Of a stretch of DNA of 64,000 bases, positions 1-64,000 are shown one piece after another. The notes beneath the pieces were generated by a model. The model did no database searches. It saw only the letters and a program-made list of their open reading frames with translations, and was not told the origin of the DNA. Origin of the DNA: an uncultured delta proteobacterium (GTDB taxonomy: Bacteria > Desulfobacterota > Syntrophia > Syntrophales > UBA2185); NCBI GenBank assembly GCA_963695875.1, contig CAVOID010000011.1:1-64000 (forward strand), written 5' to 3'. The stretch's first letter is position 1, and the number at the start of each line of letters is the position of its first letter. Both the position numbers and the translations under genes were made by a program.

Positions 1-866
1 AACTGTCTCTTCCGCATTTCTTTCCTCAATCTCTACTGACGATAAAGAAGGACAGCCTGCGGATGGTGTTCCCAGAGCGTAATAGGGCACACCGTGAAAG
101 TGAGCAGCCAGGGCTATCTGGAATGTGCCGATCTTATTGACAACATAGCCATCCAGCGTGATCACGTCGGCGGCCGAAATGAACACTTGTGCCATTCCTT
201 TTGACAGAATGTATGCCGGCATATTGTCAGTAATTACGGTTACGGGCACACCCATGTCACAGGCGACGCTGGCAGTTAGTCGCGCGCCCTGGAGATAAGG
301 TCTGGTCTCCGGGCAGATCAAGTATACCCTCTTGCCTCTTTCCTGAGAATGAACAGTATAAAACCGATCAGGGTTTCCGCGTAACACTGGGTGAGTATGG
401 TTACGTTGTCCGGCAGCAAGTCGACGGTGTACATTGCCATCTGACGCGAATTCCGGTAGCGGTCTTCCAGGTTCTTCTGCACGAAGGGATTGTGACAGCT
501 TCTGCATCCTCCCCTCGGTCTATGGCATCCTTGGCTACTTTGAGAATTCGTCGAATATGGGCTCTCATGTTTGCGGACGTGGTGGGACGGGCGTGAATTA
601 GCACTTCTGGCCGTGTTCTCAAGTTCTTCCTTTGCCTTTTCTGCAGAAAGACTACGTACCCCTTTTGCTGCACTTACCATTCCCAGGGCGGCCGCTAGCC
701 AGGGCCCTCCACTCTGTGTTACCATATCTGCAATCGCCTTTGCGACCTCGCGGTAGTCGGTGCACCGTACGACTTCTTCTTTCAGCGGATAGGCTCTCCT
801 GTCCAATATCCACACTTCACCATCTCTGTAGTCAGCCACATTTTCATACCTTAGCAGAAATGGCAT
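1..866 (-). CDS. mtnA: S-methyl-5-thioribose-1-phosphate isomerase / eIF-2B-like family protein (frameshifted; runs off left edge)
   Basis: ILDRRAYP...AIADMVTQSGGP N-terminus, HARPT in the adjacent frame, then ETRPYLQGARLTA and NKIGTFQIALAA on the minus strand at about 100-310; at least 3 frame breaks. Confidence 0.7.
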
Positions 867-982
867 TCATCAGCCCTTGCCATGACGGCCCCATATATTG
901 GAGACAGTGCTGACATTATGAGCGAGTTGTGACCTGTGTGTCAAACGAAAAAACTCAATCATAGATAAGTACGCGAGGGGTT

Positions 983-1022
983 ACAATTTTGTTCATCATA
1001 TGTTGTTTTGATACATAATTGT
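983..1022 (+). promoter_or_regulatory. two candidate enhancer-binding-protein sites (ACA-N4-TGT)
   Basis: ACAATTTTGT at 983-992 and ACATAATTGT at 1013-1022, 30 bp apart, upstream of a sigma54 promoter. Confidence 0.45.
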
Positions 1023-1089
1023 TACATTATTTTATTTAACCTGATGCTTATATCAATTAATAATCATAAGAATCAATTAGTTATATGCA

Positions 1090-1105
1090 TGGCACCAGAA
1101 TTGCT
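1090..1105 (+). promoter_or_regulatory. sigma54 (-24/-12) promoter of amtB-PII-glnA
   Basis: TGGCAC-CAGAA-TTGCT fits the TGGCAC-N5-TTGC consensus exactly, about 50 bp upstream of the amtB start. Confidence 0.85.
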
Positions 1106-1154
1106 TTTATAGCAACATTGATAAAGTTATTTCAAGAATCAGGAGGTATGTATT

Positions 1155-2386
1155 ATGAATACAGGAGATACAGCATGGGTACTGGTACATCTGTCAGCGC
1201 TGGTTCTTCTCATGACAATACCGGGATTGGCCTTTTTTTACGGCGGCCTCGTGCGGAGGAAAAATGTTCTTTCCGTTTTGATGCAATGTTTCATCATCGT
1301 GTGCGTTATCAGTCTGCAATGGATTTTATATGGCTATTCGTTGACCTTTGGTCCCGATACAGGGCATCATCGGAAGCTTGACTGGGTTGGTCTGAGGGGC
1401 GTAGGGGGACAGCCGAATGCCGATTATGCCGCCACAATTCCCCATTCGGCTTTCATGATCTTTCAATGCATGTTTGCCGTCATCACTCCGGCGTTGATAT
1501 CGGCGCATTTGCGGAGCGGATGAAATTCTCCGCCTTTCTCATTTTTACGATTCTCTGGGCGACACTTGTCTATGATCCTTTGGGACACTGGGTATGGGGG
1601 ACAGGCGGCTGGCTGAGACCATCGGCGCCCTCGATTTTGCGGGCGGCATTGTCGTGCATACCAGTTCCGGCGTATCCGCCCTGGTATTGGCCCTGCTTAT
1701 CGGTAAAAGGGTCGGTTGGAATGGAGCGACCTTACCGACCGCATAACCTGCCCTTTACCGTTCTGGGAGCCGCTCTGCTCTGGTTTGGCTGGTTCGGATT
1801 CAACGCGGGCAGCGCCCTGGCAGCAAATGAACTGGCGGCTAATGCCTTTGTTACGACCAATACCGCAACGGCGGCGGCCGGGCTGACCTGGGCACTGATT
1901 GAGTGGCAGCAGCATGGCGCTCCGACCGTCCTGGGTGCAGCAACGGGCGCCGTCGCGGGGCTGGTCGCGATCACACCTGCCTGCGGGTTTGTCAATCCCA
2001 TGAATGCCATATTCATCGGAATTCTCGTCAGTGTATTCTGCTATATCGCCATTGCCAAGATAAAGGCGGCATTCGGATATGACGATGCCCTTGATGTCTT
2101 CGGCATCCATGGCGTCGGCGGGATCTGGGGAACGATTGCAACGGGTCTTTTTGCAGAAAAGGCAGTCAATGAAGCCGGCGCGAACGGTCTATTCTTCGGC
2201 GATGCCCATCAGTTTCTGGTGCAGGTGCTCCTTATGGTGGTAGCGCCCGTCTTCGCAGCCGTGATGACCTGGATCATCTACAAATTTGTCGATGCTCTGG
2301 TCGGCATGAGGGTTGAGAAAAAGGATGAGATCATCGGCCTTGATCTGACCCAGCAGAGTGAAGCGGCTTACACCGTTGTCGAATAA
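1155..2386 (+). CDS. amtB: ammonium transporter AmtB (frameshifted)
   Basis: GDTAW..., [68 protein letters not shown]; split over ORFs 1155-1523 and 1466-2386. Confidence 0.93.
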
Positions 2387-2399
2387 GGAGGTAACGAAG

Positions 2400-2742
2400 A
2401 TGAAATATATCGTTGCGATTATCCAGCCGCACAAGCTGGACGAGGTGATGAAGACGCTGGAGGATGTGGAGGTAAATTTAGTGACCGTATCCAACGTCCT
2501 CGGGCGTGGCAGGCAGAAGGGGCTTACGGAAGTATACCGGGGGGCCAAGGAAGTGGGGAGCCTTTTGAAGAAGATCAAGCTGGAGATCGCCGTGAACGAG
2601 GATTTTGTGGAGCCGACGATACAGGCCATCATCAAGGGAGCCCGGACGGGCGAGATCGGAGACGGAAAGATCTTCGTTTTGGATCTTTACTGAAGTCATC
2701 CGCATCCGCACCGGCGAGCGCGGCGGCAAGGCCATAGGATAA
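2400..2742 (+). CDS. P-II nitrogen regulator (GlnB/GlnK family); C-terminal frameshift
   Basis: GRGRQKG-TEVYRG T-loop with the conserved Tyr, [24 protein letters not shown] continues in another frame after 2690. Confidence 0.9.
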
Positions 2743-2752
2743 AGGGAGGGGT

Positions 2753-4177
2753 GTGAGTAATATGAACCTGAAAGAGCTAATCAAATATTCCAAGGATAAG
2801 CATCTGGAATTCATCGATCTTAAATTCACGGATATCCCGGGTTTGTGGCAGCATATCACGATACCGATCAATCAGCTGGACGAGGACCTGGTCATCCACG
2901 GCATCGGGTTCGACGGTTCCAGCATCCGGGGATTCCAGCCCATCAACGAGAGCGACATGCTGATCAAGCCTGACCCGGAGACGGCATTCATCGATCCGTT
3001 TGCTGCGGACCCCACACTGAGCATGATCTGTAACGTCAAGGATCCCCTGACCCAGATACCGTATTCACGCGACCCGCGGAATGTGGGTCAGAAGGCGGAG
3101 CGATACCTTTCCGTCTGTGGGATAGCGGATCAGGTTTTTTTCGGTCCGGAGCCCGAGTTCTATATTTTTGATGATGTCCGTTTTGAACAGACATACAACA
3201 CGGGATTTTACCGGGTCGATTCCAAGGAGGGATTCTGGAATACGGCAAGAGACGAAGGGCCGAACCTGGGATACAAACCCCGGTACAAGGAGGGCTACTT
3301 TCCGGTGCCGCCCACGGACAGCCTGCAGAACTTAAGGGCGAAGATGTGCAAGGTGATGACGGAGGTCGGCATCCCGGTCATCCTCCACCACCATGAAGTG
3401 GCGACGGCAGGTCAGTGCGAGATCGGGGTCAGGATCAATACCCTTGTGGACACGGGGGACATGCTTATGAAGTACAAGTATGTGGTGAAGAACGTCGCTT
3501 TAGCCCACGGGAAGACGGTTACCTTCATGCCGAAGCCGCTCTTCATGGACAACGGTTCCGGGATGCACGTTCATCAGAGCCTCTGGAAGAGCGGGAGGAA
3601 CCTCTTTTACGATACCGGCGGCTACGGGGGGATCAGCAAGCTCTGCAGACATTATATCGGGGGCCTCCTGCACCACGCGCCGTCGCTTCTGGCCTTTACG
3701 TCTCCCACGACAAACTCCTACCGGAGACTCGTTCCCGGCTACGAGGCGCCGATCAATCTTGTGTACTCACAGCGGAACCGGAGCGCCTGCGTCCGGATTC
3801 CCATGTATTCACCGAGCGAGAAGGCCAAGAGGATCGAGTTCCGATGTCCTGACTGTTCCTGTAACCCCTACCTGGCGCTTTCGGCGATGCTCATGGCGGG
3901 CCTGGACGGGATCGAGAATGAGATCGAGCCGCCTCCACCGATCGATGAGGACATCTATGAACTTTCCCATGAGGAGAAGAGCCACATCAAGGCGACGCCG
4001 GGGTCACTTTCCGAGGTTCTGGACGCCCTGGAGAGGGAACACAAGTACCTGCTGAAAGGTGACGTCTTCACCGAAGACCTGATCCAGATGTGGATAGAAT
4101 ACAAACGGAAAAGAGAGGACGACATGATCAGACTGCGTCCCCATCCTTATGAGTTTGCGCTGTACTATGACATTTAA
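2753..4177 (+). CDS. glnA: glutamine synthetase type I
   Basis: [61 protein letters not shown] adenylylation-site Tyr. Confidence 0.97.
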
Positions 4178-4185
4178 ATAAAAAG

Positions 4186-4255
4186 AAGGATTCGAGGGGT
4201 TCGAGGGTTCAAGGATTCGAGTCCCGAAATTTCCTTGACCCCTGGAACCCTCCTT
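4186..4255. repeat. imperfect palindromic element made of ~8-9 bp GG(A/G)TTC(G/A)A units
   Basis: GAGGGGTTCGAGGGTTCAAGGA (4194-4215) pairs with TCCTTGACCCCTGGAACCCTC (4232-4252). Confidence 0.6.
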
Positions 4256-4325
4256 GCAACTAAACGCTAGAGCCACAAAGAATAACAGTTTTAAACCAGG
4301 TATTATAAATCAGGAGGTTATGGAC

Positions 4326-5599
4326 ATGGATATCGGAATGGTAGGTATTTTTATCGCTGCGTTGGTCATCATGGCAATTATTATTTACATCAAGGCCAAC
4401 ATGAAGATCTGCGAGCCCAACGAGGTGATGATCTTTTCCGGGCGGCAGTTCAAGGACAAGGACAAGGAAGTGGTGGTACCGTGTGATCAAGGGAGGAAGA
4501 GGGTTAAAGATTCCCCTGATTGAGACGGTAAGGACCATATCGTTGAATACGATGCCCATCGAGATGGATGTAACAGGCGCCCTCACGAGAGGGACGATTC
4601 CCGTAAATGTGAAGGCCATGGCGAATGTCAAGATCGCCGGCACGATGGAAGACGGTCTGGGGAATGCCATCGAGAGATTCCTCGGGAAGAGCGCTACGGC
4701 CATTGCCACGACGGCCCGGGAGATCCTGGAAGGCACATTGCGCGGCATACTGGCGACGATGCAGCCGGAAGAAGCCAATGCCAACCGGATAGCACTGGCC
4801 CAGCAGGTGGCCAAAGAGGCGCGGGAGGATATGCAGAGGCTGGGGCTTGTCCTGGATACGTTCAAGATCCAGGAGATCAAGGATGACAAGGGTTATCTGG
4901 AGGCGATCGCCACGGAAGAAAAACGCCGAGGTTCATCGTGATGCCAGGATCGTTGAGGCGGAATCCAATGCCGAGGCGAGCAAGAAGGAAGCGGAGGGGA
5001 AGAAGGTTGCGGAGATTGCGGACATTGAGGCCAGGCAGTCGATCGTGCAGTCGGACATGAACTTCCGGGTGCAGCAGGCGACGTGGAAGGCGGAGGCGAA
5101 CCGCGCCGAGGAGAAGGCCAAGATGGCCGGTGAAATCTCCCGTATGGAGGAAACGAAGACCCTTGAGGGAAAACGGGTCGAGACCAACAAGCTGAAGTAC
5201 CAGGCCGAGGTCGTCATCCCCGCGGAAGCGGAGAAGGAAGCCCAGCAGATGAAGGCCATCGGAGAAGCCGCCTTTACCTTTGAAGAGGGCAAGGCCAAGG
5301 CGGATGCCCTGAAGCTGCTCCGCGAACAGTGGGAACATCCGAACAGCAAGGACCTGTTCATGATCCAGCTCCTGCCGGAACTGGTAGGACATGTGTCCAA
5401 GGTCATCGCATCCAATCTCAATGTGGAAAGACTGACCGTGGTCGACGGCGGCAGCGGGAGCGGCAGTGGCGGAGGTCTCCCGCACCTCGTGGGAAACCTG
5501 GCCGGGTCGGTGAACTCCTTCTTTGAGCAGATGAAGACGCTGACAGGCCTGGATCTGGCGAAGATGATGGAAGAGCGCTACAAGGTGTCAGCTAAATAA
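4326..5599 (+). CDS. flotillin/SPFH family protein (two frameshifts)
   Basis: N-terminal TM, ICEPNEVMIFSG, AIERFLGK, LEGTLRGILATM, EA-rich flotillin coiled coil, NVERLTVVD; spread across three overlapping ORFs. Confidence 0.85.
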
Positions 5600-5629
5600 T
5601 AAATAGCGTAACAGCAAACCACACAATAT

Positions 5630-5685
5630 CTCCCCCTCATACAAACTTCCCTCCCCTTGCGGGAGGGGATTATTGGGAGGGGGTT
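5630..5685. repeat. REP-like palindrome (CCCTCCC-cttgc-GGGAGGG)
   Basis: nested hairpin CCCCCTC...CCCTCCCCTTGCGGGAGGGG...GAGGGGG between convergent genes. Confidence 0.55.
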
Positions 5686-5704
5686 TCAGGAGCTGTATAG
5701 CAAG

Positions 5705-5790
5705 GTCATTGATTAGGAAGCGAAACGACCGAGGCAATCTCTTTCATCATGTATATAGAGATTAGCACACCCCCTTCGGTCGTTTCCATT
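5705..5790. repeat. degenerate GTCATT...GCAATCTC/GAGATT-type palindromic element
   Basis: GAAACGACCGAGG (5722-5734) pairs with CTTCGGTCGTTTC (5774-5786); AATCTCT/AGAGATT inner stem. Confidence 0.5.
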
Positions 5791-5834
5791 AAAAAAATAA
5801 TTGATGCAGACTCGGAGCGAAGGAGTTTATTACA

Positions 5835-7258
5835 TTAACGGCTATCCGTTACCATGATCTTCGGCTCCATCATATCCAGGATGGCATATTTAATGCCTTC
5901 CCTTCCCAGACCGGAATCTTTTATTCCCCCGTACGGCATGTGATCCACACGGAATGTGGGGACATCATTAATAATGACACCCCCAACTTCCAGGTTATTG
6001 AATGCATAGTTTATTTCATTCATATCATGGGTAAAGACTCCCGCCTGCAGGCCAAAGTTCGTATCGTTCACCATATGGACTGCGTCTTGGAAGGTTGTAT
6101 AGACTTCTATGGTGACGACAGGTCCGAAGACTTCCAGGCAATTGACCTTCATCGATTTTTTTGTGTTTGTCAGAACAGTGGGCTCAAAGAATGCGCCCTG
6201 TCTTTTCCCTCCACAGTGCAGCTTCGCGCCTCTTTCTACTGCCTCACTTACCCAATCTTCAACCCGCTTTGCATTGGGTTCATCAATCATAACGCAGAAC
6301 TGTGTTTCGGGATGAAGGGCGTCGCCACATTTTAATTTGTGTGTGTTTTCCACGAATTTCTTCAGGAATTCATCAAAGACAGACTTTCTCCACAAAGATC
6401 CGCTGGGCGTGAATGCAGACCTGTCCCGAATAGGCAAAACCACCAAAAATGCACCTTTTCACGGCAAAGTCAATGTCGGCGCTTCCGGTTACAATGACGC
6501 CGGCATTCCCGCCGAGTTCGAGCACCACCTTTTTCTTGCCCGCCTCTTTCTTCATCCGCCATCCCACATCCGGCGAACCGGTAAAGGTGAGGAGTTTGAA
6601 CCTCTCATCTGTAACAAGCTTCATTCCCGTTTGCCGATCCATCGGAATGACCGACAGCGCCCCCTTGGGCAATGAAGTCTCATCGATAATTTTTGCGAGC
6701 TCCAGTGTCGACAGTGGTGTTGCGGATGCCGGTTTCACTATTATGGGACAACCTGCCGCTATTGCCGGGGCGATCTTATGCGCGGCGAGGTTCATCGGAA
6801 AATTAAACGGGGAGATGCCTGCCACCAGACCAATGGGAAAATATTTTACGATGCCTTCCTTGTCCTTGCCGGCCGGGGGTCCAGTCGAGACCTATATATT
6901 CCCTGGGGAGCCTTTTTGCCTCTTCTGCAGCGATGAGAAAGGTCTGGCTTGAACGGTCGATTTCGCCTCCCGCATATATCAAAGGTTTCCCTGACTCCTG
7001 TGCCAGCACCTTTGACAAATGGTCTTTCCTTTGGCTTAGAGTATTCGCGATGTACCGGAGAATCTCAAATCGTTGGAAAGAACTCAGCCCTTTCATTACA
7101 TTTTCGACTGACTGGGCTTTCAAAATGGCAGTTTCCAGTTCAGTTTCTCCACCTAAATATGTTTCCGCAAAGGTCTCATTGTTATATGGGTTGGTAACTT
7201 TTAAGATTTTATTGGTTTTTTGAAAAGAACCGCCAATATAAATGTCATAACTGTCCAT
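5835..7258 (-). CDS. NAD(P)-dependent aldehyde dehydrogenase (frameshifted)
   Basis: PFNFP, KPAS, FTGS, LELGGN, SGQVC catalytic Cys, EVFGP, PYGGIKDSGLGREG across three ORFs. Confidence 0.9.
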
Positions 7259-7523
7259 GGCAACCCTCCTTTCCAATGGTAAATACTTGTTATGGTCATA
7301 CAGGAAATGACGTAAAATACATCTCCTGTCAAGGAAAAGCATATCGCATCGTTCTGTTTCTCTCTGATGGACGAAAAGGGGGAGTTGGTCGGTTCGTATG
7401 ATTTTATATCTGGGTTGCAACAACCGGCTATCCGATTGCATCTATTAAGAAGATAAAACAGGTTGATCTGAAAAGCTGATATATTCCTGAGACCTCATGC
7501 CTTTTGGGGAGGTCAGAACACTA

Positions 7524-7552
7524 TTGACATAAATACTCATTTCTCATAATAT
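7524..7552 (+). promoter_or_regulatory. sigma70-type promoter of the OFOR-Hdr operon
   Basis: TTGACA-N17-TAATAT upstream of 7606. Confidence 0.55.
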
Positions 7553-7605
7553 AATTCTTTTCCTAAATTATCTTAAAGTAATGAACTGAGAAAGAGGTAT
7601 TCCGC

Positions 7606-7908
7606 ATGAAATACTGGAGAAAACCCCTTGATCTGGAGAATATAAAAGCGAGCAGGGGGAAGGTGATTATTATTGAGGACCGATGCAAAGGTTGCGGCTT
7701 CTGCGTTGAATACTGTCCGCGGGATGTTCTTTGCATGTCACCGGCATTCAACGTAAAAGGTTATCATACACCTGCGGTGATCGATGAGTCAAAATGCGTC
7801 AATTGTCATTTCTGTGAAGCCCTGTGCCCGGAATTTGCAATATACTCCATAGAGACAGATGAGATGACAGAGGATAAACCCGGTCGGGCTCGAGAAAAGG
7901 ATAAGTGA
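7606..7908 (+). CDS. 2-oxoacid:ferredoxin oxidoreductase delta subunit (2x[4Fe-4S])
   Basis: CKGCGFCVEYCP and CVNCHFCEALCPEFAI; first gene of the OFOR cluster. Confidence 0.88.
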   Translation: MKYWRKPLDLENIKASRGKVIIIEDRCKGCGFCVEYCPRDVLCMSPAFNVKGYHTPAVIDESKCVNCHFCEALCPEFAIYSIETDEMTEDKPGRAREKDK

Positions 7909-7972
7909 GGCAGGCATAGGGGGCTTATTGTTATGTTACTGATGGAATTGTCTATTTTGCGAGGAGGGCTGC

Positions 7973-9193
7973 GTGGCTGCTAATGCCGTACTGACAGGAA
8001 CGTATTTTATGAATGGCGACTATGCCTGCTGTGAGGGTGCTCTTGCTGCTGGTTGCCGATTTTTCGCAGGATATCCGATCACCCCCGCAACAGAGATTGC
8101 AGAACGCATGTCACGCAGGCTCCCTGAACTCGGCGGTATATACATCCAGATGGAAGATGAGCTTGGATCCATGGCGGCAGTTCTGGGGGCAAGCTGGGGA
8201 GGCGTAAAGTCCATGACCAGCACATCTGGTCCGGGCTTTTCCCTGATGATGGAGAATATAGGGCTGGGCATCTGTACAGAAACACCCTGTGTCGTCTGTA
8301 ATGTACAGAGGGCCGGACCGAGCACGGGCCTCCCGACTTTGGTCGGCCAGGGAGATATGATGCAGGCACGCTGGGGGTCGCATGGCCATTATGAGATCAT
8401 CGCGCTTGCTCCTTCGAGCCCGCAGGAGATGTTTGACTTTACAATCCGTGCTTTTAACCTGAGCGAGAAGTACCGTATACCTGTAATTATCATGGCTGAT
8501 GAAGTAGTCGGCCATATGACTGAGCGGGTAATGATTCCACCGGAGAAGGAAATCATGCTTGTCGAGCGGCGCAAACCCAAGGTGCCTCCAGGCGACTACC
8601 TGCCCTATCGTCCGGATCGGGATTGGGTTGCCCCTATGGCAAACTGCGGGGATGGTTACCGGATCCACGTCACAGGCCTGACGCATGATGAGCGCGGCTA
8701 TCCGGGAATGGACGAGGAGACACAGGCACAAATGGTCAATCGCCTGATTCAGAAAATCGTAAGCAACACGGATGACATTATCAGGACGGAAAACATTTAC
8801 ATGGATGATGCTGAGGTCGTGGTTGTAGCTTACGGGATAAGTGCACGTTCGGCCAAGCAAGCCGTTCGAGAGGCCCGGGCCGGCGGCTTGCGTGCAGGTC
8901 TCATCAAACTGGAAACGGTCTGGCCGTTTCCTGAAAAGCTGATCCGGGATGTAGCGGCTCGTGTGCGCGCCCTCATTATGCCTGAGATCAATGCCGGCCA
9001 GATGGTCCTTGAATTGCAGCGGTGTGCCGGGGGTGCATGTCCCGTGCAATTGGTATCCCACTTCGGCGGTTCCATCATCCATCCCAGGACCATCCTTGAC
9101 GCCATTGAAAATGCAGTCTCAGGAGGTTATGTGAAAAATAAAAAAGCGCCGGCAAGACGGGCGTCCCGCCGTTCTGATAGGAGAAAACGATGA
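7973..9193 (+). CDS. 2-oxoacid:ferredoxin oxidoreductase alpha subunit (KorA/OorA-like)
   Basis: FAGYPITPATE, QMEDE, TSGPGFSLM, QRAGPSTGLPT. Confidence 0.92.
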   Translation: MAANAVLTGTYFMNGDYACCEGALAAGCRFFAGYPITPATEIAERMSRRLPELGGIYIQMEDELGSMAAVLGASWGGVKSMTSTSGPGFSLMMENIGLGICTETPCVVCNVQRAGPSTGLPTLVGQGDMMQARWGSHGHYEIIALAPSSPQEMFDFTIRAFNLSEKYRIPVIIMADEVVGHMTERVMIPPEKEIMLVERRKPKVPPGDYLPYRPDRDWVAPMANCGDGYRIHVTGLTHDERGYPGMDEETQAQMVNRLIQKIVSNTDDIIRTENIYMDDAEVVVVAYGISARSAKQAVREARAGGLRAGLIKLETVWPFPEKLIRDVAARVRALIMPEINAGQMVLELQRCAGGACPVQLVSHFGGSIIHPRTILDAIENAVSGGYVKNKKAPARRASRRSDRRKR

Positions 9194-10086
9194 CAAACAA
9201 AAAGGCAAAAAAGACCCTGCCGCCGCATCCCATGGAATCATTGCTTCGGAGCGAGCGGCTCCCGCATATATGGTGTGCGGGCTGCGGGATTGGAACCGTA
9301 TTGAGTTCCGTGATAGCAGCCGTTCAGAAATCCGGCTATGATCCGGATAAGACTGCCGTCGTTTCCGGCATCGGCTGTACGGCGCGAATGGCCGGGTACA
9401 TCCGTTTGGATTCCTTTCATACCACCCATGGCCGTGCCATTGCGTTCGCCACAGGCTTGAAGCTGGCCAGACCGGAAATAAAGGTGCTGGTCATCTCGGG
9501 TGACGGCGACCTGCTGGCTATCGGCGGCAACCATTTCATCCACGCGGCCCGGCGTAACATCGACATCACCGTCATCTGCGTGAACAATCTGAACTATGGA
9601 ATGACAGGCGGCCAGTTGGCCCCGAGTACGCCTTTCGGGGCGAAGACCGCCAGCAGCGTCTCCGGCTGCCCAGAAGAACCTTTTAACTTCTGTTACCTCG
9701 CCTCTGCTTGCGGTTCCGTATATGTGGCAAGATGGACGACTTTACATACCCGCAGAATCACGAACTCCATCACCGAAGCAATGCAAAAAAGAGGGTTCAC
9801 CTTCGTCGAGATACTGACCCCTTGTCCCACATCATTCGGACGCCGCAACAAAATGGGAACAGCCTTGGAGACTTTAAAGTTTTATCATGAGCGCTCCGTC
9901 ATTCTTAATGATATCGATCCGAAAGACGCACCAGTGGATTTCGGCAGTAAAATAGTGGTGGGAAAATTTGTGGACACGGAAAGGCCGACATTCATGGACA
10001 ACTATCAGTTCGTGTGTAAAAGTGAGATTGGGGACTGGCCGGATTTTGATGGAACGGCTATGCCGGAAAGTCAGGCTACACGGTAA
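9190..10086 (+). CDS. 2-oxoacid:ferredoxin oxidoreductase beta subunit (TPP-binding)
   Basis: WCAGCG, SGIGC, HGRA, GDGD...NN TPP motif, YGMTGGQ; ATGA overlap with the alpha gene. Confidence 0.92.
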   Translation: MTNKKAKKTLPPHPMESLLRSERLPHIWCAGCGIGTVLSSVIAAVQKSGYDPDKTAVVSGIGCTARMAGYIRLDSFHTTHGRAIAFATGLKLARPEIKVLVISGDGDLLAIGGNHFIHAARRNIDITVICVNNLNYGMTGGQLAPSTPFGAKTASSVSGCPEEPFNFCYLASACGSVYVARWTTLHTRRITNSITEAMQKRGFTFVEILTPCPTSFGRRNKMGTALETLKFYHERSVILNDIDPKDAPVDFGSKIVVGKFVDTERPTFMDNYQFVCKSEIGDWPDFDGTAMPESQATR

Positions 10087-10676
10087 TGGCTATGTTCTTG
10101 AAGCACGAAAAGCATGTTCTCATAACCGGTTTCGGCGGACAGGGGATCATAATGGCCGGTGACATCCTGGGAAAAGCCGCTACCCTTTATGATCGTAAGT
10201 TTGCCACTATGACGCAGGCATACGGACCCGAGGCCCGCGGCGGCGCCTGCTCAGCCCAGGTCATCATCGGCACGGAAGAAATACTTTTTCCTTACGTGAA
10301 GGAGCCGCAGGTTTTGATCTGTCTGAGCCAGGAAGGGTATTCCAAAAATATCGGTAACCTCCGCAACGGCGGTATTCTGATCGTGGACACAGACCTTGTA
10401 CACACAAATAACCCTGATCCCGGCGTTACTGCATACCAAGTACCGGCAACCCGTTTTGCCGAAGAGCTTGGCAGCAAAATGATGGCCAACATCGTGATGC
10501 TTGGCTTTCTATCAGCGGCGTATAATCTTGTGAGCATCAAGGCGATGCGTGAAGCCGTTCAGGCATCCGTCCCGGAGGCAACAAGGAAAATTAACGCACA
10601 GGCTTTCAATCGGGGCCTTGAGTATGGCGAAGCTATTCTCAAAAGCCGGGCAAAGAAGGATAAGCTCAAGGATTGA
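10086..10676 (+). CDS. 2-oxoacid:ferredoxin oxidoreductase gamma subunit
   Basis: GFGGQGII, YGPEARGG, ANIVMLG. Confidence 0.92.
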   Translation: MAMFLKHEKHVLITGFGGQGIIMAGDILGKAATLYDRKFATMTQAYGPEARGGACSAQVIIGTEEILFPYVKEPQVLICLSQEGYSKNIGNLRNGGILIVDTDLVHTNNPDPGVTAYQVPATRFAEELGSKMMANIVMLGFLSAAYNLVSIKAMREAVQASVPEATRKINAQAFNRGLEYGEAILKSRAKKDKLKD

Positions 10677-13600
10677 TTATGCGTAAGCGCACTTCATCCA
10701 ATAACCAGAAAAAGGCTATACTGCTGATTGGCTCCGGTTACGGCGCCTTAAAGGTAGCGCAGGACCTCTCACAATCCGGCCTGCCGCTGGTCTGGGTTAC
10801 CAAGGCCGTTCACTTTCTGGAACTGCCTGGTGGTGTGGAACACTTTACCGAATGGCCTGAGGATTTGGACTTCCAGTTCCGCCCCCTCTACCTTCAGGTT
10901 ACACGCCATCCGCTGGTGACAGCCATGACGCATGCAAGGGTTGAAGCCATCAAACGCGGCCCCGATGGTTATAGGGCTGTCATCGTTCAGGATCCCATGT
11001 ATGTGGACTACGATCTTTGCACAGGTTGTGGGCGCTGTATGGAGGTCTGTCCACTTAATGATAAGGTCCATCCTCCTCTGAGAAGAACTCCGGCCTACTG
11101 CCCTTCACGGGCTCTGGATTTAGAAAAGCGCAAGCTCTCTCCCTGCCGGACGAGTTGCCCTCTGGGCGTGAATGTTCAGGCTTATATGGCGCTGACCGCA
11201 GCTTCCAGATTCGAAGAGGCCCTCAATATCATCCGGGAAGACAATCCCCTGCCGGGCATCTGCGGGCGCGTCTGTCACCACCCGTGCGAGGACGCCTGCC
11301 GCCGCGGCTCTCTGGATGAGGCAGTGGCCATCTGCAGTGTCAAGCGTTTTCTTGCCGATCAGGAAATGGCTAAGGGCCGGCCTAAGCTGCCTGGTGCTAA
11401 AAAATCTGTAAGGCCGGAAAAAGTGGCGATAGTAGGAGGCGGCCCGGCCGGTCTTGCTGCTGCCTATTTCCTCAATAGGGAGGGTTTCAGTGTAACGGTA
11501 TTCGAGGCTCATCAAGAGGCCGGAGGAATACTGCGCATCGGAATCAATGCCTTCAGGCTTCCCCGTTCCGTATTGGATGCGGAGATACAGGCAATTGCTG
11601 ATGCCGGTGTGAAGATTCGAACAAATATAAAGGTCCACTCCGTCAAAGACTTTTTTGGCAAGGGATTCCGGGCTGTGCTCGTGTGCACTGGGGCTCACCG
11701 GGACCTTCGGCTTAATATACCCGGTGAAGATACAAACGGTGTCTTTGGCGCTCTTGAGATGTTGAAAAACCTTAATACAGGCAGAGATCCGAACGTTCAT
11801 GGGCATGTTGTCGTCATTGGCGGCGGGAACTCTGCAATCGACGCCGCCCGTTCCGCCGTGCGGCTGGGAGCCAAGACAGTTACCATCTGCTACCGACGGA
11901 AGCGCAAAGATATGCCGGCTCACGACTCCGAGATCAAGGCAGCCACGCAAGAAGGGGTAAAGATTGAATATCTCGTGGCGCCAGTCCGTATTGCCGAGCG
12001 GAAAGGAAAAGTGTTCGGCCTCAAAATGGTCCGCATGAAACTCGGCGCCCTCGATGAAAGCGGACGGAGAAAACCGGAACCGGTTGCGGGTTCGGATTTT
12101 TTCCGACATGCCGATACTGTTATTGTTGCCACTGGGCAGCAGTCCCACCTTGAGGAAGAAGGACTGGGCGGTCAATTTTTTCTGGGGCGGAGCGGACGGG
12201 TTAATGTTGACGAAAGGCTTTCTACATCGCAGCAGGGTGTTTTTGCCGCCGGTGATGCGGTTACAGGACCTGATACCGTCGTAGGTTCCATGGCTCAGGG
12301 ACGGCAGGCTGCGGCCAGGGTTGTCGAATATCTTACAGGGGTGTCTCCCCCGTGGGGCCTTCGTCCGGATGAGTCAAGAGGTGCGGGGGAACACGTGGAG
12401 ATTTCCGAGGACACGCCGCGCCGATGGCGGCCGGAGGTGTCCCTGAGAAAGCCAAAGGTAAGAAGACGGGACTTCGACGAGGTGGGACTTGGCTTCACCA
12501 TGGAACAGGCGATTGCAGAAGCATCGCGCTGTACTCAGTGCAGCTCCTGCTGTGAATGCCGCCTCTGCGAAAGTGTATGCAGTGAAATCGGAGCTATTGA
12601 TCATTTCAGGAACCCGCAGATCATGACCATATCAAGTCCCACAGTAATCGTTGCGAGCGATGAAGAGGTAGCCCACCTGGATTTGGCAGATCAAGATGGT
12701 GTCTATCATGTGGGAGACTTCCGGAATTCTACCGACATCGTGAATGTATTGATAGCCGGCAGCGCATCGGCCGGCCAGGCCATGGCGGAATGTGCGCCGC
12801 TAAGGATCACCGGTCCTCCCGGCCAGCCGATGTCCGTTGAACTCGATCAGGACTTACGTTTCGGTGTGTTCATCTGTACCTGCAATGAAACCCTGGCGCC
12901 GGCGCGCACCCTCGAGCGCATAAGGGAAATGGGACGACAGATGCCCGGAGTGATACACAGTGAACTGATCTTTTCAGCCTGCCATCCCCGTGGGGCCGAC
13001 CGGATTGCCGCGGTTGTACGAAGGCACAAGCTAAACAGGGTCGTGCTGGCATCCTGCGTGTGCTGTCCCCTGGAGTTCCAGTGTATCTCGTGTAATGATC
13101 AGCGAAACCGCGCCCGTATCCATCTGTTTGACAGGCTTGGCCTCGACAGGTGCCGGTTCGAAACGATTAACATCAAGGATCATCTTGGCACCGCCGATCC
13201 GTCTGAGGATATGCTCGTAGCTAGAATGCGCGATTTCCTGAAGGAGGCCTTCATCCGGGCCCGGTTCATGGGGCCCCTCCGCCAGAGTGTTACAAAGATC
13301 GGAAACCGGATCCTGATTCTGGGGGGGTCTGAAGTGGGCTTAAGCTGTGCCCTTAATCTGAACATGCAGGGGTTCAAAGTGCGCCTGGTTCATCGATGCA
13401 GTCTGAAAGATGACCGTGATCTGCCGAAAGAAATTCGGGGAAGACCTATAAGCCGCATTGCAGGCGAGTTCATCACACACGTTGACGAAGCCGTCATTGA
13501 GGGGATCAAAGGTCACTTGGGTGATTTTACCGTGACGTTCCGCAGGGATGGCGTCCGCAAGCATTTTCATGCGGATATTGTGTGCCTTGCCGACCTGAAT

Positions 13601-14050
13601 GTCCTAGCTCTGGCCATTCCCGAGGGGATGTTCGGCCTCAAGAAGTTTTACCGTTACAACTTCAAATTCTTCCATAGCCCTCAGATCGGCGTGTACAGAG
13701 TGATGCCCAGAACGCTCAAGAGAGTGACGGCCTTCCAGGCAGGGGCTGCCCTGGCGTCACATGTGGCAACGACGGCGGCCGAAGCCTTTCTGAAAGATCA
13801 TGAGCTCAGCCCCAGGGTCAATAAGGAGCGATGCCGCGGTTGCGGACGCTGTGTCGAGATCTGTCCTTTCGATGCAGTGACGCTGGTTGCCAATGAGCGC
13901 GGCTTTTATACGGCGCAGGTGCTGCGCTACAACTGTGTCGGATGCGGCGGCTGCGTGGGACGCTGCCCCGTGACGGCCATGGATATGCCGTACTTTACCA
14001 ATTGCCTCCTCGAAGAGATCGTGGCAGGAACACTGGCCGGAGAGAAATGA
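10673..14050 (+). CDS. HdrL-like multidomain flavo-iron-sulfur protein (HdrA-like scaffold with inserted GltD/NfnB-like NAD(P)H module)
   Basis: HdrA-like segments (YVDYDLCTGCGRCMEVCP; GVFICTC; VVLASC) flank a GltD-like module (PCRTSCP, CGRVCHHPCE, GGGPAG, GGGNSA, YRR, AGD); C-terminal 2x[4Fe-4S]. Confidence 0.75.
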   Translation: MIMRKRTSSNNQKKAILLIGSGYGALKVAQDLSQSGLPLVWVTKAVHFLELPGGVEHFTEWPEDLDFQFRPLYLQVTRHPLVTAMTHARVEAIKRGPDGYRAVIVQDPMYVDYDLCTGCGRCMEVCPLNDKVHPPLRRTPAYCPSRALDLEKRKLSPCRTSCPLGVNVQAYMALTAASRFEEALNIIREDNPLPGICGRVCHHPCEDACRRGSLDEAVAICSVKRFLADQEMAKGRPKLPGAKKSVRPEKVAIVGGGPAGLAAAYFLNREGFSVTVFEAHQEAGGILRIGINAFRLPRSVLDAEIQAIADAGVKIRTNIKVHSVKDFFGKGFRAVLVCTGAHRDLRLNIPGEDTNGVFGALEMLKNLNTGRDPNVHGHVVVIGGGNSAIDAARSAVRLGAKTVTICYRRKRKDMPAHDSEIKAATQEGVKIEYLVAPVRIAERKGKVFGLKMVRMKLGALDESGRRKPEPVAGSDFFRHADTVIVATGQQSHLEEEGLGGQFFLGRSGRVNVDERLSTSQQGVFAAGDAVTGPDTVVGSMAQGRQAAARVVEYLTGVSPPWGLRPDESRGAGEHVEISEDTPRRWRPEVSLRKPKVRRRDFDEVGLGFTMEQAIAEASRCTQCSSCCECRLCESVCSEIGAIDHFRNPQIMTISSPTVIVASDEEVAHLDLADQDGVYHVGDFRNSTDIVNVLIAGSASAGQAMAECAPLRITGPPGQPMSVELDQDLRFGVFICTCNETLAPARTLERIREMGRQMPGVIHSELIFSACHPRGADRIAAVVRRHKLNRVVLASCVCCPLEFQCISCNDQRNRARIHLFDRLGLDRCRFETINIKDHLGTADPSEDMLVARMRDFLKEAFIRARFMGPLRQSVTKIGNRILILGGSEVGLSCALNLNMQGFKVRLVHRCSLKDDRDLPKEIRGRPISRIAGEFITHVDEAVIEGIKGHLGDFTVTFRRDGVRKHFHADIVCLADLNVLALAIPEGMFGLKKFYRYNFKFFHSPQIGVYRVMPRTLKRVTAFQAGAALASHVATTAAEAFLKDHELSPRVNKERCRGCGRCVEICPFDAVTLVANERGFYTAQVLRYNCVGCGGCVGRCPVTAMDMPYFTNCLLEEIVAGTLAGEK

Positions 14051-14051
14051 C

Positions 14052-14483
14052 GTGGAACAGGTCCGCATTCTGGGGATATGCTGTAACTGGAGCCCTTTCG
14101 CCTGCTATAATGCGGCCGGGATGACAGGAATGAAAATGCCGCCGAACTTCCAGCTGGTGCGGGTAATGTGTATCGGCCGCATCAATCAGGCCCTGATCCT
14201 CAGGTCCTTTGAGTTCGGGGCGGATGGTGTAATCCTCCTGGAGTGCAAGGATGAGGACTGCCGTTATGGTCCGGGCCCGGAGGTGGGGCATGAGAACGTA
14301 CACCGCGTCCGCAGGATCCTTCACCTCCTAGGCATTCGTCAGGAGCGGTTAGTGGAGTGCACTTTCGGCGCCCATGATAAAGATGAGCTGGTCCGGACCC
14401 TGTGGAAGTTCACAGAGGACATAAAGGCGTTGGGCCCCTTTATGGAAGAAAACAACAGGAAAATGGAGGAGTTGAAGAGGTGA
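14052..14483 (+). CDS. mvhD: MvhD-like [2Fe-2S] subunit
   Basis: CCNW, VRVMCIGRI, GADGVILLECKDEDCRY. Confidence 0.82.
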   Translation: MEQVRILGICCNWSPFACYNAAGMTGMKMPPNFQLVRVMCIGRINQALILRSFEFGADGVILLECKDEDCRYGPGPEVGHENVHRVRRILHLLGIRQERLVECTFGAHDKDELVRTLWKFTEDIKALGPFMEENNRKMEELKR

Positions 14484-15643
14484 ACGACCCGAGAATCGAC
14501 AAGATGATTGTGGACATGTCGCTTTATCAGTGCCTGGAATGCGGCAAGTGCACAGCATCGTGTCCGCGAAGGCTTTCGGGCAAGGAATATTCCCCCCGGC
14601 TTCTGGCGCATAAGGTGATTGTTGAGCGGGAAGACGAAGCCTACATCGAAAATGCAGTCTGGGAATGTCTGACCTGCGGCATGTGTCGTGAACGCTGTCC
14701 TTCAGGTGTCGATTTCAACAATTTCATTCTGGAGATGCGTACTCTCCTGGCTGAAACAAAAAGCCTGAAGGGTTACCGGGCACATGACGGTGCCATCCAT
14801 TCCTGGATGCGGATGATGACCTCTCCGGGTCTCGAGCAGAACCGTCTCGACTGGCTGGATCCGGGCATTCAGGTCGCTTCGTCCGGTGACATAGCATTCT
14901 TCACGGGATGTGCACCCTATTTCAATGTCTTCTTTGCCGGCATCGATGTTGATACACTCTCCATTGCAAGAGACAGCATAAGGCTGTTGAACTTCCTCGA
15001 CATCAAGCCGGTCCTTTTGCCGAACGAGCGGTGTTGTGGTCACGACCTGCTGTGGTCGGGGGATACAGAAAACTTTAAAGCCCTCTGCAGGTTGAACTAT
15101 GCCACCTTCAAGGAGGCAGGGGTCAAGGAGATCATCGTTACGTGTCCGGAGTGCTTTCACGTCCTTAGTGAACAAATGCCGCGGATCATACCCGGATTTG
15201 ATGTGAAAGTCACACTGCTTCTGGATCTTCTGCAGAGGGAAATGCGTATTGGCGGAATAGCCTTTCGACCGCTGAAAATGAAGGCAACGTTCCAGGATCC
15301 ATGCAGGCTGGGGCGTATGCTGAACCGCTATTCCGGTCCCAGGGAATTGCTCGGCCTTATTCCGGAAGTGGAGCTTCTGGAGATGGAAAAATCAGGCAGG
15401 AGTGCAACTTGTTGCGGAAACTGCGGCTTCATCAATTGCGATGCCTATTCCAAGCAGATTCAGGTGCAGAGGCTTCAGGAGGCCCGGGCGACCGGCGCCG
15501 ACCTTCTCGTTACCGCGTGTCCCAAATGCATGATTCACCTTACCTGCACCATCAGGGATCCGCTGAGGCATGGCAAAAAAATAAAAATGGAGATAAGGGA
15601 TCTGGTATCTGTCCTTGCCGACCAGATCGAGTATAGCGGGTAG
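14480..15643 (+). CDS. HdrD-like (Fe-S)-binding CCG-domain oxidoreductase
   Basis: CLECGKCTASCP, CLTCGMCRERCP, two CCG domains (CCGH..CPEC; DPCRLGR..CCGN..ACPKC); GTG start with GGAGG RBS overlapping the mvhD stop. Confidence 0.85.
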   Translation: MNDPRIDKMIVDMSLYQCLECGKCTASCPRRLSGKEYSPRLLAHKVIVEREDEAYIENAVWECLTCGMCRERCPSGVDFNNFILEMRTLLAETKSLKGYRAHDGAIHSWMRMMTSPGLEQNRLDWLDPGIQVASSGDIAFFTGCAPYFNVFFAGIDVDTLSIARDSIRLLNFLDIKPVLLPNERCCGHDLLWSGDTENFKALCRLNYATFKEAGVKEIIVTCPECFHVLSEQMPRIIPGFDVKVTLLLDLLQREMRIGGIAFRPLKMKATFQDPCRLGRMLNRYSGPRELLGLIPEVELLEMEKSGRSATCCGNCGFINCDAYSKQIQVQRLQEARATGADLLVTACPKCMIHLTCTIRDPLRHGKKIKMEIRDLVSVLADQIEYSG

Positions 15644-15727
15644 GATAGGAAAAACAATTAATTCAGCAGGGCAGGCGTTTTGTCTGTTCTGTCGGTGAGG
15701 ATAAGTTATTTCTTAAGAAGGAGAGGA

Positions 15728-18145
15728 ATGAAGGATATAGAAGCAAGCGAGAATGTCAGAATCGGTGTTTATGTATGCCAGTGCGGATCGAACATCGCCG
15801 GTGTGGTAGATTGCGCCGTCGTAGCGAAGTATGCGGAAAAATTGCCGGGCGTGGTGATTTGCCGCAATCAGGGCTATACATGCTCCGAGCCGGGTCAGAA
15901 CCAGATCAAGAGCGATATCAGGGAATACGGTCTTAACCGGGTAGTGGTTGCATCGTGCTCACCGCGGCTCCATGAGGCGACATTCCGGCAGTGTGTCAGC
16001 AAGGCGGGACTCAATCCCTACTTGTTGGAGATGGCAAACATCCGCGAACAATGCTCGTGGGTTCACAGCCATGACGCTAGGGAAGCTACAGCCAAGGCCA
16101 GGGACCTGGTACGCTCGGCCGTGGCGCGCGTGCGCCTGCTCAACGCACAAACGGAAATGGATGTCCAGGTTACTCCGGCAACTTTGGTTGTAGGAGGCGG
16201 TGTGGCTGGTATCCAGGCCGCCCTCGATCTTGCGGATGCAGGGTACAAGGTAATACTCGTCGAGAAACAGCCCAGCATCGGTGGTATCATGGCCAGATTG
16301 GACAAGACGTTTCCCACCATGGACTGTTCCATCTGAATACTCGGGCCGAAGATGACGGATGCCGGTCGGCATCCCAACATTACGCTGCTGACGATGAGTG
16401 AAGTCAAGGAGATCACGGGCTTCGTGGGGAACTTCCACGTACGCATCCTGAAAAGGGCGAGGTACGTGAATGAGAAGGAGTGCACGGCCTGCGGGGATTG
16501 CGTCCCTGTGTGTCCGGTGATCGTTCCCGATGAGTTCAACATGGGCCTGAGCTCCCGGAGGGCCATCTATTCGCCGTTTCCCCAGGCAGTCCCTTCAGCC
16601 TTTGCCGTGGATATTACCAAGTGCCTCGGCCATAATCCCATAATTTGCGGGAAATGCATTGAGGCGTGCAAGAAGCGTTGCATTGACTTCGATATGAATG
16701 ATGAGGAACTGGAATTCGACGTAGGTACGATCATCGTAGCCACGGGGATGGAAACCTATGATCCACGCATCCTCGATGAGTACGGATACGCACGCTTTGA
16801 GAACGTGCTTACGAGTATGGAGCTGGAGCGCATGATCAATGCCGGCGGACCCACCGGCGGCAAGGTCATCCGCCTGACGGATGGTAAGCCCCCTAAATCC
16901 GTTGCCTTCATCCAGTGTGTGGGCTCCCGTTCACTGAGGCGGGGACGGCCTTACTGCTCTAACATATGCTGCATGAATACGGTGAAGAGCACGATCATGC
17001 TGAAAGAGCATTATCCGGACATGGAGATCAAGGTATTTTATATCGATATCCGGGCTTTCGGCAAGGGGTTCGAAGACCTGTTCCGGAGGAGTAAAGGTAT
17101 GGGTGTCCGCTACATTCGGGGCCTTCCGGGTGACATAAAGCAGGATACCTCAAGCGGGAACCTGATACTGACAGTGGAAAACACGGCAACGAATAAGCTG
17201 GATACCCATCGTGCTGAAATGGTCGTCCTTGCCGTTGGACTTGAACCGACTTCGGACATGAAGGTGATACAGGAGATGCTGGCCCTGCAGACGACATCGG
17301 ATGGCTTTTATCTTGAGGCCCATCCTAAGCTGCAGCCCGTAGACTCGGCTACCCGTGGGATCTTCTTTGCCGGTTGTGCCGAAGGGCCCAAGGACATAAA
17401 AGATTCGGTTACCCAGGCGTCTGCTGCCGTTGCCAGGGCCATGCGTCTCATGAATCCCGGTACGCTCACAGTGGAGGCGATCACTGCGGAGGTGGATCCG
17501 GAACTCTGCACCTCTTGCGGCTTGTGTGCAAAGGTATGCCCGTATCATGCCATGAGCGTGGATACAAAGGCAAAGACGGCAGCAGAGGTTGTTGAAGCGG
17601 CATGCGCGGGCTGCGGAACTTGCGCCGCGGAATGCCCTGTGCTCGCCATTTCAATGAATCACTTCACCGACGCGCAGATCGAGGCGCAGATCGATGCTAT
17701 TCTGGAGAAAGACGCAGCCAAACGAATCCTTGTCTTCGCATGCAACTGGTGTTCCTATGCGGGCGCAGACTTCGCCGGCGTCTCACGGCTCCACTACCCG
17801 CCGAATACCCGCCTGATACGGACCATGTGCTCGGGCAGGGTGCATGAAAAGTTTATCTGGCGTGCCTTCGAAAGGGGGGCTCCGGCAGTCCTTGTTTCCG
17901 GGTGCCATATCGGCGATTGCCATTATATCAATGCCAATCAATGGACGGAACGGCGCGTGAAAAGGATATGGAAGAAGATGGAAAAGCTGGGACTGCGCAC
18001 TCAAAGGCTGGGGCTGGAGTGGATCAGCGCCGCGGAAGGCCTTCGCTTCCAGCAGGTCATGGAGCGCATGGAACAGATCAGGAAAAGCGTCACTCCCGGG
18101 GAAATCGCCGATAGCGTGCGCATCCTCAAGAAGAAAACGACTTAA
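15728..18145 (+). CDS. hdrA: selenocysteine-containing HdrA fused to a C-terminal MvhD (UGA read-through at 16334-16336)
   Basis: ORFs 15680-16336 and 16352-18145 share a frame and are joined by [17 protein letters not shown], the conserved Cys position; GGGVAG, QCVGSR, CSNICC, HPKL; C-terminal [19 protein letters not shown]. Confidence 0.9.
16357..16374 (+). promoter_or_regulatory. bacterial SECIS hairpin of hdrA
   Basis: GGATGCC-GGTC-GGCATCC: 7-bp stem with a G-led loop 27 nt after the UGA. Confidence 0.75.
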
Positions 18146-18174
18146 TGAAGAGAATAAGGTAGGAACAGATGTCC

Positions 18175-19209
18175 CTATATTGGGGCGCCGGCAAGAATGA
18201 AAGCCCTGCGGGTAAGATCTTCCGGAATGAGTTCTCTTTTCATCTGGCTGGTAAGCTCCGACACCCCAAGCCATTGCCCTGAAGCAGCAATGACAGGTTC
18301 AAGACTACCATTGTCATTTACAACGGCAACTCCGCCGGAAGCCCAGAACATGAGCCTGGAGCCGGCGTTTCCCCTCACTTTCTCGCCGCGCCCGAATACG
18401 ACAATCCGTTCCCTGACTTGGACATCTCTGTAAAAGGTGTAATCCGCACGAACAGTCACTGCGCCACTGGCGGAAATCATGAAACCACTCCATCCCATCA
18501 CCTCATCTAAGAAAGCGAGGAAGGCGACGGGATGAATGATATTATCTCTTTGGAAAAGATAAAAGGATTCACTGTCCCAGCCATCAAATCCCGCGGTGGA
18601 AACAATTATTTTCCCTGGCTGGTTTGTGTTTAAAAGGTAAAAACGCCTTCTAAGGCCGGGATGAGAGCGTTCAATACCGCAAACAAAGCAACTTTTATAA
18701 TAAGGTAGCGGAAAAAGCTTATTCTCTAAATCTGAAAAATTCCCCAGCATATATGTAATGAAATGATCTTTCTTGGAAAGTTCGTTATTTCTGAATCTAA
18801 TTGAAGCCGAGACATACGGGGCGGCCTCCTGATTAACCATGATTGTTCCCCCCCCGCCACCCTCTCCGGGAGAAACTTTTACATGTACCTTATCTCCTGT
18901 CAGTACACGTGATCCTCCCATACGAAAGTCTGCCGATAAGGGGTAAAGAAGCTCACTGGTTGCCGGATAGTTATCAAGCATCATGACAAGTTCCATGATC
19001 GCTCCCATACCTATGCCCCCATGGGGAATCCCAATCCATCCTTCAGTCCGCGAATCCATCAAAAGGTTAGATTCGATGCATCTGTCGCTATGATGAATGT
19101 CGGAGTCGCCAAACAGGAAATTCCTTACAAAATTCCGTGAATCCTTGTCATATCGGGAACCGAAAACTCCAGGTGAATGTTGAGACACTGTCTTTCTCAA
19201 TACCTCCAT
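18175..19209 (-). CDS. putative tandem hotdog-fold (PaaI-like thioesterase) protein
   Basis: GWIGIPHGG in the first half; SCFVCG..PGL and LDEVMGW..AVTV in the second half. Confidence 0.55.
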   Translation of the reverse strand: MEVLRKTVSQHSPGVFGSRYDKDSRNFVRNFLFGDSDIHHSDRCIESNLLMDSRTEGWIGIPHGGIGMGAIMELVMMLDNYPATSELLYPLSADFRMGGSRVLTGDKVHVKVSPGEGGGGGTIMVNQEAAPYVSASIRFRNNELSKKDHFITYMLGNFSDLENKLFPLPYYKSCFVCGIERSHPGLRRRFYLLNTNQPGKIIVSTAGFDGWDSESFYLFQRDNIIHPVAFLAFLDEVMGWSGFMISASGAVTVRADYTFYRDVQVRERIVVFGRGEKVRGNAGSRLMFWASGGVAVVNDNGSLEPVIAASGQWLGVSELTSQMKRELIPEDLTRRAFILAGAPI

Positions 19210-19448
19210 ATTTCTTTATTAGAACCATGATTGTTAATCATATATATGGGTTATTTGAAATCAACAGAAAAAAGTATGGCGAAGATTGATGACCCATTTA
19301 TTCTTAAAGTTTTACAAAAAAATTTCCGATATACAGAATATAACTCTGTTTATAAATATAATTGAAAACCGCTAAAAAAATAAGGAATTAGAGGAAGATA
19401 ATTATCAGACCCACAATATCAGAAAGTGCAGTCGAGACCTATCCAATA

Positions 19449-20285
19449 ATGAAAATAGCAGCATCTATAAAGAAGAGATTCCATACGGGACTCGCAAGGT
19501 CGTTTCTTTGCATGATAATCGGTATGTTCACTTTACCATCATTTGTGTATGCCGCAGAGGCTATGCAGACATACGACAGGCAGTCTATCCGATACCCTTC
19601 CATGAATACAGGGCAGATCTGGGCTAAGATAGGGGGGAACTCGTCCCCCAACCCCGATATGGGGGCAGGAAAGATCTCGACTAAGGTTGCAGGAAATTCA
19701 TCCCCTGACCTCAATGCGGAAACGGGAAAGGCCTCGACTAAGACCGAGGGGGATTCATCTTCAAACCCCGGTGCGGATACGAAGCAGGTCTCGACTAAAA
19801 ATGAAGGAAACTCATCTCCCAACCTCAATCGGGAATCAAAAATCCTGAACAATGAAACCAGCCAGGGCACTGAAATAAAAAAAAGGCTGAAGAAAAAAAG
19901 CTCACGAAAGGTACGGGCGCAAAATAACAATGGAAGCCAAACAGTAACTGTAAATAACAATCCGTCACGACTGAAAACAGATGATAAAGAAAATCAAAAG
20001 ACGTCCGTTAACAAACCGGTCCAGCCGAAAAAGATACTCCTGGCGGATGGAAAGAAAGCGGAAATGCCCAAGGCTGATCAACCTGTGAAAAATTGGCATC
20101 ATAAGCAGGAACTTTATGATATAGACTGCGGCGAAAAACTGGCAAGGGTTGTCGTCACATATTATTTTAATAAAAGAGAAATGCTTTTAAAATCAAGTCA
20201 AACCCCTGATGCGGAATGGTACCATATCTACCCCGGGTCATTTGAAGAACAACTCTATACCGAAATCTGTAATCCCCATTGGTAA
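19449..20285 (+). CDS. exported protein with 19-aa repeats and a C-terminal surface-adhesin-E-like domain
   Basis: signal-like N-terminus ending VYA; C-terminal IDC...WYHIYPGS..E.LY..IC pattern. Confidence 0.5.
   Translation: MKIAASIKKRFHTGLARSFLCMIIGMFTLPSFVYAAEAMQTYDRQSIRYPSMNTGQIWAKIGGNSSPNPDMGAGKISTKVAGNSSPDLNAETGKASTKTEGDSSSNPGADTKQVSTKNEGNSSPNLNRESKILNNETSQGTEIKKRLKKKSSRKVRAQNNNGSQTVTVNNNPSRLKTDDKENQKTSVNKPVQPKKILLADGKKAEMPKADQPVKNWHHKQELYDIDCGEKLARVVVTYYFNKREMLLKSSQTPDAEWYHIYPGSFEEQLYTEICNPHW
19605..19832 (+). repeat. 4 x 57-bp intragenic tandem repeat
   Basis: TCGACTAA at 19677, 19734 and 19791 (57-bp period); unit xxGKxSTKxxGNSSPNxxx. Confidence 0.85.
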
Positions 20286-20346
20286 CAGACAACATTACCC
20301 CACCTGATATGTCCTGACCGGGAAGCAAACTGCCATTGACTTCAAT

Positions 20347-20610
20347 CTATTCAAATCTTTCTAATAATTCTCTTAAAGCAGGTCGAATATAGACGTCATC
20401 GAGATCAAAATTTTTCAGGGCCTTAACCAGTGCTCGAATTTTATCTTTTGTGGTTGTCTTGGAATTGACAATGATGAAGCATTCTCCTTTCAATCGACAG
20501 AGACCACCCGTGCTCGTTAACTCTTCTTCGACGATTTTGTCATACCGTATTTGTATTCCGAGCTTGTCAGCCAATCCCTCAAGTTGACTTAAGGCGGTGT
20601 GATCATCCAT
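20347..20610 (-). CDS. conserved hypothetical protein
   Basis: 87-aa ORF, LGIQIRY..GGLCRLKG..LDDVYIRPALRELLE. Confidence 0.6.
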   Translation of the reverse strand: MDDHTALSQLEGLADKLGIQIRYDKIVEEELTSTGGLCRLKGECFIIVNSKTTTKDKIRALVKALKNFDLDDVYIRPALRELLERFE

Positions 20611-20757
20611 AAGAGATTCTCATAATTCTATTGGGTACTGTTGATCTGCACCGCATACTATCATAATTTAACCCGGAGTTCTGTCATTTTTGTTTATCAG
20701 CGCGGAGTGGTTTTCGTTTTTGAGCAGGTAATCATTCAACTGAATGTCGCAAAGCCC

Positions 20758-22073
20758 TGTTGACTCATAAATAAATGTTACCGAAGGATAGAAGTAAGTA
20801 AGGATCGTTGACTCATAAAACATGTTACTCAGCGGGAGAAGATTTTTTTAAGTTTTGTTTCCATAGCATTTCTTAGCAGAAATGGGTTACGGTTTTCAAG
20901 CTGTTTGGAGAGCGAGAGTTTTACTGATTCAGATATATGGGGAGATTCCATGACTCTCTGACAAGGGGTTTTCGGCGAGTCATGTTGTTTGGTGGTTTTA
21001 GAACCGATGCGTTCTTTGGCAATGAGTTTCACGGACGGGCAGAAGAAGTTGTGGAAGAGTCTCCATTCATTGCGGTAGAGGTTATTAAGAAGGGCGATGA
21101 CCCTGGGATTATCTAATCTCTGGTAACCGAGCCATTGGCGTACGTGCGTCCAGTTTTTCTGTTCTACATGTGCGTTATCATCTTTGTGGTACGGTCTGCT
21201 GCGGGTAAATTTTACGGGGTGTTTTCGTCGGGTAAAATGTCTCACGAGGTGATAATTTAAGAACTCTGATCCGTTATCGCAATCGAAGCCAAGGAGTGGA
21301 AAGGGGAGCATTTTTTCTATGTTTTTGATTTGTTTGAGGACGCCTGTTTCTCCTTTACCCCACACAGCTCTTTGTTCCGTCCATCCCGTGGCAATGTCCA
21401 CGCAGTCTATGGTATATGCGTACATTCCCAGCAATGACTCTCCACAATGGGCTACGGTATCGGCTTCAAGGAATCCCGGTTTTGATTCATCCCATTGGTT
21501 TGTTTGTATAGGTATTTGTTTCCTTAAGAGAGTTCCCGGTTTTGTTGTAGATCTGCCGCGTTTTTTATAGTGGATGCGGGTGGGTTTAAGAAGTCTATCT
21601 ATGGTAGCTGGTGAGATTTTTACCAGAGCTTCTGTGATCGGTGGAAGGAGTTCACCGTAGAGTTGAATATATCCTGGCAACCAGATAGGTAAAATGGCTT
21701 TTAGACGCTTTGAACAGGGGAGATTTGCTGCCAGCCATATCTGTTTTAAGGGCTTCAGAATCTCCTCATTTTGATAAACGGGAGGCTTCCCTCGTTTCTT
21801 CGGTCTTGGCTTCGTGAAGCGTTTAAATCTCCTGAGAAGGCGTATGGCATGTTTTCTATGGTATCCGCACGTTGTGCAGAACTCGTTCAGGATAATTGTT
21901 TTTTCATAGCGGGAAGCATTTTTATAGCGTAAATGGATTGCCTTAGTGTACTCTTTTTTCGATCGTGGACTCATAGATTATCCTCCTTTTTGGAGTCGGT
22001 GTTCGGTAACACCTATTTATGAGTCAACGATCCTTTTTTAAACACCTCTTGGGTAACATTTAATTTGAGGCAA
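20758..22073 (-). mobile_element. insertion sequence with two repeated ~22-25 bp motifs at each end; exact tips uncertain
   Basis: GTTGACTCATAAA-N-TGTTAC at 20759 and 20807; inverted copies at 22005-22028 and 22051-22073 flank the transposase. Confidence 0.8.
20829..21974 (-). CDS. DDE transposase (rve integrase core)
   Basis: N-terminal HTH (EFC..GYHRKHAIRLL), EADTVAH, DCDNGSEF, SRPYHKDDNAHVEQKN; AGGAGG RBS; intact frame. Confidence 0.9.
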   Translation of the reverse strand: MSPRSKKEYTKAIHLRYKNASRYEKTIILNEFCTTCGYHRKHAIRLLRRFKRFTKPRPKKRGKPPVYQNEEILKPLKQIWLAANLPCSKRLKAILPIWLPGYIQLYGELLPPITEALVKISPATIDRLLKPTRIHYKKRGRSTTKPGTLLRKQIPIQTNQWDESKPGFLEADTVAHCGESLLGMYAYTIDCVDIATGWTEQRAVWGKGETGVLKQIKNIEKMLPFPLLGFDCDNGSEFLNYHLVRHFTRRKHPVKFTRSRPYHKDDNAHVEQKNWTHVRQWLGYQRLDNPRVIALLNNLYRNEWRLFHNFFCPSVKLIAKERIGSKTTKQHDSPKTPCQRVMESPHISESVKLSLSKQLENRNPFLLRNAMETKLKKIFSR

Positions 22074-22161
22074 TTCGAGACAATCTTTATGTTTGACTTA
22101 TTTCGAAAAGTTAGCTTTATTGCTTCAGATACAGATCAAATTTCATAAATGGAGGTATACC

Positions 22162-22584
22162 ATGAAAGATTCCTTGCAGCCCGGACTGACTGTTGAGTTT
22201 AAGTACAAGGTACCGGAAAACAAGACTGTACCGTATCTTTATCCGGAATTTGGTGAAGGGCAGGTAATGCCGAAGGTTTTTGCTACGGGATTTCTCTTAG
22301 GGCTGTATGAGTTTTCATGTATCAAAGCGCTCAATCCCCATCTCGACTGGCCTAATGAGCAGACGGTTGGTATCGGCATGAATATGAGCCATACCGCGGC
22401 AACCCCGGCAGGAATGACAATTACCGTAAAGGGAAAATTGGAAAAGGTAGAGGGACGTAAATTGACGTTTTCACTGGAAGCATACGATGACGTGGAAAAA
22501 ATCTCCGGGGCAACACATGAAAGATTTGTTATAAATGCCGAAAAATTCAACGCTGCGATAGACAAGAAAACGGCTAAGAAATAA
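22162..22584 (+). CDS. FlK-like (fluoroacetyl-CoA thioesterase family) hotdog thioesterase
   Basis: VFATG...E..C, TVG..SHTAATP, H.RFVI; GGAGG RBS. Confidence 0.82.
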   Translation: MKDSLQPGLTVEFKYKVPENKTVPYLYPEFGEGQVMPKVFATGFLLGLYEFSCIKALNPHLDWPNEQTVGIGMNMSHTAATPAGMTITVKGKLEKVEGRKLTFSLEAYDDVEKISGATHERFVINAEKFNAAIDKKTAKK

Positions 22585-22620
22585 ATCGACAGGAATTTGA
22601 TCAGGTACTTTTGAAGACTT

Positions 22621-22658
22621 TAAGAGGTTCGTCAGAAATGACTAACCTCTTATTTTTT
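22621..22658. terminator. intrinsic terminator between the convergent thioesterase and tRNA-Leu
   Basis: TAAGAGGTT...AACCTCTTA stem followed by T7. Confidence 0.7.
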
Positions 22659-22745
22659 TGGTGCCGGAGCCCGGGGTCGAACCGGGATGCTCTTGCGAGC
22701 GGGGGATTTTGAGTCCCCTGCGTCTACCAATTTCACCACTCCGGC
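22659..22745 (-). tRNA. tRNA-Leu(CAA)
   Basis: reverse complement GCCGGAGTGGTGAAATTGGTAGACGCAGGGGACT-CAA-AATCCCC, long variable arm, TTCGA T-loop, encoded CCA. Confidence 0.95.
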
Positions 22746-22852
22746 ATTGTGTGGTGATTATATAAGGGCTTATCAAATGTCAAGAAAAATGTATTGACAA
22801 GCCAAGAAACCGTGTGCTAAGGCTTTGTTCCTATTGAGGATGTGCTTGGAGT

Positions 22853-22928
<76 letters not shown>

Positions 22929-23025
22929 GAAAATATTTGAGGGTTAGCTTATATTGGTTAACCCTTTTTTAATATCAGGAGATATTGAAGAATGCCTATA
23001 TTTTTATTTCAGGAGGTTTCGCCGT

Positions 23026-23559
23026 ATGTCTGAAACTAAACCCGACAAATGGATTTCATGGGTCGCCCTGGCGACGGCGATCATGGCGGTCTTTGCCGCA
23101 ATGACAACACTGTATCTGGGGAAGTACTCGTCCCGGGCCATTTTGAATCAGGGACAGGAAACAAATCAATGGGCTTATTATCAATCAAAAAGCATCAAGT
23201 CTTACATTTATGAAGTACAGAAACAAGAACTGGAACTGGAAATGATGCAGACGGCGGGAAAGCCGAAAGCGGTCACGGAAAAATATTCCAAACTTATCAA
23301 CGATTATGACAAGCAGATTAAACGCTATGAAGTAGAGAAGTCGGAAATCAAGACCCAGGCGGAGGCTATTGCAAAATCCAAGGAAGACGCTCAGACGCGG
23401 GCAGGGAATTTTGGGTATGGGCTTATTTTCCTGCAGATAGCCATCATGCTGTCTTCCATCTCTGCCCTAACGAAAAAGAAGCCTCTTTTCTATCTTGGAG
23501 TCGCGACAGTAAGCGGGTGGATATTTTTCTTCCTGGATGCTATATACTTATTTTATTAG
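23026..23559 (+). CDS. DUF4337-like membrane protein
   Basis: TM, NQWAYYQSKSIK, coiled coil, FLQIAIMLSSI plus TM; AGGAGG RBS. Confidence 0.7.
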   Translation: MSETKPDKWISWVALATAIMAVFAAMTTLYLGKYSSRAILNQGQETNQWAYYQSKSIKSYIYEVQKQELELEMMQTAGKPKAVTEKYSKLINDYDKQIKRYEVEKSEIKTQAEAIAKSKEDAQTRAGNFGYGLIFLQIAIMLSSISALTKKKPLFYLGVATVSGWIFFFLDAIYLFY

Positions 23560-23576
23560 GTATCGAGGATTTTTGA

Positions 23577-24290
23577 ATGAAAGAAATGGATCCGGAATCT
23601 CTGGCGGAATTTAACGGAAAGAACGGCAAACCTTTGTATATCGCATACCAGGGGAAGGTCTTCGATGTCAGTAAAAGCATATTGTGGGAAGGCGGCCTTC
23701 ATATGAACAGCCACTACGCGGCTCATGAACTCAGTGCGGAGTTTAATGAAGCGCCTCACGGGGAGGAGGTCTTTGAAAGGTACCCCCAGGTGGGGATTCT
23801 GAAGCAAAGCAAAACGCCTTTGAGACCCATGCCGGTATTCCTGGCATCTCTGATTGACCGTTTTCCCTCCCTGGAACGGCATCCCCATCCCATGACGGTT
23901 CATTTTCCTATTGTATTTATGTTATCAGCCCCATTTTTCAATCTTCTTTATCTCATTACAAACATACGCCCGCTTGAGAGTACAGCATTACACTGCTTGA
24001 TTGGCGGGATTCTCTTCCTGCCCGTGACCATGCTAACAGGATTCTTTACGTGGTGGCTGAATTACCTGGCGAGGCCAATGAAAAAGGTGGCGCTCAAGAT
24101 AGTATTTTCCAGTACTCTTCTTATCGCTTCCGCCTGCGCTCTTGTCTGGAGGATTATGAATCCCGGGATCCTGGACTCTCAAGGAATTGCGAGAATCCTT
24201 TACTTCTTAGTTACCCTGTCCTTTGTCCCGCTGGTGTCTCTCACCGGCTGGCTGGGAGCTAGTCTGATGTTTCCTATCAAGAAAAAATAA
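23577..24290 (+). CDS. cytochrome b5-like heme-binding domain fused to a DUF2231-type membrane domain
   Basis: FNGKNGKPLYIAYQGKVFDVS..W.GG.H...H; HPHPMTVHFPI plus 4 TM. Confidence 0.75.
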   Translation: MKEMDPESLAEFNGKNGKPLYIAYQGKVFDVSKSILWEGGLHMNSHYAAHELSAEFNEAPHGEEVFERYPQVGILKQSKTPLRPMPVFLASLIDRFPSLERHPHPMTVHFPIVFMLSAPFFNLLYLITNIRPLESTALHCLIGGILFLPVTMLTGFFTWWLNYLARPMKKVALKIVFSSTLLIASACALVWRIMNPGILDSQGIARILYFLVTLSFVPLVSLTGWLGASLMFPIKKK

Positions 24291-24545
24291 GAATGAAGCC
24301 TGTCTCTGTCTAATCCCTGAAAAGTGTTCTTTCAGCCCTCCATGTTACAGTTTATTTATCTACTTATCCTGTGTATATCGAATAATCTCTGCCATTAGAT
24401 TTTTGTCTTTGACAGGCAAAAAAATTCCGAAAACGTTTTTTTGTTTGACTTGTTCAAAAAATTCTTTTAAAAAACAGCATCGATCCAAACCTGTTATAGC
24501 GTCATACTGATATGTGCTATAGCTCTCTTCAAAAAGGAGGGTAAT

Positions 24546-25760
24546 ATGAAACGATTGTCACTTTTCGTCACACTGATGTTTGTCATTTGTCTTTCCTCAC
24601 TAAATGTTTATGCCCAGGACGTACTTAAGTTGGGCATCCCCTTACCGCTTACCGGTACCAACGCAAAATTCGGAGAAATAGAAAAGAAATCCTATGAGAT
24701 CGCTAAGGATGAAATAAATGCCAAGGGCGGCATCAAGGGTAAGAAGGTGGTTTTGGAATTTGAAGACTCTCAGGGCAAACCGGAAGTAGCGCGTTCTATC
24801 GTTGAGAGACTGGTAGATGTAAAAAAACAGCCAGTGGTCTTTGGCGAGTACAGCTCCTCCTGCTCCAAGGCAATCGCGGCGGTGGCTGAAGAAAGAAAAG
24901 TCCCGTATCTGGTCGTTACGGGTGCGACGGATGATATTACTCAGCAGAAATACAAATACGTATTCCGCATGAACCCGACGAATGCATACTATGCAACAGG
25001 ATTGATGTCATTCCTGAATACAGTCGTGAAACCAAAGACGATCGCCATTCTTTATGAAAGCTCGGATTTCGGCACCTCAGGTGCGGAGGATATGGTAAAT
25101 CAGGCGAAGAAAGCCGGTATGCAGGTTCTCATAAAGGAACAGTATGAAAAGGGTGCGGTGGATTTCAGGCCGATTTTATCGAAAGTAAAAGCGGCAAGAC
25201 CTGATGTTATTTACATGGTGTCGTATGTTATGGATGCGGCACTTCTCATGAGACAGATAAAAGAATTGAGGATTGACGCCAAACTCTATGCCGGCGGCGC
25301 TGCCGGATTTGCCATCCCGGAATTTGTACAAAATGCAAAAGAGGCTTCAGAGCTTGTGATGACAGCCACCCTCTGGAGTCCCCAGATAGCGTATCCGGGG
25401 GCAAAGCAGTTTGCGGAAAAGTACAAGAGACTCTATAAAGATTACCCCTCTTATCATGGCGCAGAGGCGTACTCCGCCCTCTATATTATAAAGGATGTGC
25501 TGGAACGGGCAAAATCCTGGAAGGCAAATGACATCCGTGCCGCCTTCAAAGCAACAAATATGATGACTGCCTTCGGCCCGATAAAATTTGAGGATAAAGC
25601 AGGTTACACGAACCAGAACTTCATGGATACCCTCGTGATGCAGGTCATTAAAGGCAAGCATGAAACTATCTGGCCGCAAAAATATGCAAGCGCACAATAC
25701 GTCTATCCTATACCGAAATGGAGAGAACAGAAGGTAACCAAGGGGAAATGGAATGCCTGA
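24546..25760 (+). CDS. branched-chain amino acid-type ABC transporter substrate-binding protein
   Basis: signal peptide, PLTG..A.FG, INAKGGIKG, GEYSSS. Confidence 0.88.
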   Translation: MKRLSLFVTLMFVICLSSLNVYAQDVLKLGIPLPLTGTNAKFGEIEKKSYEIAKDEINAKGGIKGKKVVLEFEDSQGKPEVARSIVERLVDVKKQPVVFGEYSSSCSKAIAAVAEERKVPYLVVTGATDDITQQKYKYVFRMNPTNAYYATGLMSFLNTVVKPKTIAILYESSDFGTSGAEDMVNQAKKAGMQVLIKEQYEKGAVDFRPILSKVKAARPDVIYMVSYVMDAALLMRQIKELRIDAKLYAGGAAGFAIPEFVQNAKEASELVMTATLWSPQIAYPGAKQFAEKYKRLYKDYPSYHGAEAYSALYIIKDVLERAKSWKANDIRAAFKATNMMTAFGPIKFEDKAGYTNQNFMDTLVMQVIKGKHETIWPQKYASAQYVYPIPKWREQKVTKGKWNA

Positions 25761-26677
25761 TCTTGAACTCTTTTTACAGACCCTGATAGCCGGGTTCCTG
25801 TTAGGCGGGCTTTACGGGCTGATTGCCCTTGGCATGGCGCTTATTATGGGTGTCATGAGGGTCATCAACCTTGCCCACGGCGATTTCATGATGATTGCCA
25901 TGTATATCGCCTACTGGCTCTTTACCCTTTTTGAGATAGACCCCTATCTCTCTGTGTTCGTTGCCGCCCCGGCACTCTTTTTGTTCGGGCTTGCCATTCA
26001 AAAGTACCTGTTAACCCCCGTCATGAAGGTGGAATCCATACTGCCCCATAACCTGGTGATACTCACCGTGGGTCTGGCTATGGTGTTTTCCAATCTCGCA
26101 ACCGTGTTTTTTCACCGGCGACTATCGGTCAACACCGGTAAGCTATGCTTCGAATGCCTGGTATCTGACGGATTACTGGCCGGATTCTCCCATAGAACTG
26201 TCCCTTTCCATGCCGTGGACATTGTCGTTTGTCATTGCGGTTATTATCACAATAGCCCTATGGATATTCCTCACCAAGACGGATACGGGGAAATCCATCA
26301 GAGCCACATCGCAGGACCTCGATGCGGCGCTCCTTATGGGCGTCAATGTAAACCGCGTCAGGATGGTGACCTTCGGTATCGGCATGATCTTGGTTGCCGC
26401 TGCCGGCTGTCTTTTCATCCCTATCTATTATCTCTACCCGGCGCTGGGGAGACAATTTACGAACGTCGGGTTCGTTATTACGGTCATCGGCGGCATGGGT
26501 TCAACAGACGGGGCTATTATCGGAGGGTTAATCCTCGGTATCTTTGAGTCCATGACAGCCACCTATATCGGGATGGGATGGGCGCCTGCGGGAAGATTCG
26601 CAATTTTCGTGGCAGCCCTCGTATTCCTGCCCGGAGGGGTTGCATCAATCCTCAGGAAGAGGAGGTTGGGAAAATGA
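25753..26677 (+). CDS. livH: ABC permease LivH-type (one frameshift near 26110)
   Basis: GVMRVINLAHG; GKSIRATSQD..AALLMGVN; IGGMGS. Confidence 0.85.
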
Positions 26678-27618
26678 AAAAATTCCTGCCTCTGATAATC
26701 TTCGCCGCCCTTTGCGCTGTCCCGCTCATGGATCTCAGCTCATACGTCATGCACATCCTCATCCTTGTTTTAATGTGGTCGGTAATTGGCATGGCATGGA
26801 ACATCCTGGGCGGATATACAGGCCAGGTTTCCTTTGGACATGCCGCCTTCTTCGGCTTTGGCGCATACACGGCCGGGATTCTTTATTACCATTTGGAGAT
26901 ATCGGCCTGGTGGGGCATACCGGCGTGCGTAATCGTACTCACAGCGCTTTCCCTTGTTGTCGGATATATCTGTTTGCGGCTTCGGGGCGCTTACTTCGCC
27001 CTTGCCACCCTTGCCCTCGGTGAGATATGCCGGGTGACCACAGAAAACCTTGTCGATTTCACCCAGGGGAATCTTGGAATAATGATAAGGGAAAGGACAT
27101 GGGTTGATAAGACCTGGTACTTCTATATTATACTCCTCATTGCCGCGGGAACATATGTCCTGATTAAGGTAGTAATGGAATCCAAGCTCGGATATTATTT
27201 TGTGGCAATCAGGGAAGATCAGGATGCCGCGGAGTCCCTTGGAATTGACACAACCTTTTATAAAACAATCTCTCTCTGCTTAAGCGGTGTCCTCACCGGT
27301 ATCGCGGGCGCCTTTTTCATGAACTACATGGGATATATCGATCCCGGCGTTGTATTTCCCCTCTATGACATTTCCATAACAATAGTGATGGTCGTCATGG
27401 TCGGCGGCGCCGCCACTTACTGGGGCCCCATTGTGGGCGCCGTCATCATGGTTTTCCTTGCCGAGGAAATACGCTCTATCCCGTATATAGGGGCGGCCCA
27501 CATGACCATCTTCGGCGTCATTCTCATACTGATTATACTGTTCCTGCCAAACGGCATTGTCGGTGATTATCGTAAAATGCTGAAGCCGTTCAAAAGCAAG
27601 AAGGTAGCGTCATCATGA
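26674..27618 (+). CDS. livM: ABC permease LivM-type
   Basis: [46 protein letters not shown]. Confidence 0.88.
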
Positions 27619-28340
27619 GTCTCATCGAGGTGAAAGATGTTACCATGCGATTTGGCGGACTTGCCGCCGTCGCAGACGTTTCCTTTGTACTGAACAAAGG
27701 TGAGATCCTTGGTCTCATCGGCCCGAACGGCGCGGGAAAGACAACTTTGTTCAATGTGATCAACGGATTTTACCATCCTACGAAAGGCGATGTGTACTTA
27801 AAAGGGAAAAAGGTTACAAACCTGAGACCCCATGTATTGTGCAAGCTGGGTGTGGCAAGAACTTTTCAGGTGGTAAGGCCGCTGCAGAGAATGACCACTC
27901 TCGATAATGTGATTGCTTCTGCTTTTATAAGGACCAAGAGCAAAGCGGAAGCGGAAAAATTGTCCCTTGAAGTATTGAAGTTCACCAACCTTCATGACGA
28001 CATCAACGTTCTCTCCAAAGGCCTGCCCCTCGGTAAAAGAAAAAGGCTCGAGATTGCCCGCGCCCTTGCCACACAACCGGAAATCATCTTACTCGATGAA
28101 GCTTTTGCCGGACTTAACCCGACAGAGATTAACGAGCAGATCGAGATCGTAAATAAGATCAGGACGGAAAGGGGGATCACCATTCTGATTATCGAGCATC
28201 ATATGAGGGTGATCATGGCTGTCTCCGATAGGATTGTCGTGCTGAATTATGGCCAGAAAATAGCAGAGGGTACGCCTTCAGAAATTGGTCACAATCCCGC
28301 CGTGATTGAAGCTTACCTGGGAGAGGAAACCAGTGCTTGA
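27615..28340 (+). CDS. livG: ABC ATPase LivG-type
   Basis: [31 protein letters not shown]. Confidence 0.9.
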
Positions 28341-29037
28341 GATCAAGAACATTGATGTCTTTTATGGCGATGTCCAGGTCATCTGGGATATTTCCTTCGA
28401 AGTAAAACAGGGCGAGATTGTCGCTCTCATCGGTGCGAACGGGGCAGGGAAGTCAACAACCCTGAAAACAATATCCGGCATCCTGAGACCCAGGAATGGT
28501 GAAATACTCTTTAATGATATACCGATTCATAAGGTGGAGCCTTACAGGTTAATCGAACTCGGAATTGCCCATGTGCCGGAAGCAAGAAGGCTTTTTGTAG
28601 AAATGTCCGTGGAAGAAAATCTCGACATGGGTTCTTTAAAAGGGGAAGCAAAAAAGGAGCGTGAAATAACGAAACAGTTAGTGTTCGAACTGTTTCCCAG
28701 ACTTCTGGAAAGAAGGAGACAACTTGCAGGAACCTTAAGCGGAGGCGAGCAGCAAATGCTTGCCATGGGAAGGGGACTCATGTCCAAGCCAAAACTGCAG
28801 ATGTTTGACGAACCGTCCCTCGGTCTTTCTCCTATCCTTGTGAAGGATATATTTAATGTCATAAAGAGAATAAAAGCAGAAGGAACAACAGTACTGATCG
28901 TGGAACAGAATGTTAAGCAAACACTCGCCATAGCCGACAGGGTTTATGTCCTGGAAAACGGAAGAATAGCCCTTCAGGGGACAGGTGCAGAGTTGCTAAA
29001 CAATGAACATGTCAAGACAGCCTACCTTGGTGTTTAA
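28333..29037 (+). CDS. livF: ABC ATPase LivF-type
   Basis: GANGAGKST, LSGGEQQM, DEPSLGL, EQN. Confidence 0.9.
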   Translation: MLEIKNIDVFYGDVQVIWDISFEVKQGEIVALIGANGAGKSTTLKTISGILRPRNGEILFNDIPIHKVEPYRLIELGIAHVPEARRLFVEMSVEENLDMGSLKGEAKKEREITKQLVFELFPRLLERRRQLAGTLSGGEQQMLAMGRGLMSKPKLQMFDEPSLGLSPILVKDIFNVIKRIKAEGTTVLIVEQNVKQTLAIADRVYVLENGRIALQGTGAELLNNEHVKTAYLGV

Positions 29038-29147
29038 TTCAATGAGCCGTGGCCCTTTGCAAGGCAAAACCGCATAACATTGAAACATGCAAATCTGAGC
29101 ATTTTTTCTCCGAAAAAGAAGCGTCAATGTTTCATTCTCGAATATAT

Positions 29148-29425
29148 GAACAATCCGGTAACGCCCTGTATTAATACTCAGTTACAATGTGTTTAATGAG
29201 CGATCTGGCACCATTATAGCCATGGCGCTGACGAGTCAACCCCAGAAAGCAGGACTCCCTTTAACCTTCGAACTATCAAAGCCACGACTACCCAAAAAGT
29301 CCTGAGTTAAAATCAGCCAAATTCGTACTCTTTCAACTACACGCCTCGGTAAAAGGATGACCAAAATATCTCCTGAAGAGATCGATTTAATTATTGAAGG
29401 GCTAATTGAAATAATTAGTGGTTAA
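29148..29425 (+). pseudogene. 5'-truncated PemK/MazF toxin pseudogene (not in the ORF track)
   Basis: manual translation EQSG/RPVLILSYNVFNERSGTIIAMALTSQPQKAGLPLTFEL...LPKKS*VKISQIRTLSTTRLGKRMTKISPEEIDLIIEGLIEIISG*; internal TGA at 29303 and a frameshift near 29160. Confidence 0.8.
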
Positions 29426-29480
29426 CAAGCGACTGCATGGCAACGCGGTAATATTACGGGCGTGAGCCGCATCGTTAAGC
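29420..29480 (+). other. integron attC-like site
   Basis: GGTTAAC...GTTAAGC ends, 61 bp, internal imperfect dyad (AAGCGACTGCA / TGAGCCGCATC); the mazF stop codon lies inside the TAAC box. Confidence 0.65.
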
Positions 29481-29832
29481 CAAATGCAAGCACAACGAAT
29501 GGAGAACATATACCAATTTCTTGGCACCTCAACTTTGGGCATGTTTGACGCGGGACATTTAGGGCGGGCCATTGCGTGTGGCCTGTTTCGTAATCAATGA
29601 TTACCATGCGCTCAGTTCTTCCTGAAGTCAGGTGTCAGGCAATTTTGACTTGCATACTATCTTTCAAACGGTAATCCTCATTGACTGTTATCAATAAGAG
29701 AAGATATATTGCAAACTATAAACCTTTCTGCTAAATAACATTTTCTTCCATCTGATATATGAATAAGTAGATATTCATTGAAATCACGACGGTTGCTTAT
29801 CCCTCAGGTCTCTGCGGAGAAAGTGACTAGCC

Positions 29833-31857
29833 ATGAAGAAAACCGAGCCCAAATCGAAAAAGAATGCCGGTAACCGTAGAAGGGTGGAAACAGACATGCC
29901 TAAGTCCGCGGAAAACATCGCGGATAAATCTCCCGTTCAAATGAAAAAAGTCATTGATGAACTGCAGGTCCGCCAGGTAGAACTGCAGACACAGAATGAG
30001 GCATTGCGAAAGTCACAGATCGAGTTTGCAGATCTGCACCGTAAGTACAGCAACCTTTATGACTTCGCGCCAGTCGGGTATTTGACATTAAACAGGCGTT
30101 TAGAGATCATTGAAACGAATGTAATAGGCGCTTCCCTATTAGGGGGCACGAAGCGGGCTATACCCGGCCAGACTTTCCTCCAGTTTATCTCTTCCGGGTT
30201 CGTGGCAGTATTTCAGGAACATCTCCAGCAGGCCATCTTAACAAAAAAAAAGCAGAAGTGCAGAATGAAGCTTCTTGGCAAATATAGATACCCGTTTGAG
30301 GCCCTGATCGATACCGTAGCAGTTGTAAATACCAAAGGTAAGTTGGATCACTGGCGTTGTTCGTTCACCGACATCAGGGATATCGCAAGAATGGAAGAGG
30401 CCCTGCGGGAAAGCGAGCAGCGCTATCGTCACATCGTGGAAGACGGCGTGGAATTTATTGGCCGCGCGAAGGTCGATGGTACAATAACATTTGTCAATCG
30501 GGCTTTGTGGCATCATTTCAGTATGAGTCGTAAGGAGTTTCTCGGGAAAAAAGTTATAGACTTTATTTCTGATGAGGACCGTGAAGCATTCTTGAAATTC
30601 CTTTCCTCACTCACTCGTCAAAACCCCGTCGCCGATATTGAACAGAGAGTTATGATGCCAAACGGTAATATGCGCTGGCATCTCTGGACGGTCCGGGCAA
30701 TTTATAGCCCGAGTAGCCGATTCATCGAGTTCCATGGGTTTGGCCATGATATCACTGATCGCAGACAGGCAGAGAAATCTCTCTTAGCATCAAGGCAGGA
30801 GATCCAGACCATCCTCGAAAGTATGACAGATATTTACCTCGTCCTTGACTGCAATTGGCGCATCATCGAAATGAACTCGGAAGCGGAAAAAATAATTAAG
30901 GTAAAAAGGGGAAATCTTCTAGGGAAGGTTTTTTGGGATTTATTTCCTCAGGCCGTCAATAATGATTTCTATAAGCATTATCACATCGCCATGGAGGCCC
31001 AGGTGCCTGTTCATTTTGAAGGCGCTTCCGATATTTTCCCCGGGGTCTGGTTTGAGACCCATGCCTATCCTTCGCAGAAAGGTTTATCGATTTTTTCACG
31101 CGACATTACCGAGCGCAAGAAGATAGAGGAAGTTCTGAAAAAGCATTTGTCAGAACTCGAGGCCGCAAATAAAGATCTGGAGAGCTTCAGCTACTCCGTT
31201 TCCCATGACTTGCGGGCCCCCCTACGTGCTATCGATGGGTATGCACGCATGATACTTAAAAAACAGGGGGATACATTTGATGAAGAGACCCTGAGAAAAT
31301 TTAATGAAATAAGGTTAAATGCACATATGATGGGCCAGCTCATCGACGATCTCCTAACATTCTCCCGCCTAGGCAGGAAGCACATGTCCACTGCAAATCT
31401 GGACATGAATGCCCTTATCGGGGATGTATGGAAAGAACTCACAGTCATCAACCCGGAAAGGGAAATAACACTGACAATGAGCAGCCTGCCTTCCTGTCAT
31501 GGTGACCGGACGCTCATGAGACAGGTATATGCCAATCTTCTTTCGAATTCCGTTAAGTTCACAAGGAATCGGGATGCTGCCCGGATTGAAGTGGGCGGCT
31601 ACACCGACGGGAATGAGGTTATATACTATGTCAGGGATAACGGCGTCGGCTTCGATATGACATATTATGACAAACTGTTTGGTGTCTTTCAGCGTCTCCA
31701 CAGTACCGATGATTTCGAAGGTACCGGGATCGGCCTTGCGCTTGTCAAACGTATCGTCCACAGGCATGGCGGACGTGTATGGGCGGAAGGAAAAATAAAT
31801 GAGGGATCGATATTCTATTTCACGCTACCCCATAACGGAGATAAATTAATCTCATAG
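29833..31857 (+). CDS. multi-PAS sensor histidine kinase
   Basis: three PAS/PAC blocks, H-box FSYSVSHDLRAP, NLLSNSVKF, DNGVGF, GTGIGL. Confidence 0.92.
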   Translation: MKKTEPKSKKNAGNRRRVETDMPKSAENIADKSPVQMKKVIDELQVRQVELQTQNEALRKSQIEFADLHRKYSNLYDFAPVGYLTLNRRLEIIETNVIGASLLGGTKRAIPGQTFLQFISSGFVAVFQEHLQQAILTKKKQKCRMKLLGKYRYPFEALIDTVAVVNTKGKLDHWRCSFTDIRDIARMEEALRESEQRYRHIVEDGVEFIGRAKVDGTITFVNRALWHHFSMSRKEFLGKKVIDFISDEDREAFLKFLSSLTRQNPVADIEQRVMMPNGNMRWHLWTVRAIYSPSSRFIEFHGFGHDITDRRQAEKSLLASRQEIQTILESMTDIYLVLDCNWRIIEMNSEAEKIIKVKRGNLLGKVFWDLFPQAVNNDFYKHYHIAMEAQVPVHFEGASDIFPGVWFETHAYPSQKGLSIFSRDITERKKIEEVLKKHLSELEAANKDLESFSYSVSHDLRAPLRAIDGYARMILKKQGDTFDEETLRKFNEIRLNAHMMGQLIDDLLTFSRLGRKHMSTANLDMNALIGDVWKELTVINPEREITLTMSSLPSCHGDRTLMRQVYANLLSNSVKFTRNRDAARIEVGGYTDGNEVIYYVRDNGVGFDMTYYDKLFGVFQRLHSTDDFEGTGIGLALVKRIVHRHGGRVWAEGKINEGSIFYFTLPHNGDKLIS

Positions 31858-31995
31858 GATCGCTTGCACATGCATATCATTTATAACAAATGTCTTGAAT
31901 TACCATTCTTCTTTAAATCGTGATGAGGTTATGCTAATTCTTGCGACGAAATGCGTGTGAAACTTAAAAGATCTGAGGTTTTTAGAGGCTTTTGA

Positions 31996-32376
31996 ATGAA
32001 AATAAGACATAAAGTATGGCTGGAAAAAAACGGGAAAACTATTTTCTGTAAAGGCCGTCAAGAACTATTGCGCTCCATTGATGAGTTACAAAGCCTCAGT
32101 GCGGCTGCAAAGAAATTAAATATGTCTTATCGGGCAGCATGGGGAAAACTAAAGACCTCAGAAGAGCGACTGGGCGTGAAATTGACTTGTTTGCAAGCAC
32201 ACGGCAAAGGAATGAGTTTAACCGCCGAAGCAAGAGCGCTTTTGAACAAATTTGATGAACTACAACGTGATGCGTCGTCATTCTTTAATGATTACGTTCA
32301 TAATTTTTCATCAGGAAAAAAAATCAAAAAACATTTGAAGACAAATAATAAAGTAGTGGAACATTTCTCCCAGTAA
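31996..32376 (+). CDS. ModE-family winged-helix regulator (no TOBE domain)
   Basis: KVWLEK.G, LLRSIDELQSLSAAAKKLNMSYRAAW. Confidence 0.8.
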   Translation: MKIRHKVWLEKNGKTIFCKGRQELLRSIDELQSLSAAAKKLNMSYRAAWGKLKTSEERLGVKLTCLQAHGKGMSLTAEARALLNKFDELQRDASSFFNDYVHNFSSGKKIKKHLKTNNKVVEHFSQ

Positions 32377-32527
32377 TCGTTTCCTTTAAAATCTATCCAG
32401 AGTGCGCAGTAGTAGGTGAAACAAATACTATCCTTTTTATCCAGTTCTTCCTGACGTCTTCAGAAGCAATATTTCAAAGAATATTGTATATATCAACCGG
32501 TAATCAATATTCTTCGAGGCATGTAAT

Positions 32528-34357
32528 ATGAGCAACAAAAGTAAGACAAAAGTGCAACTTATAAAAGAGTTGGAAGAAATGCGTCAGCGAATTGCCAATT
32601 CAGAAACCGAGCATCAGCAATCAGAGCATACAATCCACAAAATGAACGCGCGGTTGAGCGCCATGATAAAAGCTTTTGATGGGTTAATTTACGTTTGTTC
32701 CCAGGATTACAGTATCGAGTTTATGAACGAACATCTCATCAAGCGGACTGGTTATGATGGTACCGGGGAACTGTGTTACAAAGTTTTGCATGACCGGGAT
32801 TCGATCTGTTCGTGGTGCGTCAATGACCGTGTCTTTAAGGGAGAAACAGTACGGTGGGAAGTAAAGAGTCCCAAAGACAACCGGTGGTATTACATCGTAA
32901 ACGCACCTGTATGCAACGAGGATGGAACGATCTCCAAACAGGCAATGATTTTGGACATCACCAAGCGCAAGCAGGCCGAGGAGGCGCTCCAGCAAGCCCA
33001 CAGTAATTTGGAACGAATGATAGAGGAGCGAACTTCTGAGCTTTTAATGATAAACCGGGAACTGAACGAAGAGATAGAAAAGCACAGACAAGCCGAGGAG
33101 TCTTTAAAAGAGTCGGAAGAAAAGTACAGAAGCGTTGTCGAAAATATCGGTATTGGCGTATCTCTAATAAGCCCAAATATGGAAATACTGACCCTGAATA
33201 ATCAGATGAAAAAATGGTTTCCCGATATCGATGCTACAAAAAGACCCATCTGCTATAAGGCTTTTAATGATCCTCCAAGAGAGGCCGTCTGCTCCTATTG
33301 TCTTACGTACAAGACACTTCAAGACGGACAGGTGCATGAATCCGTTACGGAAACATCTGCGGGGAATAAGATCAAAAACTACAGGATAATTTCGTCACCA
33401 GTTAAAGACATGAACGGCAACGTTATTGCGGCCATAGAAATGGTGGATGATATTACTGAGAACAAAAAGATGCAGGAGGCGCTACGGGAATCAGAACGGC
33501 GATTATCCGATATCATTGATTTCTTGCCTGATGCAACATTCGCTATCGACCTCAATGGTAAGGTCATCGCATGGAACCGGGCCATCGAAGAGATGACCGG
33601 GGTTAAGGCCGAAAACATGCTGGGGAAAGGAGATTATGAATATGCCCTTTCGTTTTATGGGATTCGGAGGCCGATACTGATTGATCTTGTATTCATCTCC
33701 GATGCAGATATCATTAAGAAATATCACTTTGTCAAGGAAGAGGGAAGTGTTCTTTTAGCAGAGACAAACGTATCTGTAAGGGGGGTACCCAGCGTACTTT
33801 GGGGGAAAGCAGGGCCGTTGTATGACAGTAGGGGCAACATGGTAGGTGCCATTGAGTCTATCCGTGATATCACGGGAAGGAAATTGGCCGAAAAGGCACT
33901 AAAAAAAAGAGAAAGAGACTTGAAGGTTAAATCCCATAATCTCGAGGAACTCAATGCTGCCCTGAAAGTCCTCTTGAGGCAGAGGGAAAAAGACAAATAC
34001 GAACTCGAAGAGAAGATACTGCTTAATGTCAAGCAAGTCGCTATGCCTTATATTGAAAAGTTGAAAAAGAGCGGCCTAGATGCCAAAGAAACAGACTATG
34101 TAAGTATCCTTGAATCAAATCTGAAAAACATTATCTCTCCATTCTCAAGCAAGCTGTCCTCACAATACCTGAATCTTACTCCCAAGGAAATTCAAATAGC
34201 CAACCTTATTAAGGAAGGCAAGACGACCAAGGAGATCGCTGGATTGTTGAATGTTTCGCCGGGGACGGTTGAATTTCACAGGGAAAATATCAGGATTAAA
34301 CTTAATCTTAAAAATAAAAAAGACAATTTGAGAACCTATCTTTTGACACTATCATAA
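32528..34357 (+). CDS. multi-PAS LuxR-family transcriptional regulator
   Basis: PAS domains; C-terminal LTPKEIQIANLIKEGKTTKEIA...TVEFHRENIRIKL. Confidence 0.88.
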   Translation: MSNKSKTKVQLIKELEEMRQRIANSETEHQQSEHTIHKMNARLSAMIKAFDGLIYVCSQDYSIEFMNEHLIKRTGYDGTGELCYKVLHDRDSICSWCVNDRVFKGETVRWEVKSPKDNRWYYIVNAPVCNEDGTISKQAMILDITKRKQAEEALQQAHSNLERMIEERTSELLMINRELNEEIEKHRQAEESLKESEEKYRSVVENIGIGVSLISPNMEILTLNNQMKKWFPDIDATKRPICYKAFNDPPREAVCSYCLTYKTLQDGQVHESVTETSAGNKIKNYRIISSPVKDMNGNVIAAIEMVDDITENKKMQEALRESERRLSDIIDFLPDATFAIDLNGKVIAWNRAIEEMTGVKAENMLGKGDYEYALSFYGIRRPILIDLVFISDADIIKKYHFVKEEGSVLLAETNVSVRGVPSVLWGKAGPLYDSRGNMVGAIESIRDITGRKLAEKALKKRERDLKVKSHNLEELNAALKVLLRQREKDKYELEEKILLNVKQVAMPYIEKLKKSGLDAKETDYVSILESNLKNIISPFSSKLSSQYLNLTPKEIQIANLIKEGKTTKEIAGLLNVSPGTVEFHRENIRIKLNLKNKKDNLRTYLLTLS

Positions 34358-34528
34358 TGCAGGTTTTTCCCCTGGATTATCCATGTAATCTATTCCTATT
34401 GCATATCCCACTGAGATTTTCTATTAACTAAGCAGCACCATGACACCAAACAAAACTGTAAGAATTTCCATCATCAGATGGAGAGTAGTTCAACACTCCT
34501 AGAAAAAACTATCGCAGGGGGCAATAAT

Positions 34529-34702
34529 ATGGACAAAACAGAATTTAGAAAAAAAACGGAGACTTTGGGAGCTTTAGAAACATCGATTCTTTCTGCCCAT
34601 ATGAAATTTTTCAAGGGAAATTCGGAAGCCTATTGTAACCTGAAGAGAGATGATTTTGTCCTCTATGATACCGTTATCAGGTATTTTACGAATAATTCTT
34701 GA
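34529..34702 (+). CDS. small hypothetical protein
   Basis: 57-aa ORF with an AGGGGG RBS-like sequence. Confidence 0.35.
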   Translation: MDKTEFRKKTETLGALETSILSAHMKFFKGNSEAYCNLKRDDFVLYDTVIRYFTNNS

Positions 34703-34788
34703 AAAGTCACTACACTTGTGGAATCCATCAATTACGTAAATGGCTTGCAAGTCGATATATTTTAGAAGGTTTTTTGAGGTTTACGGGA

Positions 34789-34977
34789 ATGGCAGATAAA
34801 GGGATTACGAAACATCAAATAGTACAAGAACTCGCCGAATTGCGCTGGCGAATTAACAAATTGCAAGACTGGACTCGGCAAATGTTTGGCACAGAAGAGG
34901 AATTCCTTAATCAGAGCCAGAGTTCTCAATTCTTTCTTGGGTTGGGATCATCTCAGGTCGTCAAAGCCGAGGATTAG
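34789..34977 (+). CDS. small protein carrying the TKxQ(L/I)xxELxELRxRI coiled-coil motif of PAS sensors
   Basis: GAGG RBS; TKHQIVQELAELRWRI resembles TKVQLIKELEEMRQRI in the 32528 gene. Confidence 0.45.
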   Translation: MADKGITKHQIVQELAELRWRINKLQDWTRQMFGTEEEFLNQSQSSQFFLGLGSSQVVKAED

Positions 34978-35043
34978 TCTACCATCGAAAAAAAATATCC
35001 GTAGTGGGTAGGGTGCAAAATCAATTAGAAGGAGATTTATGAA

Positions 35044-35226
35044 ATGAAATTTCAGGAGATTCGTCAGATTGCAAAGACATGGGGTGTCGATGCGGGAATT
35101 GGCCGCACGAAGCAGGATATCATCCGCGATATCCAGATAAGTGAAGGAAACTTTCCATGTTATCATACAAAGGAAACATGCGGGAATAATTGTCTCTGGA
35201 AGAAAGACTGCACAAACAACAGATGA
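35044..35226 (+). CDS. small SAP/Rho-N-like Cys-tail protein
   Basis: MKFQEIRQIAK..G...TKQDIIRDIQISEGNFPCY...C...CLWKKDC; AGGAG RBS. Confidence 0.7.
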   Translation: MKFQEIRQIAKTWGVDAGIGRTKQDIIRDIQISEGNFPCYHTKETCGNNCLWKKDCTNNR

Positions 35227-35327
35227 ATTTACGCGTCAATTACAAAATTAATAAACTGCCCGGGACTTACGTCAGAAATCGAAATCTTCGAAGTCAGGTG
35301 CACTATCCGTCGAAAGGGTTGAGAAAT

Positions 35328-36860
35328 GTGAAAACATTTGAAATCCTGAAGAAGGCGGAGAAGACGGCGGTATTGCTGGTGTCTCCGGAGACGGGAAGAT
35401 TACCCGAGAAGATGGGGAATCTTGCCCGGTACATTTCCGGCAAGGCAGGAGGCATGGGAGAGGTGGTGTCCGCTTTATGCGAGGGGCTCCTGGCAAGGGG
35501 GATCGATTGCCATCTGACAACGCTGAATTTGAAGAAGCGGTTCCAACAGGAGAGCAACATAGATGAACCGACGTGGCGTAAGATCAGATACACGGTTGAT
35601 CCTGACAAGGTGCATTTAGTGAGTTCCTCCATTTTTGCCGGTCTTTCCTGCGCGTACGCAGGAAACCCGCTTTTGAATGCCGCGGAATTTCAGAAGCAGG
35701 TGGTCAACAACATCATCAAAACAGTGCGTGCTAAGAACGGCGGCAGATTGATTCTCCACAGTCATGACTGGATGGCAGGCGGCACGATCACAGCCTATGC
35801 GAAATCGAGGGGTTGCCCCGTATTGCACACCGTACACAACGTTCATACGGGCTATATACCGGTAGATATGCTTTTCGGTGTTGATGTGGACAGTCTCGCC
35901 AGGAATATCTACTTTTCCGAGGAGCATGGAAAGAAGTGCATCGATTCTCAGGCTACGGCCATTAAGAGCGCCACCCTGGTCAATTTCGTGGGGGAGACGT
36001 TCTTAAGAGAGATCATCGAGGATTATTTTCTGGACAGATCATTCATACCTCCCAACGTCAGGCAGGAGGTCAAGGCGAAGTATCAGCATGGCGCGGCGCT
36101 TTCCATTATGAATGCGGCGTCGCCGAGGATGTATCCGGAGAACTGCGAGCACCTCGTCAGAAGGTACGATCATGGTAACGACGTCATGACGGCAAAAAGG
36201 GATAACTTAGTAGAATTTCAGAAAAGGACAGGCCTCGTCGTCAATCCCGGAGCGGTTCTCCTATACTGGCCGTCCCGGCTGGACGACACGCAAAAGGGCG
36301 TTGAGCTCTTAGAGGACATCGCACTGAAATTTGTGATTGAACATGAAGATGTACAGATTGCTCTTGTAGGGAATGGTGTGGAGGGTGATCGCCGCCATGA
36401 GGAGATTCTGGGAAGAATCGCGTGTGCATCCGGCGGGAAGATAACGTACCAGCGCTTCAGTGAACCGCTTTCCGTGCTCGGTTATGCTGCGGCCAGTGAT
36501 GTCTTCGGCGCTTCTTTCTATGAGCCGTGCGGCCAGATAGATCAGATCGGGAATCTTTTCGGCGCCACGGCAACGAACCGGGACACAGGCGGCTATCATG
36601 ACAAGATACAGGAATTACAGTTAAAGGATGATGGCGCTTCCGGGGATGGGGGAAATGGATTTCTTTTTCAGAATTATGATCCCGGTGGTTTGTGGTACGG
36701 GTTATCCAAGAGTTTGCAGTTTCACAGAAAATCCCCTGAAATAAGGGAAAAGCAACTCAAAAGGATCATGAGAGAGGCCAGACAGAAGTATGATTTAGAC
36801 ACTATGGTTGACGCGTACTTAAGAGTGTATGAAAGGCTCAATGACGGACCTTTATTTTGA
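35328..36860 (+). CDS. glycogen/starch synthase-like glycosyltransferase (GT5)
   Basis: KAGGM (KxGG motif), HSHDW, TVHN, SRL..QKG, S.YEPCG, TGGY.D. Confidence 0.78.
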   Translation: MKTFEILKKAEKTAVLLVSPETGRLPEKMGNLARYISGKAGGMGEVVSALCEGLLARGIDCHLTTLNLKKRFQQESNIDEPTWRKIRYTVDPDKVHLVSSSIFAGLSCAYAGNPLLNAAEFQKQVVNNIIKTVRAKNGGRLILHSHDWMAGGTITAYAKSRGCPVLHTVHNVHTGYIPVDMLFGVDVDSLARNIYFSEEHGKKCIDSQATAIKSATLVNFVGETFLREIIEDYFLDRSFIPPNVRQEVKAKYQHGAALSIMNAASPRMYPENCEHLVRRYDHGNDVMTAKRDNLVEFQKRTGLVVNPGAVLLYWPSRLDDTQKGVELLEDIALKFVIEHEDVQIALVGNGVEGDRRHEEILGRIACASGGKITYQRFSEPLSVLGYAAASDVFGASFYEPCGQIDQIGNLFGATATNRDTGGYHDKIQELQLKDDGASGDGGNGFLFQNYDPGGLWYGLSKSLQFHRKSPEIREKQLKRIMREARQKYDLDTMVDAYLRVYERLNDGPLF

Positions 36861-37266
36861 GTATTTTACACCCCTCTTAATAGCATAACTACTTTTCTTA
36901 ATCCCCTAACCTTCGTAACTAACTTCCTGTTATCAATGAAAACTGCATACAGAGCAATATCCACTGTTTCAAATGCAAGTCATCGGTTCTGATTACTACC
37001 GGGTCAGTTCATTGAATTCCAGCTAAAAGATGCGATGCCGGAACAGGTTATTACTCCGTTCATGGAAAAAGGTGAAAGACCTCTTGTAATCTTCGTTGCT
37101 GATTCAAATCATCCATATAACTTTTCAATCGCTAATCAAAAAAAGTCACCCCAATGCGGCATTTATGTATTGAAACCCAAAGAGCTCTGACTTAAAATGT
37201 ATATATAAGTTGAAAACTGATTGAAGCATTTGAAGAACCTTGAATTTCCAAAACGTGAGGGGTGCC

Positions 37267-37662
37267 ATGAGAACCAAACTGGTAAGGATTTTAATGGCTA
37301 AACTTGGCGAGGGGTACGTGGCAGCTCTGAAGACTCTCACCTTGGCTTTCCGGGATGCCGGGTACGAAGTGGTATACACGGATATCCAGAGGCCTGAGGC
37401 CATCGTCGCTTCAGCAATCCAGGAATGTGTCGACCATATCGGGATAACGACATTGCCAGGAGCCAATATCGAAGACCTCGCCAGAGTTGTAGAACTTCTG
37501 AAGAAGGAGGATTCATCACATATCAAGGTTACCGCCGGCGGCTATTTAGAGCACGATAAAATCCCTAAGGTAAGGGAGATGGGGGTAGTTGAATTCTTCC
37601 CCATAGGAACCTCCATATCGGAACTTATTGAATGGGCGAGGGCTAATATCAAACCAACGTAG
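37267..37662 (+). CDS. stand-alone B12-binding-domain-like protein lacking the DxHxxG motif
   Basis: RILMAKLG...AFRDAGYEVVY, AIQE.VD.IGIT, VTAGG, F.PIGT, similar to the C-terminal domain of acyl-CoA mutases. Confidence 0.75.
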   Translation: MRTKLVRILMAKLGEGYVAALKTLTLAFRDAGYEVVYTDIQRPEAIVASAIQECVDHIGITTLPGANIEDLARVVELLKKEDSSHIKVTAGGYLEHDKIPKVREMGVVEFFPIGTSISELIEWARANIKPT

Positions 37663-37763
37663 GGGTGAATAAAATGTGGGGTCTTTACCGGAAAATGCTC
37701 CTCAATCTCTGGCCTTTATCGTGCGTCGTTATAATTTTATAACAGGGGGTCTTTATTAATAAG

Positions 37764-38120
37764 TTGTGGAAATATTTCGAATGTCAAAGATGCGGGAAAT
37801 GTTGTCTTGAACTCGGTTTACCTTGTGACCCAGAGTCACTCTTAAATATATCTACGTATCTAAATATTTCCGAAAAACAAGTTATCGAAAAATATTATGG
37901 GAAATTATCAGCAGACGATTCTAAATGGGAATCGAATGACAGGAAAAGGATTCCATGTCCTTTTTTAAAAGGCACTGATGGCAGATATTTTTGTGAGATT
38001 TATCCTGCGAGGCCGGAGGGCTGCAGAGTGTATCCAATGGAATCAGTAGGCGGACGATTTTGCCCAAGATGGGAGATTGCAATCTCGAAATTGAAAAAAG
38101 AACAGGAAGAAGAAATATAG
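37764..38120 (+). CDS. YkgJ-family CxxCxxCC protein
   Basis: FECQRCGKCC, CPFL, CEIYPARPEGCRVYP. Confidence 0.8.
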   Translation: MWKYFECQRCGKCCLELGLPCDPESLLNISTYLNISEKQVIEKYYGKLSADDSKWESNDRKRIPCPFLKGTDGRYFCEIYPARPEGCRVYPMESVGGRFCPRWEIAISKLKKEQEEEI

Positions 38121-38392
38121 CTTGGTTTAGAATAACAAAATCTCAACGGTATACTTAATTTCTATTTGATCTTTACCCAACCTTACAACGTTCCAATCAG
38201 TAATCAAAAAGATTAGATGACGAAGCAGGCGGAGCTATGTCCGGTTTCGCCGCAGTAACTTCAGATATTTCGATGCCCGATTTCAGGGAATCTCTTATGG
38301 TAGGAACTGCATTAACATCGTAAAATAACTTATATGTCGTTTAATGCATGAAATGACAAATGAAGAAAAAGTGAGAACGGAGGGAAGAAGAT

Positions 38393-38905
38393 ATGGCAAC
38401 TTCAACAGGAATTCAATTGGCTCAAAGCATCCGCCGGAGGATCGAAGAATTGAAGAAAGTATGCGAAGGGCTTGATGAGAGTATAGCTTCTCGTGCGCCT
38501 GAGGGACGATGGTCTCCCAAAGAAATCCTTTCCCACCTTTTGGGGCCCGAAGGATCCGGCCACCTACCGATGCTTCAGGCCTTTCTCGACCGGGAGACTC
38601 CGAGGATCGACATTGAACCCGAGAACCCTTTTTTCTCTGAGAAGCGTGCCCGGATGACCTTTGCTCAACTCCTCGCAGAGGTCGAAAGGGAGTACGACCG
38701 TATCTCTAAATTTGCGGCAGGCTTATCTGGGGAACAGCTCGACCGGAAGGCGAATATTCCCATGCTCAAAGACTCGCCGTTTGGAGAATATCCGACACTG
38801 GGAACCTGGATCGGCCTGCTCGGGGGCTCGGAAGAGTCTCATTTTAAATTTCATGTCAACCACATGCGTGAGATCTTGCAGGGTCTGGGTGTACCGGCAA
38901 AGTGA
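38393..38905 (+). CDS. DinB-family protein
   Basis: [14 protein letters not shown]-terminal HxxxH. Confidence 0.75.
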
Positions 38906-39028
38906 GAAAGAAGCCGAAAGCACACCGACCGGGCTTTAGTACCTTGTCGAACTCTGTGACTTGGCAGATGGACCTGTCGCGGTTCAGTTTTATTGGGATG
39001 ACCGCTTGGTGGTGAAGGACCGTAGAAT

Positions 39029-39769
39029 ATGAAAATCTATGTCGGCACAAGCGGGTATGGGTACAAGGAATGGAAAGGAAAATTCTATCCTGAGAAGATC
39101 TCGCCCAAGGAAATGCTTCGCTTCTATTCGGAACGCCTCGGCGCGGTAGAGATCAATAATACTTTTTATCATATGCCCAAAAAGGACGTTCTCGCATCCT
39201 GGGCGGAACAGGTCCCCGACGATTTTGTCTTCGCGCTCAAAGCGCCTCAGGTCATAACGCATCTGAAGCGGTTGAGAAATGTGGGTGCGGAGACCGAGTA
39301 CCTCTTCAGGTCGCTATCAGTTCTGGACAGGAAACTGGGGCCGGTCCTTTTTCAGTTTCCCAAGAGTTTTCATGCAGACCACCCTGCGCTGGAAGATTTT
39401 CTCTCTCTGATTCCCGGCAATATGTCCTGCGCATTCGAGTTCCGCAGCCCATCCTGGCTCGATGTTGAAATTCTGGATCTCCTTCGTGAAAAGAGATGCA
39501 GCCTGTGCATAGCTGATGTTGATGAGCATCCGACAGATGAGATCATCAGTACGGCGTCATGGGGATACATGCGCTTGCGCCGTTCCGATTATACAGATGC
39601 CGATCTGTCACAATGGATGGAGAGAATCCTTTCACAGAAATGGGAGCTGGCTTTCGTTTTTTTTAAACATGAGGAAGAGGCCAAAGGGCCCGAAATGGCG
39701 ATACGTTTTCGTGAGCTTACCGATTCAAGGGTAAAGAAAATCAAGACAGTACGGCAGAAAATGAAATAG
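39029..39769 (+). CDS. DUF72 family protein
   Basis: IYVGTSGY.Y.EW.G.FYP, VEINNTFY, KAP..ITH, LFQFP, EFR..SW. Confidence 0.88.
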   Translation: MKIYVGTSGYGYKEWKGKFYPEKISPKEMLRFYSERLGAVEINNTFYHMPKKDVLASWAEQVPDDFVFALKAPQVITHLKRLRNVGAETEYLFRSLSVLDRKLGPVLFQFPKSFHADHPALEDFLSLIPGNMSCAFEFRSPSWLDVEILDLLREKRCSLCIADVDEHPTDEIISTASWGYMRLRRSDYTDADLSQWMERILSQKWELAFVFFKHEEEAKGPEMAIRFRELTDSRVKKIKTVRQKMK

Positions 39770-39924
39770 GAAGCGAGCCGTCATACCGCTTCTCGTTGCT
39801 CGAAGGTGAGTCTGCCTATCCGCCTCTGAAACTCGCAGGAGGAAGAGGCGAGGCAGGATTTAATCCGGCACTGTCTATAAAGTAAAGTATCGGGAAAGAG
39901 TTCTGTATGTATTAGATTTTTTCT

Positions 39925-41274
39925 TCAGGTCAGCTTTTTTTTCACTACCTCGGCAATTCGCTGGCAATATTTCTTCGTTTCTTCGTGGGTAGGGCCTTCC
40001 ACCATGACGCGGCACATCTTCTGTGTTCCCGAATAGCGAACGAGAACACGGCCCCTGTTTCCCAGAGCCTTCTCCACATCTTTGATCGCCTTTGAGATTT
40101 CCGGAACGGTAGATAACTCAGGCCGTGTTTTTACATCTATGTTAATAAGTACCTGGGGAAAGACTGCCATTATCTTTGCAAGCTCAGAAAGACGTTTGCC
40201 TTCTCTCTTCATCGCAGTGAGCACCTGTAATGCCGTTATAATGCCGTCTCCCGTTGTATGATGCTGCAAAAAAAGCAAATGGCCTGAGTCTTCACCGCCA
40301 ATCATTGCCCCTCTGTTTATCATTTCTTCCAAAACATATCTGTCCCCAACCTTGGTAATCACAGAATTAATACCCAGTTTTTCAAAGGCAACGGTGAGAC
40401 CGATGTTACTCATCACGGTTCTTACAACCAGATTATTGTTGAGCGTACCTTCTTTTTTCATCATGCCTGCGCAGACGGCCAGTATCTGGTCCCCTGTTAA
40501 AACTGCACCTTTTTCATCAACGGCTATCAGACGGTCACCGTCACCATCGAAGGCAAATCCGACATCTGCCTTTCTCTTCATTACTTCTTCAGCGAGTTTT
40601 TCCGGGTACTGGGATCCGCAAGCAACGTTAATGTTTACGCCGTCGGGATGATTAAACAATGTAGTCACCTCAGCTCCCAGCTCGAAAAAAGTATCCGGGG
40701 CTATTCTATAGGTTGCCCCATTTGCGCAATCGAGGACGATTCTCATTCCCTCCAGGGTGAATTCCTTGGGAAAGGTGTGTTTTAAAAACACCGTATACCT
40801 CCCCCTTGCATCATCCAGTCGATACACCTTACCCAGGTCTCCCGGTGAAGGGCGATGTTTATGCGAGTTGTTTGCAAAGATGAACTCTTCCATGGCAAGC
40901 TCCTTTTCATCAGGAAGCTTGAATCCTTCACTTGAGAAGATCTTGATGCCGTTATCCTGAAGGGGGTTGTGAGATGCGGATATAACAATACCGGCGTCTG
41001 CCCTCATGCTGCTCGTGAGAAATGCGATACCGGGCGTAGGCATGACACCGACCATGATGGCATTCACCCCCATGGAACAGATCCCCGAAACAAGGGCACT
41101 CTCAAACATATAACCCGAAATACGGGTATCCTTGCCGATAATGATTTTTGGAACATGACCTTTCTTCTTGAAGAGATGGGCGGTAGCCCGGCCGATGTTC
41201 AAGGCCATTTCGGCCGTCATGGGATATTCATTGGCGATGCCTCGTATGCCGTCCGTACCAAAAAGTTTTCCCAA
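39925..41274 (-). CDS. glmM: phosphoglucosamine mutase
   Basis: FGTDGIRG, GKDTRISG, SASHNP, DGDGDR, VGDRYV, GGEDSGH; TTG start after AGGAGG. Confidence 0.93.
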   Translation of the reverse strand: MGKLFGTDGIRGIANEYPMTAEMALNIGRATAHLFKKKGHVPKIIIGKDTRISGYMFESALVSGICSMGVNAIMVGVMPTPGIAFLTSSMRADAGIVISASHNPLQDNGIKIFSSEGFKLPDEKELAMEEFIFANNSHKHRPSPGDLGKVYRLDDARGRYTVFLKHTFPKEFTLEGMRIVLDCANGATYRIAPDTFFELGAEVTTLFNHPDGVNINVACGSQYPEKLAEEVMKRKADVGFAFDGDGDRLIAVDEKGAVLTGDQILAVCAGMMKKEGTLNNNLVVRTVMSNIGLTVAFEKLGINSVITKVGDRYVLEEMINRGAMIGGEDSGHLLFLQHHTTGDGIITALQVLTAMKREGKRLSELAKIMAVFPQVLINIDVKTRPELSTVPEISKAIKDVEKALGNRGRVLVRYSGTQKMCRVMVEGPTHEETKKYCQRIAEVVKKKLT

Positions 41275-41345
41275 AGAGGACCTCCTTAACAAGGATTTTT
41301 ACAACAATCAGGACAATTTTGCAACAGGGATAAAGCGGCTGATGA

Positions 41346-42195
41346 TTATACATGCGGGTTGGTACCGAAGCGTGTCAGAAGAACTCCTCCCAGGCCGATG
41401 ACAATGGCACACATCTTGACCATCCAGCCCACATAAGGTATCCATCCGATCAGCCATAGAATGATGAGTCCCCAGATCGTCTCACGCATCAAGCTTTGAT
41501 CATGTCTTTTCAAAACAGTAAACAATTTCCGGCCGACAAGCTGCGACACTGCTATGAAACCCAGGAGAACTGCAAACAGAACAATGGCCATTTCCAAAGG
41601 AATCAACACAATACCGATAACTGAAACAGCAAGGAGCACCGCCAGCGGGACAACCAATACCAGTCCGGTAAGGCCCCAGGTAGTAACCTTGAAAGGCTTT
41701 TCCTTGATGGCTGACGAAATAAGACGTACGGGTTTCGGAATCAGGAATACGGTCAGGATGGTTACAAGAAGGACACCGAGAAAAATGGATAAAGAGACAA
41801 TGGCAAAAATCCAGGACCATCCCTCCCATTCTTCACTCAGGGCGTTCGTTATAGCTGCAGAGATATCATCTGTATTGATCTCGGTGAGGGTTACCATAGA
41901 CTTCCGCACCTCTTCCCCTGACAATGATTCCTCCGAGAGAAAAAACATTCCCGCCGACCACGGCTGTCCTTGTCAGAACTATGGATCCCCCAATGGACAC
42001 AACATTGTTTTCAACAACACCATCTACGGTAATTTGCCCGCCGATCGCCAGGACATTGCGAACCTTCGTTCCTTCCTCGATTGTCACATTGCTGCCGATT
42101 TTTACGATGTTTGCACTGTCCGCTCTGACTGTTGCAGCTGAACAGAGAAATAAGCCTGTAACCAGAATCAATAGAAGTAGCGAATTTTTTTTCAT
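41346..42195 (-). CDS. membrane protein with a bactofilin-like beta-helix N-terminus (frameshifted)
   Basis: signal peptide, repeated V.GxV..IGG units, then a multi-TM region (WIPYVG). Confidence 0.6.
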
Positions 42196-42208
42196 ACCTT
42201 TTCTCCAT

Positions 42209-42908
42209 TCAAGGACTGAAAGTCATGAATCTGCAAATAATTGTTACTTTTCTGCATGGTTCCCCTCTCGCCGTTCGGCCGCGCTGGCGAAGGTATTCAA
42301 CTAAGATCGGAAGTACTGATATTATGATGATCGCAAAAATGACGAGGGTGAAGTTTCTCTTTACGACCGGCAGGTTGCCGAAATAGTAGCCTCCCATTAT
42401 AAAAATTGTGATCCATGCGACACTGCCGAGGACATTGTAACAGGTAAAGCGCGGAGTACGTCATTTTCCCAATCCCCGCCACAAAGGGCGCAAAGGTTCG
42501 GATGATCGGGATGAATCTCGCTATGACTATCGTTTTACCTCCGTGCTTTTCATAAAAGTTGTGGGTTCGATCAAGATACTGCCTGTTGAGAAAACGGACA
42601 TTTTCCTCGTGAAATACTTTCGGACCGACAAACTTTCCTATCGCATAGTTCACAGTATTGCCGGCGACAGCGGCTATGGAGAGGAGAACCAGCAGCCATT
42701 CGATCTGGAGCACACCGAGGGCGGCAAAGGCGCCAAGTCCGAAGAGGAGGGAATCCCCGGGCAGAAAAGGAGTAACGACAAGGCCGGTTTCACAAAATAT
42801 TACAAGAAAAAAAATAAAATAGGTCCAGCCGCCAAAGCTCTGAATGATCGCAGCAAGATGCCGGTCGAGGTGAACAAAGAAATCAACGAAATAGAGAATC
42901 AGGTCCAT
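42209..42908 (-). CDS. dedA: DedA family membrane protein (frameshifted)
   Basis: [49 protein letters not shown]. Confidence 0.85.
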
Positions 42909-43141
42909 ATTACTTTTGGGAAATCGCGTCCGCCGTTCATAGTGTATTAATTGATTAGTATAAGAGAGGTGCCATTTTGTCAATAACAAAGAAGAATAGA
43001 ATTTCAATTGATGCCATGTATCTCTTTTATGGGCATTTTTAGATTGCTATTTTGTATGCTGTTCATGTAATAAACGTTTGAGAAACCTCTATGGATGCTG
43101 AAAATATTTTTAATGATTAACGATACAGTAACTCCACTAAA

Positions 43142-43492
43142 ATGCATGAACTGTCTGTAACAGAAAGTATCCTTAATATTGTCCTGAAACACGCCCAGAC
43201 AAACAAGGCGGAAAAAGTTCTCACCATAGGTCTTAGGATAGGAGAACTCAGTGAACTTGTCGGTGAATGTATTCAGCACTACTTTGATTATCTCAGCAAG
43301 GGCACCATCGCAGAGGGGGCAACGCTTGATATTGAGAGATCGCCGATTATATTTGAATGCACTGAATGTAAGAACACCTTTCAGGTTTCACTTAGTGAGA
43401 CAAAAGATTTTACATGTCCTGAGTGCCATGGGGTGAAGGTTAGACTGACATCCGGCAGGGAGTTTTATATCAAGGATATAACAATCTCATAG
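43142..43492 (+). CDS. hypA: hydrogenase maturation nickel metallochaperone HypA
   Basis: MHELS, CTEC...CPEC, GREFYI. Confidence 0.93.
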   Translation: MHELSVTESILNIVLKHAQTNKAEKVLTIGLRIGELSELVGECIQHYFDYLSKGTIAEGATLDIERSPIIFECTECKNTFQVSLSETKDFTCPECHGVKVRLTSGREFYIKDITIS

Positions 43493-43518
43493 AATAGAGT
43501 AAATTTGATTCACAACAA

Positions 43519-43579
43519 TGGCGGCTTCGTAAAAGGATGCAGCGCAACACAGCATATGTGCTTTTTACAAAGTCGGCAA
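43519..43579. repeat. degenerate inverted-repeat (MITE/REP-like) element between hypA and hypB
   Basis: GGCTTCGTAAAAG ... CTTTTTACAAAGTC arms. Confidence 0.5.
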
Positions 43580-43594
43580 AATAGAGGTGATATA

Positions 43595-44273
43595 ATGGCA
43601 GACATTCGTTTGATAGAAATCAAGGAGGATATCCTGTCCGATAACAAGGATCTTGCTGATGAGATCAGAGTGAACCTCCGCAGGCATAAGGTTTTCATGC
43701 TGAACCTTATGGCCTCGCCGGGCGGGGGGAAGACAAGCCTTATCGTCAATACGATCCGAAGCATGAAAGACAAATTCAGGATCGGTGTAATCGAAGGTGA
43801 TATAGACTCCGTGGTCGACGCCGAGACGGTCGTCAAGGAGGGCATCCCGGCGGTTCAGCTAAAGACGGGAGGATTTTGTCATCTGGATGCATCTATGATC
43901 AAGATGGCCCTGGATGAGATGGATCTGAAGAATCTCGATCTTGTCATGATCGAAAATATCGGGAACCTTGTCTGCCCCGCGGAATTTGACACGGGCGCCA
44001 ATAAGCAGGCCATGATCCTGAGTGTCCCGGAAGGTGATGACAAGCCCCTCAAGTACCCCCTGATGTTCAGCGTATGCGATATTCTGGTAGTCAATAAAAT
44101 AGATTATATGGGTATTGCTGATTTTGATATGAATGCTTTGAAAGAACGAGTCACTCAAGCTTAATCCCAAAATCAAGATAATCGAGGTATCATGCAAAAC
44201 GGGAGAGGGCATAGAGAAGTGGACCCGCTGGCTCGCGGATGAAATCAACACCTATATGCGTTCTATCAAATAA
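43595..44273 (+). CDS. hypB: hydrogenase nickel-incorporation GTPase HypB (C-terminal frameshift)
   Basis: SPGGGKT, IEGD, CHLDA, ENIGNLVCPA, EGDDKPLKYP, NKID; LNP..SCKTGEG in the shifted frame. Confidence 0.92.
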
Positions 44274-44291
44274 TGAAGAAAGGGATCACCG

Positions 44292-45374
44292 ATGGACGTT
44301 TACGAAAGGCTGCGCGAAATTCTTGATGCCCATCCTTCCGGCGCGCCAAAGTCAAAGGCCTTTGACGAAATCCTTCGTTTTCTCTTTACACCCGAGGAGG
44401 CGGAGATTGCCGTACACATGAGCTTTGCACCCAAACCGGTTGATGACATTGCGTCCGCCGCCGGTATTCCCGCAGATGAAGCAGAGTACACTACTGGAGT
44501 CCATGGCGATAAGGCAGTTATTTTTTCCCGCGAGAAAGACGGCAAACTGTTTTATGGTCTGCTCCCGACCATTCCCGGTTTGTTTGAGTATCCCCTGATG
44601 CGGGGCAAGGGCACACCTCTTCATGAAAGATTAGGGAAGCTCTGGACGAAATACCGCAAAGATGGTCTTAGTGAATCCTTCGCGGGTCAACCCACTCCGG
44701 TGGCGCGCGTTGTGCCCGTCGGGCGCGCTGTAGATGCCACTGTCCACATCCATCCATACGAAGAGGTATCGAAGTTAATCGAGAAGGCGGAATATATCGC
44801 GCTCGGCCGCTGTGCCTGTCGTGCCAGCGTCGGCGCATGTCATGCTCCCATGGAGGTATGTTTCTTTTTTGATGGACCGGCGCGCTTTCTGGTGGAGCGC
44901 CGCTACGCCCGTGAGATAGAGCCGGGAGGAAGCACTTCGTGTCCTGGATAGCGCGGAAGAGGCGGGGCTGGTACATACCAGCAGCAACAGCGCGGATAAA
45001 CCGAGCTTCATCTGTAATTGCTGTCCCTGTTGCTGCATAATCCTGACATGCCGCACCAGGCTCAATTTAGCGCATGGCTTTGCTGATGAGCGGCTTCCAG
45101 CCTCAGGTTGACAGCGATCTCCTGCACCGGATGCGGTATCTGCGCGGATGAGCGGTGTCCTATGCGTGCTGTTGAATTAAAGAATAACTTGGCAGTAGTC
45201 GATATAGAAAGGTGTATAGGCTGCGGACTCTGTGTTTCTGCATGTCCGGCGAAAGCCATGATCTTAGTGAGGCGCAGCGAGCAACCGGACATACCTGCTA
45301 CATCTCAGAAAATGGGAATGAAGGTGTTAAAGGAAAAAGGGAAACTGGAACGTTTTTTAGAAATTATAAAATGA
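44292..45374 (+). CDS. HTH plus multi-Cys 4Fe-4S dicluster protein (frameshifted)
   Basis: LFTPEEA, CACR, ICNCCPCCC, CTGCGICADERCP, CIGCGLCVSACP. Confidence 0.75.
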
Positions 45375-45691
45375 CAATATCAGTGTTTCCGAAAAAAAAT
45401 TGAAAAAATAAAAAAAATTGCTTGATTAATTTAATGAAATTAGCTATAAAAAATTCGCATATAAAATAAAAGTGAGGGGAAATAAAAAAGGCATCCTGAC
45501 AGGTCATACTACTAAATTCCGTACCCAGAATATTATGTTTCTGCGGAGCTGTTAGGAGATACCATAGTTGCACTGTCAACTTCCTGGAGCGATGACCATA
45601 TCCCGATTTGAGCGGGGTTCGGTCCGGCTTCTAAAAATATGTAGGTTATTATCAACTGCTCCAGGAGCAGTACGTGAGGGGGTAGTGCAAC

Positions 45692-46715
45692 ATGTCTTTA
45701 ACCAGAAGACGCACCGATCTGCCGGTCCTGTTACTTCATAATATCGATCAAACATGGGATCCGGCCGATATATATCTCGCACTCCAGGAAGCTGCAAAGC
45801 TTGAGTCAGCCCTTCAATCAGAGGGACATCCAGTCAACAATATCCCCGTTTGCAATACTGATCTTGGCGCGTGTCTTAGTTGTTACGATCCTGACCAATA
45901 TATAGTCTTCAACTGGTGTGAAGATATTCCCGGTATACCGCACAGCGAAGCACTTGCCGCCAGGATACTGGAGCAGTATAATTTTACTTATACAGGTTCA
46001 ACACCCACTGCGTTACATTCATGCTGGGATAAACAGGAAGTAAAACACCTGCTGGAAAAAGCTGATGTGCCGACACCGCATTGGCGTATTTATGATTCTC
46101 CCGACATCGATAATTGGCGTTGCTTTCCGGCCATTGTGAAACCATCACGCGAACACTGTAGTTATGGGGTGACTACCGATGCCGTAGTTATGTCGCCAGA
46201 TGAACTGAAGGATCGGATTCTTTACATACTTGATGTCTTCCGTCAACCCGTTCTTGTTGAGGATTTTATTGATGGGCGGGAATTTCATGTTTCTCTCTGG
46301 GGTAACGGTTTCATTGAGATGCTGCCGCCGGCCGAAATGGATTTTGTTGCCTTTGACAATGTACGTGACCGTCTTTGCACATACGATTCAAAATTCAAGC
46401 CAGGCTCATCCCATTATATGAAGATCGGCCTGCAATTGCCAGCGCCTCTGAATGAAGATGAGCATGAACGGTTGAGGCAGACCAGTATTCTGGCATACAG
46501 AACTATTGGTTGTCGTGACTACGCCCGGCTCGACATCAGGCTCCGGGATGGTATTTTTTACATCCTGGATGTTAACCCCAATTCTGACATCAGTGCCGAA
46601 GCCAGTACGGCGTGCGCTGCCGAATTTGCAGGCTACTCACATGGAGCAGATGATCAGCCATATCGTCAACCTTGCCGCCCAGCGTCATCCCGTCTTTAGA
46701 AAATACTATATATAA
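45692..46715 (+). CDS. D-Ala-D-Ala-ligase-family ATP-grasp enzyme (C-terminal frameshift)
   Basis: FNWCE, YTGS, DK, IVKP..E..S.G, VEDFIDGREF, CRDYARLDIR, DVNPN. Confidence 0.8.
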
Positions 46716-46734
46716 AAAGAAAGCCGTATAGGAA

Positions 46735-47364
46735 TCAGGTTATCATCTTCACATACTGAGGCGCCTGCTCAAGCATATGAAATCCGCCATACGACTTGCC
46801 GGAGGGATAATATTCAGCGCCAAATTGAATCTTGCCTGCCGTTTTTTCGCCTGCGATACTTTCGATAAACGCTAATGCCAGGTCGATGCCGGCGGAAACA
46901 CCCGCGGATGTCCAGATATTTCCGTCACGGACAATACGATCCTCAATCACTACAACGTCACCTAATTCACGTAACCGTGGGAGCGAAGCCCAATGGGTGG
47001 TGGCGCGTCGGCCCGAGAGCAGTCCCGCACGATGAAGAATGAAGGCGCCCGTGCAGACGGATAGCACTGCCTGACAATTTTTCGCCTGCGCACCGACGAA
47101 ATTAACCAGGATATTATTATCCACCTCCTTGCGGGTACCTTCACCGCCCGGTACCAGGAGGTAATCCAGTGTGGGACACTCCGAAAAGGTTATGTGGGGA
47201 TTAATCGACATGCCCTTGGCGCAGATCACGGGCTCCGGTTTCTCTGCGACCATAAAGCATCTCTCAGGCCCCTGGGCAAGTCTGCTCCAGAGAGAGACCA
47301 TTTCCCATGGCCCGACCAGGTCAAGCTCTTCCAGTCCCGGAAAAATCAGAAATGCAAAATTCAT
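46735..47364 (-). CDS. DJ-1/PfpI family protein
   Basis: EELDLVGP, VPGG, SVCTG, ATTHW, TSAGVSAGID. Confidence 0.88.
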   Translation of the reverse strand: MNFAFLIFPGLEELDLVGPWEMVSLWSRLAQGPERCFMVAEKPEPVICAKGMSINPHITFSECPTLDYLLVPGGEGTRKEVDNNILVNFVGAQAKNCQAVLSVCTGAFILHRAGLLSGRRATTHWASLPRLRELGDVVVIEDRIVRDGNIWTSAGVSAGIDLALAFIESIAGEKTAGKIQFGAEYYPSGKSYGGFHMLEQAPQYVKMIT

Positions 47365-47552
47365 ATCGCACCTCCAGCCGTCCCATAAGCATCTCGCTGG
47401 TTCAAGAAAGAGATTTGAACCATCAAAAGAGAACCTTGATATTTCCCCCTCCCCTTAATCCTCTGTACAGACCGGAGAGGGAAAACCATGCATGTCATAT
47501 TGGTTCAAGACAAAGACTTGGACCAATGATGTTATTTAATAATAAGATAGCT

Positions 47553-47600
47553 GTCACCCTGAGTTTATCGAAGGGCCATGCTTTGACAGCTCAGTATGAC
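47553..47600. repeat. REP-like palindrome GTCACCCTGAG...CTCAGTATGAC
   Basis: imperfect hairpin with TCGAAG/CTTTGA inner arms. Confidence 0.55.
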
Positions 47601-47620
47601 GATACATTTTCATGACCGGG

Positions 47621-47721
47621 AGCACAACCCGCAAGCCCCGCCTTGTAGGCGGGGATAAGGGGTGCAATGCAAGCATAGTTTCCTTTCCGGGAAGCCCCGG
47701 CCTGTGGGCGGGGAGCTTCAC
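47621..47721 (+). mobile_element. non-autonomous IS200/IS605-type end pair (PATE/MITE-like)
   Basis: two AAGCCCCG..GCGGGG hairpins, the second ending GGGGAGCTTCAC; no ORF between them. Confidence 0.6.
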
Positions 47722-47750
47722 TTTATGGTGCTCCCACCGGTGCATGGGGA

Positions 47751-50066
47751 TTACCGCATTACCTGCGCACCCGCGCAGACGGCCTGGCCGAGGGAGATGC
47801 AGCCGTCATTGGTCGGCAATACATCATGAAAAAATACATCGAAGCCGGCTTTCTCAAGTTCCGCAATCGTTCCCTCCGTGAGGATGCGGTTTTGAAAGCA
47901 CCCTCCGCTGAGGACAACCCGGTCGATTCCCGTGCGCCTCCGTATCGCTTCCGCCATACCGCGAAAGACAACCGACAGGGTCATATGGAAGGCGTAAGCA
48001 ATTTCCGCTCTGCTCCTCCCTGCCATTATCTCATCCACAATTTTCCGGATCATAGGCGAAAAGTCCAGACAGAAAACATTTCCCGTCTCGCGTATATCAA
48101 ACGGTAACAAGACATCCGTCTTTCCCTTCGCCATTGCTTCGAGTTCCATCGCGGCCTGTCCTTCAAAGGTTACCGTCTTGACGGACTCCCAGAAGGGCGG
48201 CAACACCGTCAAAGAGCCTCCCCAGGCTCGATGTCAACGGGGAATTAAACTTTTGCGCCATGATTCTGTTCATCGTTTCATAATAACTGTTCTCCGGAAC
48301 GATCTGTAATTCCTCCGCTGCTTCCTGCCAGTTATCGCCGTATGCTTCTCTCAGGAGACTCACCGCAATGCGCCACGGCTCCCGGATGGCCTTCTCCCCG
48401 CCGGGAAGGAGATAATTCATGATATGGCCGATGCGCGTGAAGGCCGCTTCTTCGGCAACGAGGAATTCCCCGCCCCACACGGTGCCGTCCAGACCGTATC
48501 CGGTTCCGTCCATGGCCACGCCGATGACCTCTCCCTCGATGCCGTGTTCCGCCATGGCGCTCACGATATGCGCATGGTGATGCTGGACCTTGATAATGCG
48601 GGAAGCGGGAAGCTCTTCGGCGAGCTTAGTGGTGTAATAGGCCGGATGGAGATCACACGCAATGATGTCGGGCTTGCACTCTGCAATTTTCTGCATGAGG
48701 GTGAGGCTCTCCTGATGAAAGTCCCGCGCCTCCGGCGTTTCCATATCGCCGATGTGGGGGCTTACAGAATGCAAGTGTCCCTTTCAAAATGCAGAGGGTC
48801 GTTTTCATCTGCGGTCCCAGGGCAAGAATTTCGGGATAAGATTTTTTCAGGGTGATAGGCTTCGGGGCAAATCCCCTCGACCGTCGGAGCATTCTTTTCT
48901 TTCCCGCCGATACCGTGAGCGATGGAATCATCACACCGCACGAGGATATCCCTGTTATGGACGAGGAAGTAATCCGCTATGCCTTTTAAGCGCTTTATGG
49001 CTTCCCTGTTTGCAATGCAGATGGGTTCATCCACCTGGTTGGCACTTGTCATGATCGAGGGCCTGAAAATGCTTCTCCAGAAGCATATGATGCAAGCGGG
49101 GTGTACGGGAGCATGATCCCCAGATCGGATACGCCGGGGGCAACAGCAGGGGAGATCGTATCTGTTTCCCTTCTTCCCGGCAAGGACTATCGGCCGCTGG
49201 GGAGACAGACAGTAGCGCCTCTTCCTCCTTTCCTATCCGGGAAATGCGTGCAGCCGACATCGATGTCCTTTACCATGATGGCCAGAGGTTTTTCTTCCCT
49301 GAATTTCCGTCGATCTCAATCTCTTTATGGCTTCATCATTGGCAGCATCAACGGCAAGGTGAAAACCCCCCAGGCCTTTTATGGCGACCACGTATCCTTC
49401 GAGAAGCAAGTTCCACGGTCTTCCGGAGGGGGTCTTTTTCCGGCAGCGTATTACCGGCTTCATCAAGCAGTGTAAGTGACGGCCCGCAGTCAGGACAGGC
49501 ATTAGGTTCCGCGTGGAAACGGCGGTCCGCCGGATTTTCATATTCCTCCCGGCACGAGGGACACATGGGAAAACAGAACATGGACGTGTTTATCCGGTCG
49601 TAGGGGACATCTTTGATAATCGTCAGCCGCGGGCCGCAGTTTGTGCAGTTGATAAAGGGATAACGGAATCTTCGATCTTTGACGTCAAAAAGTTCTTCAT
49701 AGCATTCACCGCACGTAGCGATATCCGGTGTAATATACACTTTTCCGAGTCCGCCGGTTTCACTTTCAATTATCCGGAATACCTTATCGTGCTTGATTTC
49801 TATCTCTTCGCGGGAAAGATGAGAAACATCGGCAAGTGGGGGGAGTTCTTTATTTACTCCGGATATGAAGGAAAGAATTGATTCTTCCGGAGCCTTCCAC
49901 CTCCGCAATGACCCCATCAGAGCGGTTCTGAACGAAACCCGATCAGCGAATGTCTTGCTGCTATTCGATAGATGAAGGGACGAAATCCCACGCCCTGGAC
50001 AATGCCGGAGAAATGGTAGCGTACCCTCTTAATCACGTCACTTTTTATGCTCCCATACTCCGTCAT
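47751..50066 (-). CDS. hypF: carbamoyltransferase HypF (many frameshifts)
   Basis: GIVQGVGFRPF, DIATC..C, YPFINCTNCGPR, RRFHAEP, KGLGGFHL, DLHP.Y, QHHHAH, DGTGYG, TSSLGRLFD, SGGCFQN, NDGCISLGQ. Confidence 0.9.
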
Positions 50067-50111
50067 TTAAAACTTCACTTGGTTTTCCCATCCATAAAGG
50101 AATAGGAGGTT

Positions 50112-51209
50112 TTATGAATCAAGATGGTACTTGTAATAAGCCGCACAGGTGCCCTCGTAAGAGACCATGCAGGGACCTATGGGATTGGTGGGGGTGCAGG
50201 TCTTTCTGAATAAGGAACACTGCTGGGGCAGCATGATTCCTTTAAGGACGTCCCCGCAGCCGCAACCCTTGATCTCTACTGAGTGGATCGGGGGAATTTC
50301 AAATCTTTCAAGTGCATCGTACATCTTATATTCATCGCGGAGCGAAAGACCACTTCCAGGTATTTTGCCAAGTCCTCGCCATTCGGCATCTCCCGTCCGG
50401 AAGACCTTGTACATCATCTCCCGCGCACGGGGGTTCCCTTCCTTCTTGACTCCCCTTGTGTACTGTATGGCAATCTCTTTTTTACCTTCCGCAATCTGGC
50501 CGAGGATCATCAGAATTCCTTCCAGGATATCGACAGGCTCAAAACCCGTAATTACGGCAGCCCTTCCTGCTTCCGTAATTATCCTATATGGATCGGTGCC
50601 GATGATGGTGCTTACATGCCCCGGACAGATGAAGCCATCAATGTTAAGGGAAGGGTCATCGATAAGGGCCTTTAGGGCAGGGGGCACGATTTTGTGCACA
50701 CAGAAAATGGAAAAGTTTTTGATCCCCTTTTTCCGGCTCAGATCCACGGCAGCAGCTATCGTAGGAGCGGTTGTTTCAAAACCGATTCCCATCATGATCA
50801 CTTCCTTGCCTTTGTTCTTCTCCGCGATATCGATACAGTCTGCGGCTGATGCCACAACCCGGATGTCTGCGCCCTCCGCCCGTGATTTTTGCAGGCTTGT
50901 GCGATTCGTACCCGGCACCCTGAGCATATCGCCGAAAGTGGCAAAGATCACATTCTTCAGCTCGGCCAGATAGAGGGCCTTGTCCACATCGTTAATCGAT
51001 GTGACACAAACCGGGCAGCCTGGTCCCGAAACGAGCCTGATATTTGCAGGCAACAGCTTCTTGATTCCGAAGCGGCCGATCACATGCGTATGGGTTCCGC
51101 AGATTTCCATTAAAGTGACATCTTTGTTTATTTTGCGTGCACGCTTTTCTATGGCGGCTATAAGGTCCTTGACAAGAGACCGATCTCTGTATTCATCTAT
51201 ATATTTCAT
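50112..51209 (-). CDS. hypD: hydrogenase formation protein HypD
   Basis: MEICGTHT, GPGCPVC, GFETT, PGHVS, GPCMVS.EG.C. Confidence 0.95.
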   Translation of the reverse strand: MKYIDEYRDRSLVKDLIAAIEKRARKINKDVTLMEICGTHTHVIGRFGIKKLLPANIRLVSGPGCPVCVTSINDVDKALYLAELKNVIFATFGDMLRVPGTNRTSLQKSRAEGADIRVVASAADCIDIAEKNKGKEVIMMGIGFETTAPTIAAAVDLSRKKGIKNFSIFCVHKIVPPALKALIDDPSLNIDGFICPGHVSTIIGTDPYRIITEAGRAAVITGFEPVDILEGILMILGQIAEGKKEIAIQYTRGVKKEGNPRAREMMYKVFRTGDAEWRGLGKIPGSGLSLRDEYKMYDALERFEIPPIHSVEIKGCGCGDVLKGIMLPQQCSLFRKTCTPTNPIGPCMVSYEGTCAAYYKYHLDS

Positions 51210-51477
51210 TTCATACTCTTTTTCAAAATTAGTTCTTTAGAGCTACTCCGTGTTTTTAATATAATCCTTGCTGAACGTGGAAGCAAGAGGAGGCTTCACC
51301 ATGGAAGCATTACTAACATATTTTTTCGATTATTACAAATGACGGTATAAATGAACAGTCCGGGGTTTTCAGGATAGACGCAGGCTGCCGGAGCAAAATC
51401 GCGATAAAGCAGTATATTAAAAAGAACCATGGACTGTGAAGATTTAAAGTGGTATGCCTCTTTACGTCCTCAACTGT

Positions 51478-52659
51478 TTATTTTTTATTACGCCTTAAAT
51501 CGAGGTATCCCAGGGTCGTCTTCCAGAAAGACAGATCATACTTAGTTCTTTCGTACAGCCGTGCATTTATGATCGCAATCCCTGCCATCTCCGCTATTGC
51601 AGAAAGAAAGGCCACCTCTTCCCGGCTATACCGTCTCAGTTCCTTGGAATACAAGCGCAATATCCCTATCACACGCTTCCTCGCAATAATCGGGAGTGAC
51701 AGTATGGAAACAATTCCTTCCTGGGCTTTTTCAGGGAGGTACTCGATCCGCGGATCGGTTCTGGCATCCGCGATCAAAACAGGGGTACCTGCCAGGGTCT
51801 CGCGGATGCTCTTGTCTATATGAAGCGGCCCCTTTTTCAGATAACCCTCGCTCAATCCCTTGGATGCGACCATTTCCAGTTCCCTGGTTGTCTCGTTTAT
51901 AAGGCGAAGTGAGCATGCCTTTACTTTCATTATCGCAAGTACTATTTCGATCACCAGGTCTATCACCTGCCGGGAATCCAGTGTAGATAAGATGGCCTTT
52001 GCGATCGTATGGAGTCCTCTGAAATATTCCAGGCTCCTTGATGGATCAATCGGTTCCAGGGCGAATGACTTTAATTTCTGAGTAGGCCTCTTGGGTTCCT
52101 CCGGAAGTTCAACACCCACCTCCTTGAGGAGGGAAGACAGTTTGATTCCTTCATCTTCGTAGATCTTTGCATTGGCAATAGCCAGACCGCCGATTTCGGC
52201 AAGAGCTGAGACGAACTCTATTTCCTCGTCGCTGAAGTCGCGGGGCTCTCCTGAGTAAAGCCTGAGTACCCCGATGACTTTATCACCGGCAACCACCGGA
52301 ACTGATAGAATGGTATTGATGCCCTCTTCGAGCTTCTCGGCTTTATACTGAATTCTTGGATCCTTGAAAGCGTCCTTGATAACGGTGACCTTTCCCTCCA
52401 ATACTTCCGGGATGCTTCGATCAGAACTCAAGGAGCCTTTGTCCAGATACTTTTTGCTCAGCAGATACGACGCTGCCAACTCCAGGCGGCGAGACTGTTC
52501 GTTCACGAGCCTCAGGCTTCCCGCCTTGGCGTTCAGGGCCCTGACAGTTCTCTTAATCAGGAGTTTGAGAATATCCTCCAAAGACTGCGATGAGAAAATC
52601 GCCTGACTCACATCGAAGAAGGTTCGAAAGTATTCAATTGTTTTATGCTTTACAATCAT
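51478..52659 (-). CDS. tandem GAF-GAF protein without an output domain
   Basis: two homologous ~170-aa units (SLRL.NE..LE..AS..LS..YL.KG; DPRI.Y; IG.LRLYS; AI.NA). Confidence 0.8.
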   Translation of the reverse strand: MIVKHKTIEYFRTFFDVSQAIFSSQSLEDILKLLIKRTVRALNAKAGSLRLVNEQSRRLELAASYLLSKKYLDKGSLSSDRSIPEVLEGKVTVIKDAFKDPRIQYKAEKLEEGINTILSVPVVAGDKVIGVLRLYSGEPRDFSDEEIEFVSALAEIGGLAIANAKIYEDEGIKLSSLLKEVGVELPEEPKRPTQKLKSFALEPIDPSRSLEYFRGLHTIAKAILSTLDSRQVIDLVIEIVLAIMKVKACSLRLINETTRELEMVASKGLSEGYLKKGPLHIDKSIRETLAGTPVLIADARTDPRIEYLPEKAQEGIVSILSLPIIARKRVIGILRLYSKELRRYSREEVAFLSAIAEMAGIAIINARLYERTKYDLSFWKTTLGYLDLRRNKK

Positions 52660-52733
52660 CGTACTTTTCTGGAGAGGACGTCGTACCGAAAATTCTAAAA
52701 AATATTGTCAACTTATATATAAGCGTATTAGTC

Positions 52734-52761
52734 AGTATAGGGAAAAAGGATTATGTGTCAA
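52734..52761 (-). promoter_or_regulatory. sigma70-type promoter of the GAF-GAF gene
   Basis: TTGACA-N16-TATACT on the minus strand. Confidence 0.5.
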
Positions 52762-52814
52762 GGTAAAGAACATCTCCCCTTTTCTATGATTATCATTCGG
52801 CGACATTTTTCAAG

Positions 52815-53402
52815 TTACACATGTCTTGCATCTTTCTTAAAGATGAATCTAAATTTATCACCATCCCATTTGCCTTCGTGTTTCGAACCGTCGGGAAGAG
52901 TTAAAAATCCCTTTCCGTAATACTTGTCTTCTCTCCACTCCCCTTCATACCTGGAGCCGTCCGGGAATGTCAAAATCCCCTTTCCGTGGAACTTATCATT
53001 CTCCCATTCACCGTCATACCTTTTACCGTCCGGAAGAGTTATAATTCCCCTCCCTGCCTTGATGCCACCCTTCCACTGTCCATTGTACCTGCTTCCGTCC
53101 GGCAGGGTCAAAGTCCCCTTTCCCTCGATAACCCCTTCCTTCCATCCACCTTTGTACTGACCGCCATCCAGAAGGACCATAATCCCCTGTCCGGACGGAA
53201 GGCCGTTCTCCCACTCACCCTCATACTTGCTCCCATCAGGCCATTTGAAAGTTCCTTTTCCATGGAAACGTCCTTCCTTAAACTGGCCATCAAACCTGCT
53301 CCCATCCGGGTGGGTATAAATTCCTTTACTGCTATAAGAATCATCCTGCCATTCAAACTCAACTTTTCTCTTATTAGAGATTTTTATTGTCAGCTTTTTC
53401 AA
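52815..53402 (-). CDS. MORN-repeat protein
   Basis: about 7 x 23-aa units YEGEWxxGxxxGxGxxxxPDG. Confidence 0.88.
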   Translation of the reverse strand: MKKLTIKISNKRKVEFEWQDDSYSSKGIYTHPDGSRFDGQFKEGRFHGKGTFKWPDGSKYEGEWENGLPSGQGIMVLLDGGQYKGGWKEGVIEGKGTLTLPDGSRYNGQWKGGIKAGRGIITLPDGKRYDGEWENDKFHGKGILTFPDGSRYEGEWREDKYYGKGFLTLPDGSKHEGKWDGDKFRFIFKKDARHV

Positions 53403-53436
53403 TGTCCTTCACCAGTCCGGCGCATCAGCAATCTCA

Positions 53437-55915
53437 CTATCCAATAAACTTGCCATCCTTGAATTGGCCGACGTATTTTCTGCCATCCGGAAATGTCATC
53501 ATTCCCCGTCCGTGAGGGAGACCATTTTCCAGTTCGCCGGTGTATTTTCTTCCGTCGGTCATGGTGAGTGTCCCGCGTCCATGATACTTGTTGTTTTTGA
53601 ACTCACCTTCATATCTGTCCCCGTTAGGATACGTCAGAACACCTTTCCCGTTTGATAAACCATCTTTAAACTCTCCAACATATTTTGTTCCATTGGCCAG
53701 GATCAAGGTACCATTCCCGTCATACTTCCCTTCCTTGAACTGGCCCTCATATTTTTTCCCATCAGGATGGATCTCGACCCCTTCTCCGTGGTACAAATTA
53801 TTCTTCCATGTGCCTGTGATACTTCCCCCCACCGTGCAAAGTAAGGAATCCTTCACCTTCCATCACAGTCTTTTTTCCATTGACCGACATAGACGGAACC
53901 GTCCGTGAAAGTGAAGATACCCTGCCCATTCCTTTCCCCGGCATTCCACTCACCTACATACTCTCCGCCATCAGGGAAGGTCATGGTACCATGCCCGTGG
54001 GGAAGATTATCCTTCAGCTCGCCAACATAACTTCGGCCATCATCATAGGTCACGGACCATTGTCCGTCAGAAATATCCGTCTTTGTTTCGGTAGATGAAG
54101 GTTTCTGTTCTATTAGGATTTTATCCTCTGCTTCCTCTTTTGCTTCTGCTCTTTCTCTTTCTCTTTCTCTTTCTTTTCTTCCAATTCTGCCGGCAATCGT
54201 TCTCCTTCTTCCGCTTTAACCCAGGCCTCTTCCATCTCCGCCTCGAGTCTGGCGTCTTCTTGCGCCTTTTTCCTCGCCTCCGCCTCCTCTCTTCTCCTCA
54301 CCAGAATCATGGCCTTTGCATCGTCTGCCAACTGTGAATCTACTACGGCCCTCACCTTAGCTACCGCCTCTTCTCTTGCCTGTAGTTCGGCTGCCAACCG
54401 TTCTATCTCTTCTGCTTTACCTCTGGCTTCCATCTCTGCCTTGAGTCTTGCTTCCTCCTCCGCCTTTGCTCTCCTTTCAGCTTCTTTCCTTGCTTTCTCC
54501 TCTCCTGCCAGTAGAATTTCCACTTCAGCCTTTGCCTTTGCTTCTGATTCTGCTTTTGCCTTCAACTCGCTCACTAGCCGGTCTACCTCTTCCGCTTTTG
54601 TCCTGGCCTCTGTCTCTGCCTTGAGCCTGGCTTTTTCTTCTTCCCTGAGCCTTTCTTCCGCCTCCGCCCTGGCTGTCGCTCCCGCTTCTTCCCGATCCTT
54701 CAATTCTGCGGCCAATCTGGCTGCCTCTTCCGCCCTCGTCTTTGCTTCCGCTTCCACACCTTCTTTTGCCTTCAACTCGGCCACCAGCCGGTCAACCTCT
54801 TCCCCTTTAGCTCTGGCCTCCGTCTCAGCCTTGAATCTGGCTGCCTCTTCCTTCCTGAGCCTTGCCTCCGCCTCCGTTCTGGTCTTCGCTTCCGCTTCTT
54901 CCCGATCCTTCAATTCCTCTGCCAATCGGGTGGCCTCTTTCGCTCTGGTTTTCGCTTCCGCCTTTGCTTCCTCTTTTGCCTTCAACTTAGATGCCAGGCG
55001 GTCCATCTCTTCTGCTTTACCGCTGGCTTCCATCTCTGCCTTGAGTCTGGCTGCCTCTTCCTCCCTTAGCCTTGCCTCCGCTTTCGTTTTTGCTTCCGCC
55101 TCCGCTTCTTCTTTTGCCTCCAGTTCGGCCACCAGCCGGTCAAACGCTGCCGCTTTAGCTCTCGCTTCCGTCTCTGCCTTGAGCCTGCCTTCTTCTTCCA
55201 CCCTGAGCCTTGCTTCCGCCTCCACCCTGGCCTTCGCTTCTGCTTCTTGCCGTGCCTTCAATTCTGCTGCCAATCTGGCCGCCTCTTCCGCTTTCGTTTT
55301 TGCTTCCGCTTCCGCACCCTCTCTTGCCTTCAGCTCGGCTACCAGCCGGTCAACCTCTTCCCCTTTAGCCCTGGCTTCCATCTCTGCCTTGAGTCTGGCT
55401 GCCTCTTCCACCCTGAGCCTTGCTTCCGCATCCGCTCTAGCCTTCTGTTCCGCTTCCACCTTCTTCTTGGCCGCTGCTTCCTCCTTTGCCTTCCTTTCCG
55501 CGTCCTCCCATACCTTCGCCTCTTCCGCCAAGCGAGCTTCTTTTTCAGCCCTACCTTCCTCTAACGTCTTTTTCGCAGTTTTCGCTTCCTTTTCTTCTTT
55601 TGTCTTCAACTCTGCCGCCGATCTGGCATCCTCTTCTCTGCTGCCGATTTTCCATTCACCATAATATTTCGTTCCATCAGGATATATAAATTCTCCCCTT
55701 CCGTCAGGAAGCCCGTATTGCCATTCGCCTTCGTACCTGCTGCCGTCCGGCAATGCGTATGCTCCCGTTCCATGGGGGAGACCATCCATCCATGCACCAG
55801 TATATTGACTGCCATCAGGCCAGGTAAAAGTCCCCTGTCCGTTATATGGATCATCCTCCCATTTAACTTTGTACTGTTCTTTGCCGGATGACCCCCTGAC
55901 TAAGTGCTGCAACAT
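53437..55915 (-). CDS. MORN - long E/A/K/R helical repeat - MORN protein (probably one gene split by 2 indels)
   Basis: N-terminal MORN units, about 480 aa of charged helical repeats; shifted frame AKEEAEDKILIEQKPSSTETKTDISDGQWSVTYDDG runs into ORF 53853-54053, followed by ORF 53437-53856. Confidence 0.7.
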
Positions 55916-56052
55916 ATTCTCCTGCCTCTAAAGCTCCACCCTTTAAGATTTTTTGGAGTATTAAATATAGTAGAAGTGTCCTTATGTGTCAAAAGAAAAG
56001 AGTTAACAGTATATTATAAATGGCTGAAGAGAGTTCTGTTAGGTATCTGAAT

Positions 56053-56248
56053 AGAATGACAACTTCAGAAGCGCCATAAGGATTATGCCACAGAAGCTTT
56101 CAAGTCATACGATAAACGGATAAGAGAAGACGTGAACCTTCTCATGCAGAACTTAAAAAAGAAGTACGGATACACTCAAGAGGGGGCAAAAGAGGTCTGT
56201 ATCTATGTGGTTGACAATGACCTCGCGCAGACTTTTTCAGGACAATAA
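56053..56248 (+). pseudogene. orphan C-terminal fragment resembling PrkA-family Ser kinase tails
   Basis: NDNFRSAI/DYATEAFKSYDKRIREDVNLLMQNLKKKYGYTQEGAKEVCIYVVDNDLAQTF*; no start codon or N-terminal part; family recalled from memory. Confidence 0.5.
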
Positions 56249-56293
56249 CCGGAAATAATTGTCAGCACACCCATATTCCCCGTTCATTTTTTC

Positions 56294-56322
56294 TTGACAC
56301 GCAATCACAGCCGCTCTATATT
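56294..56322 (+). promoter_or_regulatory. sigma70-type promoter of the TlpA gene
   Basis: TTGACA-N17-TATATT. Confidence 0.55.
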
Positions 56323-56384
56323 TTTATAGAGAAAAAGCGAGGTACTATCAATTCACAATAAATGGCTTTAAAAAGGACCTAATT

Positions 56385-56903
56385 ATGAAAAAGTCTCTTC
56401 GATGGCTCGTTAGTTTCGTCTTGGTATGTAATATCATCATATTTTTTCTAATCACAAATGTCGCAAACGGGGAGGAAATTGCTAAAACACGGGATGATAA
56501 TCGCGCCTTAGATTTTACCTTAAACGATTTGGACGGCCGGAATGTCAGGCTGAGTGATTATAAAGGAAAGACAATCTTACTGTATTTCATGGCTACATGG
56601 TGCCCCGAGTGTCGTACCACAATTCCCCATCTGAAAGAAATCTATTCCTTATATAATGCCAAGGGTCTGGTTCTTCTGACTATCGATGTCATGGAATCCC
56701 GGGAGAAAGCATCAGCCTTTTCAAAGAAATACAGTCTTCCCTTCCCTACGCTTCTGGATGGAGAAGGAAAAGTCTACCAGAGCTATGGTGTTTTCGGCGT
56801 GCCGCTTACGGCTTTAATTGACCGGAATGGTCGGATCATTTGCTGGAACTGCCGCTCCCTTGATAAGCTGCTGGAAAACCAGTTTGAAGTGAAAACGAAG
56901 TAG
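56385..56903 (+). CDS. TlpA/ResA-like thiol-disulfide oxidoreductase
   Basis: N-terminal TM/signal, DFTL.DLDG..V.LSDYKGK, ATWCPEC, GVP; extra C-terminal CWNC. Confidence 0.88.
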   Translation: MKKSLRWLVSFVLVCNIIIFFLITNVANGEEIAKTRDDNRALDFTLNDLDGRNVRLSDYKGKTILLYFMATWCPECRTTIPHLKEIYSLYNAKGLVLLTIDVMESREKASAFSKKYSLPFPTLLDGEGKVYQSYGVFGVPLTALIDRNGRIICWNCRSLDKLLENQFEVKTK

Positions 56904-56999
56904 AAGTTAAAATTTCACAATCTTCCACATTTTCCTATCGTTTGAGTAAGATTATATAGAAACAGGATAGAGGTAGGTTAGAGCTGCGATAAAATTACG

Positions 57000-57419
57000 T
57001 TATTTAGGTTCGGTTGGATACCCCGCATCCGTCCAGGCATGAAAGCCACCCTTGAGGGCGCTTACCCCTTTAAAGCCATTGTCCAATAATATCTCTGCCG
57101 CACGGGCGCTTGTCGCTTCATCGTGTCAGGTACAGTATGTAATGATCTCCTTGTCCCTCGGCAGTTCGTTGCTCCTGGCTTCCAGTTGAACAATGGGAAT
57201 CCTGATGTCCCCTTTTATCCTGATCTTGCTATCTTTATATTCTCGTCCTGCGCGGACATCAAGAATCACTACGTCCTCACCTTTATCCATCTTAGCTTTC
57301 AGTTCCTGCACTGTAATTCTTGGAACATTATCAGCTGCAGAAAATACAACCGGCACAATCAGCTGACTCAGTACGACGAATAGCAGAGAAAGAAACAGAG
57401 CTTCTAGTAACCGTCGCAT
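57000..57419 (-). CDS. exported selenocysteine rhodanese-like protein (CxU; UGA at 57128-57126)
   Basis: read-through gives ...ILDVR...EIITYCT-U-HDEATSARAAEILLDNGFKGVSALKGGFHAWTDAGYPTEPK*, completing the rhodanese fold. Confidence 0.85.
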
Positions 57420-57566
57420 CGTCAACCTTATCACATCCTTCTCGGTATATATGTCATACAGTTACTTCACTAACACTCACTAATTAACTCATAGAAATCC
57501 AAATTTAATTGCGATACATTTGAGCCAGCTCAAAAATTGGGTGGGTCGTGGGTCGCCGGTCCTTAA

Positions 57567-58049
57567 CTATTTTTTTACTGAACGAGGGAAACAGCATTCC
57601 CAGCTCGGCATACCATCTTCCTCGTTGCGAAGTTTCATGGTCATATCGCCCTTGCTTACTTCCGAGGCAATGATCGCGTTACCATACTTCTTACCTCTTA
57701 CTTCAACCTTGTCGCCAGCCATAAATTTGACCTTCTGATTCTCAATGAACCACTTGGGTCCCATATAGACTTTGTATGCATTGCCCTGATCCGTAACGAA
57801 TCTCATCTGCAGACCGTCTTTCACACCGGCCATCTTCTCTACTTTGGTCACCTTACCGGATTCGACCACTATTGCTTCCATCCCCGTAAATGACGTCTCG
57901 GCATCAAGTCCTGGAGTTCCTAAAGTCCAGGCACCCCTTGCTACGGGCCCTGCCGACTGTGATTTCTGAGCAAATGATGTTTGCGCAAACATCATATTCA
58001 ACATTAAAGTCGCTGCTACTACTACAATCCATACTGCTACCTTTCTCAT
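57567..58049 (-). CDS. exported OB-fold-like protein (MamS/MamX-domain-like) with a WECCFP tail
   Basis: signal peptide ending SFA; GKVTKVE...VYMGPKWF..Q...GDKVEVRG...LRNEEDGMPSW; AGGAGG RBS. Confidence 0.55.
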   Translation of the reverse strand: MRKVAVWIVVVAATLMLNMMFAQTSFAQKSQSAGPVARGAWTLGTPGLDAETSFTGMEAIVVESGKVTKVEKMAGVKDGLQMRFVTDQGNAYKVYMGPKWFIENQKVKFMAGDKVEVRGKKYGNAIIASEVSKGDMTMKLRNEEDGMPSWECCFPRSVKK

Positions 58050-58601
58050 ACTTTCCTCCTTAGTCTTATTGTTTTGACCCACCCGATTTCGAGTTTAAAA
58101 ACTTTAGTTAACGTTCTACTTCTTGTCAAGATAAAAAATGAATTTACTTCAGGTACTTGATAAAACTATTATCTTTTTTCTTTTATTTAAACGGAAAAGA
58201 CAAAATATACAATAGTTGTTTAATATAAGTAGAATGGTAGTCTAACACTACTATAAAAAAGGAGAGAAGTATTCGCGGAAACAGGTTAATATTTGGTGAA
58301 TATTGTGTAGTATGGCGAGAGGGTTAGGTTTGGGTCACACTGATTTATTTCGGGATTCATGGTGGCAGTACTGTATCTATCATTTGTGAATATGGTTCTC
58401 AATTTTCATCTGTGAATTCATTGAAAAATCCAGAAACCCAAGCAGTAAATGGCATCGGTGCTAGATGGATCATGTTAGGCAATAGCGGATTTTTTGTTGC
58501 AACAGGGGATATTAAATTAGTATAGACAGGGAAAATATGACATCAGTTTGTGAAAAGAAATATGATCAAAAAACATGATTCCCCGAAATGGGGGCATATT
58601 T

Positions 58602-59297
58602 ATGGATAAAAGACCGTCAATTATAGGGAGGATGTTTGACAGAATAGCCCCCACTTATGATCGACTCAACACCATTCTATCCTTTTCCTTCGATAAGGCC
58701 TGGAGAAGAGCAGCCATAAAGTTTCTGGAGATACATACTGGGGATATGGTTCTGGATATAGCCACCGGTACAGGGGAAATGGCGCTTCTTGCCGCATACC
58801 AAGGGGGCAAGATTACAGGCATTGACCTTTCCAAGCAGATGCTTTCATGTGCCGTTATCAAGATTCAGAAGAAGAGCCTCGGCATTCATTACACTGTTGT
58901 GCAGGGTGACGCCCTTTCTATGCCATTCCGCAGTGAGTCCTTCAACAGCGCAATGGTGGCGTTCGGGATCAGAAACATGGAGAATCTGGAGGCCTTTCTG
59001 AATGAGATGCACCGGGTACTGAATACGCATGGACGTTTTTCTGTACTTGAGTTTTCCGTGCCGGAAAGATTTCTTTTCAAATGGATATATATGGCATACT
59101 TGACATTTGTGCTGCCGGTCATCGGCGGTCTCATTTCCGGGGATTATGATGCCTACCGATATTTGAGGGATTCAGTGGTGGGATTTCCAGCTCCAAAAGT
59201 ATTGGAGGGCATGATGAGAGATCGAGGGTTCCGGGTTGTTCGTTCTGAGTCGCTCCTTGGAGGCATATCGCATCTCTATTTAATTGAAAAACAGTGA
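58602..59297 (+). CDS. ubiE: UbiE/MenG-family quinone methyltransferase
   Basis: MFDRIAPTYDRLN, VLDIATGTG, GDAL.MPF, FGIRN, AYRYL.DS. Confidence 0.85.
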   Translation: MDKRPSIIGRMFDRIAPTYDRLNTILSFSFDKAWRRAAIKFLEIHTGDMVLDIATGTGEMALLAAYQGGKITGIDLSKQMLSCAVIKIQKKSLGIHYTVVQGDALSMPFRSESFNSAMVAFGIRNMENLEAFLNEMHRVLNTHGRFSVLEFSVPERFLFKWIYMAYLTFVLPVIGGLISGDYDAYRYLRDSVVGFPAPKVLEGMMRDRGFRVVRSESLLGGISHLYLIEKQ

Positions 59298-59487
59298 TGA
59301 GCTTTCATATTCTCAGGGAGTTTGCCGCCCGCTTGATGCGGCAAGGGAACTCATCGGCAAGTAACCTATATAATCAGCCGGCGTGTTAGGAATGACTTCT
59401 AGTCAACACAGGGATGTTTCCAGTGAAAATTTCCCTCCTGCCTTTGTGCTGCCTTGCAGCAGAGACAAAATTTTATAACCCTTTTTC

Positions 59488-59517
59488 TTGACATATTGGT
59501 GCCTTATTACTTATACT
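59488..59517 (+). promoter_or_regulatory. sigma70-type promoter of the apc-like operon
   Basis: TTGACA-N18-TATACT. Confidence 0.55.
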
Positions 59518-59574
59518 CTACTCCCCTGGAACCCCACAGTAGGGATTCCTTATCAAAATAAAATCAAAGGCACA

Positions 59575-61575
59575 GTGGGCTATACAATCGACATTGATAC
59601 CGGCGGAACCTATACCGACGGTTTCTTCAGCGATGGGCAGCGGTTTGCGGCGGTCAAGGTGGATACCACGCCGCACGACCTGACCATGGGCTTTCTGGAG
59701 TGTATCGAGCTGGGGGCAAAGCAGCTAGCTCTTTCCGGAATGAAGGAACTGCTCCGCGAGACGGACACAATCCGTTTCTCGACGACCCTGTGCAACAACC
59801 TGCTGATTCAGCGAAAGGGTCCGCGGCTTGGTTTGATAGTCACCGCCGGTCATGAGCGGATGCTTTACAGTAATACCCCCCGCGAAGGTGTCACCCCCTT
59901 CGATTTTCTGATCGAGCCATCCTGCGTCGTCGGCATAGACGAAGAGACGGCTGCTGACGGCCGCGTCATCAGCGAACCGAATGAGACCGAAGTAGTCATT
60001 AAAACCCGCCATCTGCTGGCACAGGGTGTGCGGATGATCGTGGTTTCCCTGCGGCGGTCGTCATACAATCCGGCAAACGAAAAGCGGGTCCGGCAGATGC
60101 TGGATCTTGAATATCCGCCTCACTACCTGGGATATGTGCCGGTGCTTCTTTCGCACCAGGTTTCCCGAAGACCGGAGGACGCACTGCGGACGACTGCGGG
60201 GATGCTTAACGCCTACCTGCATGGGGAACTGGGTCGGTCGCTCTACCGGACGGAAGACATTATCAGGCAGCAAGGCTTCCGGCGGCCTCTTTTTATTGTC
60301 CACGGCAATGCTGGCAGCGCCCGGGTGAGCCAGACAAGGGCGCTCGACACGGTCAACTCCGGACCGGCGGCAGCTATGCATGGGGCGGCCGGCATGGCCC
60401 GGCGGCTATCGCTCCTGCGGGTTATCGCCCTGGACATCGGCGGGACTAGCACCGAGATCAGCCTGATCAGAAATGGAATCGTACATCTTGCAACACAGCA
60501 ACGGATCGCCGGTCTCGATGCGGGCATAACGGCCTGCAGAATCGAGAGCTTGGGTGGCGGTGGCGGTTCCATCGCACGCAGGAACGGAGATAGGATAACA
60601 GTTGGACCGGACTCTGCCGGTGCCCTACCCGGACCTGCCTGCTTTGATCTCGGCGGGCTGGAACCCACTGTGACCGATGCCTTCCTGGTAACAGGATTTC
60701 TTGATCCGGATTACTTCTTCGGCGGCAGCCGTCGCTTGCGCCCGGAGCGGGCGAAACAGGCCCTGGAGACGCTTCGCCGTACCCCGTCCGAATCCCTGCC
60801 GTACTTGGCCCGTCGTGTCGTTGATTGCCTCAAAGACACCCTGGCTGCGGCTATTACAAGCCAGCTCAAGAATGAAAATCCGGCGGACTGGACCCTTTTC
60901 GCTTTTGGCGGGGCAGGGGGCCTCTATACGGCAATGCTCGCGGAAACTCTGGGCATTAGGCAAGTTTATACCTTCCCGGTTGGGTCGGTCTTTTCCGCTT
61001 TCGGTTCCTCCCTCCTGGAGGTCGTACATGTCTATGAATACTGCCTTGCCGGTCAGGCGCATCTCACAAAAGGAAGGCTCGCGCTCGGTGGATGGTTTGG
61101 AGAACTCCTTGACCATGCCAGAAAGGACATCGTTGGCGAAGCCCTGGGTACGGAGCATCTTCGTTTCAGGCTGCAAATAGAGGTGGCTGATAACAAGGGT
61201 ATAACGTCTGTGTTCGAGACAGATGTCACCCAAAACCAGGAATCGCTCGACTCGCCCGGCGCTTCGGAGACGAATGGGGCGGTAATCATGGCGAGGCTCA
61301 AGGCGATCATCCCGGCGGCAACGCCATTATTGGAAGTATTTCCGTCGATGATCAAGACTGAAACTCAGCCTGCACCCATGGGTGAACGTTCCGTTTTCTG
61401 GTCGGATGCCACAGAGAACACACCCATATACCGGGGAGAGTCGCTCCCGGCGGGAACATCTTTGCAAGGACCGCTCATCATCGAGCATGCATACACCACG
61501 ATCCTGGTACCTCGTGGCTGGTGCTACCGCATCGATGCCGCAGGCCATGGGATTATGGAAAGGGGACCGGCATGA
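59575..61575 (+). CDS. hydantoinase/oxoprolinase family, acetophenone carboxylase ApcA-like subunit
   Basis: YTIDIDTGGTYTD..KVDTTPHD, DIGGTST, GGGGS, SAGALPGPACF, PTVTDA. Confidence 0.8.
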   Translation: MGYTIDIDTGGTYTDGFFSDGQRFAAVKVDTTPHDLTMGFLECIELGAKQLALSGMKELLRETDTIRFSTTLCNNLLIQRKGPRLGLIVTAGHERMLYSNTPREGVTPFDFLIEPSCVVGIDEETAADGRVISEPNETEVVIKTRHLLAQGVRMIVVSLRRSSYNPANEKRVRQMLDLEYPPHYLGYVPVLLSHQVSRRPEDALRTTAGMLNAYLHGELGRSLYRTEDIIRQQGFRRPLFIVHGNAGSARVSQTRALDTVNSGPAAAMHGAAGMARRLSLLRVIALDIGGTSTEISLIRNGIVHLATQQRIAGLDAGITACRIESLGGGGGSIARRNGDRITVGPDSAGALPGPACFDLGGLEPTVTDAFLVTGFLDPDYFFGGSRRLRPERAKQALETLRRTPSESLPYLARRVVDCLKDTLAAAITSQLKNENPADWTLFAFGGAGGLYTAMLAETLGIRQVYTFPVGSVFSAFGSSLLEVVHVYEYCLAGQAHLTKGRLALGGWFGELLDHARKDIVGEALGTEHLRFRLQIEVADNKGITSVFETDVTQNQESLDSPGASETNGAVIMARLKAIIPAATPLLEVFPSMIKTETQPAPMGERSVFWSDATENTPIYRGESLPAGTSLQGPLIIEHAYTTILVPRGWCYRIDAAGHGIMERGPA

Positions 61576-61913
61576 AAAGGATTGCTGTCACTGAGTATCT
61601 GGAAATAGATCTCTCTATGGAGATGTGGCACTGCCGGAAGTGTGGCCATAGTCTCATATCCGTTCGGCGGAACTACAAGGAGGGCTGCCTGGTCTATCCC
61701 CGCGATCCGGCGACGGTCTATGATCCACAGATAAAGGGGGAACGCTACAGCTTCGCTCCAGATAAATCGGTCTGCATTTTCGTAGAGTTCTACTGTCCCG
61801 GCTGCGGTACGCTCATAGAGACGGAAGTGTTGCCCCCGGGGCATCCGCCATCCCACGACATCGAGATTGATATCGATGCTCTGAAAAAAAGGGTGAACTA
61901 TGGTCAGGCGTGA
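61572..61913 (+). CDS. acetone/acetophenone carboxylase small Cys subunit (ApcB/AcxC-like)
   Basis: TEYLEIDL..E.W.CRKCG..NYKEGCLV, EFYCPGCG..IETE.LPPGHP; ATGA overlap. Confidence 0.85.
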   Translation: MKRIAVTEYLEIDLSMEMWHCRKCGHSLISVRRNYKEGCLVYPRDPATVYDPQIKGERYSFAPDKSVCIFVEFYCPGCGTLIETEVLPPGHPPSHDIEIDIDALKKRVNYGQA

Positions 61914-64000
61914 CGCGGCGGCGAACATCGATGTTGACATCGGCGGGACCTTCACCGATGCCCTGGTTTCCTGGAGGGGCAAGACGGTAGCGGTCAAGAC
62001 GCCGACAACCGGCTACAACCTTGCGGTCGGATTTATGCGGGCCTTGCAGGAATCGGCCGAAGTTCTCGGCATAGATGCAAAGAGCCTGCTTACGGAAACG
62101 GAGATGATCCGCTACTCCACGACTGTTGCTATGAATAAACTGCTGGAACGGAAAGGCCCCCGCCTCGGTTTGCTCACTACCCGGGGATTTGAGGACACCA
62201 TCCTGGTCGGCAAGGGGGCTCAGTGGGCGGATGGGCTGCCGGTCCGTGAACGCCGCAATGTCGCCCGGGCGGTGCGTCCCGAACCGCTTATCTCACGCGA
62301 CATGATCGAGGGGGTTAAAGAACGCGTCGATTCGAAGGGTGCGATTGTCGCCCCTCTCGACGAGGAGAATGTGCGGCAGAAGGTTCTCAGCCTGGTGGAT
62401 CGCGGCGCTCAGGGAATGGTAGTAGCCCTGCTATGGTCATATCTCAACCCTGTCCATGAGCGCCGCATCCGCGAGATCATCCGGGAGCTCTTCCCGGACT
62501 GTTACCTGGGAAGCACGCCGGTCTTCCTCTCGAGCGAGGTCCTGCCCAAGCGGTTTGAGTATACCAGGACGATGACGACCATCCTCAACGCTTACCTGCA
62601 CCAGTCACTCTGGGAGGAAACCCTGGTTATGAGCGAGGAGGTACGAGCCAAGGGGTATGGGCGTTCGCTCTATCTGGTGCATAACAGCGGCGGCATGGCC
62701 ACCGCGTTTAAAACCTCGGCGGTCCAGACCTACAACGGCGGGCCGGTGGCCGGATGCATGGGAGCATCCTTCCTGGCAGGGCAGATGGGTTTTGAAACCG
62801 TCGTCGTCGCCGATATGGGCGGAACGAGCTTTGACGTAAGCCTGGTCGAGCAGGGCCGCCCCGGCAGCCACGTGGCCCAGCCGCTCATCGACCGCTGGCA
62901 GGTCGGGATGGCCATGGTGGAAACTAAGTCCATTGGTGCGGGAGGCGGCTCGATAGCCTGGATCGATGAATCAGCTGGCCGCCGTCTTGAAGTCGGCCCG
63001 CAATCGGCGGGGTCCATACCCGGGCCTGCGGCCTACGATCAGGGCGGCTCGGAAGCAACGGTTACTGACGCCGATTTCGTCCTCGGCTATCTCAACCCGG
63101 ATTATTTCCACGGTGGCCGGATACCGATCAACCTGAAGAGGGTCCGGTCGGTTATCCAGGAGCGGATTGCCGGACCGCTTGGACTATCGGTTGAGGAAGC
63201 TGCCGTCCTCATCAGGAAGGTTCTCGACGCCCGGATGGGAGCAACCCTCTTCAAGGAAACTGCGCTCCGCGGTTACGACACGCGGCAGCTGACCCTGTTT
63301 GCCTGCGGAGGCGCCGGACCGGCACACTGTTGCGGCTTTGGAGCGGAAGCCCGCTTATCGCACATTATTACCTTTCCCTTCTCGCCCGTTTTCTGTGCCT
63401 TCGGCTCCTCGACCATGGATATAAGGCATGTCTACGAACAGTCCTGCCGCATTCAGATCCTAGAAGCGGGCGGAAAACAGTGGCTGAAGGATTACCCGTC
63501 CTTCAACAGGGTTATCGAGCGTCTCCGGGAACTGGCCCAGCGGGACATTCGCGGTGAGGGATTGCCTGTCGACCGGGCCCTCTATGAGCTTGAACTCGAT
63601 ATAAAGTTCGGCGGTCAGCTCAACATCAAACGGACCGTCTCGCCCCGGCTCGTCCTGCAGTCAGATGACGATGTCAAGGCTCTTTATGAGAAGTTTGTCT
63701 CCGCCTACTCCCGCGCCTACAGCCCCATCTCTGTTTTTCCGGCGGGTGGTGTGGAAATCCACAACTTCATCCTCCACGCCATCGTTCCCCGGCCGAAACC
63801 GGATCTGCCAAGGTACCGGCTGCACAGACAAACACCGTATATAACTGCGGTCAAAAAACCCCGGCCGGTCTATTGGCCCGAATTTGGCGATTTCCGGGAA
63901 ACACCGATCTACGAGGACGGTTCACTGGAGCCGGGCAATGTCATTGCAGGGCCGGCAATTATCGAGGCCCCCGATACGACCACGGTCGTCCCGCACGGAT
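61900..64000 (+). CDS. hydantoinase/oxoprolinase family, ApcC-like subunit (runs off right edge; absent from the ORF track)
   Basis: IDVDIGGTFTD, IRYSTTVAMN.LL.RKGPRLGLLTT, GAQWADG, ERVDSKG, DMGGTSFD, GAGGGSIA, GPAAYDQGG.EATVTDAD. Confidence 0.85.
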   Translation, partial: MVRRDAAANIDVDIGGTFTDALVSWRGKTVAVKTPTTGYNLAVGFMRALQESAEVLGIDAKSLLTETEMIRYSTTVAMNKLLERKGPRLGLLTTRGFEDTILVGKGAQWADGLPVRERRNVARAVRPEPLISRDMIEGVKERVDSKGAIVAPLDEENVRQKVLSLVDRGAQGMVVALLWSYLNPVHERRIREIIRELFPDCYLGSTPVFLSSEVLPKRFEYTRTMTTILNAYLHQSLWEETLVMSEEVRAKGYGRSLYLVHNSGGMATAFKTSAVQTYNGGPVAGCMGASFLAGQMGFETVVVADMGGTSFDVSLVEQGRPGSHVAQPLIDRWQVGMAMVETKSIGAGGGSIAWIDESAGRRLEVGPQSAGSIPGPAAYDQGGSEATVTDADFVLGYLNPDYFHGGRIPINLKRVRSVIQERIAGPLGLSVEEAAVLIRKVLDARMGATLFKETALRGYDTRQLTLFACGGAGPAHCCGFGAEARLSHIITFPFSPVFCAFGSSTMDIRHVYEQSCRIQILEAGGKQWLKDYPSFNRVIERLRELAQRDIRGEGLPVDRALYELELDIKFGGQLNIKRTVSPRLVLQSDDDVKALYEKFVSAYSRAYSPISVFPAGGVEIHNFILHAIVPRPKPDLPRYRLHRQTPYITAVKKPRPVYWPEFGDFRETPIYEDGSLEPGNVIAGPAIIEAPDTTTVVPHG

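Follow-up and report, generated by a model that had tools for sequence, protein, structure and literature searches.

The window analysed here (64,000 nt from an uncultured delta proteobacterium) contains the genes of a four-subunit 2-oxoacid:ferredoxin oxidoreductase (OFOR) running directly into a set of Hdr-type genes, and this raised the question of whether the two sets encode one electron-bifurcating machine or two co-regulated enzymes. An earlier note on this DNA had proposed a new complex in which 2-oxoacid oxidation is wired directly to HdrA, an interpretation that our analysis supported in part. The reading that we prefer, and consider about evenly poised between right and wrong, is that the eight genes form one operon and specify one soluble, cytoplasmic multi-flavin iron-sulfur complex, which would carry out HdrA-type bifurcation or confurcation of three redox couples.

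Organisation of the gene cluster

The features of the cluster were as follows.

7524 to 7552, + strand: best sigma-70-like promoter match (TTGACA-17-TAATAT, 10/12), 54 nt 5' of the delta start; a consensus match only
7606 to 7908, + strand: OFOR delta, 100 aa, 2x[4Fe-4S], two CxxCxxCxxxCP motifs
7973 to 9193, + strand: OFOR alpha, 406 aa (POR_N 233 bits, PFOR_II 73 bits; PRK08659 581 bits, above 411)
9190 to 10086, + strand: OFOR beta, TPP-binding, 298 aa (TPP_enzyme_C; 8ys5_C 222 bits); 4-nt overlap of its start with the alpha stop
10086 to 10676, + strand: OFOR gamma, 196 aa (PF01558 (POR) 120.9 bits; PRK08537 199.6, below 235); 1-nt overlap of its start with the beta stop
10673 to 14050, + strand: HdrL-like flavo-iron-sulfur protein, 1125 aa; start TTG 10673 (overlapping the gamma stop) or ATG 10679
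14052 to 14483, + strand: MvhD-like [2Fe-2S] adaptor, 143 aa, no selenocysteine (Sec) (FlpD 115 bits)
14480 to 15643, + strand: HdrD-like protein (HdrC+HdrB fusion), 387 aa; Fer4 dicluster (2x CxxCxxCxxxC) and two CCG domains
15728 to 18145, + strand: HdrA2-type HdrA with fused C-terminal MvhD domain, 805 aa from ATG (NF040770 1221.9 bits, above 1100)
16334 to 16336, + strand: in-frame TGA for Sec, U219 (counted from 15680), the sole in-frame TGA; motif C-S-I-U on Cys194..Cys197 of 5odc_A
16357 to 16374, + strand: SECIS-like hairpin from folding, 6-7 bp stem GGAUGCC/GGCAUCC, GGUC loop, beginning 20 nt 3' of the UGA

All eight genes reported by the earlier note were found co-oriented on the + strand between 7606 and 18145, with the identities given to them. 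The stop and start codons claimed to overlap or abut from alpha to the HdrD-like gene, across the OFOR/Hdr boundary, do so: the junctions are -4 (alpha/beta), -1 (beta/gamma), -4 (gamma/HdrL, or +2 with ATG 10679 as start), +1 (HdrL/MvhD) and -4 (MvhD/HdrD), and wider gaps separate delta from alpha (+64) and HdrD from HdrA (+36 or +84). No strong + strand terminator was found inside the cluster. Promoter-like sites numbered 11 against 7.9 +/- 2.9 in shuffles, and the one upstream of delta was not significant alone. A domain search of the cluster and about 10 kb around it, in which three flanking ORFs had no family match, also agreed with the claim that hydrogenase, formate dehydrogenase, Flx and BamB genes are absent. 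Hyp hydrogenase-maturation genes lie 25-33 kb downstream of the cluster.

The cluster type is already in print, so that the description of the complex as new did not hold: Sedano-Nunez et al. (2018, PMC5947623) named an 'HdrAL/POR' cluster in Syntrophobacter fumaroxidans, Sfum_0012-0018, whose seven genes, an HdrA and HdrL set associated with a pyruvate:ferredoxin oxidoreductase, make it the same kind of block by composition and description. Its treatment there is a single sentence that gives no function, and its proteins are reported as undetected in all the proteomes of that study. What is new here, as read from sequence, is the placing of the OFOR in the Kor/Oor clan, the Lys type of the HdrL-like protein, both HdrD CCG motifs, and the Sec TGA with its hairpin in 23/23 sequences.

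The block is conserved as a unit

Orthologous loci were taken as the 30 in which the HdrL-like gene is 53-80% identical to that of the window. OFOR genes lay directly upstream of HdrL on the same strand in every one, all four being seen in 29 (the other, L017, is interrupted by a contig end). In all 25 loci whose sequence continues beyond HdrL, the next genes were MvhD and then HdrD; of the 22 that continue beyond HdrD, 21 have HdrA there. Because the same order was found in 30/30 orthologous loci, the arrangement is far beyond chance. The adjacency is thus not unique to this genome, which speaks for the earlier note, but is kept in many anaerobes of several phyla, the carriers being labelled Syntrophales, Desulfarculus, Adiutricales, Abyssobacteria, Spirochaetota and Anaerolineae; OFOR genes were also directly upstream in five loci of lower identity (35-38%), from Bacteroidales, Anaerolineae and one other group. 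The exception past HdrD, L008, has glycogen genes in place of HdrA. The block can thus do without HdrA, which counts against our reading, and the docking partner of the OFOR may instead be HdrL, MvhD or HdrD.

Beyond the eight genes, no flank gene was common to the loci or conserved past close relatives, and the HdrL-like gene occurred in 12 of 121 genomes of the window's own order, in 3 of its 24 families; the block therefore moves as a unit. The link to amino-acid or 2-oxoacid catabolism drawn in the earlier note is not supported by this result, as it rests on the flanks. Among these, the divergent aldehyde dehydrogenase is present but split into three frames in this assembly, and one hotdog thioesterase was found where two had been reported.

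The OFOR subunits

Comparison of the alpha subunit with solved structures gave 414 bits to 1yd7_A, 278 to 8ys5_A (2-oxoglutarate synthase) and 209 to 6n2n_A, but only 59 to the PFOR 9bt4_B, and by these likenesses the enzyme is assigned to the Kor/Oor (2-oxoglutarate-type) clan. Counting against our reading, no subunit reached a 2-oxoglutarate-specific NCBIfam cut-off; the best models for delta, OGOR_delta (62.6 against 125) and OorD (55.4 against 93), were both missed. We regard 2-oxoglutarate as the likeliest candidate for the 2-oxoacid. The delta N-terminus is strictly kept, with M1, K2, W4, R5, P7, L8 and D9 invariant in 12/12 sequences.

Cofactor sites of the Hdr-type proteins

The HdrL-like protein could be divided as follows.

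aa 15-128: opening part of an HdrA TrxR-like domain, with the first Cys motif of the ferredoxin domain inserted in it
aa 156-632: NADPH-FAD module of GltD/StnC type, carrying K224
aa 722-908: N-terminal domain of HdrA, with a second Rossmann start that is degenerate
aa 1012-1121: 2x[4Fe-4S] domain at the C-terminus

The NADPH module aligned with StnC of StnABC (8oh5; residues 102-576) and NfnA of the Bfu-type NfnABC (9bov; 102-577) at 327-391 bits, a likeness that takes in a YRR stretch and the Lys at the proximal-cluster ligand position. K224, invariant in 14/14 sequences, aligned with K170 of StnC and the Lys of 9bov_A and 9n5u_A, whereas bifurcating NfnB (4ylf_B, 5jca_L) has Glu there. According to the Stn paper, the proximal cluster of NfnB has a Glu ligand and that of StnC has Lys170, bifurcation being lost in StnC. 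In Csac NfnABC the NADPH entry point is NfnA. The module is accordingly classed, by its Lys, with the non-bifurcating StnC type and not with the NfnB type. In StnABC and NfnABC, however, it feeds a HydBC-type bifurcating core, whereas in the window protein an HdrA-like frame surrounds it.

HdrL-MvhD of Desulfobacterium autotrophicum HRM2 (Strittmatter et al., 2009, PMC2702500) is likewise a large fusion of HdrA and glutamate synthase that has an NAD(P)H site and precedes an mvhD gene. The window protein differs from canonical HdrL-type proteins (loci L031-L080), to which it is only 34-42% identical: their match spans about 3.0-4.6 kb against about 3.4 kb in the window, with longer HdrA-like stretches, and in 40 of the 50 loci the HdrL-type part of that match reaches no further than the first 53-63% of the window protein, which is a shorter variant lacking most of the second TrxR-like domain. 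In 44 of these 50 loci there is no OFOR beside HdrL and in five it is directly upstream; in L070 an OFOR set lies 7 kb off on the other strand.

HdrA matched the solved 5odc_A end to end (805 bits) and its fused MvhD domain matched 5odc_D (139 bits); an alternative start is TTG 15680. K436 aligns with Lys409 of 5odc_A, and a Lys near flavin N5 together with such a Cys pair is described as a hallmark of the Hdr-type bifurcating flavin in the BCRII preprint (bioRxiv 10.64898/2026.04.10.717634). The Sec TGA occupied the same codon in 23/23 sequences (22 loci and the window), all with the GGUC-loop hairpin; its 16-nt core was identical in 22 of them while nearby third codon positions vary, and the L062 hairpin carries the compensatory pair GAUGUC/GACAUC. 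The hairpin had no Rfam match. The genome (82.6% complete) encodes SelA and SelB, and this is its only HdrA.

The MvhD cysteines C11, C18, C40, C65 and C70 were kept in 26/26 sequences. The HdrD-like gene is taken to start at GTG 14480, which overlaps the MvhD stop as GTGA (the longest ORF runs from 14402), and both its CCG motifs are complete (C144..C185C186..C222xxC225 and C275..C311C312..C347xxC350), the ten cysteines being kept in 24/24 sequences except for C225 (22/24). This CCG protein is a putative disulfide reductase. The genome encodes a DsrC-family protein with a C-x10-C C-terminal arm, which would be one candidate disulfide partner; a role of this protein in sulfite reduction is unlikely here, as the genome, at 82.6% completeness, yielded no dsrA.

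A proposed electron path and its alternatives

What the sequences show are the identities of the genes, their cofactor motifs, the conserved gene order and the signals for Sec decoding; we infer that the eight products probably form one physical complex with three redox sites. The HdrL-like subunit would bind NADPH/NADP+ in its GltD-like module, a non-bifurcating site of StnC or Bfu-NfnA type, from which electrons would leave singly through [4Fe-4S] clusters and the [2Fe-2S] adaptor MvhD. The HdrD-like subunit would serve a high-potential thiol/disulfide couple at its two non-cubane-cluster motifs; a partner protein there, for instance ETF, is less likely. The low-potential couple, 2-oxoacid + CoA / acyl-CoA + CO2, would be handled by the Kor/Oor-type OFOR, with delta in the place held by soluble ferredoxin or polyferredoxin in methanogen Hdr complexes. 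The reversible net reaction would be 2 NADPH + acyl-CoA + CO2 + R-S-S-R' <-> 2 NADP+ + 2-oxoacid + CoA + 2 thiols. The anatomy is no less suited to the reductive (synthase) direction than to the oxidation assumed by the earlier note; we lean faintly towards the former, the latter falling a little short of an even chance.

The AF2 model of HdrL (pLDDT 62, pTM 0.42) was too poor for cofactor placement. In complex prediction the delta-HdrA pair scored 0.57 against 0.00 for the best of three controls, with runs agreeing in at least 71% of contacts and a partner pLDDT of at least 71. In calibration, 116 of 157 solved complexes reached the mark used, as did 2 of 215 mismatched pairs; only 18 of the 157, but both passing mismatches, did so with a score at or below 0.60. 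By this calibration the pair is a weak pass, of a kind that is wrong in more cases than it is right if the pairing was not probable beforehand, and lends weak support to a docking of delta on HdrA; it may also reflect likeness to solved structures, because polyferredoxin-HdrA complexes have already been solved.

The alternative that survives best, in our view a rather unlikely one, is that the OFOR is an ordinary ferredoxin-dependent enzyme and HdrL/MvhD/HdrD/HdrA a separate NADPH:ferredoxin/disulfide bifurcator like Flx-Hdr, the two being co-regulated and linked only through soluble ferredoxin. The OFOR is indeed a standard four-subunit one with a normal two-cluster delta, no OFOR-Hdr fusion occurred among the best 120 HdrL-like homologues (783-1137 aa), and the docking prediction is weak. 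However, a stop/start overlap sits exactly at the gamma/HdrL boundary, and an OFOR directly upstream in 30/30 loci, with flanks all changing, is unusually strict for partners of a diffusible carrier; nor did a ferredoxin gene travel with the block in the cluster surroundings or the compared loci.

A second alternative, which we consider quite improbable, keeps the same wiring but makes the HdrD-like protein a BamD-like one from which the high-potential electron goes to a carrier protein, for instance ETF, and on to the quinone pool. The HdrD-like protein scored below the cut-off of every named NCBIfam equivalog, ETF genes occur at at least four loci in the genome as candidate acceptors, and BamD of BCRII, the closest characterised module of such build, is reported to dock and reduce ETF and not a disulfide, its heterodisulfide site being blocked (10.64898/2026.04.10.717634), which counts against our reading. 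Against this alternative stand the retained CCG cysteines and the absence of an etf gene in or beside the block in any compared locus.

NAD(P)-linked OFORs exist in denitrifying aromatic degraders, and the GltD-like module is of non-bifurcating type. We nevertheless think it very unlikely that the block encodes a non-bifurcating NADP+-reducing 2-oxoacid dehydrogenase in which the HdrL-like protein carries OFOR electrons to NADP+ and the Hdr parts are accessory or regulatory, for although L008 has a seven-gene variant without HdrA and NCBIfam holds OFOR-family models for NADH-dependent phenylglyoxylate dehydrogenase (weak here, 42-70 bits), the downhill step from about -500 mV to -320 mV requires no MvhD, HdrD or HdrA, and there would be no explanation for an MvhD so strictly kept, for an HdrD whose CCG sites are intact or for a full HdrA with its Sec redox motif.

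Relation to known Hdr systems

For the single complex that we prefer, the nearest functional analogy is a CO2-reducing enzyme wired to HdrA through polyferredoxin. The methanogen MvhAGD-HdrABC and Fdh/Fmd-Hdr supercomplexes (5odc, 7bkb, 8rvu, 9sw6) share with the window an HdrA with the CxxC(U) pair and Lys, an MvhD domain, and HdrC-like and HdrB-like parts, which are separate there and fused in HdrD here. They differ in that the donor is a hydrogenase or formate dehydrogenase and not an NADPH module, and the low-potential partner in the window is the OFOR; CoM-S-S-CoB is not expected in these bacteria.

BCRII of Geobacter metallireducens, Bam[(BC)2DEFGHI]2, is described (10.64898/2026.04.10.717634) as having an HdrA-type core, an MvhD-like adaptor, an HdrD-like exit, a pyridine-nucleotide entry, a low-potential catalytic module attached through ferredoxin-like clusters and a selenocysteine in the redox relay, as in the window. 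However, its BamE is one fused double HdrA where HdrL and HdrA are separate genes here, its Sec lies in the MvhD-like BamF and not in HdrA, its entry is the NuoEF-type BamGH(I) and not GltD/StnC-type, the distal cluster of the ETF-docking BamD is disrupted where both CCG motifs are intact here, and its catalytic module is the tungsten BamBC in place of a TPP-dependent OFOR.

Hdr modules that feed a four-subunit OGOR directly were proposed by Rubin-Blum et al. (2019, PMC6315080), who describe korABCD/tfrAB genes interspersed with flxABCD-hdrABC in tubeworm symbionts and Thioflavicoccus mobilis, and suggest direct electron delivery to OGOR for CO2 fixation. There, too, the genes of a four-subunit Kor-type OFOR are tied to those of an Hdr module linked to NAD(P)H, but the NADH module is FlxABCD, the Hdr is HdrABC with no HdrL, and the clusters lie within rTCA genes of Gammaproteobacteria.

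Organisation of the gene cluster

The cluster consists of eight forward-strand genes, in which the four subunits of a 2-oxoacid:ferredoxin oxidoreductase (OFOR) are followed by HdrL-, MvhD-, HdrD- and HdrA-type genes.

Genes of the cluster (window positions, strand, product)
7606-7908 (+), OFOR delta, 100 aa, two 4-Cys motifs
7973-9193 (+), OFOR alpha, POR_N and PFOR_II domains
9190-10086 (+), OFOR beta, TPP_enzyme_C domain
10086-10676 (+), OFOR gamma, POR domain
10673-14050 (+), HdrL-like protein, 1125 aa
14052-14483 (+), MvhD, FlpD domain
14480-15643 (+), HdrD-like protein, ferredoxin dicluster and two CCG domains
15728-18145 (+), HdrA with fused C-terminal MvhD, one in-frame TGA at 16334-16336

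From alpha through to HdrD the junctions are -4, -1, -4, +1 and -4 nt, the boundary between gamma and HdrL included, and the start of MvhD lies 1 nt past the HdrL stop. The top forward-strand promoter-like site was 54 nt upstream of delta and had 10 of the 12 consensus positions, and inside the cluster no convincing terminator was found on that strand. Hydrogenase, formate dehydrogenase, Flx and BamB domains were found neither in the cluster nor within about 10 kb of it. Since the gene identities, their common orientation, the overlapping or abutting codons and the absence of these domains were all verified, the description of the eight genes in the earlier note was correct. All eight are unbroken, and their alignments to orthologues cover 83-100% of the length.

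Conservation of the block across genomes

An alignment of 14 HdrL-like homologues was used as the query for a scan of one genome per species, which returned 80 loci, and all of these were then searched with the eight proteins of the window. At least 120 full-length homologues of the HdrL-like protein were found (57-92% identity). Wherever the HdrL-like gene was 53-80% identical to that of the window, OFOR genes lay directly upstream on the same strand (30/30 loci), with all four present in 29; the other locus (L017) lies at a contig end and shows gamma only. MvhD and then HdrD were found in 25/25 loci that reach past HdrL, and HdrA came next in 21 of the 22 reaching past HdrD, with frameshifts breaking up its gene in L026 and L030. 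The joining of OFOR, HdrL, HdrD and HdrA that the earlier note had singled out is thus a conserved synteny. One locus, L008 (13565-23369), carries OFOR-HdrL-MvhD-HdrD with no HdrA downstream and has ADP-glucose pyrophosphorylase-like and GH57 glycogen genes instead; therefore, the block also exists as seven genes, with no HdrA beside them. This variant shows that the conserved core is OFOR+HdrL+MvhD+HdrD.

Five more distant loci (L045, L058, L062, L067 and L073; 35-38% identity) likewise carry OFOR genes immediately upstream. The remaining 45 of the 80 have a longer, canonical HdrL and no adjoining OFOR; at L070, which has a canonical HdrL, an OFOR lies on the opposite strand at a distance of 7 kb. 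The records with OFOR upstream bear the labels Syntrophales/Syntrophaceae, Desulfarculus, Adiutricales, Abyssobacteria, Spirochaetota, Anaerolineae and Bacteroidales. Within the window's own order, the C-terminal half of the HdrL-like protein, which is its distinctive part, was present in 12 of 121 genomes, with family counts of 7/8, 2/2 and 2/7 and zero in 21 other families. Clustering of all flanking ORFs returned no conserved genes beyond the eight. Patchily distributed, the block behaves like a self-contained unit.

A role read from the flanks, whether from the upstream glnA/amtB/glnB genes or from the aldehyde dehydrogenase, thioesterase and Liv transporter genes, was rejected because amtB and glnB accompany the block in 3 loci only and nothing else recurs. 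The amino-acid or 2-oxoacid catabolism that had been proposed from the last three of these was accordingly not borne out, as the flank context is not conserved. The adjoining amtB-glnB-glnA genes give a hint of nitrogen assimilation supplied with 2-oxoglutarate, again in a context that is not conserved.

Relation to known systems

Pereira et al. in 2011 reportedly gave what is likely to be the first description of such clusters. A cluster 'HdrAL/POR (Sfum_0012-0018)' of S. fumaroxidans is named in the available sections of Sedano-Nunez et al. 2018 (PMC5947623), and the accessible part of Rubin-Blum et al. 2019 (PMC6315080) holds a genome-based proposal in which an Hdr module feeds a four-subunit 2-oxoglutarate-type OFOR (OGOR) directly. 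The candidate complex of the earlier note is therefore not new at the level of the cluster, since even these sections of PMC5947623 put the association in print, and the window holds a further member of a published cluster type. No biochemical work on an OFOR-Hdr complex turned up in literature searches, and earlier mentions of the cluster may exist; the interest of the block lies in its biochemistry rather than in finding the cluster.

The closest characterised machine, going by the available part of its preprint (10.64898/2026.04.10.717634), is class II benzoyl-CoA reductase (BCRII). As that part describes BamDEF, BamE is a fused double HdrA and selenocysteine is located in the MvhD-like adaptor, whereas in the window HdrL and HdrA are separate genes and the MvhD gene contains no TGA codon.

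The OFOR

The delta-alpha-beta-gamma gene order, with standard domains, is that of the four-subunit KorDABC/OorDABC enzymes. Compared with solved structures, alpha scored 414 bits against 1yd7, 278 against 8ys5 ('2-oxoglutarate synthase'), 209 against 6n2n and 59 against the PFOR 9bt4, and beta scored 222 bits against 8ys5_C and 50 against 9bt4_C. Because of these scores and the gene order, the OFOR was placed in the Kor/Oor clan, alpha and beta being much closer to this type than to four-subunit PFOR (Por/Vor-type). The best named matches were 2-oxoglutarate-specific models, all of them under cut-off (OorA, 379 < 579; OorB-type, 255 < 364; OorC, 93.6 < 216; OorD, 55.4 < 93), and alpha passed only the generic PRK08659 (581 > 411). 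2-Oxoglutarate appears the likeliest substrate.

The block's OFOR is the sole close Kor-type OFOR in the window's own genome, which is 82.6% complete. Five carrier genomes were compared for other routes to 2-oxoglutarate: prokaryotic NADP-IDH was over cut-off in none, two or three IDH/IPMDH-family paralogues were present in each, and Si-citrate synthase was found in two. The N-terminus of delta (window 7606-7632) is invariant at M1, K2, W4, R5, P7, L8 and D9 in 12/12 sequences from Hdr-linked operons, and might be a docking element.

The HdrL-like protein

Residues 15-128 of the HdrL-like protein correspond to HdrA 167-280, from the TrxR-like start through the inserted ferredoxin domain's first Cys motif, and no Cys is present at the position of HdrA's C-S-I-U. 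Residues 156-632 form a GltD-like FAD/NADPH module, residues 722-908 match HdrA 20-196 (the N-terminal domain and the Rossmann start, with a degenerate glycine motif) and residues 1012-1121 match the C-terminal ferredoxin domain; HdrA counterparts are limited to HdrA residues 10-182 and 544-643. In the accessible part of Strittmatter et al. 2009 (PMC2702500), HdrL is defined as an HdrA/GltD fusion followed by mvhD. The window protein likewise has a GltD-like NAD(P)H/FAD module in an HdrA-like protein with mvhD next, and lacks the full-length HdrA part of canonical HdrL (matches of ~3.0-4.6 kb). Proteins from the canonical HdrL loci are 34-42% identical to it and have longer HdrA-like stretches. 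Judged by its sequence, the window protein is a shortened relative of canonical HdrL.

The GltD-like module scored 391 bits against NfnA of the Bfu-type NfnABC (9bov_A), 328 against StnC (8oh5_C) and about 280 against the bifurcating NfnB (4ylf_B and 5jca_L). It shares with its five closest solved relatives, all NADPH-using, a YRR stretch, which is associated with the 2'-phosphate. K224 of HdrL, invariant in 14/14 sequences, aligns with K170 of StnC and with the Lys of 9bov_A and 9n5u_A, whereas 4ylf_B and 5jca_L have Glu at this position. The proximal [4Fe-4S] of NfnB is Glu-ligated, while StnC uses Lys170 there and has lost bifurcation (PMC10482914), and in the NfnABC paper NADPH is taken to enter at the NfnA flavin. 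Bifurcation of the NfnB type at the GltD-like flavin was set aside, the ligand position being Lys and not Glu. Because K224 matches the Lys of StnC and NfnA, and NfnB has Glu, the module is instead read as a non-bifurcating NADPH entry, in which case bifurcation, if any, would occur at an HdrA-type flavin. An AF2 model of the HdrL-like protein (14-row alignment) had a mean pLDDT of 62 and a pTM of 0.42, with Fe-S regions below 50, and was used for secondary-structure hints only.

Elsewhere in the same genome, a 1030-aa open frame holds another GltD-like module (G000:C8:32763-34193, -), with 44% identity to HdrL 155-625.

HdrA and its in-frame TGA

HdrA passed the HdrA2 model NF040770 (1221.9 bits, cut-off 1100), and its residues 24-675 align with 2-650 of 5odc_A (805 bits). 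All HdrA domains are present (N-terminal, TrxR-like, inserted ferredoxin and C-terminal ferredoxin), and the fused MvhD domain aligns with 5odc_D. Numbered from an alternative start at 15680, C216-S-I-U219 falls on C194..C197 of 5odc_A, with the TGA codon on Cys197, and K436 aligns with K409, which we take to be the flavin-N5 lysine of 5odc. A Lys beside flavin N5 and a Cys pair are given as hallmarks of the Hdr-type bifurcating flavin in the available text of the BCRII preprint (10.64898/2026.04.10.717634). No second HdrA was found in the 82.6%-complete genome.

The TGA is at the same codon in 23/23 sequences. A hairpin of 6-7 bp, its loop reading GGUC (window 16357-16374), begins 20 nt past it, and the 16-nt core of this hairpin is identical in 22/23 sequences, with variable third codon positions in the neighbourhood. 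The Anaerolineae locus L062 (10004-10063) has a compensatory double change in the hairpin, GAUGUC/GACAUC as against GAUGCC/GGCAUC, one side of which is non-synonymous (Ala to Val). The fold energy was no better than that of shuffled sequences (z -0.93); it is conservation and the one compensatory change that speak for the hairpin, as energy by itself is not distinctive. No SECIS family was matched in Rfam, which gave two chance-level matches only (E 0.38 and 0.54). SelA and SelB are encoded in the genome. Given the TGA in every sequence, the conserved hairpin and SelA/SelB, a predicted reading of the codon as selenocysteine is well supported.

HdrD and candidate high-potential partners

The HdrD-like protein has a two-[4Fe-4S] ferredoxin part and two complete CCG motifs, and its eight ferredoxin and ten CCG cysteines are kept in 24/24 sequences, except for C225 (22/24). 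The CCG motif is defined as CX31-39CCX35-36CXXC, and the first spacer in HdrD is 40 residues, one above the 31-39 range. Named equivalogs (HdrC, TfrB, GlpC, LdhH, TmcB and HmcF) were all below cut-off, the best being TfrB with 138 against 385 bits. According to the available part of the BCRII preprint, the distal cluster of BamD is disrupted in most homologues, and BamD docks ETF and carries out no heterodisulfide reduction. As both CCG motifs are intact in the window protein, unlike in BamD, HdrB-like disulfide chemistry would be possible in HdrD.

Outside the window, the genome encodes a DsrC-family protein with a C-x10-C-V C-terminal end (G000:C4:26265-26567, -), which could possibly be the protein disulfide for the HdrD-like subunit; dsrA was not found in the 82.6%-complete genome. 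ETF genes occur at at least 4 loci of the genome, and so both kinds of high-potential partner are available.

A possible mechanism

If all eight proteins are assembled in a single machine, an OFOR would for the first time be part of a complex with flavin-based bifurcation. In a tentative reading, which we consider rather unlikely to be correct as a whole, the block would act as an NADPH-driven synthase of 2-oxoacids (most likely 2-oxoglutarate) that needs no ferredoxin, in which the HdrA flavin splits the electron pairs of NADPH between a disulfide at HdrD, with the DsrC-type protein as candidate, and delta and the TPP site, so that CO2 is added to acyl-CoA without a soluble low-potential carrier. 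In the most likely way of working, NADPH would be oxidised at HdrL by the non-bifurcating flavin, and the electrons would pass through Fe-S clusters and the [2Fe-2S] adaptor MvhD to the HdrA flavin. From there one electron would leave uphill in potential for the HdrD site and the other downhill, via the ferredoxin-like domains and OFOR delta, to the TPP site, the outcome being reductive carboxylation of acyl-CoA. The two couples lie at about -500 mV and about -150 mV and their mean is close to the NADPH couple, for which reason the reaction would be reversible. In reverse, confurcation would place electrons from a 2-oxoacid and a thiol onto NADP+; run this way, the ferredoxin-free synthase would be the first 2-oxoacid-driven confurcation, with thiol-level electrons raised to NADPH. 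With all eight proteins in one machine, electrons of about -500 mV for C-C bond chemistry would be made or used from NADPH alone, a point of interest for the ways in which syntrophs, Desulfarculales, Anaerolineae and other energy-limited anaerobes incorporate CO2 in 2-oxoacids or get rid of electrons. The details of the block offer as predictions a StnC-type non-bifurcating entry for NADPH, an HdrB-like double cluster site that is intact, selenocysteine in the redox pair of HdrA and a seven-gene variant lacking HdrA.

Complex prediction was carried out for delta against HdrA, with HdrA entered as two code-11 frames. The pair scored 0.57, the best of 3 controls 0.00, with a mark that 116 of 157 solved complexes and 2 of 215 mismatched pairs attain; only 18 of the 157 attained it with 0.60 or less, as did both passing mismatches. 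The runs share at least 71% of contacts, with a partner pLDDT of at least 71. The direct wiring of the OFOR to HdrA in the earlier note is thus weakly supported at delta-HdrA, the only contact modelled. Polyferredoxin-HdrA complexes have already been solved, and the pass may reflect likeness to these. Because the L008 variant has no adjacent HdrA, the OFOR may dock elsewhere than on HdrA. Counting against a single complex, no OFOR-Hdr gene fusions were found among the best 120 HdrL-like homologues, and the HdrAL/POR proteins of S. fumaroxidans were not detected in the proteomes of PMC5947623.

Neighbouring genes and assembly quality

Several genes around the block are broken: the aldehyde dehydrogenase gene is split into three ORFs (window 5835-7441, -), amtB into two (1155-2386, +) and hypF into three (47751-49917, -), and a Liv permease ORF (25753-26547, +) matches the first 69 family positions only. 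The break points of the split genes lie near short homopolymers; the splits probably come from assembly indel errors, or else the genes are pseudogenes.

The hypA, hypB and hypD genes and the fragmented hypF (43142-44164, +; 47751-51209, -) are found 25-33 kb downstream of the cluster; these [NiFe]-hydrogenase maturation genes lie outside the block and are not conserved beside it in other loci. The three ORFs directly downstream (18175-21974; 344, 278 and 381 aa) had no Pfam match, and the third gave a faint IS481-transposase-like score (31.7 bits, cut-off 224). Three MORN-repeat ORFs (195, 139 and 600 aa) lie at 52815-55915 (-), where strand skew is extreme (54001-56000: GC skew -0.37, AT skew -0.50).
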